Shown: positions 1-64,000, counted from the stretch's first letter. The stretch is 64,000 bases of DNA from Tricharina praecox (GCF_024521635.1 NW_026250446.1:62001-126000); one strand, 5' to 3'. Notes: a model not told the origin generated them from the letters alone. Numbers and translations are program-made.

Positions 1-3000
1 AATCGCGTTCAAGGCTTGCTTTTGCAGTCCCAAACCCGGTTGCACGTCCTAGGCTATCTTCCACTCATCCAGCATGCCCTGAATAAGGGGTATTGCTGTC
101 TGGTTGTCGACGCGTAAACGCAGGAGCTCGTCGGCGTGAGACGCTTCGCTGCAAGCGATGAAATTGCTGGTGGGGGGTGGGCAGCATTATTGGCGCGCGG
201 AAGCTCGAGGGCCGCGAGGAAGTACGACATGTCGCGTGGTGGTGACGGTGGTGACGGTGATGGTGATGGTGACGGTGGTGGTAGTGGGCGTGGTGGCGTC
301 GGTTGGTCTGATGGATGCGTGTTATCCAGTTGTCCCTATGTTGTCAGCCTCGCCAAATATGGCCGGATGTGCAGCTGTACGCCACATCCAGCCTCATGTC
401 TCACACGGCCACTCACAACTGCAATCCATGCGCATTTGTGTAACTAACCTCCTACACAGTGGAGTATGATTCCCGAAGGTTGAATGATGTGGTAGAAAGA
501 AGAAGGTAATCAATTCGGTACAGCAACAATAGGTATCGTGATTCGTGAGCAGCTCCGATCTGGCGGGCGTTACTTCGTCCTTGCCAATGTACATCATGGC
601 AGGTTACACATACTTCTCCATCCAGCTGTCACCGAGAGATGCCGGCGAGCTCAATACCGGTTCCCGATTACTCTCTGTCCAGGAGGCTCTCCCTCCCGCG
701 AGTCAACCCTCCACGTTCCCTCCCAGCTCCCTCCCCGCTCCCTCCCCACTCCCTCCCCGGCTAACTCAATCTGACAGAGAAAAAGACAGAAAGAAAGAAA
801 GAAGGAAAGACAGAATGAATTGATGAGGGCATTCTTCAGTCCATTTCTCGCCACGTCCAACCTCCTGTGAGCTCAACTAAGAAATCTGGTCCCTCGTCCC
901 TGCCACCCGTGGTTTCTATATCCTCTGCCGGCGGGTTGTTACATCATTTGGCGTGTATTTTCCTTGTCGTTATCTTCTTGGGCAAGCCATGCGGTATCGT
1001 CCACGAAAGCTTCCAGATATCATCGAGTGATCTCCAATGACCTGCACAAGTGACATGGTGATGAATATTGTTACGTAAGTGATGGCATCGAGTGAGATCA
1101 AATGACGTGGAGCCAGGCGGCTTGGGACATCAATGAGTTGATCTCTGTGGGCCGATCGGTCGACTGAAACCCACTTGTTGTCGCCAGATCCGCACAATGG
1201 TGAGGCATATCCGGTCAGATGTGGTAGAAAAGAAAGTGCTGGATTACGTTTTGACTCTGGCAAACTGGATGTATTCGGATGGTCTATCCGGAAAGCGGCG
1301 GCTATTGCTCGGGAGAAAACCGTGTGAAGCGTTGGCTCTAGAACTGGAATGTGAAAATACACATCCACATCTGATTCTTCGGCTAATCGCTTCCTGGCAT
1401 CCTCCACGGAGCTTTCCGTCAACAGAACACTCGTGGAATGGTCTATTCTTCCACCGCTTGCCTCCGTATCCGCCTTCGGATCCATCACTCTACTGTTTCC
1501 TTCTCTCCTAGATATTACTATTCACCACTCACGGCACTCACTATATCAGAGGCCTCGAAAGTCGGCAACTGCCTTCTCGTAACTAGATCCTTTGCCGAAG
1601 ATTAGCGGCCGACCGGGTGCCACGAATGATAGGATGTCTATTGAGGTGAGATCCGTAACGTGGTTAGATTTCTCGGCGGCAAACAATCGTGTGGAAAGCG
1701 GCGGAGTTGCATGCCATCCATCCATCGTTCGGTCCACCGCCAGATACATTAAGTATGGGATGTTCGGGCATATTTGTCTTAGAATTGGCGAGGCTTTATC
1801 ATTTGGCATCCTTCCTTCCCACAGCGCGATTTTGTCGAACGTCTTTCGCTGTCCAGATCATCCGTGTGAAGTTCGGGAACGACGCCCACAGTTGTCCGGT
1901 AACCTGTAAGCCGTCTACTTTCAAGTTTCCAACCCTCTGCCACCGCTGGTAAGCAGCTTTGTGACCATTCTAATTCACCGTTGCTTCAGCTCTGGCGGAG
2001 TTATCACCGTGTTCATCTAATGTAGGGATCGCGGCTGTCGTTGGGCGTTGTTGATGCAAGTAGATCGCAGGTTACGTTCACCGATCTAGCTAAAGCCTGC
2101 GGCGATACTCGGGTAGCGTAGGTATGCGTTTTGGCATGAGCTGAAAATCTTATGCTTCATCTCTTGCCCAACAAATTCGACACGCTAGTGCAACTCAAAT
2201 TCCAAGCCCGCAGTGCGCACCACCTATAAAAGCCACCCTTCCTGCCTCCGTCTCCCTTCCTCTTCCTCTCCACTCAACGGTCGCAACTTCCCCACTATTC
2301 GTGAAAGAACGACATCACGATGTTCCTCGGCGGCGACGAGTCGACGACGCGCTCGAAATCGTACCCAAAACCGAAGATCTTCCACTGCGATTCTGTGAAT
2401 ACAACGGCACAGTTACGAGAGTAGCGACGATAATCTAGGTACCCATTCATCGACAACAGCCCCCAAGACCGAAACGATCCGCCCGTATCTGGTAAGTCCT
2501 CAATTGGAAGTACAATATGGCTGCATCATGTTCCGGCTGCATCGACACGCTCCGTTGCTTCCTCACTCCCGTCATGAAGCAAGTACATCTGTCACTGCTT
2601 ACATCTCTAGTGCGCACCTGATGCTCGGCCTTGATGGTGTGATTCAATGATGCTCGGCTCTCAGAAGTCTGATGCAGTGTCCTACCGGGGCGCCATTGCG
2701 CACCGGAAGCTCGGCCCTGGTGGTCCAAGATGGGATGCGATAAATGGATGATGGCAAGGCCTTTGGCTAGTCATCCGTGGCCTTTGGCCACCACAGCAAG
2801 CAGGTGTCACTTTGGATGGGTTCTTTGCTTCGTGAACCGAAGCAAAATGCACAGCCTGCGAGTTCTACTCGCTATGGTCGCCAACCTTCCAAATATTCCA
2901 ACCCTTGCAGTAATCCTTCAAAGTTCAATCCTGCAAGAGTGAAGAGTCAAGACTCTTGCGTGGAGAGGTTTTTTACCTTCGGGCTTTCCTCTAAAAAAAA

Positions 3001-6000
3001 CATCGTCTTCCTGGCCGCTGTGCGAGGGGATGAGGTTTTTTTTACTTGGATTTGATGCTGTCTACGACGGCCGATAGGACCACTGTAGGTGGAAGTTCTA
3101 GCACCATGCAGGGCTGTCTAATTCTCCAACTGCCCGCGCGGACTTTGCCGCCTACTTAGATACCGCGAGATGGTGAATTGCGCATCGTCTTAGAATTAGG
3201 ATCTGATGAGCAAACAATGATGGAGGTGGGCTAATGTTCACCGAGACGACTTGCACGTGAAGGTGATGATTGGGCCCAGAGTTCTATGGGTTGTCGCTAT
3301 AAATTTTGAACCCGCGGCTACAGGCAGAGTTCACAGGTCCAGCGAATTTCCACGAGCGAACGAGCACACAAAACGGACACAGCCGAATTCGATTTTCCTC
3401 TACGCCACGTCATGCGGCCTAGCAGTAGATGAAGAAAAAAAAAGACCAGCAGCCTGTCAGACCTCCATCGTCGCCCACCCTCATTCCCACCGCTCATACG
3501 AGAAGTATACGGAAATTCGGGTCGAGATCATCACCCACCCATCCCGAAGGACCGGCAAAACAGGCTTCACTCTGGGGCAACGAGGATATCGATCATCTTC
3601 CAGGTTGGAGATTCTGTGGCTCTTGTAAAGAGTTCAGATGAGACGATTTACTATAGAAATGATCCCTGAGAATGTGTTAATTATTTTGGACAGATAGATC
3701 TCGACCCTGAAGGTGAAGGTAGGGGGTAACTCACTATGAAGTAAAATCGCATGAGGTTCGAAGAAAGGGGGGGAGGACCTCTTTTATATCAGTTGCAATG
3801 TGGCTCTGCGTCGGCGAAATTTTCTTCACTAACTACGCTTTCACGAATTGTCATTCGTGCACCGCTGCGAAACAGGTGTTGGTTATTCATCAGTCATCAC
3901 GCGTCTGCCTACCTATCCTAGACTAGAGTAGACTACCTAGTGCATACCAGCCTTGGCACTACCGCAGACTTCACCATATCCCCATCTTGTACTGAGTCCC
4001 TTTCTATTCTCTAATCAATCTACCTCAATACGATCATCTCGTGTACTCTCTCCATCGTATATCTTTAACAACAGGAGATCGACCTTAGTGAAGTAAGTAG
4101 TAGGACAGCAGGTGTACGTGTACAATACCTACTGGAGTACCGCTGGGCGCTGTGGCTGTATTATCTGAGCTGTAATCATCACATAACAGCCGGTAGAAAC
4201 GGAGATTTGGTGAACGCGAGAGTGTGACAACTTACACCATGACCTGATCTGAATAGTAAGTGAGTGTCAAACTTTGGTCGCCCGGAGATCTCGGCACGAG
4301 TTAAGGTTCGACGGTGGAAGAGTCTCGACGGCCTGGCGAACTCTGATGAGCGGCCAACTTTGTTGGGCGGCCAACCTTAGGTGGCCTCTCAGTCTTAAAC
4401 AGAGGTCTTCGCCGTGGACGATAGGTTCTTCTTTTCTGTGTCGAATAGAATATCATCATCTGTCTACGTATATATTTCAACAGTTAGAAATCGCCCGGTT
4501 ATCGCAGATAGACATTGGAAACACGGTTTGTTGGGTGTAAAATATCCAAGACGTGCGCACGTGCATCCGGGAAAGCCATGAAACCTGGCTGGTCCACGAC
4601 TAAGCGGTTCGTGTGGCTGAGGGATGGGGGAGACATTGCTGCCAACTCATGCATTTATTTGCCGCATCCCACCCTCAAGCACTGTCCCTACAAAGATCGC
4701 GCAAAACCGACGTCTGTCACTGTTTCATCGTAAAGACGCCTACCAGCACGCAACTCAAATCATCCCCTAGACCGTTCAACAGTACTCAAGCAGGCAGTCG
4801 AACGACATAGAAAATCGATATGCACTTTGACCAAGATTCCGTAGTCCTGCATGACCACCATTATGCCCCTGCACCGGTATGCCTCCCCCGGGAACATGAC
4901 CTGAATGGATCAAGACAGATGCATTGCCCGCCAAGCGACCGAGATCTTCCGCGGCAGGCGACCCACCAGTCGGTTTCAGGTTTTAGCCTTGCTGGCAATA
5001 AAAGCCTCATGACCCAGGCCTGCGAAGATTCATATGGCGCATGTGAGAGCAAACAAATCAATGGAAGCCAGGCAGAAGTTGTAACTTGTGTTGTACTCTC
5101 GGCGATAGTGTTTTCTGCGTGAGTTGCCACTGCGTCGTGCCGCTGGAAACGAAAAAACTTTTCTTCTCCCCATATGCCTCATTTCGTTTCGTTTGCTGTC
5201 AGATGTCTCATCTCCTTATAGTTTTTTTTCTTTGCGTTGCTGATGTGTAGATCATTCCGAACTTAGCATGACGGTCATATCCCGCTGCACGTTCGTTTGG
5301 ACGGATAGATTTTGCGGGGGCCCAGAGGGTGCATACAGTACACAACGCATACTGCAGGTCAGATCTCAATTTCCCCGGGGAACACGGCGGGTCATATGTA
5401 GGTCCCTATGTTCCAGGCTTCGACAGATATGCGGGGTAGCCGCCTTTGCCTGCCTGCCCTGCATATGAGCTGATCAGGGGGAGGTCCCCAGGGGGGCGAG
5501 AATGAACATCCGTAAACCTCCGGACGTTTTGTGATAAGGAAGTCAATTCCGCCGAGAGTCCGGGTGAATGTTGGTTGGCGTCCGGGAGTTGGAGACGTCT
5601 GCTTACCATACGTGCTCGGTAGTGATTGACGTGTTCGGCAGTGACGGACGTGCTCGGCGGCTAGCTATCTGTGCGTATTTCCTTTTTTCTGCAGCATTAC
5701 TGGTCACTCGACAGCTCGCTTCGAGCTTCTGTGATGTCCGGAAAGCCCAAATACGAAAAGCCGCGCGAACCACAATCCGGTTAACTATCGGTCGCGCTGT
5801 TAGCCGACACCAATCGGGTAGAGTGAATATCCACGTCGTCGGATAGATCTTAACTTTCATTCTTGTTGTCAACCCCAGTTGTGTTAAGTGGTGCTGCGTG
5901 CCTAGAAACCGGGATGCCTAATCTCACGATTGAGAGAACCAGTAGGCGACCTAAACTTTCTATAGCCAGCGGTTTGAGGTCGAGACGCGGCGATGTGTGA

Positions 6001-6644
6001 ACGCTGTTTGTGGATAGTCGAACCTTATACTCGTAATTTGTATTTGCATAACTGGGTTGAAGTTAATAACCTGTCCCAAGGTAGATACAAAGCCAGATTC
6101 TTCCAATATTTTCGATTGATGTCGGGCTTATCGAATGATGTTCAACGGCGAGAATCCGCGGTATATAGTGCATCGGTAGTCGCTGGCTCGGTATCAATGA
6201 TTAACCGGGGGACGCGGACAATTGCTGACGACGCTTCCCAACTGTGTGCTCCTGCTTGCTTCTGCCACCTCCACGGATTGGTAATATCGACATCGCGTAG
6301 ACAGTTTGTCTGTTCCTCAATCATAGCGGTGTTGGGTGCCATTTTGGAACCGAATCCCACTGCTCTCCTTTGGGTTTGCATAAGCGGTCATTCCGGTACC
6401 ATCCATGACAGAATCTCAGCCCGCTGTCGACTGAGTGTGTCCACGAAGAAGCCGGCTTCTACCATTCGTCATTACCGGAGGACATAGAGCATATATCGTA
6501 GGAATCGGTCGTTGGCTGTGTCGCTGTGGAAGGTGTGCTGCGCGGTTGCTATCAGCGGGAGGCCTCATTATTCCGACTGTCACTCGACTTACCTGTTGCT
6601 TATGTAATCAATTTAGTCTAACGTTTACCACTCCGAAAATTTAA

Positions 6645-6950
6645 GCGTCAGCAGAAGATCTTGGGGGCAATGGATCTGAATGAGACGGGAAGGGACAGGA
6701 GCGCTTCAGTATCCATGACCTCTTTGCTGACGAGAGGTACAGTCAGGCAATCTTGGACTTTCTTGCCGCCGCAACTGTTGGCAGACGGATACCGGACTCG
6801 GCCGCTGAGGAAGGTGCAGTGAGCGAGGTGTCCGGGTGGAAACTCAGGGTAGAGGAAGAGAGAAGGGCTGAGAGCTTGAGGCTACTAGACGAGGCGGAGG
6901 AAGTCGAGATTGATGAGAGGGCTTGAAGGGTGAACGTTCTCTTTTTTCCG
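6645..6950 (+). mobile_element. Degenerate 3' end of a non-LTR retrotransposon (LINE) ORF2
   Basis: With frameshifts it reads QQKILGAM..ETGR..RFSIHDLFADERYSQAILDFLAAATVGRR..AEEGAVSEVSGWKLRVEEERR, which resembles the C-terminal tail of fungal Tad1-type LINE ORF2 proteins (recognised from memory). No RT domain is present. Confidence 0.6.
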
Positions 6951-7884
6951 TCATAGTAGGTCCCTGCGAGCCCCCGAAGTTGACCGGCTGGTGCCCAGGG
7001 CTGTCGATTATTAGCTAGCAGCCAGAGCCCCGTTCCAGGTAGACATCGAGGAGGAAGACCTGAAGCAAATTATGGTGAACTTCCTTGCACTGGCTGGTAG
7101 ACATGTGGGCACAGCACGAATTCGATGGCGAAGATGAGAGCGGGGAACGCGACTATGAATGAAGCGGTGGGTATCGGTTGCTGGAGTGCGGATACATACC
7201 GAACAAATAGCTACACAACGGATTAGGACGCTGCAACGAAACGTGGCCGCGCAGCCCTGGGACAGGACAGGAGATTGGGAGTATGCGATTTGCGGTGATA
7301 TTGAGATGGTCGCGCTCCGTACGATATCTTATGTGAAAGGTTTGAAAGATGTGTTGCAAAATGGATCGCTGCCCGCTGCCGTCGGACATGTTGTGATTCA
7401 CAGGGAAGATGGTGTTCTCATCCCCGTGAGTAGAGTACAACAGCACAATGATCGGTTACACAGACCAGCCCCAGCCGCACGCCACGTGTGGCGTGCGGTG
7501 CCACAATAGGTGTCCTGCATTGGCGATGTTCTTGAGACGCAGCATTTGGGGATTAGGTTTAACTTCGGTCATTTTTTCTTCAGCCGGAAGCCTCCTCATT
7601 GATTGACTCGCACATAGCATGCTCTCCATAATACATGTAGGTTCCATCAAACTCTATTCCCCATGAACTCCTCTCCCGTTCCCTTCATCTGATGGGGGTG
7701 TCTTGCTTCACAAAGAAGACCTCGCCGGCAAAAGGCGTTATCATGAATGACGCACCGGCTACGTCTTCTAGTGTCTCATATTTCCTTGTTTAAAATTTCG
7801 TGATTGGACTCACGCGCGCAAACATCACCGTCACTCGACTACCTAACCACCAACGCGCGACGGGCAAAACGTAAACCACAAAAG

Positions 7885-8105
7885 CTAGGCTTTGAACCGC
7901 AGCAAAAGAGCGTCCTCCCTAAGGTTGCTACCCTTGTAACGGCTCGAACCTTGGGTACCGGGTGCCGGTACCCTCACCACTTGAGAAATTCGCTCCCATT
8001 GAGCCCTGATCGCCGCTGGTGATTTCCCTTGATTTCCAAATCATGAACCGGAATCTGAACAAAGCAAGCAAAAACACAGCTATCAACCCCAACAGCCAAC
8101 ACCCC
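7885..8105 (-). repeat. tRNA-like structured dispersed repeat, copy A
   Basis: Aligns by eye with 27930-28150 and 55262-55400. On the minus strand: A-box-like GGGCTCAATGG, hairpin GGGTACCGG-CAC-CCGGTACCC, B-box-like GGTTCAAAGCC. Confidence 0.7.
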
Positions 8106-9156
8106 CCAGCAAGGTTCAATCTGGGAGGGAGCTCGTTAGTTGTGCATGTATTGTTCCGAGTCGGTGTCCCGGCGGAGAGCTGAATTTGGCTCTAAAACTG
8201 GAACTCAAAACTGAAGCCATCTAAACGAGCCTTATCGTCACATGTAGCTTAACTAGACTATGGCGCCCACCAACTTCCCGACTTTCCTGCCAGCTCTGCG
8301 AGGTAGAGAGAAAGCCCTATTGCCTCAATTCGATGCTGCACCACGGCCTACCAAACAGAACACAACCGCGCTCATTGTCCGCCTACTCCACGCACACTTT
8401 ACCCAGCATCTTTCTAATGGCAGATGATCTTCGGTGAATAGGTGCTCAACTATGAGTGAGAAATAGTGTTTCGACGCCTGAAACCTATTTCCAGAAGGGT
8501 CCAGCTACTTTCCCTTTTTTAGAGCGGTGCTGCCGTAGGTTATTTGCCAGAACTCGCCGTCCGTAAACGTAACCGGTATGGTATAAAAGCTACTATACGT
8601 GTTCTCCGTCTGGGTTCGTTGGTGATGGAATGGTATCGGCAGCGTGGAGTCTAGAGTCTGGACAACGTTAGTAGTCCCACTGTCGGGGTAAAGGGGCACG
8701 CTGGTTGCAGGTGGTATCTCTCTGCAATGCATCTCTTTTGCGATCTCGAACATCAAATCCATCCGGCGTATCGCATTTGGAGAACGCAGATAAGTGTGAA
8801 CTGACTTTGTGCTAGCCGCCGAACTGGGGCCTCGAACTGAGAGGTAAAAGAAGACGCGAATAAGACGTCCGCAATACGGATAGCACCTGCCTCATACACC
8901 TAAACTGAACTTCTCGCAGTCGTGAAATTTAAGATAGATGCGCAGTCCCAAAACCTTGTAAGGCAACGAAAGTTTCGAACTCATTCGTTCTAGTCCCAAT
9001 ATTACTAGTCACCCCTACAAAGAATCTGCCCGTCTCTGCTCTTCCTGTCTCTGCTCTTCATCGCCACCTGTTCAGTACAGACACCCAACAACATCCCCCT
9101 GCGCTGCCGCGAAGCATCTCAATCAGCAGCAACGGACCCAACGAACAACATTCAAC

Positions 9157-9906
9157 ATGAGCACGAACATCCCATCCCTACAACAGCTCGCATTTATGGA
9201 AATCGTTCCCTGGGATCTCTATATGCAGGTGACCGGCAAGTTCATCGAAACCCTGACAAGGCTCCGAAAGGGCGAACTGGAGGTGATGCCGGCAGCCCTG
9301 CCGAACTTGAAGTGACATGCTAACCAACCTGCGTAGCTGTGGACCCTCAACCGCCTGCGGTACAACTACCTCGATCAGTTTCTAGAGGTACAGCAATACT
9401 ACAATAGGATTCGGTGGGTGGTAGGCAAGCTCAACGCGGAGGCCCGTTTCTATGACGCTTTCCTCCAAAAGCACAACTGGATAATGAGCCGTGCCGAGAT
9501 GGCGGAAGTTATTAAATCTATCCTGCCACACGATCCATTGCTGGGGAGGCATCAGCCGAGCACCGAACCTCTCCCGCCTCTACCTGCTGAGTACGAAGTA
9601 ACGATTGCCGACCACCCGGATACACCCTGGATGAACGGCGATCATCATCAGCCGAACTGGCAACCTAGCCCAACTCCACCCGGGGAGGTGGCAGCCAACA
9701 ATGCCGACCACTTTGCCGCTCACAGGGCCTACCCCGGGTTGAACGGCGGTCATCATCAGCCGAACGGGCAGCCTGTCCTGACTCCACTCGGGGAGATGGC
9801 AGCCGACAATGCCGACCCCTTTGCCGCTCACGGGGCCTGCCCCGGGATGAATGGCGGTAATGACCAGTACGACGGGAGTAACGTTTATGGGCCAGGGCGA
9901 TTTTGA
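9157..9906 (+). CDS. Hypothetical protein (231 aa, 2 exons: 9157-9282, 9337-9906) with 36-aa C-terminal repeats
   Basis: ATG in a CAAC-ATG context; intron 9283-9336 GTGATG..GCTAAC..TAG joins in frame to ORF 9418-9906; 108-bp repeat units start at 9631, 9739 and 9847. Confidence 0.65.
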
Positions 9907-11057
9907 GTTGAATTCCAGACTTATTTGCGAAGTTCAGGCATCGTAACAATGTCCGCGTCTACAGCGATGAACATAGGATATCCTTTCAGCAGGTGGGATG
10001 GAGCAGGCTCAGACAGGAGTACGACCGAAGTGTTGGTGGCGAGTAGCGTGGTTGGTAGCACGGCATGGAGTGTATCTGATTTCTTTTCCTTCTTTGTTTG
10101 GAGTACAGCGATTCGGCAAATTGCAGCCTAGAATGTTGATCATGGGAAGTTTGGACTATTATCCACCCAGTAGAGAGGGAGGTAGTACAGGATACAGCTC
10201 TATGGTGCTTAATGAGGCGGAAGCTAGCGTGTGGCTGTTAAGTTGTGGCGCTCTGCCGACAGAAAGACCTTGTTGACATTTGTTATATAACTTTACCCCA
10301 GCATTGAGACAATAGATATAAATAAAACATGATGAACCGGCCGAAGCAGTTGATCCGATGGAATGTCCATATTCGTTGGATTATTGATTGCAGGTCACCG
10401 TTTGGCGTCGCGTTGTAGAGACACGAAAGTCATTCGGAAGACCGCACGTGATGATAGAGGGCGATCATCTAATCATATCTTCCGTTCGCGCAGTCCAGGA
10501 TCTCATCTTGAGAATAATGCGGACAACGAGCCTCCTCGAGTCCTGGTCGTTCCTTCTAAGCGACCGTGCACAAAGACAGTTAGGTTGAGCACATCCCACT
10601 TGGTGAAATCCATAGAAGGCCAAGTCCCAGGTGGAAACGGGACCATAGAAAGTCAAAAAAACGAGCCTAGAAATATAAGCCGCAGCTGCGCGATTTCTGT
10701 ACTTTTTCTTTGTTTCTTGCATCAGTCCCTACACCCTAGAACTCGGCGATGTTTTATACGATGTTTTATACGATGTTTAATTTTTTTCGCTGCTGGGTGG
10801 AGAAGCTTTACTTTTTGCTCCCACTCGACGGAGTGAAGCAGCTAGTTTCATCTGCACCGGTCGATGCGGCTCTCAGCGCCCCAGAGCCGCACGAGTCCGC
10901 TAAGCCGCATTTGGCTCCGATGACTCCATCTCCATCGCAACCCCACCATTTGCAACCAACTAGAACGAGCATCAACCCCACTACGGAACGGCAGCGGGAA
11001 CCACCAACCGACCCCGAACAAGACACCCGCACCGATCTTCCCCGCGAACCCAACCCG

Positions 11058-12702
11058 ATGGCAACACCTGCCCCCGCGATCGGCGCGTCGCCGCTGGCGA
11101 CCATACCCGAATCCTCTGCCCCGCAGGCCACCGGGTCCGCCGCCGAGACCCCCGCCGTGCCGGCGACCAAGACGAAGCCCGCGGAGAAGAAACCGGCCGC
11201 CTCAGCCGCGCCTGCGGCCACCGCTGCTTCGAACGAGAAAAAGCTGACGCCGAAGGAGCTCAAGGAGAAGAAGAAGGCTGAGAAAGCTGCCAAGCGCGTA
11301 CAGAACAAAGACGCGGGTTCCAGCGGGGGCGCCGGCCCCGGCGAAAAGGGTGCAAAGGAAGCTGCTGCTGTGGCGGCAAAGGGTGGAAAGAAGCAATCCG
11401 AAGGCCCCGTATCCACTATCCGCATCGGCGGTTCCGCCCCCAAGGCGAAGCTGGCGGCGCTGGCGGCGAAGGAGGCGGAGGCGGCCGCAAAGGATGCGGA
11501 GGCGGTGAGAGAGCATGGACTTGTCGGATTACTCAGGGATCTGGAGGTGGAGCAGAACGGAAAGAAGAAGAAGCTGGCCTTTGGGATCGACAACGCTCAC
11601 CCCGATGTCCACCCTGCTATCATCACGCTTGGAATGCAGATTAACAAGAATGTCATTGTCGGATCGAGCGCGAGGTGTCTGGGCTTCCTGTTAGCTATCA
11701 AGCGAGTATGTGTGGTATTCTGGATTGCGTCGAGGATGTTAGCTGATACTTGATCAACGGATAGGTGATCGAAGACTACGAGACTCCTCCGGACTCCTCC
11801 CTCAACCGCCATCTTCCCGGCGCGTACCTCTCCCACCAGATCAACTACATCACCTCTGCACGGCCGATGGCAACAGCAATGGGTAACGCGGTGCGTTGGC
11901 TCAAGACGGAAATCTCCAACATCTCTCCCGACATCACCGACGAACTCGCCAAGCGTACGCTCGCCGATATGATCGAAGGGTTCATCCACGAGAGGCTCAC
12001 GGCGGCGGACGAGATGATCATCAACACGGCGTGCGAACGGTACATTGAGGACGGCGATGTAATCCTCACGTTTGGCAAGTCACGCGTGGTTGAGGAGACA
12101 CTTATTGAGGCCCACCGCAGAGGCCTGCGCTTCCGCGTCGTGTCGGTGGATAATCGCCCGATGCAAGAAGGCCAGAACTTGCTCGTGAGCATGATCAAGG
12201 CCGGCATTGCTGTCAATTACATCGACCTCTACGCTGTCGAATACATCATGCAGGACGTCACCAAGGTCTTTGTTGGCGCGCACGCTGTCATGGCGAACGG
12301 CGCTCTGTACTCGCGTTCTGGTACGGCCGTCATCGCGGCCGCTGCGAAAGCCCAGGGCATCCCCCTCATCACGCTCTGCCAGACGATCAAGTTTTCTGAG
12401 AAAATCAACATCGACGGCATTGTCAACAATGAGCTCGGTATTACTCCCTCTACACGTTTCGCTCACATCCTACTAACTGATTCTCAGCGGATCCGGATCT
12501 AATCGTAAACACCTCCCGCTCACACTCTTTCCCTATATATGGTCCTCTCTCCAGCTGGAGGGAAGTAGCAAACACGACGGTAGTAAACTTTAGGTACGAC
12601 GTTACCGCAGCGGACAACATTTCTATGGTTGTTTGCGAGCATGGCTGTGTTACTCCCGAAGGCGTTAGTTATGTCCTCAGAGTGAGTGGAATGGATCGGT
12701 AG
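11058..12702 (+). CDS. GCD2: Translation initiation factor eIF2B subunit delta (exons 11058-11705, 11765-12437, 12488-12702)
   Basis: Lys/Ala-rich N-terminus followed by VHPAIITLG..IVGSSARC, SARPMATAMGNAVRWLK, DGDVILTFGKS, VFVGAHAVMANGALYSRSGTA, KFSE..NNELADPD, RYDVT. Introns GTATGT..GCTGAT..TAG and GTATTA..CTAAC..CAG restore one frame to TAG at 12700-12702. Confidence 0.93.
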
Positions 12703-13032
12703 AGTAGGGGGTGTGAATATGGGATGGCAATGGGAAGGCGTTTGTTCGTGCTTTTTATTTTTGGCTTTTGTGCTTCGGGGATAGAGGCGATATGGAAAAA
12801 GTTTGGGTTTTGGCGGTGTCTGGGAAAGTAATTTTCCCTCGTTCGGAAGTTACTGCTTACATCGTGCACATGGGGGATTGAAATATTCCACAGTGCGAGA
12901 TGCGCATACATCCTGCGCATTTGGAGGATATAATTTTTACGAGCTCCTCGCCGCCCAGTGCACTATCATCTGGAATCTTCCAAGTACATACATCGCAGTA
13001 GAATAGAACTTTTAGACGCCATTCCCAATCAA

Positions 13033-15111
13033 TCAATCAAACCCAGTGAACTCCCCTACTTCCTTCCCACCCTCATTGCCCAGTGGAGCACCTCCATCGC
13101 CCTCATCCTCACTCTCGCTGGCCTCCGCCAGCTTCCGCCTCCGACTGCCTTCCAACGCGCCCCTCTTCCGATCCTCCATCTTCCTCTGGAACCCACTCTT
13201 CGTCGAAATCCTGTGTTTCGCATCCTTACCTTGGCGCACCTCGACACCATGCAGCTTGAGCTTTTTCTTGTCGTTCTTGCTCGTTTTTGGTAGCGAGTCG
13301 AGAAGCCACTTCTGTACGCCGCCTTCGCCGCCACCGGAACCCTTCGCCGACGCGCGGATGACGTTTGCGATTCCCTTGATGTACGGAATATCTTCCTTCG
13401 TGCAGTAGGTTATTGCCGACCCGCCCTCACTCCCGGCACGCCCGGTGCGGCCGACGCGGTGAATGTAGCTGGCGACGCTGGTTGGCAGATCGTAATTGAT
13501 GACCAACTTCACGCCGCGGAAATCCATACCGCGCGACAGGATATCGGTGGTGATCAGAATCCAGATCTCGCCGAGCCGGAAGCGAGTCATCGTCTCGGAC
13601 CGGACCGTGTCTGTGAGTTCGGAGTGGAGGACAGCGATGCGGCCGGGGGTGGGAAGATCATATTGGATTTCGTTGTAGAGTGCTTGTGCGCGCGGGATGG
13701 ATTGCATGAAGATGAGGAGCGGGGGTCGGAGACTGGTGGTGAAGAGGTTGCGCAGCGCGAGGAGTTTTCCCGCTTCCGTGGCGGCATAGACGATGGATTG
13801 GGAGATGGAGGGAAGAGAAGTATCTTTGATCCCAACGACGAGGCGGAGCACGGCAGGGGGGTTGGTAGGAGATTCGAGGAGTGTCTTCGTCATCAGGTTT
13901 TCAGTGGTGGACGGCATCGTGGCGGACCAAAGCGAGGTCCTCAGACAGCCATTTTTGGACCGGTCTCGGATTGTCTTCCAGATCGACATAGTCTGCTCGA
14001 GAAACAACTCATCGAGGAGTACGTCGGCCTCGTCGAGGACCAAGCCCATCAAGCCCGTCATCGAGCTCTCACCAGCCGACTCGATGGCATGCTTCAAGAC
14101 CAGCGGCGTGGAAACGACGATATCCGACTTCACACAAGGCGTCTTATCGTCCTCCGGCACCGTGTCCTCCGCTGAAACTGGTCGATGTCCCTTCTTGAAT
14201 TGCGAAACCTTGATGCCTGTGCCTTCGATCAACTTTTTCACCTCGTTGGCGATCTGCCCCACAAGCTCCTTCGTCGGTGCAAGAATCACAGCCTTGATCC
14301 CCTTCTTGCCTCCATCTTCTTTCCGCGCCCGCAGAAGTCTGTTGACGAGCGGCAACACGTACGCCAAAGTCTTTCCGCTTCCCGTCGGTGCGCACACGAG
14401 GAGATCCACCGGCGTCCCCTTGCTCACTCCCTCAACCTCCAAATCTGACTTCATCAGCACCGGCAGCGCACCCATCTGCACCTCCGTCGGGCTGGCGTAT
14501 CCCTGCGCCAGGACGTTCGCGTAGACCCGTCGGGATAGGTTGTAGTTGCGCAGCTCGGGGAACGCCATCATCGGTGGTATGAGAATGCCCGTCTTCTTCG
14601 CCTTCTTCTTTGCTTGCGCTTTCTCTTCCTCTTCCTCCTTCGCTTTCGACTTCTTCTTCTTTTTCTTGTCCCCGGCGTTCTCGTCTTCCTTTGGCTCATC
14701 CGTACTCGCGCTCAAGACGGTGAACTTCAGTTTGTTCGCCCGCAGCCGCCTCCACACCTCCTCCTCGGTCACGACCTCTTCGTTCACTTCCTTCTCCTCA
14801 TTCTCGTCCTCCTCCTCCACCTTTGCGTCGCTCTCTGCAGCTTCATCATCGCTGCCGTCGCGCTTCACCCTCTTCCCCGCCGACGCCGTAGCTTCAGCAC
14901 CCCGCTTTTGTCCCTGTCCGAAAAAGTCCGGCACCGCAACATCCGCGTCGACTGCAATCTTGCGTTTCTTCGCACCTTTCGCGCTTAGGACCACCGGTGT
15001 GGGTTTCGATGGAACGGGGTTCGACGGGACGGATTTAGATGCAGCGGGTTTCGATTGTGCGGGGCGCGAGAACGTCGCGGAGCGCGTCAGGAGTCGGAAG
15101 ACGTCGGTCAT
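13033..15111 (-). CDS. ROK1: ATP-dependent DEAD-box RNA helicase Rok1/DDX52 (ribosome biogenesis)
   Basis: Intronless ORF with Q motif (PTEVQ), APTGSGKT, PTKEL, DEAD, SAT, SRGMDF and HRVGRTGR. The N-terminus MTDVFRLLTRS and the LRPPLLIF/RAQALY segments are typical of Rok1. Confidence 0.9.
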   Translation of the reverse strand: MTDVFRLLTRSATFSRPAQSKPAASKSVPSNPVPSKPTPVVLSAKGAKKRKIAVDADVAVPDFFGQGQKRGAEATASAGKRVKRDGSDDEAAESDAKVEEEDENEEKEVNEEVVTEEEVWRRLRANKLKFTVLSASTDEPKEDENAGDKKKKKKSKAKEEEEEKAQAKKKAKKTGILIPPMMAFPELRNYNLSRRVYANVLAQGYASPTEVQMGALPVLMKSDLEVEGVSKGTPVDLLVCAPTGSGKTLAYVLPLVNRLLRARKEDGGKKGIKAVILAPTKELVGQIANEVKKLIEGTGIKVSQFKKGHRPVSAEDTVPEDDKTPCVKSDIVVSTPLVLKHAIESAGESSMTGLMGLVLDEADVLLDELFLEQTMSIWKTIRDRSKNGCLRTSLWSATMPSTTENLMTKTLLESPTNPPAVLRLVVGIKDTSLPSISQSIVYAATEAGKLLALRNLFTTSLRPPLLIFMQSIPRAQALYNEIQYDLPTPGRIAVLHSELTDTVRSETMTRFRLGEIWILITTDILSRGMDFRGVKLVINYDLPTSVASYIHRVGRTGRAGSEGGSAITYCTKEDIPYIKGIANVIRASAKGSGGGEGGVQKWLLDSLPKTSKNDKKKLKLHGVEVRQGKDAKHRISTKSGFQRKMEDRKRGALEGSRRRKLAEASESEDEGDGGAPLGNEGGKEVGEFTGFD

Positions 15112-15476
15112 TGTATTGATCAATCGCGGGCAGTGGTGGGGTGTAGTGGAATGCGATGGACGCGGTGAGGGAAGAGCCGCATGGAATTTTTCTACTGTCT
15201 CGCTTATCGAAAGGCGCTAACTAACTAATCATCAGGCACGTGAAAAGTTAACAACGCGACGCCACAGCGATGCCACAGCACAGTCCGTGTGCTACGACGG
15301 GAGTGCCACTCTAGTGATATGTTATGAATGTGAATAGTCGTACAGTACAAACGCTAAATTCCAACCGCCAGGTCTAAAAGATACAAAACAGCAAAGACGA
15401 CAATATACGCCCCAATTCGCTGCAAGATCTCAAGCTCCATCCGACAAAGCACACCATCTGACCATTTTTGCACCAC

Positions 15477-15677
15477 TCACGACCCCGCCGCAAACCGAAC
15501 CGTCTTTTTGCCGCTCTTCTTACCCGACTTCAAATATCTAATGCGCGCCAAATGGTTCGCCCACTCTTCATACATGCGCAGCTTCTTGCAATCGGGGTTC
15601 GTGCAGATGGCTATGTTCATTTCATTTTGCACGCCCCAAAATGTGCATTTCCTGGTGTAAGTTAAAGGTTCCGCCAT
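15477..15677 (-). CDS. Small hypothetical protein (66 aa), degenerate RanBP2-like Zn-finger spacing and basic tail
   Basis: C-x2-W-x3-N-x6-C-x4-C spacing; ATG preceded by a C/A-rich leader (ACAACAACACGGAC-ATG); C-terminal KKTVRF. Confidence 0.4.
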   Translation of the reverse strand: MAEPLTYTRKCTFWGVQNEMNIAICTNPDCKKLRMYEEWANHLARIRYLKSGKKSGKKTVRFAAGS

Positions 15678-16060
15678 GTCCGTGTTGTTGTGAAGTGCTT
15701 GTGGTGGAAGGTATCTTGAGCGATTTCAGTAATACTCGGAGAGGTAGTTTGATAGGAGTTTGGTTGTGTGTGATCTGGAAGATGCGGTACCGTTGGAAAT
15801 GGAGACTAAGATCGAAGGTTGTGATGGTCTCTTAAGCTGCGGGCGAACCGATACATGAGATCGGGTATTGAAGGCGCCGCTGCAACTTCGACCTTTCAAA
15901 GTAGGCCATTGGGATCTCAGTGAACCGCGTTGAAGAGGGATCGTGTGCGGGGGCGATCTGTTATGATACTTAGAAGTGCACTCTGTTCATTGCATAAGTC
16001 AATATTCCGCACTGTACAGTCATTACTGCTAGCATAGGTATGCCACCCGCACCCCCAGCC

Positions 16061-17038
16061 TCAACAACCCCAGTCGCACTCCCGCCCACGCCTACCATTC
16101 GCCCTAAACGGTCTATGTCCTCGGCCATCCCCCCTGCTATGTCCTCGGCCGTCTCCCCTGACGGGCCAATGTCCTCTGCTATCCCCCCTGCTATGTCCTC
16201 GGCCGTCTCCTCTGGCCGGCCAATGTCCTCGGCCATCTCCCCTGACGGGCCACCGCCCTCCACGGGAACTACTCCTCCTTCCTGGCCCCGGTGAAAAGGC
16301 ATGAGGGCGCGGAGCACCCCTTGCGTGACGAGCAGCATTGTTGCGACCCACCATGTCGATCAACTGGCGGTTCTGAGTTTGGTAAATATACTGGACTGCC
16401 ATACTGTGGTGTTCGAAGCTGAAATGGTCTATCGAAGCGCCGCTACGGATGAGAGATTCCACGCCCCGTGAGTCGCCCCTTCTCATCGCATGGATCAAGG
16501 CGGGTTGACCTTGAACGTAAGCGTTGGGGTCGTAACCGTGGCCCCGAGGCATCGGCTGGGGAGGGTGTCTTGAACTAGCCATGACAAGTTGTGTGCTTCC
16601 AGTGCCGCCAGAGTTGTAACCCGAGCCGCCACTGTGACTACCGTAAGCGGAGATACTATATACGTTATTCCCGGTAGTATCTTACTAGTGACCAGTGTAG
16701 TAATCACCACCGTTGTAGCCCTCGTTGGCGTTCCCGTAGTAATCACCACCGTTGTAGCCCTCGTTGGCGTTCCCGTAGTAATCACCACCGTTGTAGCCCT
16801 CGCTGGCGTTCCCGTTGTCATTACCACCGTTGTAGTCCTCGTTGGCGTTCCCGTAGTAATCACCACCGTTGTAGCCCTCTGTGGCGTCCCCGTAGCCAGG
16901 ACCTCCATAGCGCTCGTCGCCGCCGAATCTTGGACTTTCGTAGCCCTCGTTGTCGCCGAACCTTGGACTATTGTAGCCCCCGTCGTCGCCGAGGCCAGTA
17001 TTTTCATCATCGTCACTGTTGGAGCCGTTGTAGGCCAT
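16061..17038 (-). CDS. Low-complexity protein (~315 aa): G/Y/N/D 13-aa repeats, one ankyrin-like repeat, RGDGRGH repeats; exons 17038-16686 and 16655-16061
   Basis: ORFs 16685-17038 and 16061-16582 join in frame after removing GTAAG..TATAG (16656-16685). 39-bp repeats encode EGYNGGDYYGNAN. DPNAYVQGQPALIHAMRRGDSRGVESLIRSGASID is ankyrin-like. Confidence 0.6.
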
Positions 17039-17857
17039 AGTCCGTGGAGTTTGTTGCTGTTACAGAGCGGGTGATGATATAGATTCGATCAACAAGGCTG
17101 GGTTCTTCGTCGGAAGCGTATTGGAAATCGACAAGGCGCCGGTACTAGGTGTAAATAAACACAATTTTGATCGTCATCTGTTGCTCGCAGGTGATGCTTT
17201 TGAGCATGGCGACCATGGCCGGTCTCACTTCTTATATACTTTCCTGTACACCCTCAGAACGCAGCCACAGCCATGACGGCTTAATATTTGTTGGATATTA
17301 TTGGCCGCATGTAGAATATCCGCACTGCGCAATGCGCACATGGTTTACCATCTCCCGCCACTGCGCACAACTAGGCCACCGTCGCGATAACATAAATAAC
17401 ATAATGCATAATACCAGGGTCTACTATATGCTAATTGTGGGTATCTACCCCGCGTATGTGGCGTTCTCTGGTGGTTGTGTGGGGTTCTGGGCTCGCGCGG
17501 CAGTGCTTCACCAGATAAAGCCGAGTCTCGACTCTCGTGCTACATACAGGCTGGGCGAACATGCGCGTACTCAGCCGCACCCCCTTCCGCGTGCCCACAA
17601 TTTCTGTGACACTCAGCGACAGATCATGAAGAGTTCAGTTCATTGGTGGCATCCGTAGCCCAATCGCTTACTTCGTCGATCGTCTGCATTCGCCTTGCAC
17701 AGCACGCTGCAGTGCATATCTAGCGAGTTTTCACCCGGAACGTGACAACTAAAGGATGACCGTCCATATCACGTGATGAAACTATGATCACTCGTCCCGA
17801 AAGGGCCTACACTAGCTTTTTGCAGAAACACGAGTGAGATATAATGAAACCTCCCGT

Positions 17858-17904
17858 CCTCGTCCGAGGCCCAGGGCGGACGGACTGGACGATGGAGAAC
17901 ACTG
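17858..17904 (+). mobile_element. Right-end relic of the hAT MITE family seen at 44885-45706
   Basis: GTCCGAGGCCCAGGGCGGACGGACTGGACGATGGAGAACACTG closely matches 45664-45706 (GTCCGAGGCTCAGGACGGACGGACTGGACTATGTAGAACACTG). Confidence 0.75.
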
Positions 17905-17987
17905 CTGCAGGAGGCCTTAGGTATGTAGTAACGTAGAAAAACAGTGACAATGATGGACTGCTACATTGACTGATCTCCGCCATTACT

Positions 17988-18865
17988 GCTAGGATATGCA
18001 GCACATAACCTCACAACCCCCTCCGTACTGCGGCCCACGCCCACCATTCCCCCTAGCCGGCCTACGTCTTCGGCCATTTCCCCTCCCCTCCCTCTGTCGT
18101 CGGCCATTTCCCCTGACCCTACTGTTCCTCCTGACCGAACCCCGCGTTCTAACGGACCCTCTGTGTGCTGAACGGCCGCTTCCATCTCCTATGACCGGTA
18201 CCCGCCCTCCACCAGAACTACTGCTCGTTCCTGGTCGCGGTGGAAACGGATAAGTGCGCGGGGTAACCCTTGCCTGAGGAGCAAGGGTGTTCTAAGCCGG
18301 TGCGTTGCTACAGTAGTGGTTGTGGGTTTAGTTATAATAATTCACTACTATATTATAGTGTTCGAGGCTTAACAGGTCTATTGAAGTGCCGTTAAGTACG
18401 AGCGCTCCAACATCGCGTAATTCACCCCTTCGTATCGCATAGATCAAGGCGGGTTGACCCTGGACGAGAGCGTTGGGGTCAACGCCATAGTCCTGGGGCA
18501 TCGCCGGCGGAGGGTGTCGTGAGCGAGCCATGGCAAGTTGTGCGCTTCCATTACCGCCAAAATAAGCACCCGAGCCGCCACTGCAACCACCGTAAGCGGA
18601 AATGCTATAGACTGTTCCCGGTACTATCTTACCATTCACCATCGTAGTCATCATCATCGCAGTCATCGCTATCGGAGTCATCATCACCGTAGTCACCACT
18701 ATCGTAGTCATCACTGTCGTCGAAGTCGTCACCGTCGTATCGCTCGTCATCGCTGCCGAAGCCGGTGCCTTCGTAGCGCTCGTCGTTGCCGAAGCGAGTA
18801 CCTTCGTTGCCGTAACGCTGGGTAGACTGGTAGGCCGTACTGCCGTTCCTGCCGTTGTAGGCCAT
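17988..18865 (-). pseudogene. Paralog of the 16061-17038 gene with premature stops
   Basis: Same start (MAYNG), same intron position (18605-18632) and same ankyrin-like segment. CAA>TAA at 18328-18330 and a further TAG at ~18292, while homology continues downstream in frame. Confidence 0.7.
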
Positions 18866-19898
18866 AGTCGTCGATTGTGTTGCTGCCAGCTGGTACAGAG
18901 GAGGTGAGGATAGAGATTCGATCAACAAGGTTGGGTTCTTTGTCGGAAGTGTATTGGGAATTTGGGATCGACAGGGCGCGGGTACTAGGTGTAAATAAAC
19001 TCAATTCTGATTGACATATGTTGCTCACTGCCACCGGTGCAGCTTTTGAGCATGGTCGGTTTCACCTCTTTTGTACTTTCCCGTACAACCTCCGCACGCA
19101 GGGACGCCCAGAAGGCTTCATATGTGCTGGATATTATTTGCCGCATGTATTGTGCTCCTAGAATATGCACACTGCGCGCATCGTTTCCGATCTCCTGCCA
19201 CGCGCTGCGCACAGTCTTCACGTATGCAGGCCACTGTGGCGAGAATACAATCGGTATTACCAGAGTCCGCTATATGCTAATTGTGGACATCTATTGTAGG
19301 GTTACCGGATTACCGTAAAGTATGAGCCGTGACGGTAAAGTTCCCGCCTATGATCTATCAGGCATCGGGAGCCCGCATAGGTATGTGCGGTTCTCTGGTT
19401 GTGGGGGACTCTGGGCGTGTGCGGCTGTGCTGCACCGGACAAGGCTGAGTTTCTTGGCGTAGATATGGCTGCAGACTGTGCGAAAATCCGCGCATCCAGC
19501 CGCATCCCCTTCCACGAGCTCACACCTCCCGTGACATTTAGCTACAGATCATGAAGAGTGATGAAACAGTCATCCTGGAGTTCATTGGTGACATCCGGTG
19601 CGCAATCGCTTCCTTCGTCGATCGTCTGCATATCTACTCTACCTTGCACATTACGCTGCAATGCAAAGCAAGTTCTCGGCCGATACGTATTCAGTGACGT
19701 AACCCGGAACGTATCCACTGAAGTATGACTTAGATAATATGCAGAAGCACAGCGCAGCTGTTCACTAGCGAAAGCATGATCGGTTTATGCATCGACCGAC
19801 GATTCCACTTGTTCAGACATACCAATAGTGCTCGTCAGTGGTCACCCCCTCCGATCGCTCCAGGCGCAATGAAGGAACTACCACGCTAGGTAGGTATT

Positions 19899-20072
19899 CA
19901 GTGTTCACCACCCCCGGTGTGATCTGTAGAACCAGAAAAAAAACAAAAACCGTGCTGGGCTCGATCCTTTTTTGACCAGTCCGTCCGAAAACCGCTCCCG
20001 GACGGACTGCCAAGATACAGCGCAGTCCATTCTGAGGTTCAGGACTGACGGACTGGGCTATGTCGAAAACTT
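19899..20072 (+). mobile_element. Internally deleted relic of the same hAT MITE family
   Basis: 19990-20072 matches 45626-45706 (ACCGCTCCCGGACGGACTGCC..CAGGAC.GACGGACTGG.CTATGT.GAA). CAGTGTTC at 19899 equals the left TIR start. No TSD seen. Confidence 0.65.
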
Positions 20073-20236
20073 GAGTGCATCAATGCAACTGTGCTTCTTC
20101 TGTCCAGATCTGTCTGCCGACACGGACCAGTATGCACGTTCGTGAAGTCTTCCCCGACACATCTATCCTGTTCTGACTCCTCTTATACCGACTAGACCTA
20201 GGCTTCGGTTAGTTTAGATATATGTTTTGTCACAGC

Positions 20237-21305
20237 CAGACCCTCCAACAATTCGAACTGGGAACAAATCGGGGTCGTTTCCAGACCAACCAACTGTTGG
20301 GGGGGTAGTGAACTGAACCAACTGGCAAACTGAACCAACTGCCGGGTTTTGAACCGAGAAAACTGCTTGGCCCAACAGTCCAATGAGACTTAAAATGTTT
20401 TCAGCTAAACCTGTCGCCACCACAAACCCACTGGCCAACCACGTACAACCCACCACCCACAGGCTACCATCATATGCAGGTCGCTGCCCCAGTTGACGAG
20501 CGCCAGGACTATGCTTCATTGCCTGTGGAGAAGAATGGTCGAAGCTGCACTGCCGCATTCGAATGGTGGCTGAAACCGCCACAGCAACTGAGGTTGAACG
20601 GCTGTTGTCTGACTGCAAGATGATTCTGACTGTTAAATGAGCGTTCAGAGATGTAGCCGTTGGATATTGCCGCTCTCGCCGGAGCACCACCGCCGGCAGA
20701 CGAGCAGCCGCCAGAGGCGATGCACGGGTGTGTATATATAGCGGCCTACCGCCGTGGCTGTAGAGAAGTCAAGTAATTGGGACGATATATTTCACACTGA
20801 CAGATCATCAGCATCCCTGGGTACCGAGAGTGTTGAAGTTCTGGAGAGTATCAAGAGGCTCAACCACCGTACTCTCACCATGGGCAGATAGCATTAGAGA
20901 GGGAAATAATTCAAAATCAGTACTGTACAAATCTTCTATCGCTATTTCCGTGCCCAATCCAACCTATTATACACACTAAACTCATTTTCTGTCGCTTTTG
21001 CCGTGACATTAGGACCCTATGTCGGCCTATTTCCCTCCCCTGACTGAACTGTCAGTTCCATTTTTATCGCTTTTTCCAGACCAATAGGACTCGATGTTGG
21101 CCAATTTCCCTCCCCTAACTAAACTGCCAGTTCATCTGCTGAACTGATAGTTCTGCCAGTTTTCCCGGGAACAACTGCTAGACCTACCTAAACCAACTGG
21201 GAACTGACAGCCTCTATTCCCAACTGAACCGGGAACAAAATCAACCCAAACTGAACTGTTTCAACCGGTATTCCCATTTCAACTGACTAACTGTTGGAGG
21301 GTCTG
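20237..21305. mobile_element. Non-autonomous hAT-type element (MITE), 1069 bp
   Basis: TIRs CAGACCCTCCAACA / TGTTGGAGGGTCTG; 8-bp TSD GTCACAGC / GTCACAGT; many subterminal AACTG repeats. Confidence 0.9.
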
Positions 21306-21730
21306 GTCACAGTGGATCTGAGCGAGAGACAGAGAGAGATAAAAACGTGGTTGTTTAGATACAGAAGAGAACGAACGGGCAACATTGAGAGTATATAAAG
21401 AGATACAGAGCATGAAAACCTAAGTTCCGTCATTTCCATCATCCAAGGTCATGCCATGATAATTCCCCTCGTGATATCAAGCGAGTTTGTCATGGAGTCG
21501 GCCATTGAGTCGATCACCCGCCGATCACACGTCCGCGTTGATGCTCGAGGCCATTTAACAGGATTCCTTCACCGACACTAAGTAGACCTACCAGACGTTA
21601 TCCACCCAAGTCTGCCATGGTCGGCAGATATCAGGTTAACCATCAGCAGCGAAGTTTCCCTTAGCCTCCGGCGGTGGGCCGAGCGGCTCGGGCGCCTAAT
21701 CTGTTTTTTGTTAGCCAGACGTATCCCGAC

Positions 21731-22635
21731 CTATGCATGGTCGGTCCGGATATATCCTGTCCTGACCAGATAACCCTCCCTCCCTCCCTCACACGAGTAC
21801 TCCACGCTGACTCGGCCCGTAGGCAAAACCCAAACAGCAAAAACCTCGTCCCTTCGCGCAGCGGCCAGGAAAACGATGTTTTTTTTAGGGGAAAACCCGT
21901 AGGTAAAAAACCTCACCACGTAACCTGTGGGCATGGAATATCAGGGGGTTCACTCACCTCTGCTCCCGACTCTGCGCTCGGCCCGTCCGCCTGCCATCAC
22001 GCGCCAGCGGTCCACCCCATACGTCCGCAGATCGTATCGACCGTGGCCCCGCCCTCCGCCACCAACACCAGTCTCTCCTTCGCCGCCGCGTACCGCTTCG
22101 TATCTGCTGCTTGCCAAAGCTTCTGAGGAAAGGTGCCAGCTTTCGTCTGCCGCTTTGCGAGCAGAGAACGGAGTGGACACGTCGAGTAGATGCCAAACCG
22201 GCGGGCGACTTCTACTGGCAGCTCGGAAAGGCTGGGCTGGCGGCCTTTTCTCACGAGCGGCGACTCGGCTTCCAATCTGACTGGCTGACTAATGCACACA
22301 TGGCCTAACACAATTACCAGCAACGCAAGTAGGTATGCGCCAGGGAAAGAAACTTACATCCGGCACGAGTATGCCGTCGGGCGTACTCTTCGCGACACCG
22401 CTGGCGGGTCAGCACGTTCTCGGCCGCGCTGAGCTACATAGTTATAGTACCTATCAGTCTACGTAATCATGGTAGTGGATTATGATATCAAGAATGAATT
22501 GCGCGGACTTACATCCTGAAACCGTATTGCGCCTCTCCTCACCTCCTTAATGGCCAGCACGATCGCTGCCTTTATCTCCTCGGTTGTTGCGGTGTAGGCT
22601 GCACCGATCAGGGCATAGTAGCACCTGATGGTCAT
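21731..22635 (-). pseudogene. J-domain-like (HPD-less) family, copy 1; exons 22635-22513, 22433-22358, 22304-21958, 21924-
   Basis: Spliced product MTIRCYYALIGAAYTATTEEIKAA..RFQDLSAAENVLTRQRCREEYA; introns GTAAGT..TAG (79 and 53 nt) and GTGAGT..CAG (33 nt). An extra segment at the end of exon 3 introduces TGA at 21997, so this copy is truncated or a pseudogene. Confidence 0.7.
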
Positions 22636-23523
22636 CGTGGATCTTTTGGGTAATCCGTAAAAAAAGTGTTGCGGAGAGCGAAGAAAGTTGTCGAGATTGT
22701 TGCTGTCGGTATTGTGGCAGGAACGGGGGAGATGGTGTGGGAAGGAAGGATGGATGGTTGTCGTCGAACGATTTATAAGAGTAGCAGAGCCTCCGCGAGT
22801 CCTCACCGTCAATAGCACCTGGGAGTTGAGGGTCGTTTGCGCAGGCTTGATTCACTCTGACACTCTCACCACGCCCGTCGGCTAGTACATCAGGTGAAGT
22901 TTGATGGGGTCGAACGCGGCCCGGAACCACCAAATGAAATCGATGACGACTATCCAGGCTTATGGCGGCTACTTCCCATCCTGCGGCAGGATGTTCGACA
23001 ATGAGTGGTTGGTAGGTGACGGAATTGCAGTCCCGACCTGAAGATTTTTGTTCTGGATATATCCCGACCTATCTCGATTCTCGACCATGCTCAAAATTGG
23101 TCGGGATTGGCCTATGTAGAACACTGGCTCAAACCCATATGGTCCCCTATATCTTCCTGGATGCCCATTGAGCCATGTGCAGAACTACATAGCTACAGAT
23201 ATCACTACAATACAGATAGACACCTCAGAAAAACGTCGGGGGTCTGCCAATCACTGTACAAAGTCGCGGCGACTTCACTCCTACTATTTCCATGGTTTCT
23301 GACAAAATCCTGAGAGTAAACTAAAGTAACATCGCAGCAATGAAACGTCGCCAATTGTACCCCCCAGTTTTGCCATTTTCCGAACCATTTCTTGGAGATT
23401 TCCAAACGTACACTGACAATCGATGGGAATAATATTAGCGAAACCAAGTTACATGCTATGAAGCCGGAGTGGAAATGGAACTCACCGACAATGAGCGACA
23501 TATGCCTTTGTCCTCCGTCAGGA

Positions 23524-24183
23524 TTAGTAGTCGGCGTCAGGCCCAAAACGCAGAGGTCCCCTGACCACTCTCACAAGGTACTCATCAGATACCCTTGAGG
23601 GACGGTTCATAACTTGCGAAAGCGTTTGAAGAGTGCGGGGAGGCATGGCCTCATCCCGACCAGATCGGGCCATGGTGGTCATGAACGCACGGGCCCTGTT
23701 TTCTTCGCGTTCATCCAGCTCGTCAGCTGCGATCGTCATCTCTTCGACCGCATACGAAGAGTCTGGTGCACTTCGGAAAGGTCCACCGTGCCAAACGGAG
23801 TACACCCGTGGCTCAAGATTGACGAGGCGAATGCACAAGCAGCCATGAGTGACACACAATGGGCTCATGCGGGGTTGGCTGATGACTGGGCTTCTGTTAG
23901 TGACATTTTCGATCTTCTGGAGCACGGACGCCCTACCATGAAGAAAACTGGTCGTACGCATGATCTCGACAGGATGGTTAGGGGCCATGGGGCAGACATA
24001 GACAGGTGGCATTTCCATCTCGGGGTCGGCTTCATTGGCGTTCATGCTGGTGTTACCGACGCCCTGCGGAATGATCCTGTTGGTTAGGAGATGCTTCAAG
24101 CGCCACATCATCCGAAGGAACCGAAAGTGGAGGATGGAAGCCCGCGTTCGCATCACTGGCTCGGGTTCTACCGGAGGAGCCAT
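23524..24183 (-). CDS. Hypothetical protein (219-aa ORF, may contain an intron)
   Basis: Open frame with ACA-ATG-G start and protein-like composition; no recognisable domain. Confidence 0.4.
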   Translation of the reverse strand: MAPPVEPEPVMRTRASILHFRFLRMMWRLKHLLTNRIIPQGVGNTSMNANEADPEMEMPPVYVCPMAPNHPVEIMRTTSFLHGRASVLQKIENVTNRSPVISQPRMSPLCVTHGCLCIRLVNLEPRVYSVWHGGPFRSAPDSSYAVEEMTIAADELDEREENRARAFMTTMARSGRDEAMPPRTLQTLSQVMNRPSRVSDEYLVRVVRGPLRFGPDADY

Positions 24184-24692
24184 TGTACCGAGAACCTGTT
24201 GGTGCGAAGGCGTTTTTGGTTTGAGTTTCGGGCGGTGTCGAGTCTGTGGTTATGGCCCGGTCAAGATCAGCGTATACCTGCCGGATCGGTGAAATGAGTG
24301 TTGCACTCAAACTCGGGAATGAAGCTGTTTCGGGGGGTGAGGGAGGAGTGCGATTTACTTTCTCGAAGGTTTGGTTGTACTCTGGCAGGAGTAGCTGCTG
24401 CACCAGCGGAACGTGGGTGTTTTGTGCGAGACAGTTGAGTTTCAGCTTTCAATTTCGAAGTGAAATAGAAATCACGCGGCTCAACGGAGTGCCATTCAAA
24501 ACCCCTCAGATAGGGCTCACCCTACCCTATAACTAGGGTACATCCTTCGCCTCGCACTCGGTTATCCCACTCCAACCCTTCATAAAACCGTTAGCATTTT
24601 TCTTCCTTTCGAAGCTACACATCATCCTTCTCGAACATCCTTTATCCAGCTTCTCTACCGACCTCCATAATCCAAGATCAAAATCGACAATA

Positions 24693-26207
24693 ATGCACCT
24701 CCTCCGTGCGTCGCTCGCCCTCTTGTGGTTGACCACATCCGTCTCCGCCGATCGTACCATCACCGACGGCAACGTGGCCTGCTCACACATTCATGAGGGT
24801 TGTTCATTGAACCACCCTTCCGTTTCGCGTGTGACCGTCCGGAGCACCGATGTGTATGCTTTCCCCACCTTCACGCATACCCGCGGTTTAGATATTCTAA
24901 CTCTCTTTCGCAGTGGTCGCCCTACCACCTTTATGTGTGATAGAGATATCACGACCACTATCACCCGCAAGAGACCGACGGTGACTAGAATCGCCCGTGA
25001 AGAGCACACGACCCTTCCTTCGACCCGCGAGGTACAGGCGACTGCTCCTTCCAGCCGTACCGATTGTGATATCACGGTCTCATCGACGGTCTCACGCGCT
25101 GACCAGACGACGACTCGCGCACCAGTCTTCGAAACTCGCTCTACCACGAAGGAATGGATCGTTCCGACGCACACGTACCACCACCACAACCACGATGACA
25201 AGCCCTCGATGCGCTCTGTCGTCGCGAGAACCGATCGAGGTCTCACCACCCACAAGGACGAGCTGTTCACTAGGTCCATCAAGTCACGCTCTGAGGTCAT
25301 CAGCACCGATCGCGAGGTGGTCAACTCCCGTACCACTACCCGGGAGTGCGAGCTCCCGACTACTCGCCAGGTTGAGCGCCCGACCGAATCGGTTATCACT
25401 CGGTCAATCTCCCGCCAGGTTGAGCGCCCGACCAAATCGGTTATTACTCGGTCGACCGCCTTTAATACCGGCCATGATGATGTCGCAACTCGCACGATCA
25501 TCCGCAAGAACGAGCTGTCCACTAGGTCAACTAAATCGCGCTCTGAGGCCACCAGCACCGATCGCGATGTGGTCAGCTCTCGTACCACTACCCACGAGTA
25601 CGAGCTCCTGACCACCCGCGAGTATGAGCGCTCGACAACCCGCCAGGTTGAGCGCCCGACCAACTCGGTTATTACTCGGTCGACCGCCTTTAATACCGAC
25701 CGCGATGATTTCGCAACTCGCACGATCATCCGCAAGAACGAGCCTGTGGCTACCTCTGCCGCAGAACCTATTGCGCGTCGAGTCACGAGCGAGGATATCT
25801 CTAGGGTCATGGAATACAACAACGCGCGCGGCCAAGAGCTTAGCTCCTCCGAGGTCGACGAAATGAAGAAGTTCTTCAGTGATATCAACTTCCTCTGCGA
25901 GACGTCCTCCGGTAGTCCATTGAGCAAGCATGTTCAGGTCGCCGCCAACAGCATGAAGAAGTGGGAAATCAACAAGAACTGTCCTCAGACCAAGCCTTAC
26001 GACGGCTCTTGCACGAACCATGCCGTTCACAAGACAGCGAGGATTGCTACCTGTGGCAAGTACTTGCACGGAATGAAGTGCCACTGGGTTGTCTGGGCTG
26101 CGCAGCTCCTGATCTCCTCGTGCACCGAGAGGTTCGGCGGCGAGAGCTACGTGGGGGGCCAGGTGTTCAGGAACGACTACGTCAAGGTCGTCATCATCAA
26201 AAACTGA
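24693..26207 (+). CDS. Secreted protein: signal peptide, Thr/Arg/Ser-rich repeat stalk, C-terminal ~110-aa 6-Cys domain; probable in-frame 60-nt intron 24854-24913
   Basis: MHLLRASLALLWLTTSVSA signal peptide; ~250-bp internal duplication (25251 vs 25503); CETSSGSP..C..C..CG..C..C..VGG domain; intron signals GTATGC..CTAAC..CAG. Confidence 0.8.
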   Translation: MHLLRASLALLWLTTSVSADRTITDGNVACSHIHEGCSLNHPSVSRVTVRSTDVYAFPTFTHTRGLDILTLFRSGRPTTFMCDRDITTTITRKRPTVTRIAREEHTTLPSTREVQATAPSSRTDCDITVSSTVSRADQTTTRAPVFETRSTTKEWIVPTHTYHHHNHDDKPSMRSVVARTDRGLTTHKDELFTRSIKSRSEVISTDREVVNSRTTTRECELPTTRQVERPTESVITRSISRQVERPTKSVITRSTAFNTGHDDVATRTIIRKNELSTRSTKSRSEATSTDRDVVSSRTTTHEYELLTTREYERSTTRQVERPTNSVITRSTAFNTDRDDFATRTIIRKNEPVATSAAEPIARRVTSEDISRVMEYNNARGQELSSSEVDEMKKFFSDINFLCETSSGSPLSKHVQVAANSMKKWEINKNCPQTKPYDGSCTNHAVHKTARIATCGKYLHGMKCHWVVWAAQLLISSCTERFGGESYVGGQVFRNDYVKVVIIKN

Positions 26208-27020
26208 TGAAACCAAGACGTGTACATACGAGTACATATAGGCTTTGCAGGAGGGTTCGGATATTGGTTTCTTTCTGCTAGGCTCCTAAAAATAAAGGTT
26301 TGATTTCGTTCGTATCACACTGCATTATGAGACCCGTGAACATTGCTGTAGATAGAGATTGCCGAACTAGTAGCAGGAGCGATATTTCCGCTTGTGTAAA
26401 ACTGAGTATCATGGTCAAAAACCGGGGAAGCGGATCTGTGCTGCCTCTACTGTGCCGTATTTCGATAGGTCAGTTTCGACACCCAATGGAAGCTGCGCTG
26501 TAATACATCGACGTTTCACATTCCGCCACTCGGCGCCCTTGTCATTCCAGCTAATAAAAAGCTCCAGCCGCCGATCACGCGCCTGTTTTCGGTAGCCTGC
26601 CGAGTGATTTAGCATGCAATTGCTCGTAACTGCAGGAAACATCTAGGCGACACAGATCCCTTGAAAGGTCGAAAGTGCATGCAATACGTGGGCTTGGGGC
26701 TAGGCTCAAGCATGTTGTCGGATGTGCAGAACCCAGAGATATACAATAAAACAGTAATCAAGTCGTGCCTGATCCTCTCGGCAGGTATGGACGGTAAATC
26801 CGCATCACGAGATATCACTTAGTTCACCCGATGCCGCAGTACATGCGATAACGCCAGCGGAACGTAGGTTTCATAAGGCTACCAATGGGTATACTTAACT
26901 CTCTTGCAACAAGAGTATCTTCTGTGTTGTTGTTTCCTAGTACGAGCGTTCCAACTACCTTTACGAGCACGGGTACGCTACCGTCACTCGACACACTCAC
27001 GAACGATGTTTAAAAAAAAA

Positions 27021-27911
27021 CCGAGTTTTGACGAGGATAATCCAGTTTACAAATTTAATGACGAGGGTAATCCAGTCTTCTTTTTTTAGACGAGGGCAAT
27101 CCAGTTGTTTTTTTTTAGTTTAGACGAGGATGATCCAGTTTACAAATTTAATGCCGAGGGTAATCCACAATAAGCGCTCGACTGCCGTGCTGCGCCACAG
27201 CGCCAGCGCGCCAGTGTCAGAAAAGAATACCACAGAGAGAGAACATCATCAATTGATTCTGGCATGCAGCATTAGTACCTACTAGACCATACAACGCAAG
27301 ACTTCTGCGGAGAGTAACGGTGCCTATGTATGCGCCTTTCTGCACGTAGAGGCACAATGGCCTATGCCTTTGCATTTTGAACAGCGGGTCTGCGGTGGGG
27401 CACGATGTGGGATATCTGGCAGTACTCCCTAATGCGCCTGCTGGTACTTCCTTCTTATTTCACCCTTGGTCATCCGCTTCTTTGGGGGTTGCCCTTTAGC
27501 AACACAGGTGAGTGGTGGTTCACATTCTGCCACGACCACCACGACCACCACCACCTCCTCCTCCTCCTCCTGCTCGTATTTAGACCCGCGGTTTTTAGTT
27601 TCCACAATCTTCTGTCTTTCAGCATGCATGTTTTCGATTGAGACCGGTGGCATTGCAGCATTGTATGCTGCAATCCAGCTATGCCGTGACATGTACTATA
27701 ATCAGGCATGAAAGCTATCGAAATCTTCTTGACAGCTTGGATAGCTGTCACGGTGGGATAAAGAGGTTAAACGGTTGGGTGATTGGTATGGAACTATTCT
27801 GTTCTGAAGCCGGCACAGCGTGGCAGCTGAGCGCTTAACTAGACAGACAAAAAAAACTGGATCAACCTCGTCATTACATTTGTAAACTGGATCATCCTCG
27901 TCAGAACCCGG
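27021..27911 (-). mobile_element. Non-autonomous Mutator-like element (MULE) deletion derivative, 891 bp
   Basis: TIRs CCGAGTTTTGACGAGGATAATCCAGTTTACAAAT / CCGGGTTCTGACGAGGATGATCCAGTTTACAAAT (right end, reverse complement) built of ~30-bp repeats; A9 on both flanks; internal minus-strand remnant WIAAYNAAMPPV..KGQPPKKRM..RCSKCKGIGHCASTC typical of MULE transposase C-termini. Confidence 0.8.
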
Positions 27912-27920
27912 AAAAAAAAA

Positions 27921-28290
27921 GAAATTCCGGAACCTGGGTTTGAACCGCAGCAAAAGAGCGTTCTCCCCAAGGTTGCTACCCTTGTAACGGTGTGGACCTT
28001 GAGTACCGGGTGCCGGTACCCTCACCACTTGGGAATTTCACTCCAACTGAGCCATGATCACCGCTTGTGACTTCCCTTGATTTCTAAATCATGAACCCGA
28101 CTCCGAACGAAGCAAGCACAAAACGCAAGCTATCAACCCCAACAGCCAAACATTTTATTTCGAGTGCCCTCACCACCACTTGGGAAATTTGCTTCATGTG
28201 AACATGGTCACTGCTGGTCATTTCTTTTCGACTCGTCGCCACGATCCCGAATCCGAAGCAAGCAAAAGACACAGCTATTAACCCTAACAT
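27921..28290 (-). repeat. tRNA-like structured dispersed repeat, copy B (plus partial duplicate at 28167-28290)
   Basis: Minus strand: TGGCTCAGTTGG (A box), two hairpins, GGTTCAAACCC (B box), then an oligo-T run. Confidence 0.7.
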
Positions 28291-28536
28291 CCGACCATGA
28301 TACGAGAGATACTTGCATTCATGACAGCCGACAGTAAGTGCCAACCCATGGAGAGAGGCGTAGCGGTGGCAGCAAGGGCACCGAATGACACAATATATCA
28401 CTCGGAATCAGTGAAGTCTTACCGAAATCTCACCTACGGCTATTTCGTTTAACGTGCGGGCCATTACTCAGCTCTCAGACCTACTCGCCAGCTTTCTGAT
28501 GGTAGTGCTCTCATTGGTGGGGTTCCCATTGGTGAT

Positions 28537-28645
28537 GTTCTCATCAGTAGTGCTCTCACACATGTACCGCCGGGGATCGCCTTGGAAGTTGTTCTCATCA
28601 GTGGTGCTCTCACACATGTACCGCCAGGGATCGCCTTGGAAGTTG
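28537..28645. repeat. 54-bp tandem duplication
   Basis: GTTCTCATCAGTRGTGCTCTCACACATGTACCGCCRGGGATCGCCTTGGAAGTT twice (28537, 28591). Confidence 0.9.
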
Positions 28646-29505
28646 TTGCCGAAGGCTCTCTGGATACCATAGCAGGGATATAGAGATCTGAGTATGTGGT
28701 CGTGTTACGAGGAGTCGGGCAAACAATGGAGTAGAGTAGGTACTAGGTACCTATTTGGCAGCTTTACCTGGATCGTCATACTCCCTTCTGCCAGAGAAGG
28801 GCGCGAGCCAGGTTTACATTGCATCTCTTTCTGTACGTTCCTCTAGGTACGCCTACCAGTACTACAGGGCAGATTACGTTGCACGTGCGCACCGAGCCGT
28901 TCACGTGACGTTGATCTCGTAGGGAGATGAGATGCGATAAGATGACGCCTTATCCGTGTTGGATGAGATAAGATGCCTCCATCTTCCCGTGAGATGCGAT
29001 AAGATATCGCTCCTGATGATAGCACGTGACAATTGATAGCAGCGCAATATGGTTGGGGACATCTAGTTCCGGAGTGAAAGCATCCCCACTTTTGACGTTC
29101 GGTTAGTTCACAACAACCCAATTAAAAAAAAGGGTACTTTACAGCGATAGAGAAGAGGAAGGAGATTATTTTTAAAGACCCCGATTTTTTTTTAAAACGT
29201 GGTAGAGTGGCAACCAAAATCCAAAATAAATAGACGAAAAATGATTTAGTGTGGGGAGGCCCCGGGAATGTCCATGGCAAGGCTGCCACAGCCCTGCTTT
29301 AGCACGGCTGAGTTTCCGATTAGGTAGTCGTGGCACGCCCGATTACCCGATCGGGACGTCTTGGCAGCACAATATGGTGGCTAATTGTTGTGACAAAGAA
29401 CATTGTGTACATAAATGGAAAACAATTGCCTACAAATTTGCTACTATTCCAGATTATCGCTAACCTGTTGATGAGCTTTTTATATCTGCACCTTGGAAAA
29501 TTGAC

Positions 29506-29910
29506 AAGAACTGGCCGAGAAATTGTAATTTTCGGTCCCGGTGGGCTGTGGAGCGCTGAAGCTCCGGAGCTGTGGAGTGGGCTGCGGAAGCGCGGTTAAT
29601 GGTGACAGACCTGTGGAAGAATGGAACCGATGGAATGAGCGTGCTCGTGCGATCCAGATGAGTGTTTTATCGAAGAAAACGGGCAAGAACTGGCGGAGAT
29701 ATTGGAATTTCCCGTCCCGGCGGGGCCATGGAGCTCTGGAGTTGGCTGTGGACGCCTGGTCAACGGCGACAGACCGGTGGAACAATCCAACTGATGCAAC
29801 GAGCGCAACAGTGCAGTCCAGGGGGTGTTTTATTGAAGAAAATGGGCAATAACTGGCCCCGATATTGTGATTTTCGTTCCCGGCGGGGCCAGTTGGCTGC
29901 AGACGCCTGG
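29506..29910. repeat. Diverged tandem repeat, ~165-180 bp unit, ~2.4 copies
   Basis: Units begin AAGAACTGGC..ATTG..ATTT..GTCCCGG at ~29506, 29685 and 29849. Confidence 0.8.
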
Positions 29911-32900
29911 AAAAAAAAAAGATTAAATAGATTTAATAAATGCCATTGTAATACCGCATTTAGATTTTGATTCCCGTGATCCGAATGTCCACTTACTCCG
30001 GCACTAGATGTCCCCAACCATGGAAGAATAAGTAGCGGAAATGCTGCAAGTTTAACTACAGAGAACCGAAATAAGGCCGCCGACATTCAGGATGTTGATT
30101 GAATGCGGTATCGAGTCAGCGAATGACATACCTAGTTCCGCCTGTCGTTGTCGGTATGTATTATAAATTGGTTTGCTTTTATCCCGATGATCTCCGTTGG
30201 GGTTCATGGCCAAGCGACTGAGTTCCGAGTAGGCGATATGCAGCAGGCTTGGTACACCCGTCCTCCTCAATTTCCAAACTCTCTCCTTCACTGCTCCATC
30301 ACAGCCTGCATGTTACCTACCGGCAGGCCCCTACCATTGCCTCCCTCTATTGTTGCCGACAATTGAGGGTCTACCTTCGATCTTTGACTGCTCTCGAGTT
30401 GTGCTCAAAAGTACCTCACAAACGCTTCCCGTGTTTCCTGCTCCTCTCGTGCTTGAGTAGGTATATTGGACTTTCAGATTGGTGTGCCTTACACGTTACC
30501 TCCGTGTTGCTGCCTCGCTCTTTCCCCTCCGTTCCCCAACTTGGAGCTTGCACCCCTTTTATTGACACACGTGGGTAGAGGATAGGTAAGACTGGGGGCA
30601 TGGATGATGGCGGGGAATGATGAAACTGTGAGCACAACAAACAGCACCACGTCCGCACAGCTGGTTACGGCAGGGAGGGGAGAACGTCTTTACGTTTGAT
30701 GGTAGCACGAGAATATTGGTAGGACCTGACGAGTTGATCTAACAATTCCGGTTCTCAGCTCGATCGTGCTGCTTGTCGAAGTTGCTTTTCTAATCTCATC
30801 TAATCTTGAGAACAGGCACGTCGATATTTACGCAGAACTTACGTCCTCTCTATACCTTCGTACCCTTCCTCAATCCATCTTCAGTTCTTTCCGTTTGTTT
30901 GGTTTTTCAGTGAAGCGACTCGTTTGCGGTGAGCACTTTCCTCCCCATCTCCATGTGACGCGATCACAGCGCATCACCCGCTTTCACATGCGAGCAGGTG
31001 AGGTTCTTGGTGCAACCGCTGATGGTATCGTTCTGAAGTAGTAGGCTCGTACACCTGCCGCAACCCAGAGCCATCTAAGATACGCAGATATAGGACGTAC
31101 TACACGGAAACGTCAGGAATCCCGACAGACCAGCCTTTTCGCCCGCGCGTAAGAACCTACATCGGTGTAAGGCACTGTATCGATGGTCAGAAGCTTCGCA
31201 GAAAACCGAGGCTCCTTCGGAAATGGGCAGCCATCTCGCCCATCCCAGCCGTCCGTTGCGAGAATCTCTAGTGGCAGACACAGTGTATCACTCGCCTTTC
31301 CACCTCCCCGTCACCTTTGTCGTCCGATAGGGCCCCCTCTACTTATCCCGAGTACCGTATACTGCCAGTAACGTACCTGACCCCGCCGGTCGTACCCCAC
31401 CACCACCCCAGTACACCTCCATCACATATTCACATATTCCCATCCGAGCCGTGACGATGCGACCCCCGCTAACCTGCAAGCCCAGGGGCCCGCATACGGC
31501 ATCCAGCGTCCCATTCCGGCCGGCTCGGTAAAGTTCTCCGCACGCAGGCATCCACCCAACCGCCTCAAAGGCCCAACCCATCGACACAGACCGACCGACA
31601 GACGATCCCGTGTCCAGCCGTTGACCTCCGCCTCCAGCGCCCCGCCCCACCATACTATACTGCACGTGCGCCGCGCCCGAGTGCTCCCTTCGCACCGATT
31701 CTCACCGCTTCCGAGCGCTCCCTTCCCGTCGCACCGACTCCAGCGCATCGCAGCCCGAAACGACAGCGACAGCGCACCCCAATGCCCATGGGCACTGGGC
31801 AGAGGTGCATACCGCGCCCAACCCCAACACCAAGACCAAGACCCCCGCGCATTCCCGCATCGATACCGGCACTCCGCGGAGATGCGTGCGTGCCCCCCTG
31901 AGCTCTGGTGCTGCTGTGCATGCCTCAGCAACGAGTGGGTGGGTGGGTGGGTGCCAGGTAGGTGGGGCGCGACGACTGGTGGGCGTGACCACGTAGGAAG
32001 GAGGGGGATTCGTCGGATTCGTCGGATGATCCGTGGCATAGGTATGGCATAGGTGGTTATGCTGTCGGATGATACTTCGTCATGTATCTTCTGCAGCGAG
32101 CGAGCGAAACTCGGGCCTCGGGAGTGGGAGGGAGTGACATCGGATTCGCCTTCGCCTTCGCCTTCGGGCCGGTCGCTGATACCCCCCTCTGTCCGATATT
32201 CGATATCCCATGTCGCCATCGCGATCGCCGGTCGCCCTGGCCCGAACCGAAGTACTTCCTACACGTAGAGTAGACTACACGTGCACCCCCCGCCCGCCCG
32301 CCAGAGTCCCAAGCAGGGTACGATCCAATCTCCGGGTACTTTCCCACCTGTGTCCGCTTCACCGGCAAAACTCCGCATCCCCTGATCCCCCCCCAGCCAG
32401 CTCCTGTGCTCCAGTGGAATGCGCACCCACCGGCTGTTACGTACTCCCACTGCCCTCGATCTCGATTCAATCCCAATTTCCATACTAATCACCATACTAA
32501 TCACCAAAACAACCCCCAATTCCACAATTGCGTGGTTTCACACTCAATCACGACACTCTAATCACGTTAAATCACGTTAAATCACGACAGACACTCAATC
32601 GCAGCACTGCAGTGAGAAACAAGTCAATAAAACAAGTCAATCGAACAAGTCAGTCAGTCAGCCAGTCATCCCTTGCCCTCGCCCTCGCCCTGCAGGGAAA
32701 GAGAAAAAAAAACCCTTCAAAGAAAGCAAGCTCTTTCGAGCTCTAACCATAGTATAGTACATATAGTAGGTGGCTCTAGGTATACATAGCATACATAAAT
32801 TATATACAAGATTCCCCCCCTTCCCCTTCCGTGCACATGAAAACCCTAGATATACAATACACCCTTCGTTCCCATCCAATCCAGTACACCCAGCCAGCAC

Positions 32901-33674
32901 CGTGCCATCCATCCGCGAGTACTGTACATGTATCAGTAAACTCTCAACTCTCCATCCGTAGGATATCACAATCAACCACCACCCCTCCTCCATTCCTCGC
33001 GCCCGACCGTCCCTATGAAACAAAAACAAAATGAAACCAAACCAAGTAATAAAACCCCAGACCCGACCCGACCACACACCTCCCAATGCAAATGATGCTA
33101 TGCTACCCAACGCACGCGCGCTTATCCGAAGAAAGAAGACAGAAGGAAAAAAATAAAAGAAAACGAAAGAAAAAAAAGAGTCGATCCCAAAAGAAAAGAA
33201 GAAAAAAACCAAACCCCAGTCGCCAAGTTGCAGTACATTAAGAAGATGCAAAGAAGAAAAAAACCACAAAGTAAAGAGCATCAGAGAAAGAAAAACAGTC
33301 ACCCCTTCATCCCCTTCCCCGGCCCCCCTGCGACAACGTCATCGCACGTCCCTAGCGGAACGCTTCCCGCGGCGGAGCGAAATAAAAGTATATGACTGCG
33401 AGGGACGAAGGTAGGGATGGGTGCTGCTTTGCCGATTGGTCTATTCGATAGTTCTTGTCGACACGAGGTGTATATAGTAGTAGTAGCAGCGGAGGAGGGG
33501 AAGAAGAAGAAGGAACTGGTACGAGTCCGTAATGTAATGTACAAGGTCGATGAAGATGGATGGATGGAAGGATGCGACCGGAAAATTTCAGTCGCAGTGT
33601 ATGCGGAGTCGACAAAAGTTTCAAGATCTGTACCGGTTGCGTCGATGGTGCGGCCAGCACGGGACCTGCGGTTC

Positions 33675-34940
33675 TCACGCGTAGATGCATGCCCACCGAC
33701 CAGGGTCTCCGATCGCACGCAACTTGCATGATTGACGTGGCGGCAGCATGTACCTAGCTTTTCCTTGCGCCGTGTCGCTGAGCTTTCCTTCGCGTCGCAT
33801 GTTCATTTCCAGGACGATGACTCGCAGGAAGTCTGGATTCTCCCGGACCCCGCGTTGCACCGTGGGTTCAGCTACCTCTTCCGGCTTCGGCGTGCTCCGT
33901 ACTCCGCTTCGACCCGACTTTGACCGACCCGAGATCTTGTACGTCTGCATCTGGACAGCTCCGGTGCAGGGGGATTCGTCGTAGGAGGTCGTCCATGGGT
34001 TGAGATAGCGACGCAATGCCGGCGTGGCCTCATCCTCGAATAGGGTTGGTCGTCTCTCGTCCGTGTACTGCGGTGAGATCGACAGGATGCTGCGCGTGAG
34101 GTAGTCTGGTTGCTGGATCGCGGCGGCGGACGCAGTCAGGATCGAGAAGCTCCGTGCCGCCGACTTGAGCACGCGTAGCGACGCGGTAAGGTTGGACACG
34201 AGATTCAGTCGTAACGCGCCTCGTTTTAGGGTATCTTCGGGGAGAAACTCGACGGGTGCCGGCGTCTTCTCCAACAGGGGGTGGTCCACGCACGTTCGCG
34301 GTGTCTTGGTCTTGATGCGCGTCCGGGAATCTCCGCTCGAGCGGCGACGGGACGACGGCGGCGATCCGAAGGTACTCGAAGTCTCGGATTCGTTGTCGGT
34401 ATCGAGCGATGGCACGGAATCGGTCGAGGTCGAGCGAGTCGAAAGCACGCCTTCGCTGGTCGACCTGGACATGGCGGTCGACTCGTAGATGTCGACATCG
34501 GGAGGGCTGAGCAGCAGCTCGAGGGGCGTCTTCGGTATGTACTCGGGTAGACTGCTCTCATCGTCCTCCCCTTCGAGAGGATCCACGCAGACGCCATGAG
34601 TCGGCGGTGTCGGTGGCATGGAGTATGCATCCGCCTTACTCCGTCGCGTCGACTTCCTCGGCGAAGGGATCACCGTGCTGGCGAGCAGAGCTGCGACAGC
34701 TGTCGAATATCGCGGCTTGTAGTTCTCGCGACGGTTGTTGCGGCCTTTCGAGGGAATATGCATGGGCTCGGAAATCGACGTGTACGTGTCCGCGATGCTC
34801 GATTTCGACGAGGCTGACGAGGATGGTCTACGGAGTTCCGAGGAGGGTGTGGGATCCGATAGCGACGTGAAAGGGACAGGTCGGTCGGCCATGGTCGCTA
34901 ATGTTGATGATGTCGAATGTCGCGGAGTTCTGGTATCCAT
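33675..34940 (-). CDS. Conserved fungal hypothetical protein (421 aa, Ser-rich)
   Basis: Intronless ORF with blocks ELLLSPP, DHPL, SNLTASLRVLKSAA, DYLTRSILSI, YTDERRP, TPALRRYLNP, VRENPDFLRVIVLEMNMRREGKL..LPPR, which I recall from Pezizomycotina hypothetical proteins; GC3-rich codon usage. Confidence 0.85.
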   Translation of the reverse strand: MDTRTPRHSTSSTLATMADRPVPFTSLSDPTPSSELRRPSSSASSKSSIADTYTSISEPMHIPSKGRNNRRENYKPRYSTAVAALLASTVIPSPRKSTRRSKADAYSMPPTPPTHGVCVDPLEGEDDESSLPEYIPKTPLELLLSPPDVDIYESTAMSRSTSEGVLSTRSTSTDSVPSLDTDNESETSSTFGSPPSSRRRSSGDSRTRIKTKTPRTCVDHPLLEKTPAPVEFLPEDTLKRGALRLNLVSNLTASLRVLKSAARSFSILTASAAAIQQPDYLTRSILSISPQYTDERRPTLFEDEATPALRRYLNPWTTSYDESPCTGAVQMQTYKISGRSKSGRSGVRSTPKPEEVAEPTVQRGVRENPDFLRVIVLEMNMRREGKLSDTAQGKARYMLPPRQSCKLRAIGDPGRWACIYA

Positions 34941-35734
34941 ATTGTTCTGGAGATCCTATCAGTTTGCGAAGACTTGGTAGGGAGGTTTGTGTTGTAGAGA
35001 GGTAGCGAGAAGGAAGGCATGAAACGGGAGGAAGTGAAGGAACGGGAGGGAGGGAGTCATAAGCCAGCTGAGCTCGGGAGAGGTAGGGAGATAGGTGTTG
35101 GGGGTGCGAGACAGCTATGTAAGCTGGCGGACCGGGGTATTTGTTGAGATAGGGTAGGTGTGCAACGAGGACAAGGTAGGCAGAGATAGGCAGAGTAGAT
35201 GGCTCGGCGAGGGACGGAGACGTAGATACACGGACACACACAGCAGCGACGTACCTGAGACCTTCCCTGACTTGGTGCGGTTTAGTTCTCCTGGGCCGCT
35301 CGACAAGGGGGATTGTGCTGGGGATGATGTTTCTGATGAGGTGTCTATTTCTGGTGCTATTGCAGCCGCCAGTTCAATGCGAATGGACGAAGGGTATTGT
35401 TGCTATTGCTGTTGGTGTAGCTATTGATGTCGCCGTAGCTGTGAGACTGCTCGTGTGCGTCGGCGGAGTATCTAGTACCGAACGGCGTGATGCGATGCAG
35501 GCAGCTGTAATGGACGTAGAAGGACGAGAGCTTGTCTGTGGCAGGGGCATGCGAGTCGTATGCAGACTTTCCGGAAATGGGCTGACGGTCGATTAAGTAG
35601 CAGGATGGGACTATCTCTGAAGCCGGAGTGTTGAGATAGAGGAAGAGATAAGATAGCTGGATCAGTGCAGATATGCAGGATATCTTGTTTCCTGTGTAGC
35701 TATGGCTGGGGGGGTAGAAAAGCTGTAGAGGTTG

Positions 35735-35910
35735 TGGTGGGGGTGGAGGTGGTGTGGTGGTGGATGTAGTGGTTGTGGTTGTGGTTGTGGTTGTGGTAGA
35801 GTGCGGCCGCAGATGGTGTTGCTGGAGTTGCTGCTGGTGGTGTTGCTGGTGGTGGTGGTGGTGGTAGCGGTGTGTGTCGGAACCGTCGATAGATAAGGCA
35901 GAGGCAACAG

Positions 35911-35969
<59 letters not shown>

Positions 35970-36012
35970 CTAGGCACAGGAGACGAGGTGGTGGTGGTGG
36001 AGGTGGTGGTGG
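35735..36012. repeat. Microsatellite cluster, including (GCA)n at ~35910-35966 and (GGT)/(GGTTGT) runs
   Basis: Directly visible. Confidence 0.95.
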
Positions 36013-38459
36013 TGCAACTCGGTCGCGCAGACAGATACCGAATAATGGCAGTGCAGGGCCAGAAAGCAGGCACCAATGCGGCAGCCAGTAATATATCGCG
36101 GCTGGAGGGGAGCGACGTGAGCGTCGACAACGACGACAAAGATGCAGGCCCCGCGAAACGCGCACCCCACAACAAGAGCTGGCAGAAAAAGAAGAAACGC
36201 TCCGTGAACGAATCCCGCAAAAAAAAGGAATTCGCAGAGATCACCCACGAGACGGTGCCCATGCAAGAGGGCGGCGGCGGGACGGGGTGCAGGACGGGGT
36301 ACTCTACGGTGGCAGAACGGGGTGCGGTATGGAGATAGCAGGATGGGAGCGAGCGGCGTCGGGCGAATTGGCTGTCTCGGTGCGGAATGAGAGCTGGTCA
36401 ATCGGTCGGTCGGTCAGGTCAAGCCGACTGGCAGAGGTTGCGGGGGAAGATAGATGGATGAAGCGCGTGAGTGAGGGTTGCGTTGCGATGGAGTTGTGAA
36501 TGTGAATGTGGGGTTGGGGGGGGGGGGGGGGGTTGGGGGGGGATGGGTGAGTTTGAAATGCACAAGGAAGTTTGGTTGGCGGAGGCGAGAGTCAAAGGCA
36601 AGTCAAGTCTGTCGATCAGCCACCCAGCAACCCCAAGTGTTCCACTTCAAAGTTGGCACCAACTTCTGTGGAGAAAAAAAAAGAAGTGGCAGCAGTCAGG
36701 CCAGGCCCATGGCATGACGCTCGTCGCTCACCACCACAGCACAGAAACAGGGTCCAACACCAACTGCTGTAACTACTGGTTAGTTCGTGGGCAGATGGAG
36801 AAGTCTATACCTACAAAGTGCTGGTAGCGACCGCCTGGCCTGGCCATGTGAGGGGAACCCGTGCTTTCCTTCAGGTTCGTCTTCGTGTTCTGCCTCTTCT
36901 TCAGAGGGTAACTTCCTCATCCCCGCCCATGGCCATCTGTCCGCCACTTCCGCCGCCGCTAGATATTGCGACTAAAATCCAACGCTTCAGATAGCCCACG
37001 ATACATACGACGCTACGGTATCTCGACGGGGAGGGGAGGAGGATGACGGTGGATGGCATGGAGCCAGAGTAAAACGGGCCTAATCTCTGGACACAGGGAC
37101 GGTCAGCGGCTTTCGCAGCACGCGCAACGGACAGCGAAACAAAGTACCTGCTGCTGTGACCTGCAGCTCACGCGTGCGCCCTTCTTTCATCCCGGTGCGA
37201 GTTTTTTCTTCGTCATCCATCCGGCTTGGCTCGCCTCCCAGTGCGATGATGCTACATCCCACTCTAGTGCTGCTACTGCTGCTGATGATGATGATATCGT
37301 CACTCTGTCGTGGCATGACCGACAGGCTGTGATGACCGCTGCCGTCTTCCAGTTCCAGGGGCGAGGGCGGGGGCGGGGGCGGGGGGGAGGGGGGTGAGCA
37401 CCGGATCGCCTGCCATCTTCCCTTTTCCCGCAGGCTGCTCACACACATGCTTATCTCTCGGGATCCACGGTCTGTCGGTCGGTCGGCGGCGTCACCCACC
37501 ACTCTCGCTGCTCGTGTGCGTGGGTGTGTGGGAGCAAGATCTGACCTTGTCTGACCCAGCGCCAGCACTTCGCACCCCTTCGCACCCTTTCGCACGCACC
37601 CAGGATGCAGTCCCCTCATTCCTTGCAGACTTTCTTCTCGAAGGACCAACGGAATCCCCGTTCCCCTCCAGACATGCTCTCTGTGGCTAGCGGCACATAT
37701 TTGTGGGCCCACACCCAGCGCGAGAACCGTGGGGAACCCTGTCCCACACCACACCAATCGCGCGGCCACCCCGACACACACACACTTGTTTCTCCGCCTC
37801 CGCCTTAGTTAAGTCTTGCATGAAAAGAAAAAGAAAAAAGAAGGAAAGAAACAAAGACACAAAAAAAGGGCTGCGAGAGAAAGGGAGGCACACGGTCGCG
37901 CGGTCGGGCGTCACAGACTTCCTGTCCCATGCACGCCAGCCTTCCCTCTCCTCCTTTCCCAGAGAAGCCCCGGGCCCCCGACGTGTTGATAACCTGCGGC
38001 AAGCCCGGTCAGTCCCTCACGGACGTGAGTGAGTGAGTCGCGACGAAAAACAAAAAACTGAAAAACAGTGGAAGAAAAACTGCGTCGAAACACATCCTCA
38101 TCCTCAACAGAAATGTATGCACAGCTCTCCTGTCTCTACATACCAACGGCCGGGGAGAAGAAAAAAGAACCCCGCATCAAATCACGAGTCGCTGCATCTT
38201 CTTCCAGGCAGGGAAGATGTTCAAGCCTCCAACCTCCAGCCTCCCGTGACTGCCGAGCGTCCACGCCACGCCACGTCTCTTAGCGGATGAATTACCCAAT
38301 AGCTTTTTCGTGATTGGCTGGACGCGCTTGCGCGAGCATTGGCATTACTCGAGCGTAATTGGCGGTCGGGCTATTCGGGTTAGCCACGGCCATGGTGTGG
38401 GCACAAGTACTAGTCCATGTCACGAGGGCGTTTCTTGTGGTCTTCTGGTCTTCTGGTCG

Positions 38460-38583
38460 TGTGCGGTGTGCGGTGTGCGGTGTGCGGTGTGCGGACGTAT
38501 GCGATCGCGACTGCGACCGTGACCGCACTAATTTTTGAGGTTTGAGGTTTGAGGTTTGAGGTTTGAGGTTTGAGGTTTGAGGT
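38460..38583. repeat. (TGCGGTG)n and (TTTGAGG)n heptamer microsatellites
   Basis: Directly visible at 38460-38494 and 38534-38583. Confidence 0.95.
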
Positions 38584-39137
38584 TCGGAAGTTTGCGGTTT
38601 GGACGGAGGCGGAGGCGGAGCACGGTGGTCTGGCCTCATGCGGTGGTTTCGATTGTCGCTGCTGGAACTTCTACGATACGGAAACATATAACCCGCCCAC
38701 TTCGGCCCGCCGATGAACGTCCGGACTCCGGATTAAGCACTCTTCCTTCCGTGTCGAGATTATCGAGATGCATTCCCGGCTCGGGCAACGACAGCGTGAC
38801 CGGAAACTCTCCGGAGTTCAAAATTGACGATGCGGTGGACGATGCCGTGCACTCACATATCGCAGATGTCGCCCGCTGTTTTGGTTAGGTTTGTCTGCGG
38901 CGTCGCTGGTACTCTAAAGGCGAGGCTTCGGAGTCTGTGTCACCCGTATATCGTTAGAACCCCATTCGAGCGAGGACCAGAGTCCCGACCGGTCCGTGAA
39001 CGGTGGCCGGCGGGGGGTGCGGGCCCAGTGGGGTGGGTGGCTTGGGTTAGGATTAGCGTCGGTGTGCGGTCAGCCGGCGGGGGCGGCCTAGACAGCGGGG
39101 ACGGCCTAGACAGCGGGGGTGGCCTCGACCTCGGCGT

Positions 39138-39197
39138 CGAAAGGCTCGAAAGGCTCGAAAGGCTCGAAAGGCTCGAAAGGCTCGAAAGGCTCGAAAG
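39138..39197. repeat. (CGAAAGGCT)n 9-mer tandem repeat
   Basis: About 6.5 perfect copies. Confidence 0.95.
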
Positions 39198-41136
39198 GAC
39201 GAGGTCCAACGAGGCCTCGCCACCCCTGCACACTCACTCACGGGCGGCCAGCCGGATCAGCCCCTCCGTGCAGCCGCTTATCGGCCACCGCGCCCGTCAG
39301 GGCGCTGTCTCCGCTTCGACTTACCTGAGTCAGCGGTGGACACTGGAACTCCAAGTCCAGTCGCCACCGCCTGCGTAGTGCGGCCGTCTCTCCGACACCA
39401 CCCGCATCCGCACCATCCAACCGTTTTCGTGCTCCGACAATTTTTCGCCCGTCCGCATGCACATCCGTCCAGTGTCCTGCCTCCAGCCTCCAGCCTCTCT
39501 GTCTCCGGTCGACAACCGCACCAGGCACCCCCACAGGCGACGCCGTGCGCCCACGGTCTTCAACTGATCGCGCGCACGCTGCCCGATGTCCGTCGCCTTC
39601 AGTCTCCAGGGCCACGAAGACGGCCGCCTGCATGTCGCGACTGGGTGCGGCTGGGTGCGACTGGGTACGATTGGGTTTTGCCTGCCGCGATTGGGTTCAT
39701 CTTGTTGCAACCGGCATTCCGCAAGCGGCCATCTCTCGCGGGCGGCGTGTCGATGCCGCACCGCCGCCGCCGATGAAGCGCGTCTTCCTGGAACTGCGTG
39801 CGGGTGGGCGGTCGCGACTCTTATCTTATCTTATCTTGTTTGCGGAATCCGGATGTCTGGTTTCGTCCGACGGTTCTGGGTTTCGTGTGAGCTGAGATAA
39901 GGCGGGGAGATGCGCGGAGCGGGCCTGCGTGGGCTGCCGTTTTCGTTTTCGTTTTTCATTTTTCGTTTTTCCTCCGGCGGCGGTCGGCGGAACGAACGAG
40001 CGAGCGGGTGAGCGGGTGAGGTCGCGTCGTGGGGCCGTGACGCTTGTAACGCTCTTGGCGGGTACTGGGTATACTGGTACTCCATGTACATACATCTGTA
40101 CTCTACATAAAGTGCTCGCGTTCACGTGTTGCTCCCATGTATGACACCTATTGGATTCTTGATTTACCTACCTATCCCAAGTTTGAAGTCGCCGACCAAG
40201 TCACCATGTAGAGTACATACCTCCTCCGTGGCGCCAAGATGTTTCGTTTCGGGAGCAACACCGAGAGTGCTTGGATGGGAAACAATTTCCTTCTGGATGG
40301 ATGACCACTGCACTCGCGGCCATCCCCGTGTGTCCCGGTCCCACGTCACCCCCTTCACCCCCACAGTGCACACGCCAGCCATGCCAGCCATGGATCACAC
40401 ACCCGCCCAGTGACCACGCTCCACGGCCCGTGAATTACTCTCGGCGGAGAGATCTTCGCCGTGAGTATCTCTGCTTCCAAAAAGACCTCAATCAAGAGTC
40501 AAGGACGAAAAGTTAAAACCCAAAAAGGAAGCAACGCACACGTTGCATATTGTGGGGTATCTAGTTTAGGTACGGTAGAGTTCCAGGAGATGGCGGGGGC
40601 GGGGTGGAGGCGCGGGGAACGTCTGGGGCAGATCTCCTTACCTACACACATGCCTGGATAGATAGATACCCGTGGGGTCGGTTGGGGGTTTTGCTTTTCT
40701 ATGTACCCCTCATCCTCTGTAAGGTGGTTGTGCACCGTGGACCTGCTTCTTCCATCCACCTAGGGATTTATTTCGTTTGTTTCCGTTGTCTGCGGCTCCG
40801 CCTACGGCGGCTGATGGATATATCTATATGTAGATAATCACATCCTGCCAAACCAGCGCAGTCGAGTCGAGTCCAGTGTGGCCGGCCGGCTGGGCGTGGC
40901 GAGTGGTGGTGGTGTGCTTGGTGTGCTTGGTGTGCTTGGTGTGCTTGGCCCTCCGAGCTATCATGCACCCCACAATCTGCACTTCCTTTTTCCGTTCTCT
41001 CTCTCGAACTCTCTCGAACTCTGTCTCTCTCTACGCTTTGCTTTTGCGAAACCAAGATTTTCTGTCTGCCTGGAAGGAGGGATATACCGTACCGTATGTG
41101 TACTTTTTCTTTCTGCGACATTTATGAACGAGATGG

Positions 41137-41502
41137 CATCCATCCATCCACCATCCATCCATCCACCATCCATCCATCCACCATCCATCCATCCACCATC
41201 CATCCATCCACCATCCCTGATCCCTCCATGATCCATCCATGCTTGCTTGCATCATTCCTTCCTCGCAATCTCGTTAACCTTTTTTTTTCTCTTTCTCGTT
41301 CTCTTTCTTTTCTCCGGCGACGTCGACATTGACATCGTTGGGTTCGTTGCAACTTGCAAACGCGCGGAAGGCGTGCGTGGATGAATGGTTGGTCGGGACT
41401 CGGCCGGGCTTGCGTGCAGGATGTTTGGGTTTTTGTGATGTTGCGGGGTTGATGACTGGATGACTGGATGACTGGATGACTGGATGACTGGATGACTGGA
41501 TG
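41137..41502. repeat. (CCATCCATCCATCCA)n and (GATGACTG)n tandem repeats
   Basis: Directly visible at 41137-41216 and 41451-41502. Confidence 0.95.
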
Positions 41503-44500
41503 GTGGTGATGTGTATGCACCGTATGTGTGGATGGACGCGATACCCCGCAAAGCTACATACTTTAGAGGTAGCTGACGAACCTGCGCCTAATGCGCGCCC
41601 GAGTGCTGGTATGATCTATTGCGTCATTGGAGATGAGGCTGCTTGCAAAGAGGAGGAAAGGACTTCTTTCCGAATCCCGACTCCTCGTGCTATCATGGTA
41701 GGTGTAGTAGACCACCAGGTGTCAGTACGCAGGAACTAATCTGGGGTACATACGATACGATACGTGAAGGCACGCGAGTACGCAGTTGCCTACCTATGGC
41801 ACCACGAATGCGGCTCGCTATGTACTCGAGTACATAGCTGCAGGGGTGGGTATCGGCGAAGGTCGAGGAGTGGTTCGGTTCGATTTGGTAGTAAGAGTAA
41901 GCATACCGGTACTTGTCTCAGAGTGCGTGAAAACACAGCGCAAAGTCTCCCGTACCCTCCTGTCCCAGCTGTGGCCTGCCGATACCTACCTCAGACAAGG
42001 CTGCGTCGCCCCGCGTCCGCACCCGCCGGATTCTAGTCTCGTGAGTCGTGAGTCGTGAGTCGGGAGTTGTGGCGTGAGGCGTCTCCGACTCTCCGTCACC
42101 CGTGATCAGGGAATACGGTACCCAGAGTAGATTCCGCAGCCGTGCCGCCGCTGATGCTGACTGACTGATGGAATGTTGACGCTGTCTGTTGATATGTAGC
42201 CGTGGGGCACTGGGGCTGTCGCTTGACACTACCGTACCTAGCATCCGTGCCGCTCGTGGTGGTGACCACCAACCCCCTATGCAACTAACGCCGATTCATG
42301 CGCAGGAAATTGGCGCCCTCGCGAGTCCCGAAGGATCGATCCAGCGGCAGTTCCCGATCGCGTGTGGTGGGCCTTGACACATACCTACGGGACGAACATC
42401 GGTTCCGACGATCACGACGATCTCGATTCTCGGTTGCTTGCATCAATAGTTAGTTACATGGTGATGCGTCGGTGGTGGGTGGGCGATACGAGTGAGTCGT
42501 GAGGATGGATGGAGAGTGTCCACTGTACTACTCTGTAGCCGGTTTTCCGCCGCTGCGTGAATTCGATGGCCTTATCGAGAAGTTTCATCGTCTTCGTCGC
42601 CTTCGTTACGTCTGCGCTTCTCCTCACAGTCGAGTTCGATCGGTGGCCAGTGATCTGCCCGGCGAATGGCGTCCATCACTGTCGGTCGGATACCGTAGGA
42701 TGCTGCGATCGGGATTTAACGGTGTCGCAACTGACGTAGTTTAGTTTGCCGCAGCCCGACGGTGAGGATAGGTAGGAGGCGTCTGCAGTCGGAGAGAAGG
42801 TAAAGCACATCACATCAGATCAGATCAGCGTCTCGGACGTGCGGGGGCGATGGCTGAAGTACAAAATCATGGCCGGGCAAGACCGGCGGCGATCGGGAAT
42901 CCGATAATGTAGCGGCACTTGCAGTAGAAGTCCCTTTCGTACCGTATCCTTCTCTTGTTGTTCCTTCAAACACCATCCTTCCTTCTCACGCCATTCGTGC
43001 TTGGGTGCTTTCCTCATGTCCACAGACGGAGACCGCCGGTACCCAAAGTGCTTGTAAATTAACCTGCCGGCCAGATACTCGGCAGGGTTGGAGATGAAGG
43101 AGGACATACTCGCCATTGACCTTCCTCTTTCCATTGCTGAATTTCGGGCCCCTTCATCCGGGCCGGTTTCTTAAGCCATCGACTTCCGTGCTCTTCAATC
43201 GGTGTTGGCGTGCAACGATCCGAGGGACTTAGATGATATTTCCAGGCAGCTGGTGCAGGACTCCAACGCTCCTTTGTCAGTTTTGCCTTCTCTTCGGCTG
43301 CTCATGGCGGGCGCGAGATCGCGAATTCCTATCAGATGCCGCAAGCGCGAGTGACAACCCATGTGGTATCCGCGCACCACGATGACACCCCAACGGTGGC
43401 CCCCAGCGCGCAACTAAATCCCCACCGATGAATTAGCATGTCACGGTATGTGTCTCTCCCGGTCAACATTGTGGCGGTCGTCTCGTATCCGTCTCGTGCG
43501 GAATCAGGGCTGGGAGGGCTAGGCTTGACGATCGCATTGATCGAAGGATGACGCGGGTTAGTGGAAGGTACGCTGAGGGCTTCTGTCTGCACGTATTCAT
43601 CCGTGAGGTTTCTACTCAACACGCAACGCTCTTCTGTAAAGTACCCTGCCTATAGGTAAGCCACGCGCACGGCCGAAGACTTACCAAGTTTCCATCCGCC
43701 TGCGGCCTTGCGCACCAAAGTTCCCACGACGACGTCGTGAACAGGCCGCTAGGTACCCTTGAGAGAGTCCTGATACTCGCCGATCAGTATTCTCCTGGCC
43801 GCCCGGCTTGATATCCGCCCTTGCTCGACGTAGGAGTGGCTCAGCTTAGTCGCTGTCGGAATACCGCATGTGCTTATCCACGCACGGGAGGGTGAGACAC
43901 TCAGCGCGACAGGCGAGGCACGTTTCTCGGCGAGTAGGAACAGTCTGCGAGCTCTGAATCATGACGGTGGCGGCGGCGGAAACAATCCTGAGACTCGAGA
44001 GTGAGAGCGCGAAGGAAGTGTCGACTGACTGTCAGTCGGAAACGGGGCGGAAGAAATGGTTTGCAGGTTGACGGATTCGTGGGGTAGTTGAGTGGTACTA
44101 TGGTGCCACAGTGCCACAGTGTGAGATGTTGCGAGATGTTGCGAGATGTCGCCAGATATGCGCGAGTTGTCGAACGAATGGCAACAGCAGCTGTGCAGCG
44201 TCACCGTACCACTGTCTTCGGCGATGTAGTCCTAATCGGGACATCATGCGGTCGCACTCGGCCGCACCAACTCGAGCGCTGGATGTTTGTTCGAAGCTGG
44301 GTGCAGAAGGCCTAGCTCGTGGTACGCAACTCTGGGATAGAACTGTATTGTTACATGGCTAGGCGGAAGGTGGAATTGGGCGATAATACCAGACCACCCC
44401 CAGTATCGTGACTCGTGAGTGTAGATAGGAGTGTGAAAAAAATGCTCAGCGCAATTGTGTCGTTTTCGGTGGTGACTTTCGCTGTTCAAGATGTGATCTT

Positions 44501-44884
44501 ATGTACAGGAGATAAAATCCTGTGGCCATCATTGCGGCTTGTGTTCGTGTCATGAAGAGATTACCTTCTTGCCCTCCGGCAAAGGTACTTCATCTGTCAG
44601 TTCTTAATTCACGATTCCTAGGGACGTTTTGTGTAAGCCTATTCCACCGCAGAGCTAGAAGAAACTGTCGAGAAGAATATCCTTGTCTCTACAACAGCTG
44701 GACCGTTGCTAAAGCTCTCATGGTAGATTACGTGACATCTAAAGGTATGGACGAAATTATGGGGACCCTAACGAAAAGAAGTACTTTGTACTATGCATTT
44801 CCAATATCATAACTTCTCGTAGGAGCCAAGCACTCATTTCTCAGGCGGGTGGAGGAATCCTCTCTTTGAATTAAGAGTCTTGGC

Positions 44885-45706
44885 CAGTGTTCTACATAGT
44901 CCGGTCGGGACTGTAGTCCGGACTGGACGGTCTGCCAAGATTTGTTCCGGTCCGGCCCTTTGGACGGACTGCCGAAAAGTATTCCGTCCCGTCCATGGAT
45001 TCCGAGGACTGCAGTCCGTCCTCACCTCCGAAAATCTTGGACTAGCCCGCAAGGTTGTCAACCGTCCATCCCGTCCGTCTTTGAGGTTGCCTGGTCGGGG
45101 ACGGACGGAATTAGTCTGGCTGAGGATACCAAGGACTACAGTCTTCCGGGCTGGAGAAATGAGGACGGATACCCTACAGGGCCCGGAATTGACTGGGACG
45201 CTAGGACAATGCAAGCGGCGTGGCGCCACACAGTGGTGCAGGTGTGCGGATATGTGGCTGTGCGGCTCCATTTCGCAGTGTCTCTCACGGTATAGAACTT
45301 TCACACCATCCCAGTCCCTACTTTTAGCAGTGTCTATCCCCTGAGCTCGATTGTTTGACGCTGAAAATTCTGCTCAAGGTTGAAAACTCAGTTGGTAGCC
45401 ACCGCGCGATGTACAACTCCGCAAACTAGTAGTCAGTATAGCACCCTAGTGCTATCAGATACCTATAGGTAGCTGGCGGGCATCCGGGCATTTCATCCTC
45501 CGGACGGAATGGATCAGTCCTCTGCAAAGCCTGCCCGGGACGGGACGGGACGGGGCGGGACTATGATCCACTAGTGGACTGTAGTCTGGACGGACGGTTG
45601 ACAGCCGTGCTAGTCCGTCCTCACACCGCTCCCGGACGGACTGCCGAGATACAGTCCAGTCCGGTCCGAGGCTCAGGACGGACGGACTGGACTATGTAGA
45701 ACACTG
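44885..45706. mobile_element. Non-autonomous hAT-type element (MITE), 822 bp
   Basis: Perfect 18-bp TIRs CAGTGTTCTACATAGTCC / GGACTATGTAGAACACTG; 8-bp TSD GTCTTGGC / GTTTTGGC; dense GGAC/GTCC subterminal motifs. Confidence 0.92.
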
Positions 45707-46425
45707 GTTTTGGCTGCGCGAGGATGAAATCTAAAGTCTCACGTGTTCTCGTGGACTTCTCAAATGTCCATGTGCGCCCCACTTTTGTTGACTGTTTTCA
45801 GGAGTTCTCTCTTCCCTTTTCTTCTCCATTCTCATCACAACCCACAACAACATCATCAGCGACACCATTTCACGCCTCGCGCTTGACATTGCTCAAGTTT
45901 CCGCAGCCGCAGCCCTCGCCGCAGGAGCACATGCAGACGTGGTTGACGAGCTCGATGGGGTTGGAAATCATCTTGATGTTGGGTGGTAGAGAGGGATGAT
46001 AGTTGGGTGCAGGGGTATGGTTAAATCGAAATGGAGGACTTTTTGTTTCGTGTGAGTGATGGTTTGAAGGTGAGCGAGGTGAAGAAGGAAGGGTTGGGAA
46101 TGTGAAGCTGGGGGGAATATTTAAACCTATTTCGAGCGGCGAAATATGAGCGTAGAATTGCTAGGTCGGCGCCTGATTTCCGATTGGAACACAAAGCCTC
46201 CTAGCTTTTTTTTGGTTTCATCATTCATTGCGATTGCGGCAGGAAATTGGTGTTCTCTCTCATGGCTGTATTCTAATTTCTCGCCTCCACAGCCGGTAGC
46301 GTGAGGTGTGTCACGTGATATTACCGAGTGATATCTAATTAGTGCTCCTTGCGTCACGCCGAAAACCAAAAACAAAAACCATCACCACCCCCGGTGGGTG
46401 GCTTAGGAAGCCCAAGAACTGACAA

Positions 46426-46508
46426 GGCTTTCACCCGGGTTTGAACCGGGGATATTCCCTCAACTCCCCTCGTCGATTGCATGGCCTAGACCACTAGACC
46501 ACGCGGGT
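46426..46508 (-). pseudogene. tRNA pseudogene or tRNA-derived sequence
   Basis: D arm GTCT-AGTGGTCT-AGGC and perfect T arm CCCGG-TTCAAAC-CCGGG, but the acceptor halves (ACCCGCG / TGAAAGC) and the anticodon stem do not pair. Confidence 0.6.
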
Positions 46509-47741
46509 TTTTTCCGTGCTGCATATATGAATTCGAACCTCATAAAGTGGTGCATTCCACCCTGCGATGGATAATAACAACACAACGACGAAGCGAGGTC
46601 CGCCAAATTAAATCCCCATCGTCTTGCCACCGCTGCACCTCCGCTGTACCACATTTATCATGTCAGACGGAGTGTACGGCGTAAGTTTACAAGTCTCCGG
46701 TGCTCCGCCTAGGCACCCGGAATACAAAGGAAAAAACACAACTACGAACAAAAGCTCGAACAAGTTCCTCTTCCTCTCTCACTATTCTGTCGCGCCCGGA
46801 GAGGCCATGAGGGGCGGCGTCAGTAGAGCAGAAGCCTTGGCCCCCCTCCGCCACCATGTCCCCTTCAAAATCCAGGCTGATAGCGTCTTGCGCTCTCCTC
46901 TCCTCCAGCTGTTTCTCATGTTCCCTCTGTGCCTGCTCGCACTCTGAGGACTCGATGGCCACTGACCCTTCCCGAACCGGGAGAGCTAGTCTCCCTACAT
47001 GTAGCATGGGTTATTGCTAAGAACTTTAGGATTGCGTCACTGCAGCGCTTGTCAGCGAAGAGATGGCGGATGCTGAAGCGATCGGGCCAGGTGCTTACGA
47101 ATGACGTCGATCATGTAAGCCTCGAGTGAGATGGAGTGAAGAAGTCTGCAAAGTTCTTCCACAAGCAAATTGGACATTCTCTCTCCTCTGAAACCCCTCA
47201 GTTGTTTCCGTCATGAAGTATAGGCCAGCTTTATCATGGCTTGAATGTCGGTTACTTCATCTGGTGTCTCATATTCCCCCTGCTTAAAATTTCGTGGTTC
47301 GACTCACCCGCACGAATATAACCATCACTCTGCTACTTAGTACCTACTTCGCCACAAACGCGCCAAAAACAAAAAGTAAACATCAAGTAACTCAACCCTC
47401 TCACTCCGAGTGCTTTACCCGAAAACAAAATTAATGAGATTGGCAACACAACCGGAGGATGAATTGGATTCAAAAATGTACTGTGTATTCCAGCATGCTG
47501 ACGAGGTGATTCTCGATAGCGCTTCCATCTCCAAGGTTATCTCACGGGTATCATGTGCTAGAAAGGCTAATGCGGAGAATATACGAGTTTGATACAGGAC
47601 AAACACTGCATCCGACATCGGCTCGTGCGCCGGAGCGATCAACAACTTCAACTTCGATCAGGGATAGTATCAGAAAAGTCCCACGGCGTGCACTCGCCCA
47701 ACTACTCCTTCGCGATCTATCATCCCAACGCCTGCGTAAGT

Positions 47742-49364
47742 AACTACCGTTGTAAAAAAAGGGGTTTCTTTTTAACAGTGGAGCGACTGTTGTGCCATTA
47801 TTTTTTGTCAAACCCGTAGGAAAAGTAAATACCATATCGTGATAGTTGAAAATTTCACACATGCCAAATTATTGACCTATAGAAGCCACTCAAAACATTG
47901 TACAGTCCGTGTTGGATTCACAGACGTGTTGCAAGTTTTTAACGGAGGGAGTGGATATACAGTTCACAGGCTTTTCCCGTGAAAATTGGAAGCCGTAGTA
48001 CAAGTGATCCTTTTTATAGACAGCAAAATGGCCAGCAATTCCCTATGTGGTTAAAATAAAGCGTTTAAGTGCCTTAAAACGTTGCAACATCGTTTTCTTG
48101 GCATTTTCTTGGCATTTTCGAACTGTTCAAACTTGAGGAGCAGGAGTGCAACGTGTGAATATCAGAGATGAAACTGGGCTCGGGTTTTCTCGCTTATGCA
48201 GGATTTTTCACATTGGTCTTGAAGCACTAAGCACATGGATTTATATTCTACGAGTACTACCTACGAGGCCAGCGGCCAGTATCCACGGCGGTCAGTATGC
48301 AGTATCTAATATCTGATGTCTAGTATCCAGTATCCAGTATCCAGTATCCAGTATCCAGTATCACAGTATCCAGTATCAAAGTATCTACGGCGGCCAGTAT
48401 CTACAGCGGCTAGACAAGTATTACTGCAAGGTGAGCTATTAGCGAGAGAAGCTATCAGGGAAAGGAGGAGCTGCGGTGAGAGTAGAGTTGCGGCGGGAGG
48501 GGGAATAGCAGTTGCGGCGGGGCGAATAGGTGGGAGTGGGGATAAGTGGGAGTGGGAATAGGTGAGGGTGGAAATAGCAGTTGCGGCGAGGGGGGTGATA
48601 GCAGTTCCAGTGGGAGGTTAATAGCAGTTGCGGTGGGAGGGGGGATAGCAGTTACGGCGGGAGGGGGAGTTGCGGTGGGAGGAGGAGATGTGGGGGGAGG
48701 AGGAGTTGTGGGAGAAGAAGAAGAAGAAAAAGAAGAGGCAGATGGCTAAGAGAGCGTACGACCCCGCCATGCCCGCCATGCGGGCCAATTTTGCGGCCCT
48801 CTACTAACTACATTCGTCTTCTCCCACCGACAGGAGTCCTCCTTCACTTCCTCCTCTTGCCGACAACTCCTCCCACAGCTCCTGAGTCATCTCGCGGATT
48901 GACTCAGTCATTCCTGTTATTACTCCCTCTTGTGGCAGCTCGCTCATCGCTCCCCACACCGGAAAACAGTAGAAAAATGCCAAGACAACGTTTAAATTGT
49001 TGAAACGTGACGACAAGGGTAGAAAAATGCCAAGAAAGCGCTTATGTGAGCACCAACGATATATCATCTCGAACTTGTGTTTTTATATTTCCACCAGTTC
49101 CTGTTTACTTAAGCGTTAGATCAACGTGTGATAAATTCACACATTGTCTGGCTTTTTGCCGAGTTTACAATTTAAAATGGGTGTACTGTCCATCATCATT
49201 TTATTTCCGCATCGTTTTACGTGGCTCACGTTATTCTAGATGCAATAGTTGCGGGATAGTTGCGCAATATTGCAGGGCCGCTTGTGAAATCTAATGATCG
49301 CGCAACCATTTTCCAACCCACCGCTCACGTTTAAAAAACCCCCCTTTTTTTTACAAGGGTAGGT
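47742..49364. mobile_element. Non-autonomous TIR element, copy 1 (~1.62 kb)
   Basis: ~40-bp TIRs AACTACCGTTGTAAAAAAAGGGGTTTC.. / ..AAAAAACCCCCCTTTTTTTTACAAGGGTAGGT; highly similar to 59234-61101; no transposase ORF. Confidence 0.88.
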
Positions 49365-50996
49365 TCGAGACGGTTGAAGAAGCATTCAAACACAACAAAA
49401 CATCCGAAAGGGGGTTCACCTTCGGGTTTCCTCTAGAACAAAAACATCGTTTACCTGGCTGCATGCGAGGCGGCGAGGTTTTTGTTTCGGGCTTTATAAG
49501 TAGAGTACACACTGTTCTTTTCGACCTAAGTGAGCCGTCTGGGTGTTTGAACTCCTGAGAGCTCTGAAACGGTACTCTACTTTCCTTACTCTATCCCGCA
49601 GCTTCCCTTCCCGAGAAAATGTGATCTCTAAACGCAGCTGTCCTCTACTTCAGGACCAACTCCACACGACGGATGGGTCCGGCACGAGTCCGACAGAATG
49701 GATATTGACGACCGGGTCTTCTTGGTGCCTAAAATCCTTGCTCCGGTGAAGCCCATGAGTTACATCACGAGAGAAGATCTCTTATTTAGATGTGTTTCAC
49801 CTACGACCACTCCAGTCACAACCTCGCGGGTACGCAGTCACATAGCTTGATCTTGGAAATCACCCGATGCCGGAAAATGAATGGACAGAACCTCTATTCT
49901 AGATAAATGTAGAAGCAACTTGTGACAGTTATGTACAGCTGAGTACCGGATACTTGTCGTAGGCAGATAGCCAGATCAACGATAATTATGGCCTTACCAG
50001 CCGTGGTTTCAGGTAGCGATAATATGGAACATGCGTCCCCGTAGAAGAAAAAACTTCCCATTTCCCCCTACATACTGGAGGCTATGTACAAGGTGGAAGA
50101 CTTAAGTCATGGCCACCTTCATCGCAACTGCACGGGCGTCTACCTACCTAGTTTCAATATGCAATATCTACCGGCTCATCACCCCCGCTTCCCCACCGCT
50201 GTCTAACCCAGCTTTTATCAGGCGGCTCGATGAGACTTTCCCTGCCCCCGCCGTGGCCTGTCCCAAACTGTTCCGGAGTTCTCAAGCAGCGTATCACTGT
50301 GCATCACTCGCCAGCCGAGTGATACCATGTGTTCACGTTTTGGTGGTGGATATGCAGGATGATATTCGACCGAAAGATGTCTTAGATGATGTCTAGCTAT
50401 ATGGACAGGATCAGACCCTTTTATATGTGAGAGGATAAGAGATGCTAATCATGCAGAAACAAGAGAGCGAACTCGTGACAAGCAATGAAATAAAAGAGTG
50501 ATAGCCATGAAGGATCAATGAAACAAACGAGTGGTATTAGTGAAGGATCAATGAAACCAACATATGCAAATCAACACCAGGTGTATCGACGGCAGCGAGA
50601 AGTCTCAATTATGTAACGTGGTGATATTGTTATGATCTAGATAGGTCGCATGCAAGCAATGATTAAACAAAAAAAAAAGTCTCAATAACGACTCTCAACG
50701 GCGATAGGGGTGCCCCCCCCGCCACCACTGTTGGCGAGTGTATTGATCCAGAAGAAGGGCCGACGTCGTTGCCGACCCAGGCGCGGATGGTCTTCGAGCC
50801 AGAGACAACGACGACAGCCTCGCTGGGCTCGACGTCACCCATCTTGACGTCAGGAGCAACCTCGTTGCCCCGACTGCAGCTTCATCGGCTCCGCAGTCCA
50901 GTTTCCCGACGTCGGCCTCTACAGCGGCTTCCCGAGGTCACAGTCCATCTGCCCCCCACCGGCAGGGATCTGCGCCTCGGTCTTAGCATCCCGGAC

Positions 50997-52805
50997 TTAG
51001 TCACTGGGAGCTGCCGCCTTCTTGGCGGATCGCGTGGCTCTTGGAGCCGAAGGCTTCTGGTAGGCCTTTCGCGTCTTTCCCACTTTGTCTGTGGAGTCCC
51101 CACGCTTCTTCCGGAGCTGTCGCTCCGGGCCCTCCCACGTCTTTCCGCGGGGGGATTCTGCACCGCGCGCGGCCGGCTTGCCTTGAGCGACAGGCGGAAG
51201 ATAATACCAGAGGTACGATTGCTCGTACGAGGCATTAACTTCCGCCTGGCTCGCGGCGGAGATCCTTCTCTCAGGCCTCGCTGAGCGTACCTCGCGGGAA
51301 CGGGTGTTTAAGGGGGCGGCAGGGGTCGGGACCACAGATTCTTCCTCATCCCCGGAATTATCCGCTCCTGGTGCAGATTCGGGATATTTGGCCGGCGCGG
51401 CGGCGAACTCGGAAGCTTGAGATGGTGGGATTGAGGATTGGGGTGAATTGAGCAGGCGGGCCACGGACAGATCCTCTGGAGACGCGCTTCGGCGTGGAAA
51501 ACGTGTGGCAAAGGGATGCTCGGGAGAGACACTGCGGTGTGGTGAATCTGCAGCAGGCGGATGCTGGGGAGAGATACTGCGGTGTGGTGCACTTGGGGTA
51601 TGCGGATTCTCGGCAGAGACGCTGCCGTGTGGAGAACTAGGCGCATCCGAAGACACAAGAGGTTCAATATGAGGAAGGCTGGGAGGCGAGGCATAACTCT
51701 CTTCCTCTTCTTCAACATCGCCAATATTGTCGTCATCGTCATTCTGTAAACAGTCAGTCGCAGCCCCGCACCGGAGAGAAAGGTTGTTCCGTACGTCGTT
51801 GTCCAAAATTACAATCGCAGTCTTCTCATAATCATCTTCAGAAACGCTGACCATGTCATCATCTTCCTCTTCAGCAACGGTAACGTTGTAATCATCATCA
51901 TTCTATAAACTATCAGCCACACCCCAACACGATGAAGAAACTTTGATACGTACTTCGTCATCTAAAATGATGATCGCATTGTCTTCATCTTGTCCTTCAG
52001 CAACGCTGGCTTTCTCATTCTCATCATCTCCATTCTGTAAACAATCAGTCACAGCCCCAAATGCGAAAGAGAGGTTGATACGTACAGGAGTGCCGGGGGT
52101 CGAAGCATCACTCTCTTCTTCTTCCTTTACAGCAACGCTACCATTTTCATCATCCTCATCCTGCAAACAGTCAATCCCAGCCCTACACGATCAAGGAAAG
52201 TGGATACGTACTTCGCCGTCTGACATGATCGTACTCTCATAATCTTCCTCAGCAACGCTGGGATTGGCATCTTCTTCCTCTTCAGTAATATTGAGATTTT
52301 CTTCATCGTCCTCTTCATCAACGCTAAAATTATCCTCATCATCTTCATTCTATAAAAAGTCAAATCCAGCTCCACACCAGAAGGAAAGGTTGATACGTAC
52401 GTCTTCGGCATCACTGGCGACCTCAGTTTGATTACCAGAAGTTAAGATAGCAGACGTCTGATTCGCGTCCTCGCGAACGGATCCATGGGTAGTAAAGTTG
52501 TTGTCTTGCGGGAGGTTATTATCTTTCTGGGCATCGAGTCCTTGACTTGCAGGATCTTTAGGATCAAGCTCTTCGGCATTTGAACCATCATCACAGCTAC
52601 CGTCGTAATCTGGAGCATCGGAAATTTCGATGTCATTATCTTTATCCTCCTCTGCGTCGTCATCATCGAAATCGCCTCGGAGTTGTGCGGCTTTAAACGC
52701 AGCCAGCTTTGCAGCTCGATCAGCGGCGGCTTTCTGCTGTGCTGCCAACTTCTTCTTGCCAACGCGCGGTGGACGCTTCTGAATCTTGTGGGTTAATCGG
52801 GCCAT
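50997..52805 (-). CDS. Acidic low-complexity protein (~517 aa, 6 exons: 52805-52401, 52349-52212, 52160-52086, 52034-51954, 51902-51795, 51743-50997)
   Basis: Basic N-terminus (NLS-like KRPPRVGKKK); five phase-0 introns GTACG..YAG of 51 nt each keep one frame; D/E-rich exons; SPHRS repeats. Coding-like sequence past the TAA (to ~50695) suggests the 3' end may be mutated. Confidence 0.75.
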
Positions 52806-53751
52806 GGTATGACTTGAATGAGAAGAGAAAAGGTGAGGGGAGAAAGTGAGGAGTAAAGGGTGGGGAAAAATGTCGAGACTGGGGAAGAGGCAGTCGAGGT
52901 CGTAAACCGTCGGATCGTGTCGCTAAGGTTGTTCGCAAAAACTCAAAGAGTAGGCAGGACAGAAAGTCGAAGTTGTCAGTGAGCAGTGTGTGAACAAGAA
53001 GCGTGGAGAGAAAAGAAAGGAAGAAGGAGGAGAGAAGGTGGAAGGGAGTGGTTGGGGTATCTGCAGCCTTGGCGCTAGTGACTTTGAAGTGTGCTCTCAC
53101 AAGTCTTGCGCGTCCAGGGTTACGACCCTTCAAAGCCCCTCACCTCTCTGTAATAGTCGGAAGATGCAACTCAGTTTCGGCATAGGATGCAAAACCCAGA
53201 CGCTAAACCGAGCACCTGTGGTGGCGTATTCAGGACCTAATTGCGTCGTAACAAGGAAGGGCACGCTGCGCTCATATTTCACTCCGCTGCACTAATCTGT
53301 AATGCCGGGTATCGACTGGTACCGTAGGCCTTTTGCTGCTCGACAACCGTATTGTCTGGTACTGAATACACAGTAGCAGACTATCGCCGCATAATACCTA
53401 CAGTCGCGACTGCCGGCACACATTTGGCGGTACAGTAGAGTAACGCTTAGTACTGCTCGGTACAGAGCAGTACTGCTATCGCTGCATCACCGGACGCGGT
53501 ACTAGCCAGTACTGCCTGCGGCCACGTAGGGCAGGATACATTGGGTAATTCTGCTCCGAAACCGTCAATACTGCTTGGTACAGAATTTACTGAGAAGTTA
53601 GAACAGTGTGGCAGCTATCGCCGGGACACCTCTCAAGAAGGTTTCGATGCCATACTAGACCAGAAATGCGTGCATCGTGAACAAGACCCCTGGGGTGAAT
53701 GACAGGTGGTGTGGCGGGAGCCGTTGCTAGGACCAGCATCAAGATCAATGT

Positions 53752-54112
53752 TAGGCCTGGGAATCGTCCGTCCCGTCCGTCCTTGGCTATGCTCTGGACG
53801 AGACGGAATTTGTGGGGCCCGGAATATCAAGAACTATAGGGCTCCGGGCAGGCCGGAGGACTACTTAGGCCCCATTCAGACCCCGAAATGCTGGCGCTAG
53901 TACTAGCCTTCGCTAGTGGCGCTAAGGAGTTGGCAGCACGGCGGCACCGTACACTTAGTAGCCAGCCGCTTTCGCACTAAACATTTCCGGGCCCCACGGG
54001 CTTTTTGGACCTCGGACGGAGCCCGACTCGTCCGGCCAAATCCTCGCCCCAGATGGGACGGCGCCGCCGGACCCCAATAGTCTTCCGTCCGGACGGACTA
54101 TTCCCAGGCCTG
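53752..54112. mobile_element. Short hAT-like MITE, 361 bp
   Basis: TIRs TAGGCCTGGGAATCGTCCGTCC / GGACGGACTATTCCCAGGCCTG; TSD not clearly identifiable. Confidence 0.75.
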
Positions 54113-54795
54113 AAGACCATTCGATGCGGATTTTTTGCTACTTTAACGCAGAGAAACGATAAACCTACATCTGAACGTTTCGAAGAACATGGAACATAGC
54201 TTTGATATCAGCTTCACAATTTCTCCAATCTCGAGCAGTAATGTTAACTTTGATGGCGCAAAGTTGTAGGCGCAGTTCGAAGGATGATTAGGTGGCAGAT
54301 CATAAGATGTTAGTATGTAGATACACAATAGATTAGTTCTGTGATTAAATAACAGGATGTGAGTACATAGCTACATAAGCATCGCAAAGGACCAGCTTCC
54401 ATGATCACGACGATACAGGGCAAGAAACCTAACTTCTTGTTTCTATGTGGCTTCACGATGTGAGTAGGGATCTGCCCTCTCAGCGTCTTTCTATCTCCAC
54501 TGTCATCGTAGCTCGTGGCATAAATACGAGCTCCCCACTCCTCCCTCTTCACTTTAATAAACAAGCTGGACATCCACGACATCTACCTCTACGATATCCA
54601 CGACATCTACCTCCAGCTGCATCCACAAGGAGTTACGAGAATGACGACTTGCATCCACGATATCTGCCTCTGCTTGCATCTACGACGAACTGCGAAGATT
54701 ACAACGCCTTCACAGTACTGACCACTACTACCGATTTCGTCAACACTCACTACTACCTACACGCACTACTACACCGTCACCAGTACATCGTCGGG

Positions 54796-55008
54796 ATGCC
54801 CGTCCACACGGCCTGTAATTATTGCGACAAGTCGGTGGCACACGGTAGCGGACTCAAGTTGATTCCTTGCGGCCATGGCTGCATCCACAGGTCCTATTTC
54901 TTTTACTCGGGAGAAAAGGTCGATGATGGGCGCAAGTACATCTGTCCTCGCTGCTATCAGTCCGGAACCTTGAGCTTATTGCCTAGAGATGAAGGTAACA
55001 TCCAGTAG
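54796..55008 (+). CDS. Small RING-H2-like zinc-finger protein (70 aa), sixth ligand Tyr
   Basis: CNYC-x14-CGH-GCI-H-RS-Y-x15-CPRC. Confidence 0.5.
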   Translation: MPVHTACNYCDKSVAHGSGLKLIPCGHGCIHRSYFFYSGEKVDDGRKYICPRCYQSGTLSLLPRDEGNIQ

Positions 55009-55261
55009 TTAGGGGTGCTCATTAGGAATCTCGGGGTACTCTTGGGAAAACTGATGATAAATAAAATGGGGTGTGATGAAATAAAATTTGTGATTGAGGC
55101 CTGGTATTGAACTCTTTTTCGAGTGATTTCGAACTACATTTCTCCCGTAAGTCTAGATATGGGAACAGGATCGCATACCAAAGGATCCTGCTTCGCGATT
55201 ATGCAGTGAACTGGATAGGCCCCGTCCCCACCGTCTAGACGAATCCTCTATGGGACCCCAA

Positions 55262-55400
55262 TCTAGCATCCTCCCCAGGGTTGCTACCGTTGTAACAGCT
55301 AAGGACCTTGGGGCTTGGTGACCCCCCCACCTTTCGGGAAATTCGCTCCAACCGAGCCATGATCACTGCTAGTGACCTTCTTGCTTTTTCAATTGTAACC
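55262..55400 (-). repeat. tRNA-like structured dispersed repeat, copy C (diverged, no clear B box)
   Basis: TCCTCCCCAGGGTTGCTACCGTTGTAAC..GGGAAATTCGCTCCAACCGAGCCATGATCAC matches copies A and B. Confidence 0.65.
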
Positions 55401-56639
55401 CCCTCCTCCATCGGCACCTGCTATGACTCGGCATTACCAATAATTCCACAAAACCCGTTCCGAAATAAAACATCACATTTTTGTTGATGGCTCTTTTTAC
55501 TAGCATCCTTAACGCGTGCGGCGGGGTCGAGAGGAGATACAGCACACACAGAGGAACAAGGATGTAGACGGCGTTGATCGCCTAACTATGCTGTAGATGA
55601 TGATATGAGAGAAAGAGAGGCCGAGCGGACAGATTCTCAAGCTGAATTCGCTCCCTCCTCGCTGGCTACCATAATCATCCACACTCCCTCCATCGTTCCC
55701 CGCTCGCTGACAGCCGATTCATCAGTAACCAGTTCCTCCTCTCACCGACAACGTTTTCGTTTAATCATCTTAGCATTTGACCTGAGGAGATCATGACTGT
55801 AGTTCACATCCGGTTCTTCCTACTCTCTCCGACCGCTGTGCCGTCCAACAGACGGCAATGTAGGCGAGGATCAAGAACGAAACTAGAAGGGAAAAAAGGG
55901 AATTGGCATGGCAGACTTGTTCGCAGACGAGCGCTGCTCGGACGCAGTGTTAGAATATCTAAGATTTTAGGGTCGACGAAGGTGGGAAAGAAAACCTTAA
56001 CAGCAGAAAGGGAGGCCGATGTGGGGAGAGACACCTCCGTGGCCGAGCCGGAGTTTCTGCCGGAATACTGTGTCTCTGGTTGGTGCGGGTCAATGAGTGT
56101 GGTGGTGTTTTATTTGGTAGGTGGACAATGAGCTTGGTGATGGTGTTTTGTTTGGTAGGCAGCAACGTAGCATCAAGCCGAGGCGATAGTGGTTTCTCTC
56201 TACTCCGCGGAGCGGACAGGAAACGGGAAGTTGGTGGTCGCCATAGTCTGGTAAAGGCCGCTGCCCGTAAACAAGCTAAAATTGATCATGATACTATTCA
56301 CAAATTGCGGGACAATATTGCTGCCATCAGAGTGAACAATAATGTCTATTATACTTCCTGTCTAAGGTATGGAGACATTTCCCTACGCGACCTTAGTCAT
56401 CTGACTGTCGGCCAAAACGTTTTCATTTGCAAGGGGCGAGTGACAGCGCGTGAATGGCTGCAACGGCGAGTTGAGGTCGAAAACAGGTTTTCGCCGATAG
56501 CAGATTCACCTATAAAAGAACCCATTCCCACCCCTCCTTTCCTTTTCGGTTTTCCTCTACATCGCACTTCCTTTGACCACCTCCCCCTCCACTTCCTGCG
56601 ACAATCTTTTCCTCACATTTACTTTTTCCCGCACCCACA

Positions 56640-58708
56640 ATGGTCAAACGAAGAGCGATCGACGAACCTGAAGGGGCTCTACCCGAGAAGTGGTTGTCCC
56701 GGGCGGGGAGTCAACCCCTTTCCCTCCCTCCCCCTCCCCCCCCCAGCAGCTGCGTCCGTTATTGGGCCCAGTCACGCCGTCCACCCTGGTGCTAGCACCG
56801 GGTCGAAGAGACGAGCAACCGAGGATCTAGACGGCGCAAAGTTGCCGCACGCTGAGAATTCGCGTCGGCCGGTCTCTGGATTTGCCCTTCCCCCTCCCCC
56901 TCCCCCTCCCCCTCCCCCTTCCCCATATCCCGCGGCCTTGAACATATTGCGCGACAGGGGCTTGGTGAAGCGAGCTGAAGAGCTCGTGGTCGCCGCCCAA
57001 GATTGCTAACAGAAGGGGAACGGTATGGCTGTCGAACGGCTCGTAGATGAGATTCGGCTGATGAAGCAGATGGCCGACACGCGCGCTGATCTGTCTAAGG
57101 CGACGAAGACAAAGGTTGGAGGAGCCTTCAGGCAGATCCTGACCTGGGAGATCCAACCAAGACCGAAGCCCAGGACCTTCGCGCAAGCGAAGGTAATGGA
57201 CAGGGCGGGTGCTCAGGCTTGTGCTCAGCAGCAGGCGGAAGCGGATGCGTGGGCGTGGCCTTTTGGCCAAGCCCTAGCGGAAGTCGATGCCCAGGCTCAG
57301 GCGCGGGCCCGTGATGCTGAATTCCAGCGTCAGGCTTAGCTCCAGCTTCAGGCTAAGGCCATGCAGGAATTAGAGGCAGCACATGCTCGGGCACAGGCAG
57401 CACATGCTCGGGCGCTGGCAGAAGCGGAGGCGAGGGCTCGGGCTTTTGCTCAGGCCCAAGCGGAAGCGGAAGCGCAGGCTCTGGCGCGGGCCGTGATGCG
57501 GAGGCGCAGGCGAGGGCTTTAGCCTAAGCCCAAGCCGACGCGGAGGTAGCTTGGGCACAGGCGGCAGCGGAAGCGCAGGCGAGGGCTATTGCCCAAGTCC
57601 AAGCGGAAGCAGCGGCCAAGGCTCAGGCATGGGCCAATCAAATGAACCTCCAGAAAGAGGCACCAGCCAAGGCTCAGACGGCCACCGAGGCTCGTGCTCG
57701 CGCACAGGCTGATGAGGAGGCCCGCTAGAAGCAGGCACAGGTGGAAGCTGAGGCTCGTGAACGAGTTCAGGCGGAAGCGGATGTGAAGGCGAGGGCTTTT
57801 GCCCAAGCCCAAGCGGAAGCCGATGCCACAGCTCGGGAACTTGCCGGTGATGCGGACAAGCAGAGGCTGTCACAGGCCACAGCTGAGGCAATTGCGAAAG
57901 CAGATGCCGACGCTCAGGCTCAGGCGCAAGCCAGAGCCCAGGCGGAGCAGAAGAACGCCCGGCTTCTAGCAAAGAAGCGGGCAAAAGCTGAGGCTATCGC
58001 GCAAGCTCTGGCCCAAGCTCTGGCCCAAGCTCTGGCCCAGGCTCAGGCCCAGGTCTCGGCTCAGGCGAAAGCCCAAGCCGAGACTCCGGTGCAACTTGCG
58101 CCGATTACTTCTGCTCCTGGGCCAGCACCTGCCCCTGTCCAGCCACAGCCGCTGCAGGCTGAATCTCAGAGGGAACAGTCGCCGGTACCGGGGCCAGTGA
58201 TCTCGTCCGCGCCTCCGACGATCGTCGCCCAGACCGAGCAGCAGCGTCAGCAGCAGTTCGAGACGAGTCTGAGAATCTACGAGGAGCGGCAGATCCAAGC
58301 GCTGCGAAGCGGCAGTCGCAGCATCAGCCAGAAGCCAGCAGCACCCCTCTGATGACGCTGCGGCAGCAACTTCTGCAGGAGTACCAGTTCCATGAGCGGG
58401 AGTACGAGTGTATTGTGTCATTTCAATACGCCTACCTGTCGTAGGTACTAGCTGTGATCAACATGCAGAGCGAGGCCGACCTACTGGAGACCTATCAGAA
58501 GTTGGTCTGGCAGGCTCAGCAGCAGCCTGAGTTGCTTCGCATGGGAGGGGTGAATTTCATCTGGCTCTGCGAGCAGCGATGGCAGCAGCTGGAGCAACTG
58601 CGTCACCCCCAGGCGGAGGTGTGCATGTTCGCAACGCTGGAAGAGGGGCGTGTGTGGCTGCAAGAGATCGGACAGCGGCTCGAGGAGGCCCATATGGCCT
58701 CTTTGTAA
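56640..58708 (+). pseudogene. Disrupted Ala/Gln-rich coiled-coil protein gene
   Basis: Continuous AQAQAEA-type coding with stops at Gln positions (TAG 57337, TAA 57525, TAG 57726), a frameshift at ~57491 and an intron-like GTGAAG..GCTAACAG (~56965-57012). Confidence 0.6.
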
Positions 58709-59233
58709 GGTAGGTCCTCGATTTCCTGTGTTTGCTTTTGTGTTGCTTTGTGTGATGCTTTCCGCGTTGCTTTCTGTGTTGCTTCCTCAATAATTCCTTT
58801 CCCCCCCTTCCCCTAAGCCTCGAGTATTTTCCAGGCTCGAGTGTAGTTGCAGTTGAGTCCATACCTTTTCCTGGTGACCGGCGGATCCAAATTTTTATTC
58901 GTGGGACGAGGAGACTATGGAAGGGTGAAATATTTGTTATGTTTTTTTTGTTTTTTATAGAAATCCAGAAAAAATGTTTAAAAGTACAGAAACCGTCCCA
59001 CTCTTCGTGATTGTTTATAGCATCCATGACAAGACTGAAGTAGAGTTCATTGCGGCAGTTGCGACTAACAGCACATCTTCTACGCTCAGCGTTTCTCATA
59101 TGTTGTGGAAAGAGATACACTATTGTAGGCGAAGGGCGAGGTGCATACACATCCTCAGGCTCCCGGATAGGCGTTTGAAACCAAGAATGAATATTGCTCT
59201 GGTAGGCTCGCAGCATCGCACGAGTGACTACCC

Positions 59234-61101
59234 ACCTACCCTTGTAAAAAAGGGGTTTTTTTTAACAGTGGAGCGACTGTTGTGCCATTATGTTTTGTCA
59301 AACCCGTAGGAAAAGTAAATACCACATCGTGATAGTTGAGAATTTCACACATGCCAAATTATTGACCTACAGAAGCAACTGAAAACATTGTACAGTCCGT
59401 GTTGGATTTCCAGACGTGTTGCAAGTTTTCAACGGAGGGAGTGGATATACAGTTGACAGGCTTTTCCCGTGAAAATTGGAGGCAGTAGTACAAGTAATCC
59501 CGATTATAGAGAGTTAAATGGCCGACAATTCGACACATTTAAAGAATTACTTCGAGTTTTTTTTCTCAATATGTTGCAAATCTCTCCTATGTAGTTGAAA
59601 TAAAGCGTTTGAGTGTATTAAAACGTTGCAGCATCGTTTTCGTGGCATTTTTGAACCGTTTTTGAACTGTTGAAATATGAGAGTAGGACTGCAACGTGGG
59701 AAACTGGGCTCGGGTTTTCTCGCTTATGCAGCATTTTTCACCTTGGTCTTGACGCATTGAGCACCTAAATGGATTTCTATTTGATGTACTAGTACTACCT
59801 ACGGGGCCAGCGGCCAGCATCCAGCATCCAGCATCCACGGCGGCCAGAGAAGCATTACTGCAAGGTGAGCTATATCTGCAGTGGGCACGATGGGTTATCC
59901 GCAGAGAGGGGAGGAGCTGCGGGGAGAGTAGCATTTGCGTGGAGAATAGCAGTTGTGGGGACAGTAGCTATTAGCGAGAGAAGCTATCAGGGAAGATTGC
60001 GGCGGGAGGGGTAATAGCAGATGCGGTGGGAGGGGGTGATAGCAATTGCGGTGGGAGGGGGAATAGCAGTTGCGGGGGGGAGGAGGAGATGTGAGGGGAG
60101 AAGGGGTTGTGGGAGAAGAAGAAGAAGAAAAAGAAGAAGAGGCGGATGGCTAAGAGAGCATACGACCCCGCCATGCCCGCCATGTTCGCCAACGTTGGTG
60201 CCCTCTGGAGTACTAACCACATCCGTCTTCTCCTACCGACAGGAGTCCTCCTTCACTTCCTCCTCTTGCCGACGCCTCCTCCCACAACTCCTGAGTCATT
60301 GCACGAATTGACTGAGTCATTCCTACAGTCATTTAGCGGATTGACTTAGTCATCCCTGTTCGATGACTTCAGTCATTTCACGAACTGACTAAGTCATTCC
60401 TAGAGTCATTTACTGGATTGGCTCAGTCATTCCTGTTTGATGACTAGTGTCATTCCAAGACCTGATTGAGTCATTACCAGAGTTATCTACCGGATTGACT
60501 CAATCATTACTATAGTCATCTCGCGAATTGGCTCAGTTATTCCTGTTCGATGACTAGAGTCACTTCACGGACTGACTACGTCATTACTAGAGTTATTTAC
60601 CAGATTGACTCTGTCATTCCTAGAGTCATCTCGCGGATTGACTCAGTCATTCCTGTTATTACTCCCTCTTGTGGCTGCTCGCTCATCGCTCCCCACACCG
60701 GAAAACAGTAGAAAAATGCCAAGACAACGTTTAAATTGTTGAAACGTGACGACAAGGGTAGAAAAATGCCAAGAAAGCGCTTATGTGAGCACCAACGATA
60801 TATCATCTCGAACTTGTGTTTTTATATTTCCACCAGTTCCTGTTTACTTAAGCGTTAGATCAACGTGTGATAAATTCACACATTGTCTGGCTTTTTGCCG
60901 AGTTTACAATTTAAAATGGGTGTACTGTCCATCATCATTTTATTTCCGCATCGTTTTACGTGGCTCACGTTATTCTAGATGCAATAGTTGCGGAACAGTT
61001 GCGCAATACTGCGGGGCCGCTTGTGAAATCTAATGATCGCGCAACCATTTTCCAACCCACCGCTCACGTTTAAAAAACCCCCTTTTTTTATATGGGTAGG
61101 T
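59234..61101. mobile_element. Non-autonomous TIR element, copy 2 (~1.87 kb), inserted in J-like gene copy 2
   Basis: TIRs ACCTACCCTTGTAAAAAAGGGGTTTT / AAAAAACCCCCTTTTTTTATATGGGTAGGT; the flanks rejoin to match the uninterrupted paralog at 63545-63570. Confidence 0.9.
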
Positions 61102-61276
61102 ACATACGAATGCATACCCGTCAATTATTAGCGACACATAACAGGAAAGTCGCCTGAGCAAAGCAGAAAACCTCGCCCCCTCGTGCAGCGGCCAGGGAGA
61201 CGATGTTTCTTTAGAGAAAAACCCGTAGGTAAAAAATCTCGCCACGTAACCTGCGGCCATGGAAATGGAAGGGAGT

Positions 61277-61927
61277 TCACTCATCTCTGCTCTTCGCGCC
61301 GACGGTCCACCCCATACGTCCGCAGATCGTATCGACCGTGGCCCCTCCCTCCGCCACCAACACCAGTCTCTCCTTCGCCGCCGCGCACCTCTTCGTATCA
61401 GCCGCTTCCCAGAGCGGCCGAGAAAAGGTGCCAGCTTTCCTCTGCCGCTTAGCGAGGAGAGATCGAAGCGGACACGTCTTGTAGACGCCGACCCGTCGGG
61501 TGACGTCTACTGGCTGCTTGGAGCGGCTGGGATGGCTGCCTATTCTCGCGAGTGGGGACTCGGCTTCCAATCCGGCGGGCTGCCTGATGCACACTTGGCC
61601 TAACACAATCATCAGCGAGGAAAGTGGGTATGCGCAAGGGAAAGAAACTTACATCCGCGAGCATGCCGTCGGTCGTATTCTTCGCGACACCGCTGGCTGG
61701 TCAGCACGTTCTCAGCCGCGCTGAGCTACATGGTTATAGTACCTATCAGTCTGCGTGATCATGGTGGCGGAATATGATATCAAGGATGAATTGCGCGGAC
61801 TTACATCGTGATACCGGATCGCGCCTCTCCTCACCTCCTTAATGGCCAGCCTGATCGCTGCCTTTATCTTCTCGATTGTCGCGGTGTGGGCTGCACCGAT
61901 CAGGGCATAGTAGCACCTGATGGTCAT
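61277..61927 (-). CDS. J-domain-like (HPD-less) family, copy 2; exons 61927-61805, 61725-61653, 61599-61277 (172 aa; ancestral 3' exon disrupted)
   Basis: Spliced product MTIRCYYALIGAAHTATIEKIKAAIRLAIKEVRRGAIRYHDLSAAENVLTSQRCREEYDRRHARGCQVC..; introns of 79 and 53 nt as in copy 1; the third donor is mutated to ATGAGT. Confidence 0.7.
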
Positions 61928-62479
61928 CGTGGATCTTCTGGGTAATCCGTAAAAAAAGTGTTGCTGAGAGCGAAGAAAGTTGTCGAGATTTTTGCTGTCG
62001 GTATTGTGGCAGGAACGGGGGAGATGGTGTGGGAAGGAAGGAAGGTTGGTTGTCGTCGAACGATTTCTAAGAGTAGCAGAGCCTCCGCGAGTCCTCACCG
62101 TCAATAGCATCTGGGAGTTGAGGGTCGTTTGCGCAGGCATGATTTAGCGTCAACACGCTCGTCGGCTGGTACATCACGTGTGACGTGGCAATCGATGGGG
62201 TCAAACACGGTCCGAAACCACCAAATGGAATAGATGACGAGCGCAACTGGACGAGCGCGTACAGCGGCTATTGTCCTTCCGGCTACACAATAGTCGACGA
62301 AAAACTACCACTCGTGGAAGAACGACATCACGATGGTCCTCAGCGGCGAAGATGAGCTCAATATCTTACTCGGACAGAAGATCCTCCCAATGCGAATGCG
62401 ACGGCCGCTACGAGAGTACCATGTCGCAAACGGAGTAGAAGCGCAGCGACGATGATCTACTCATCGGTGCCTCCACTAT

Positions 62480-62735
62480 CGGGGAACCGCAACTCGGTCA
62501 GCACACTCGCGGCGAGTGCACCTCGCCCGGTATCCCATCGGGGACAATCTTCTCGGCGAGTGCACCTTGGCCAGCGACCTATCAGCGAGCGCCGCAGCGA
62601 GTATCCCATCGGAGACCCTTCTTTCGGCGAGTGAAACTCGGCTAGTATCCTATCGAGGATCTTACGATTGGCGACTGCACCTCGGCCAGTATCCCATCGG
62701 GGACCATATATCGGCAAACGGCAACTCGGCCAGTG
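62480..62735 (+). repeat. Degenerate ~40-45 bp tandem repeats
   Basis: Recurring CGGCGAGTGCACCT and GTATCCCATCGG motifs. Confidence 0.65.
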
Positions 62736-63399
62736 GTTGAGAGAGAAAGCTCTTCGACTCCTGGGAAAAGATAGAGATGTTCCTGTTTCATTTCGCATGC
62801 AGCCCATCTAGACTATGGCGAACCAACGAACTCCTTTTCGTGCCCGCCCTGGCCAGTCGAGATGAAAGTCCCGGTACTGGCCTGTCCGATGCGCCACCCC
62901 ACTTTCCCCGCCCATCCGCCTCGGGCCGACACAAGCAAAAAGTAGAAAGTAGATTGACAGTAAAGAGCGGTATGGGCCTACATGCCCGCTTGCCCGCTCC
63001 TCCTGCTGCCCCCTCACCTCTCTCCCTCGTCCTCCGCTTCCGCTCTAAAAACAAACTATCACCCCGTATCCTCCTCTCCTACTTCCTCGCATCAGCTGCG
63101 GACGCAGTACCCTGTTGGGCACTCTTGCTCTGCCCCCGATGCGGTTCTATCGCACTCTGCGAGAACTGTCGTCAAAAAAGCGAAATACGGAGCCCGAGTG
63201 CGAACGTGTGATCGAAATTTCGTGGGTCCGGACAAGGCAGGATGAAAGGCCGATCCAGTAGGAGAAAAGAGGTGAAAAATCAGCACAGGCAAGAAAAGGT
63301 GTGATGATGGTATCGCTGCTTCTAGACGAGGAAGGCTACCAACAGGAGGTGCGGGTTTCCGTCGCTGAGCATCCGTGACGAGTCTGTCTTGCGACCAAC

Positions 63400-64000
63400 C
63401 GAGCCCATCTCCTTCGTCCAGCGTTTCTCATATCTTGTAGAATAGGAAATACTATTTTAGGAAATGCGAGAGATACATACACATCTTCAGGCTACCTGAG
63501 AGGCATTTGAAACCGGGCATAATTTCTGCTCCCGCAGCACTGGGCGAGTGACTACCCAACATGCGAATGCTAATCCATCGGTTGTTGACGACGCACAGCA
63601 GCAAAGCAGCCTTCGCACGGCAAAAAAACTCGTCCCCTCGCGCAGCGGTCAGGAAGACGACGTTTTTTCAGAGGAAAACCCGTAGGTAAAAAACCTCACC
63701 ACGTAACCTGTGGCCATGGAATGTCAGGGGGAGTTCACTCACCTCTGCTCGTTGCACCGACGGTCCACCCCATACGTCCGCAGATCGTATTGAGCGTGGC
63801 CCCGCCCTCCGCCACCAACACCAGCCTCTCCTTCGCCGCCGCACGCCTCTTGATATCTACAGCATCCCAAAGCTGCTGAGGAAAGGTGCTAACTTTCCTC
63901 TGCCGCTTTGCGAGCAAAGCAAGAAGCGGACATGTCTCGTAGACGCCAATCCGGCGGGCGACGTCTACTGGCCGCTCGGAGAGGCGGGGCTGACGGCCTC
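63400..64000 (-). pseudogene. J-domain-like family, copy 3 (3' part; 5' part lies outside the window)
   Basis: Exon 3 (AAAKERLVLVAEGGAT..ICGRMGW), 35-nt intron 63708-63742, exon 4 GYVVRFFTYGFS with an apparent frameshift in an A-run. Confidence 0.7.

Follow-up and report, generated by a model that had tools for sequence, protein, structure and literature searches.

A pseudo-J protein gene family of Tricharina praecox and the ENE-like RNA element that it shares with free-standing units

Introduction

J-domain proteins (JDPs) require the HPD motif to stimulate Hsp70, and pseudo-JDPs such as Pam16 bind a functional J-domain, according to the available portion of a recent review in which the function of pseudo-J proteins is called unresolved (PMC13254874). 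A basic patch on helix II is described as drawing J-domains to Hsp70 and driving the encounter in the available portion of a second source (PMC7289447).

A different class of known systems, the ENEs, consists of RNAs with a U-rich internal loop between short helices, flanked by G-C pairs. As described in the available portions of three papers, ENEs bind poly(A) or an encoded A-tract, slow decay, and have been predicted in fungal transposon RNAs (PMC7583470, PMC13541005, PMC12501189). In fungi, triple-helix 3'-end protection is predicted mainly for such transposon RNAs. The ENE of PAN has five U-A-U triples, as given in the available part of its description (PMC7583470).

Here, a 64,000-nucleotide stretch of the Tricharina praecox genome (GCF_024521635.1 NW_026250446.1:62001-126000; "the window") was analyzed together with the whole 38-Mb assembly. 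A first-pass annotation, made from the sequence of the window alone, had reported a multicopy spliced gene family encoding a J-like protein from which the HPD loop has been deleted. The features identified are listed in Table 1.

Results and discussion

Copies and structure of the J-like gene

Self-comparison confirmed that the window harbors three related copies. Copy 1 (21836-22949) and copy 2 (61162-62240) share 85% identity over 1123 nt, while copy 3, at 63.6-64 kb, is 80-82% alike to the other two. The similarity of copies 1 and 2 reaches approximately 310 nt upstream of the ATG, in agreement with the shared upstream DNA of about 300 bp that had been noted. Two placements needed correction: the peptide quoted for the copy at 21.7-22.95 kb belongs to copy 2, and within the interval assigned to copy 2 (59.1-62.2 kb) only 61277-61927 is gene, 59234-61101 being an unrelated TIR element. 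A DNA search of the whole assembly gave 29 matches. Approximately ten of these are near-complete genes, distributed over six contigs (five on C44, with others on C24, C27, C30, C31, and C50).

Nine copies were aligned, with the most decayed copy (on C24) and the fragments omitted. The gene consists of three exons encoding 168-187 aa, with the two introns at identical places in all nine copies. GT donors occur at 16 of the 18 intron sites (the others being one GC and one TT) and YAG acceptors at all 18. In copies 1 and 2, introns 1 and 2 both have GTAAGT donors and TAG acceptors and a single frame is open as far as the ICGRMGW motif, so that the same introns and frame are indeed kept. The spliced models are identical to annotated hypothetical T. 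praecox proteins, themselves gene predictions: copy 1 to P0004, of 168 aa, and copy 2 to P0002, of 172 aa.

Of the nine, four (copy 1, copy 2, L005, and L006) are cleanly intact and one (L008) is doubtful, with a GTG start and a weak donor. The other four are broken: copy 3 by a stop at codon 5, L003 and L007 by frameshifts, and L010 by loss of a donor. Stop codons lie at 21997-21999 in copy 1 and at 61277-61279 in copy 2. A TGA five codons past the Met of MGW, or its equivalent, is found in copy 1, L007, and the copies on C24 and C27, and in the remaining copies and fragments read, a nearby stop is reached via small deletions. For the C-terminal part of the protein, structural comparison returned HTH-like rows, all weak and below the bar, and no usable feature match was found in the Atlas. 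A DUF3489 match (E about 0.1) was not accepted, and no longer relatives of exon 3 were seen among 529 candidates, which is weak evidence.

Table 1 Positions of the features identified in the window
Feature	Position	Strand	Evidence
Orphan RNA element, without J-like gene or TATA box	2936..3044	+	Covariance model
hAT-type MITE, inner part, broken off at copy 1 3' side; left terminal repeat not found	21642..21767	+	
Copy 1 RNA element, 3' region	21835..21952	-	Covariance model 102.7 bits; covariation
Copy 1 hairpin 2: A-tract pairing with closing U-tract; arms conserved, loop variable	21839..21883	-	
Copy 1 hairpin 1: UNCG loop on 3-bp upper stem, above U-rich internal loop and lower stem of G-C pairs	21887..21914	-	ENE-like
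Copy 1 exon 3 through stop: low-confidence linker, basic KRQRK-type cluster, two helices to ICGRMGW	21997..22304	-	
Copy 1 intron 2, 53 nt	22305..22357	-	
Copy 1 exon 2: J-like helices III-IV	22358..22433	-	
Copy 1 intron 1, 79 nt, GTAAGT...TAG, phase 0, start of helix III	22434..22512	-	Donor GT in 8/9 copies, GC in 1
Copy 1 exon 1: ATG at 22635, J-like helices I-II, HPD-less loop	22513..22635	-	Matches P0004
Copy 1 TATA box, then pyrimidine tract	22771..22779	-	Sequence
hAT-type MITE, right part with terminal repeat	23030..23126	+	
Diverged orphan RNA element beside sister TIR element	49379..49487	+	Covariance model
Nonautonomous TIR element, 1.87 kb, 37-nt TIRs, inserted in copy 2 3' flank	59234..61101	.	
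Copy 2 RNA element	61162..61283	-	Covariance model 95.8 bits
Copy 2 gene, 172 aa, intact; exons 61805-61927, 61653-61725, 61277-61599	61277..61927	-	
Copy 3 RNA element	63619..63735	-	Covariance model 97.6 bits
Copy 3, exon 3 end; gene runs past window; stop at codon 5	63735..64000	-	

A J-like domain without HPD or basic helix II

Residues 4-61 of the J-like protein align with J-domains. Against a profile of 15 J-domains taken from this genome, the nine N-termini scored 6.1-19.9 bits, and eight of the nine spliced copies scored higher than the best of 2700 shuffles (8.0 bits). Against PDB sequences, the family profile had DNAJA1 as its best match (E=4.6e-4), with 23 of 27 rows being J-domain proteins by name, and hhalign gave 96.7% with an HPD-bearing J-protein. 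The family shares with canonical J-domain proteins the Tyr-Tyr-x-Leu of helix I and the Val-Leu...Arg...Asp pattern and spacing of helices III-IV, and differs from them in lacking HPD and a basic helix II and in falling under the Pfam cut-off. From these sequence comparisons, the homology of the domain is judged to be real despite the missing HPD.

The Pfam, AlphaFold, and Foldseek check that had been suggested gave a divided result. The better AlphaFold model contains four helices (3-14, 18-33, 39-50, and 52-61; pLDDT 59-70) and is unreliable past residue 61; a first model was poor (pLDDT 39). Pfam DnaJ (PF00226) was matched over positions 2-63 in three of five proteins (E 0.007-0.04, 14-17 bits), below the cut-off of 27.8, and J-domains among the top Foldseek rows had E values above 2, which are not significant. 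A wide structure search with the J-like model returned generic bundles only, with no significant J match, and the Atlas row for the J-like fold had a TM of 0.63.

HPD is absent from all nine copies and the loop is shorter by approximately 7-10 residues, which bears out the earlier description of the N-terminus. The 14-residue helix II has a net charge of -5 to +2 in the family, being negative in eight of the nine copies, compared with +2 to +6 in all 14 HPD-bearing J-domains of the same genome. By this comparison, neither of the two features with which a J fold contacts Hsp70, HPD and a basic helix II, is left in the sequence. This speaks against an Hsp70 decoy, and the J-decoy proposed in the first-pass annotation is poorly supported.

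The protein can be placed among the type IV pseudo-JDPs as these are defined in the available part of the review, by a recognizable J-domain from which HPD has been lost (PMC13254874). Like Pam16, DnaJB13, and the Plasmodium type IV JDPs described there (PMC13254874), it has a recognizable N-terminal J-domain, with four predicted helices, from which HPD is missing; unlike them, its loop is deleted rather than substituted, its helix II is acidic, and its gene is multicopy, lineage-restricted, and weakly constrained. Searches revealed no Pam16 or class B domains in the family: for the Pam16 family there was no Pfam row at E<=10 for five proteins and no Pam16 chain among the 27 PDB rows. Elsewhere in the genome, another J-domain without HPD (L053, G000:C17:77301-77456) scores 31 bits, above the Pfam cut-off. 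In the profile search described next, two unrelated proteins (P0013 and P0014), each with two tandem HPD-less J-like domains, appeared at the edge.

Range and selection

From an HMM search of 1.84 billion representatives, 10 proteins were recovered, seven of which belong to the family. Five of the seven are named T. praecox proteins and two are Logan proteins corresponding to L005 and L007 read unspliced, while the other three of the 10 are ordinary J-like proteins with E>1e-5. No relative was thus seen outside this genome. An HPD-less J-like family that is lineage-restricted and copied at the DNA level, as had been claimed, is supported.

Selection among the copies is mild: codon analysis of the nine gave an omega of 0.617 and omega=1 was rejected (2dlnL 22.4, p=2e-6), with only the stretch before the frameshift taken for L003 and L007. 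Median pairwise omega of the J-like domain was 0.66. Indels come in triplets in 21 of 28 cases in exons versus 25 of 89 in noncoding DNA, although these events are not independent. Yet exons, with a DNA identity of 0.72-0.74, are no better conserved than introns (0.75-0.76). An omega below 1 and triplet indels combined with exon identity not above that of introns fit birth and death under weak constraint, showing a family in which copies are gained and lost under weak purifying selection. Much of it may be decaying, given the equal exon and intron identity and the proportion of intact copies (4/9). RIP was excluded as the main source of change, as transitions account for 1980 of 4617 pairwise differences among copies.

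Movement of the copies

Homology between copies mostly stops 300-450 nt upstream of the ATG and approximately 100 nt past the RNA element described below, extending further in a few pairs. Flanks differ between copies and the family has no shared transposon ends. Copy 1 (21768-23029) is located inside a MITE, and the sequences that flank copy 1 on either side are contiguous in an empty copy of the MITE (L149). A 9-nt word (8/9 alike) is present at both copy 1 junctions, and there is a short match between copy 1 upstream DNA and the MITE; together with the empty copy, this is as expected of a template switch.

An 8-bp target duplication is a mark of hAT elements. The MITE family has 15-nt terminal repeats, with 8-bp target duplications that are perfect in six of 12 cases and 7-of-8 in a further four. 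Its members (window 23030-23126 and 44885-45706; L149-L160) range from 155 to 822 nt, with at least 34 genome matches, and no transposase was identified for them. The setting of copy 1 resembles hAT-type MITEs and Pack-type capture, but copy 1 is the only one of approximately ten copies to do so and the left end is lost. None of the other J-like copies adjoins the MITE. Pack-type transposon cargo was rejected for the family because flanks differ and the MITE terminal repeat stands beside copy 1 only, so that the earlier suggestion of transposon cargo holds for this one copy and fails for the rest.

The 3' flank of copy 1 matches an orphan RNA element elsewhere on its contig, which points to recombination between copies, and the flanks of copies 2 and 3 match that of copy L003, also on this contig, in what the sequence indicates is a larger segmental duplication. 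Helitron and Helentron 3' borders have CTRR after a hairpin. Such a border was rejected, as hairpin 2 of the RNA element ends in a T-run and homology continues within subfamilies; PF14214 had no match in the genome, with the control genomes equally without a match.

The surroundings are rich in other repeats. The TIR element beside copy 2 and the sequence at 47744-49362 are two nonautonomous members of one TIR family, with 37-nt TIRs beginning CTACC and internal tandem arrays; their identity is 98% along a 486-nt end and 70-86% in the remainder. Immediately adjacent to copy 1 on its 3' side (window 20300-21580), at least two more dispersed repeat families form a nest, with 107 genome matches. 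Window 56435-59016 is 88% alike to L116 7393-9998 over 2.6 kb, and 62740-63517 is 76% alike to 6233-7020 over 0.8 kb. At L126 4900-5120 and in L125, a different upstream sequence, which contains an intron, precedes the last J-like codons and the RNA element; in this region, C27 and C59 have 99.9% identity along 10 kb. A C39 protein match (E 0.03) appeared unrelated on reading.

A structured RNA element behind the stop codon

The first-pass annotation had read the words RFFTYGFS and KKNIVFLAA as a further domain fused to the J-like protein. Both lie past the stop codon, and an open frame from the ATG to RFFTYGFS with canonical splice sites exists in none of the nine aligned copies. Indels of 1-2 nt are present in the segment, and its copies are divided among the three frames (20/13/10). 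The "RFFTYGFS..KKNIVFLAA domain" is a noncoding structured RNA element, not protein, and this part of the annotation has to be withdrawn. In J-like copies the element begins directly behind the stop codon. It is approximately 90-110 nt in length, comprising hairpin 1, an A-tract, and hairpin 2, and is the best-conserved part of the unit, at 87% in eight copies (84% when the truncated L010 is included) versus 72-76% for exons and introns.

When 24 copies were aligned with plain MAFFT, 92.5% of cells were paired and seven of 24 pairs had changed on both sides. The observed pairing was reached by none of 500 shuffles, a control that ignores relatedness, and slid controls gave 49-63%. Across 58 distinct rows, including five weak antisense matches, 96.7% were paired in an alignment fitted to the model. 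A UNCG tetraloop (UUCG, UACG, or UGCG) is present in 37 of 43 parsed copies, 33 read directly and four parser-shifted by one base, with two of 45 copies unparsed; other loops occur in four of 10 J-linked copies versus two of the 33 others, so that decay of the loop is more frequent where the element is linked to a J-like gene. The sense strand is favored by the UNCG loops and G-U pairs rather than by folding energy, which is not better on that strand (mean z of -1.5 for the sense and -1.9 for the antisense strand, the sense value being the lower in 17 of 45 cases). Pairing of the A-tract with the closing U-tract is an alternative, but those pairs hardly vary and so are uninformative.

No Rfam match to the element was found by E-value at 10 loci (four unrelated rows only) or by gathering score at 12 loci and the window. 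A search of nine loci found no tRNA, and nothing in viral contigs matched hairpin 1. Inspection by eye for consensus features led us to drop HDV-like, hammerhead, twister, U1/U5, and H/ACA readings. Box H/ACA snoRNAs and fungal intergenic structured RNAs, as covered in the available part of PMC8216456, have the same two hairpins, A-rich hinge, and own-promoter intergenic units, but the element is without an ACA tail or Rfam match and numbers dozens per genome, whereas those are mostly single copy (PMC8216456). A box H/ACA snoRNA was rejected on the absence of an ACA box, the U-run and unrelated flanks that follow hairpin 2, and the lack of an Rfam match. No description of such an RNA family was found in the literature searched, the scope of which stopped short of supplements and of the 2016 transposon-ENE survey, which could list the motif, and none was found in the available portions of two fungal RNA-motif surveys.

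Free-standing units and a second genome

The pattern of hairpin 2 occurs at 37 places, compared with 0 for a reversed control. When several searches were pooled by hand, the element was located at 45 or more sites across 16 contigs; 12 of these sites belong with the J-like gene or with fragments of it, and most copies are free-standing. Of the 27 non-J copies examined, a TATA box stands within 260 nt of 15, and 21 carry between one and three CA-rich leader repeats; a TATA box at this distance was also found for eight of nine metagenome copies. Neither feature was seen in any of 11 J-linked copies. The free-standing units form subfamilies with their own flanks, often as tandem or divergent pairs.

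One scan of metagenome contigs identified seven further loci of the same layout, in which a TATA box and a pyrimidine tract accompany 23-nt repeats and the core; four of these units lie within 2.4 kb as two divergent pairs. In L139 (2392-4734) and L142 (2302-4741), each divergent pair shares approximately 300 nt with two TATA boxes, and LINE-like remnants are near. In the metagenome copies, both sides of the upper stem are exchanged, and 4-5 U stand on the 3' side of the loop. Their flanks match the genome studied here only in short repeats and LINE-like remnants, at 67-78%, and for this reason the loci were taken to represent another, related genome. No J-like gene was seen in the seven loci (tblastn best E 0.47). 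Three soil metatranscriptomes compared with a stretch holding two free-standing units yielded two short pieces, both outside the elements, and give no evidence either way. For the J-like gene itself, no RNA data set was listed as containing it.

Nine of 10 J-linked elements, together with two orphans, form one clade (97/94). The promoters of the J-like genes do not match those of the free-standing units, copy 1 being without homology to them. The single clade and the unmatched promoters lead us to propose that the module was captured once by the gene and that the composite then spread; on this sequence evidence, the ancestor of the J family gained the 3' module of a multicopy small-RNA gene behind its stop codon. 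More tentatively, and with somewhat less than even odds, the free-standing units may constitute an undescribed class of multicopy small RNA genes, with at least 30 per genome. Each would be TATA-driven, often as one of a divergent pair, and yield an RNA of approximately 150-200 nt, with one to three CA-rich leader repeats serving as a protein-binding array and a self-protecting triple-helix 3' module. Such a module could be captured by protein-coding genes, the charge-reversed pseudo-J family being the example, linking their messages to the same regulator or decay route. By analogy, the putative small RNAs may be likened to a miniature cellular PAN RNA.

Comparison with ENEs and proposed function

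In the sequence-derived fold, hairpin 1 has the shape of an ENE. It shares with the ENEs of KSHV PAN, MALAT1, and plant and fungal transposons, as far as the available text describes these, a U-rich internal loop between short stems, G-C pairs adjoining the loop, and a position just behind the stop codon (PMC7583470, PMC13541005, PMC12501189); an A-tract follows hairpin 1, as is described for MALAT1. On the same partial descriptions, the element differs from known ENEs in its lopsided loop (5-6 U versus 2-5 U), its 3-bp UNCG-capped upper stem, and its second conserved hairpin. Further differences are that most of its copies lie not in transposase or retroelement RNAs but in short, free-standing, TATA-driven units that have leader repeats, and that its J-like host keeps introns. 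The 5' side of the loop has 5-6 U in 38 of 43 copies; on the 3' side there are 2-3 U in 32 copies and 4-5 U in the other 11. Because 2-3 U on the 3' side, as in these 32 copies, are fewer than the five triples of the PAN ENE, the element is a candidate rather than an established canonical ENE. The A-tract may fill the U-rich loop, or it may base-pair with the closing U-run, the third strand then coming from the six U's of the loop.

The explanation that we favor, at a probability of about 0.5, joins a weakly constrained pseudo-J family with an ENE-like 3' module captured once from a small-RNA gene family. In this explanation, the J-like gene would multiply in repeat-rich regions as a 1.2-1.4 kb DNA unit made up of promoter, exons, introns, and 3' element, spread by duplication, by recombination between copies, and by occasional capture into transposon remnants. 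The J fold would most likely have been put to new use as a helical scaffold for binding, within a small protein that is probably nuclear and is neither a stimulator nor a competitor of Hsp70. The 3' module is predicted, with support from covariation, to fold as an ENE-like hairpin followed by a second hairpin. Its U-rich loop most likely binds the A-tract or the poly(A) tail as a U-A-U triple helix, which would protect the 3' end of both the free-standing RNAs and the pseudo-J mRNA.

In a different account, the J-like copies would mostly be decaying duplicates without a present role, and the element would form the end of a small selfish DNA element of the Helentron/HINE or MITE kind, or serve as its signal, with hairpins acting at the DNA level and upstream sequence dragged along. 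The equal identity of exons and introns, the four broken copies and the doubtful one among nine, the nest of TIR elements and MITEs around the genes, and the ending of the element in a T-run, together with its occurrence behind unrelated sequence, all agree with such an origin. It is nevertheless unlikely: omega is below 1 and indels come in triplets, there is no common 5' or 3' border across subfamilies (flanks match within groups only), the TATA box, pyrimidine tract, and leader repeats stand at a steady distance in two genomes, and G-U pairs and UNCG loops favor RNA on one strand. Still less likely is a short third intron whose splicing would make the element coding, with RFFTYGF completing a helix-turn-helix. 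Some copies do have a GTGAGT...CAG pair spaced 33-35 nt, and residues 131-167 are like the first two helices of transposase-type HTH models, below the bar. However, donor and acceptor are both canonical in only four of nine copies, each with a stop or frameshift upstream, and the 1-2 nt indels, the presence of all three frames across copies, and the occurrence of the element without any ORF all speak against coding; we consider this reading hardly credible.

The function of the protein admits two further alternatives. A dominant-negative J decoy, binding Hsp70 or, as Pam16 does, a partner J-protein, would damp the chaperone cycle. A recognizable J-domain without HPD is what such a decoy would have, and the binding of a functional J-domain by Pam16-type pseudo-JDPs, as reported in the available part of the review, is compatible with an acidic helix II (PMC13254874). 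Hsp70 binding, however, needs the basic patch according to the available text of PMC7289447, and helix II is net negative in eight of nine copies. The domain also evolves rapidly, with a median pairwise omega of 0.66, which is unlike what a surface matched to a conserved chaperone would do, and no match to the Pam16 family was found; a decoy is therefore improbable. The remaining alternative, a selfish poison-antidote or meiotic-drive system in which the RNA element sets message lifetime and the free RNAs act as sponges or suppressors, is quite improbable. wtf and Spok are poison-antidote or drive systems, likened here in behavior and not by homology. Many dispersed, fast-changing, partly chimeric copies among transposons in one lineage, and the same RNA module in an mRNA and in free RNAs, would suit drive. 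Against it, Pfam revealed no toxin, kinase, or membrane domain, and the element is present in a second genome without a J-like gene having been seen in the seven loci (tblastn best E 0.47).

Under the favored joint explanation, the pseudo-J protein family is new and of modest interest, a young, expanding family minus both Hsp70 contacts that provides a clean case of J fold re-use, and the RNA module with its free-standing gene family is more surprising. The larger point is a covarying, UNCG-capped, ENE-like element at at least 45 places in a 38-Mb genome, with no Rfam match and with its promoter layout kept in a second genome. If transcribed, it would represent a new fungal small-RNA family and a very short natural test object for triple-helix 3'-end protection.

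Other features of the window

Among 30 long ORFs of the window, the only clear Pfam matches were a DEAD/DEAH helicase ORF at 13033-15216 (-) and an IF-2B-family ORF at 11765-12502 (+); the rest look lineage-specific. Positions 16059-17716 and 18009-19665, in which the tested ORFs had no Pfam match, form a tandem duplication of approximately 1.6 kb at 72%. A fungal U3 snoRNA gene (Rfam RF01846, 132 bits) lies at 3452-3679 (-), approximately 400 nt from an orphan RNA element.
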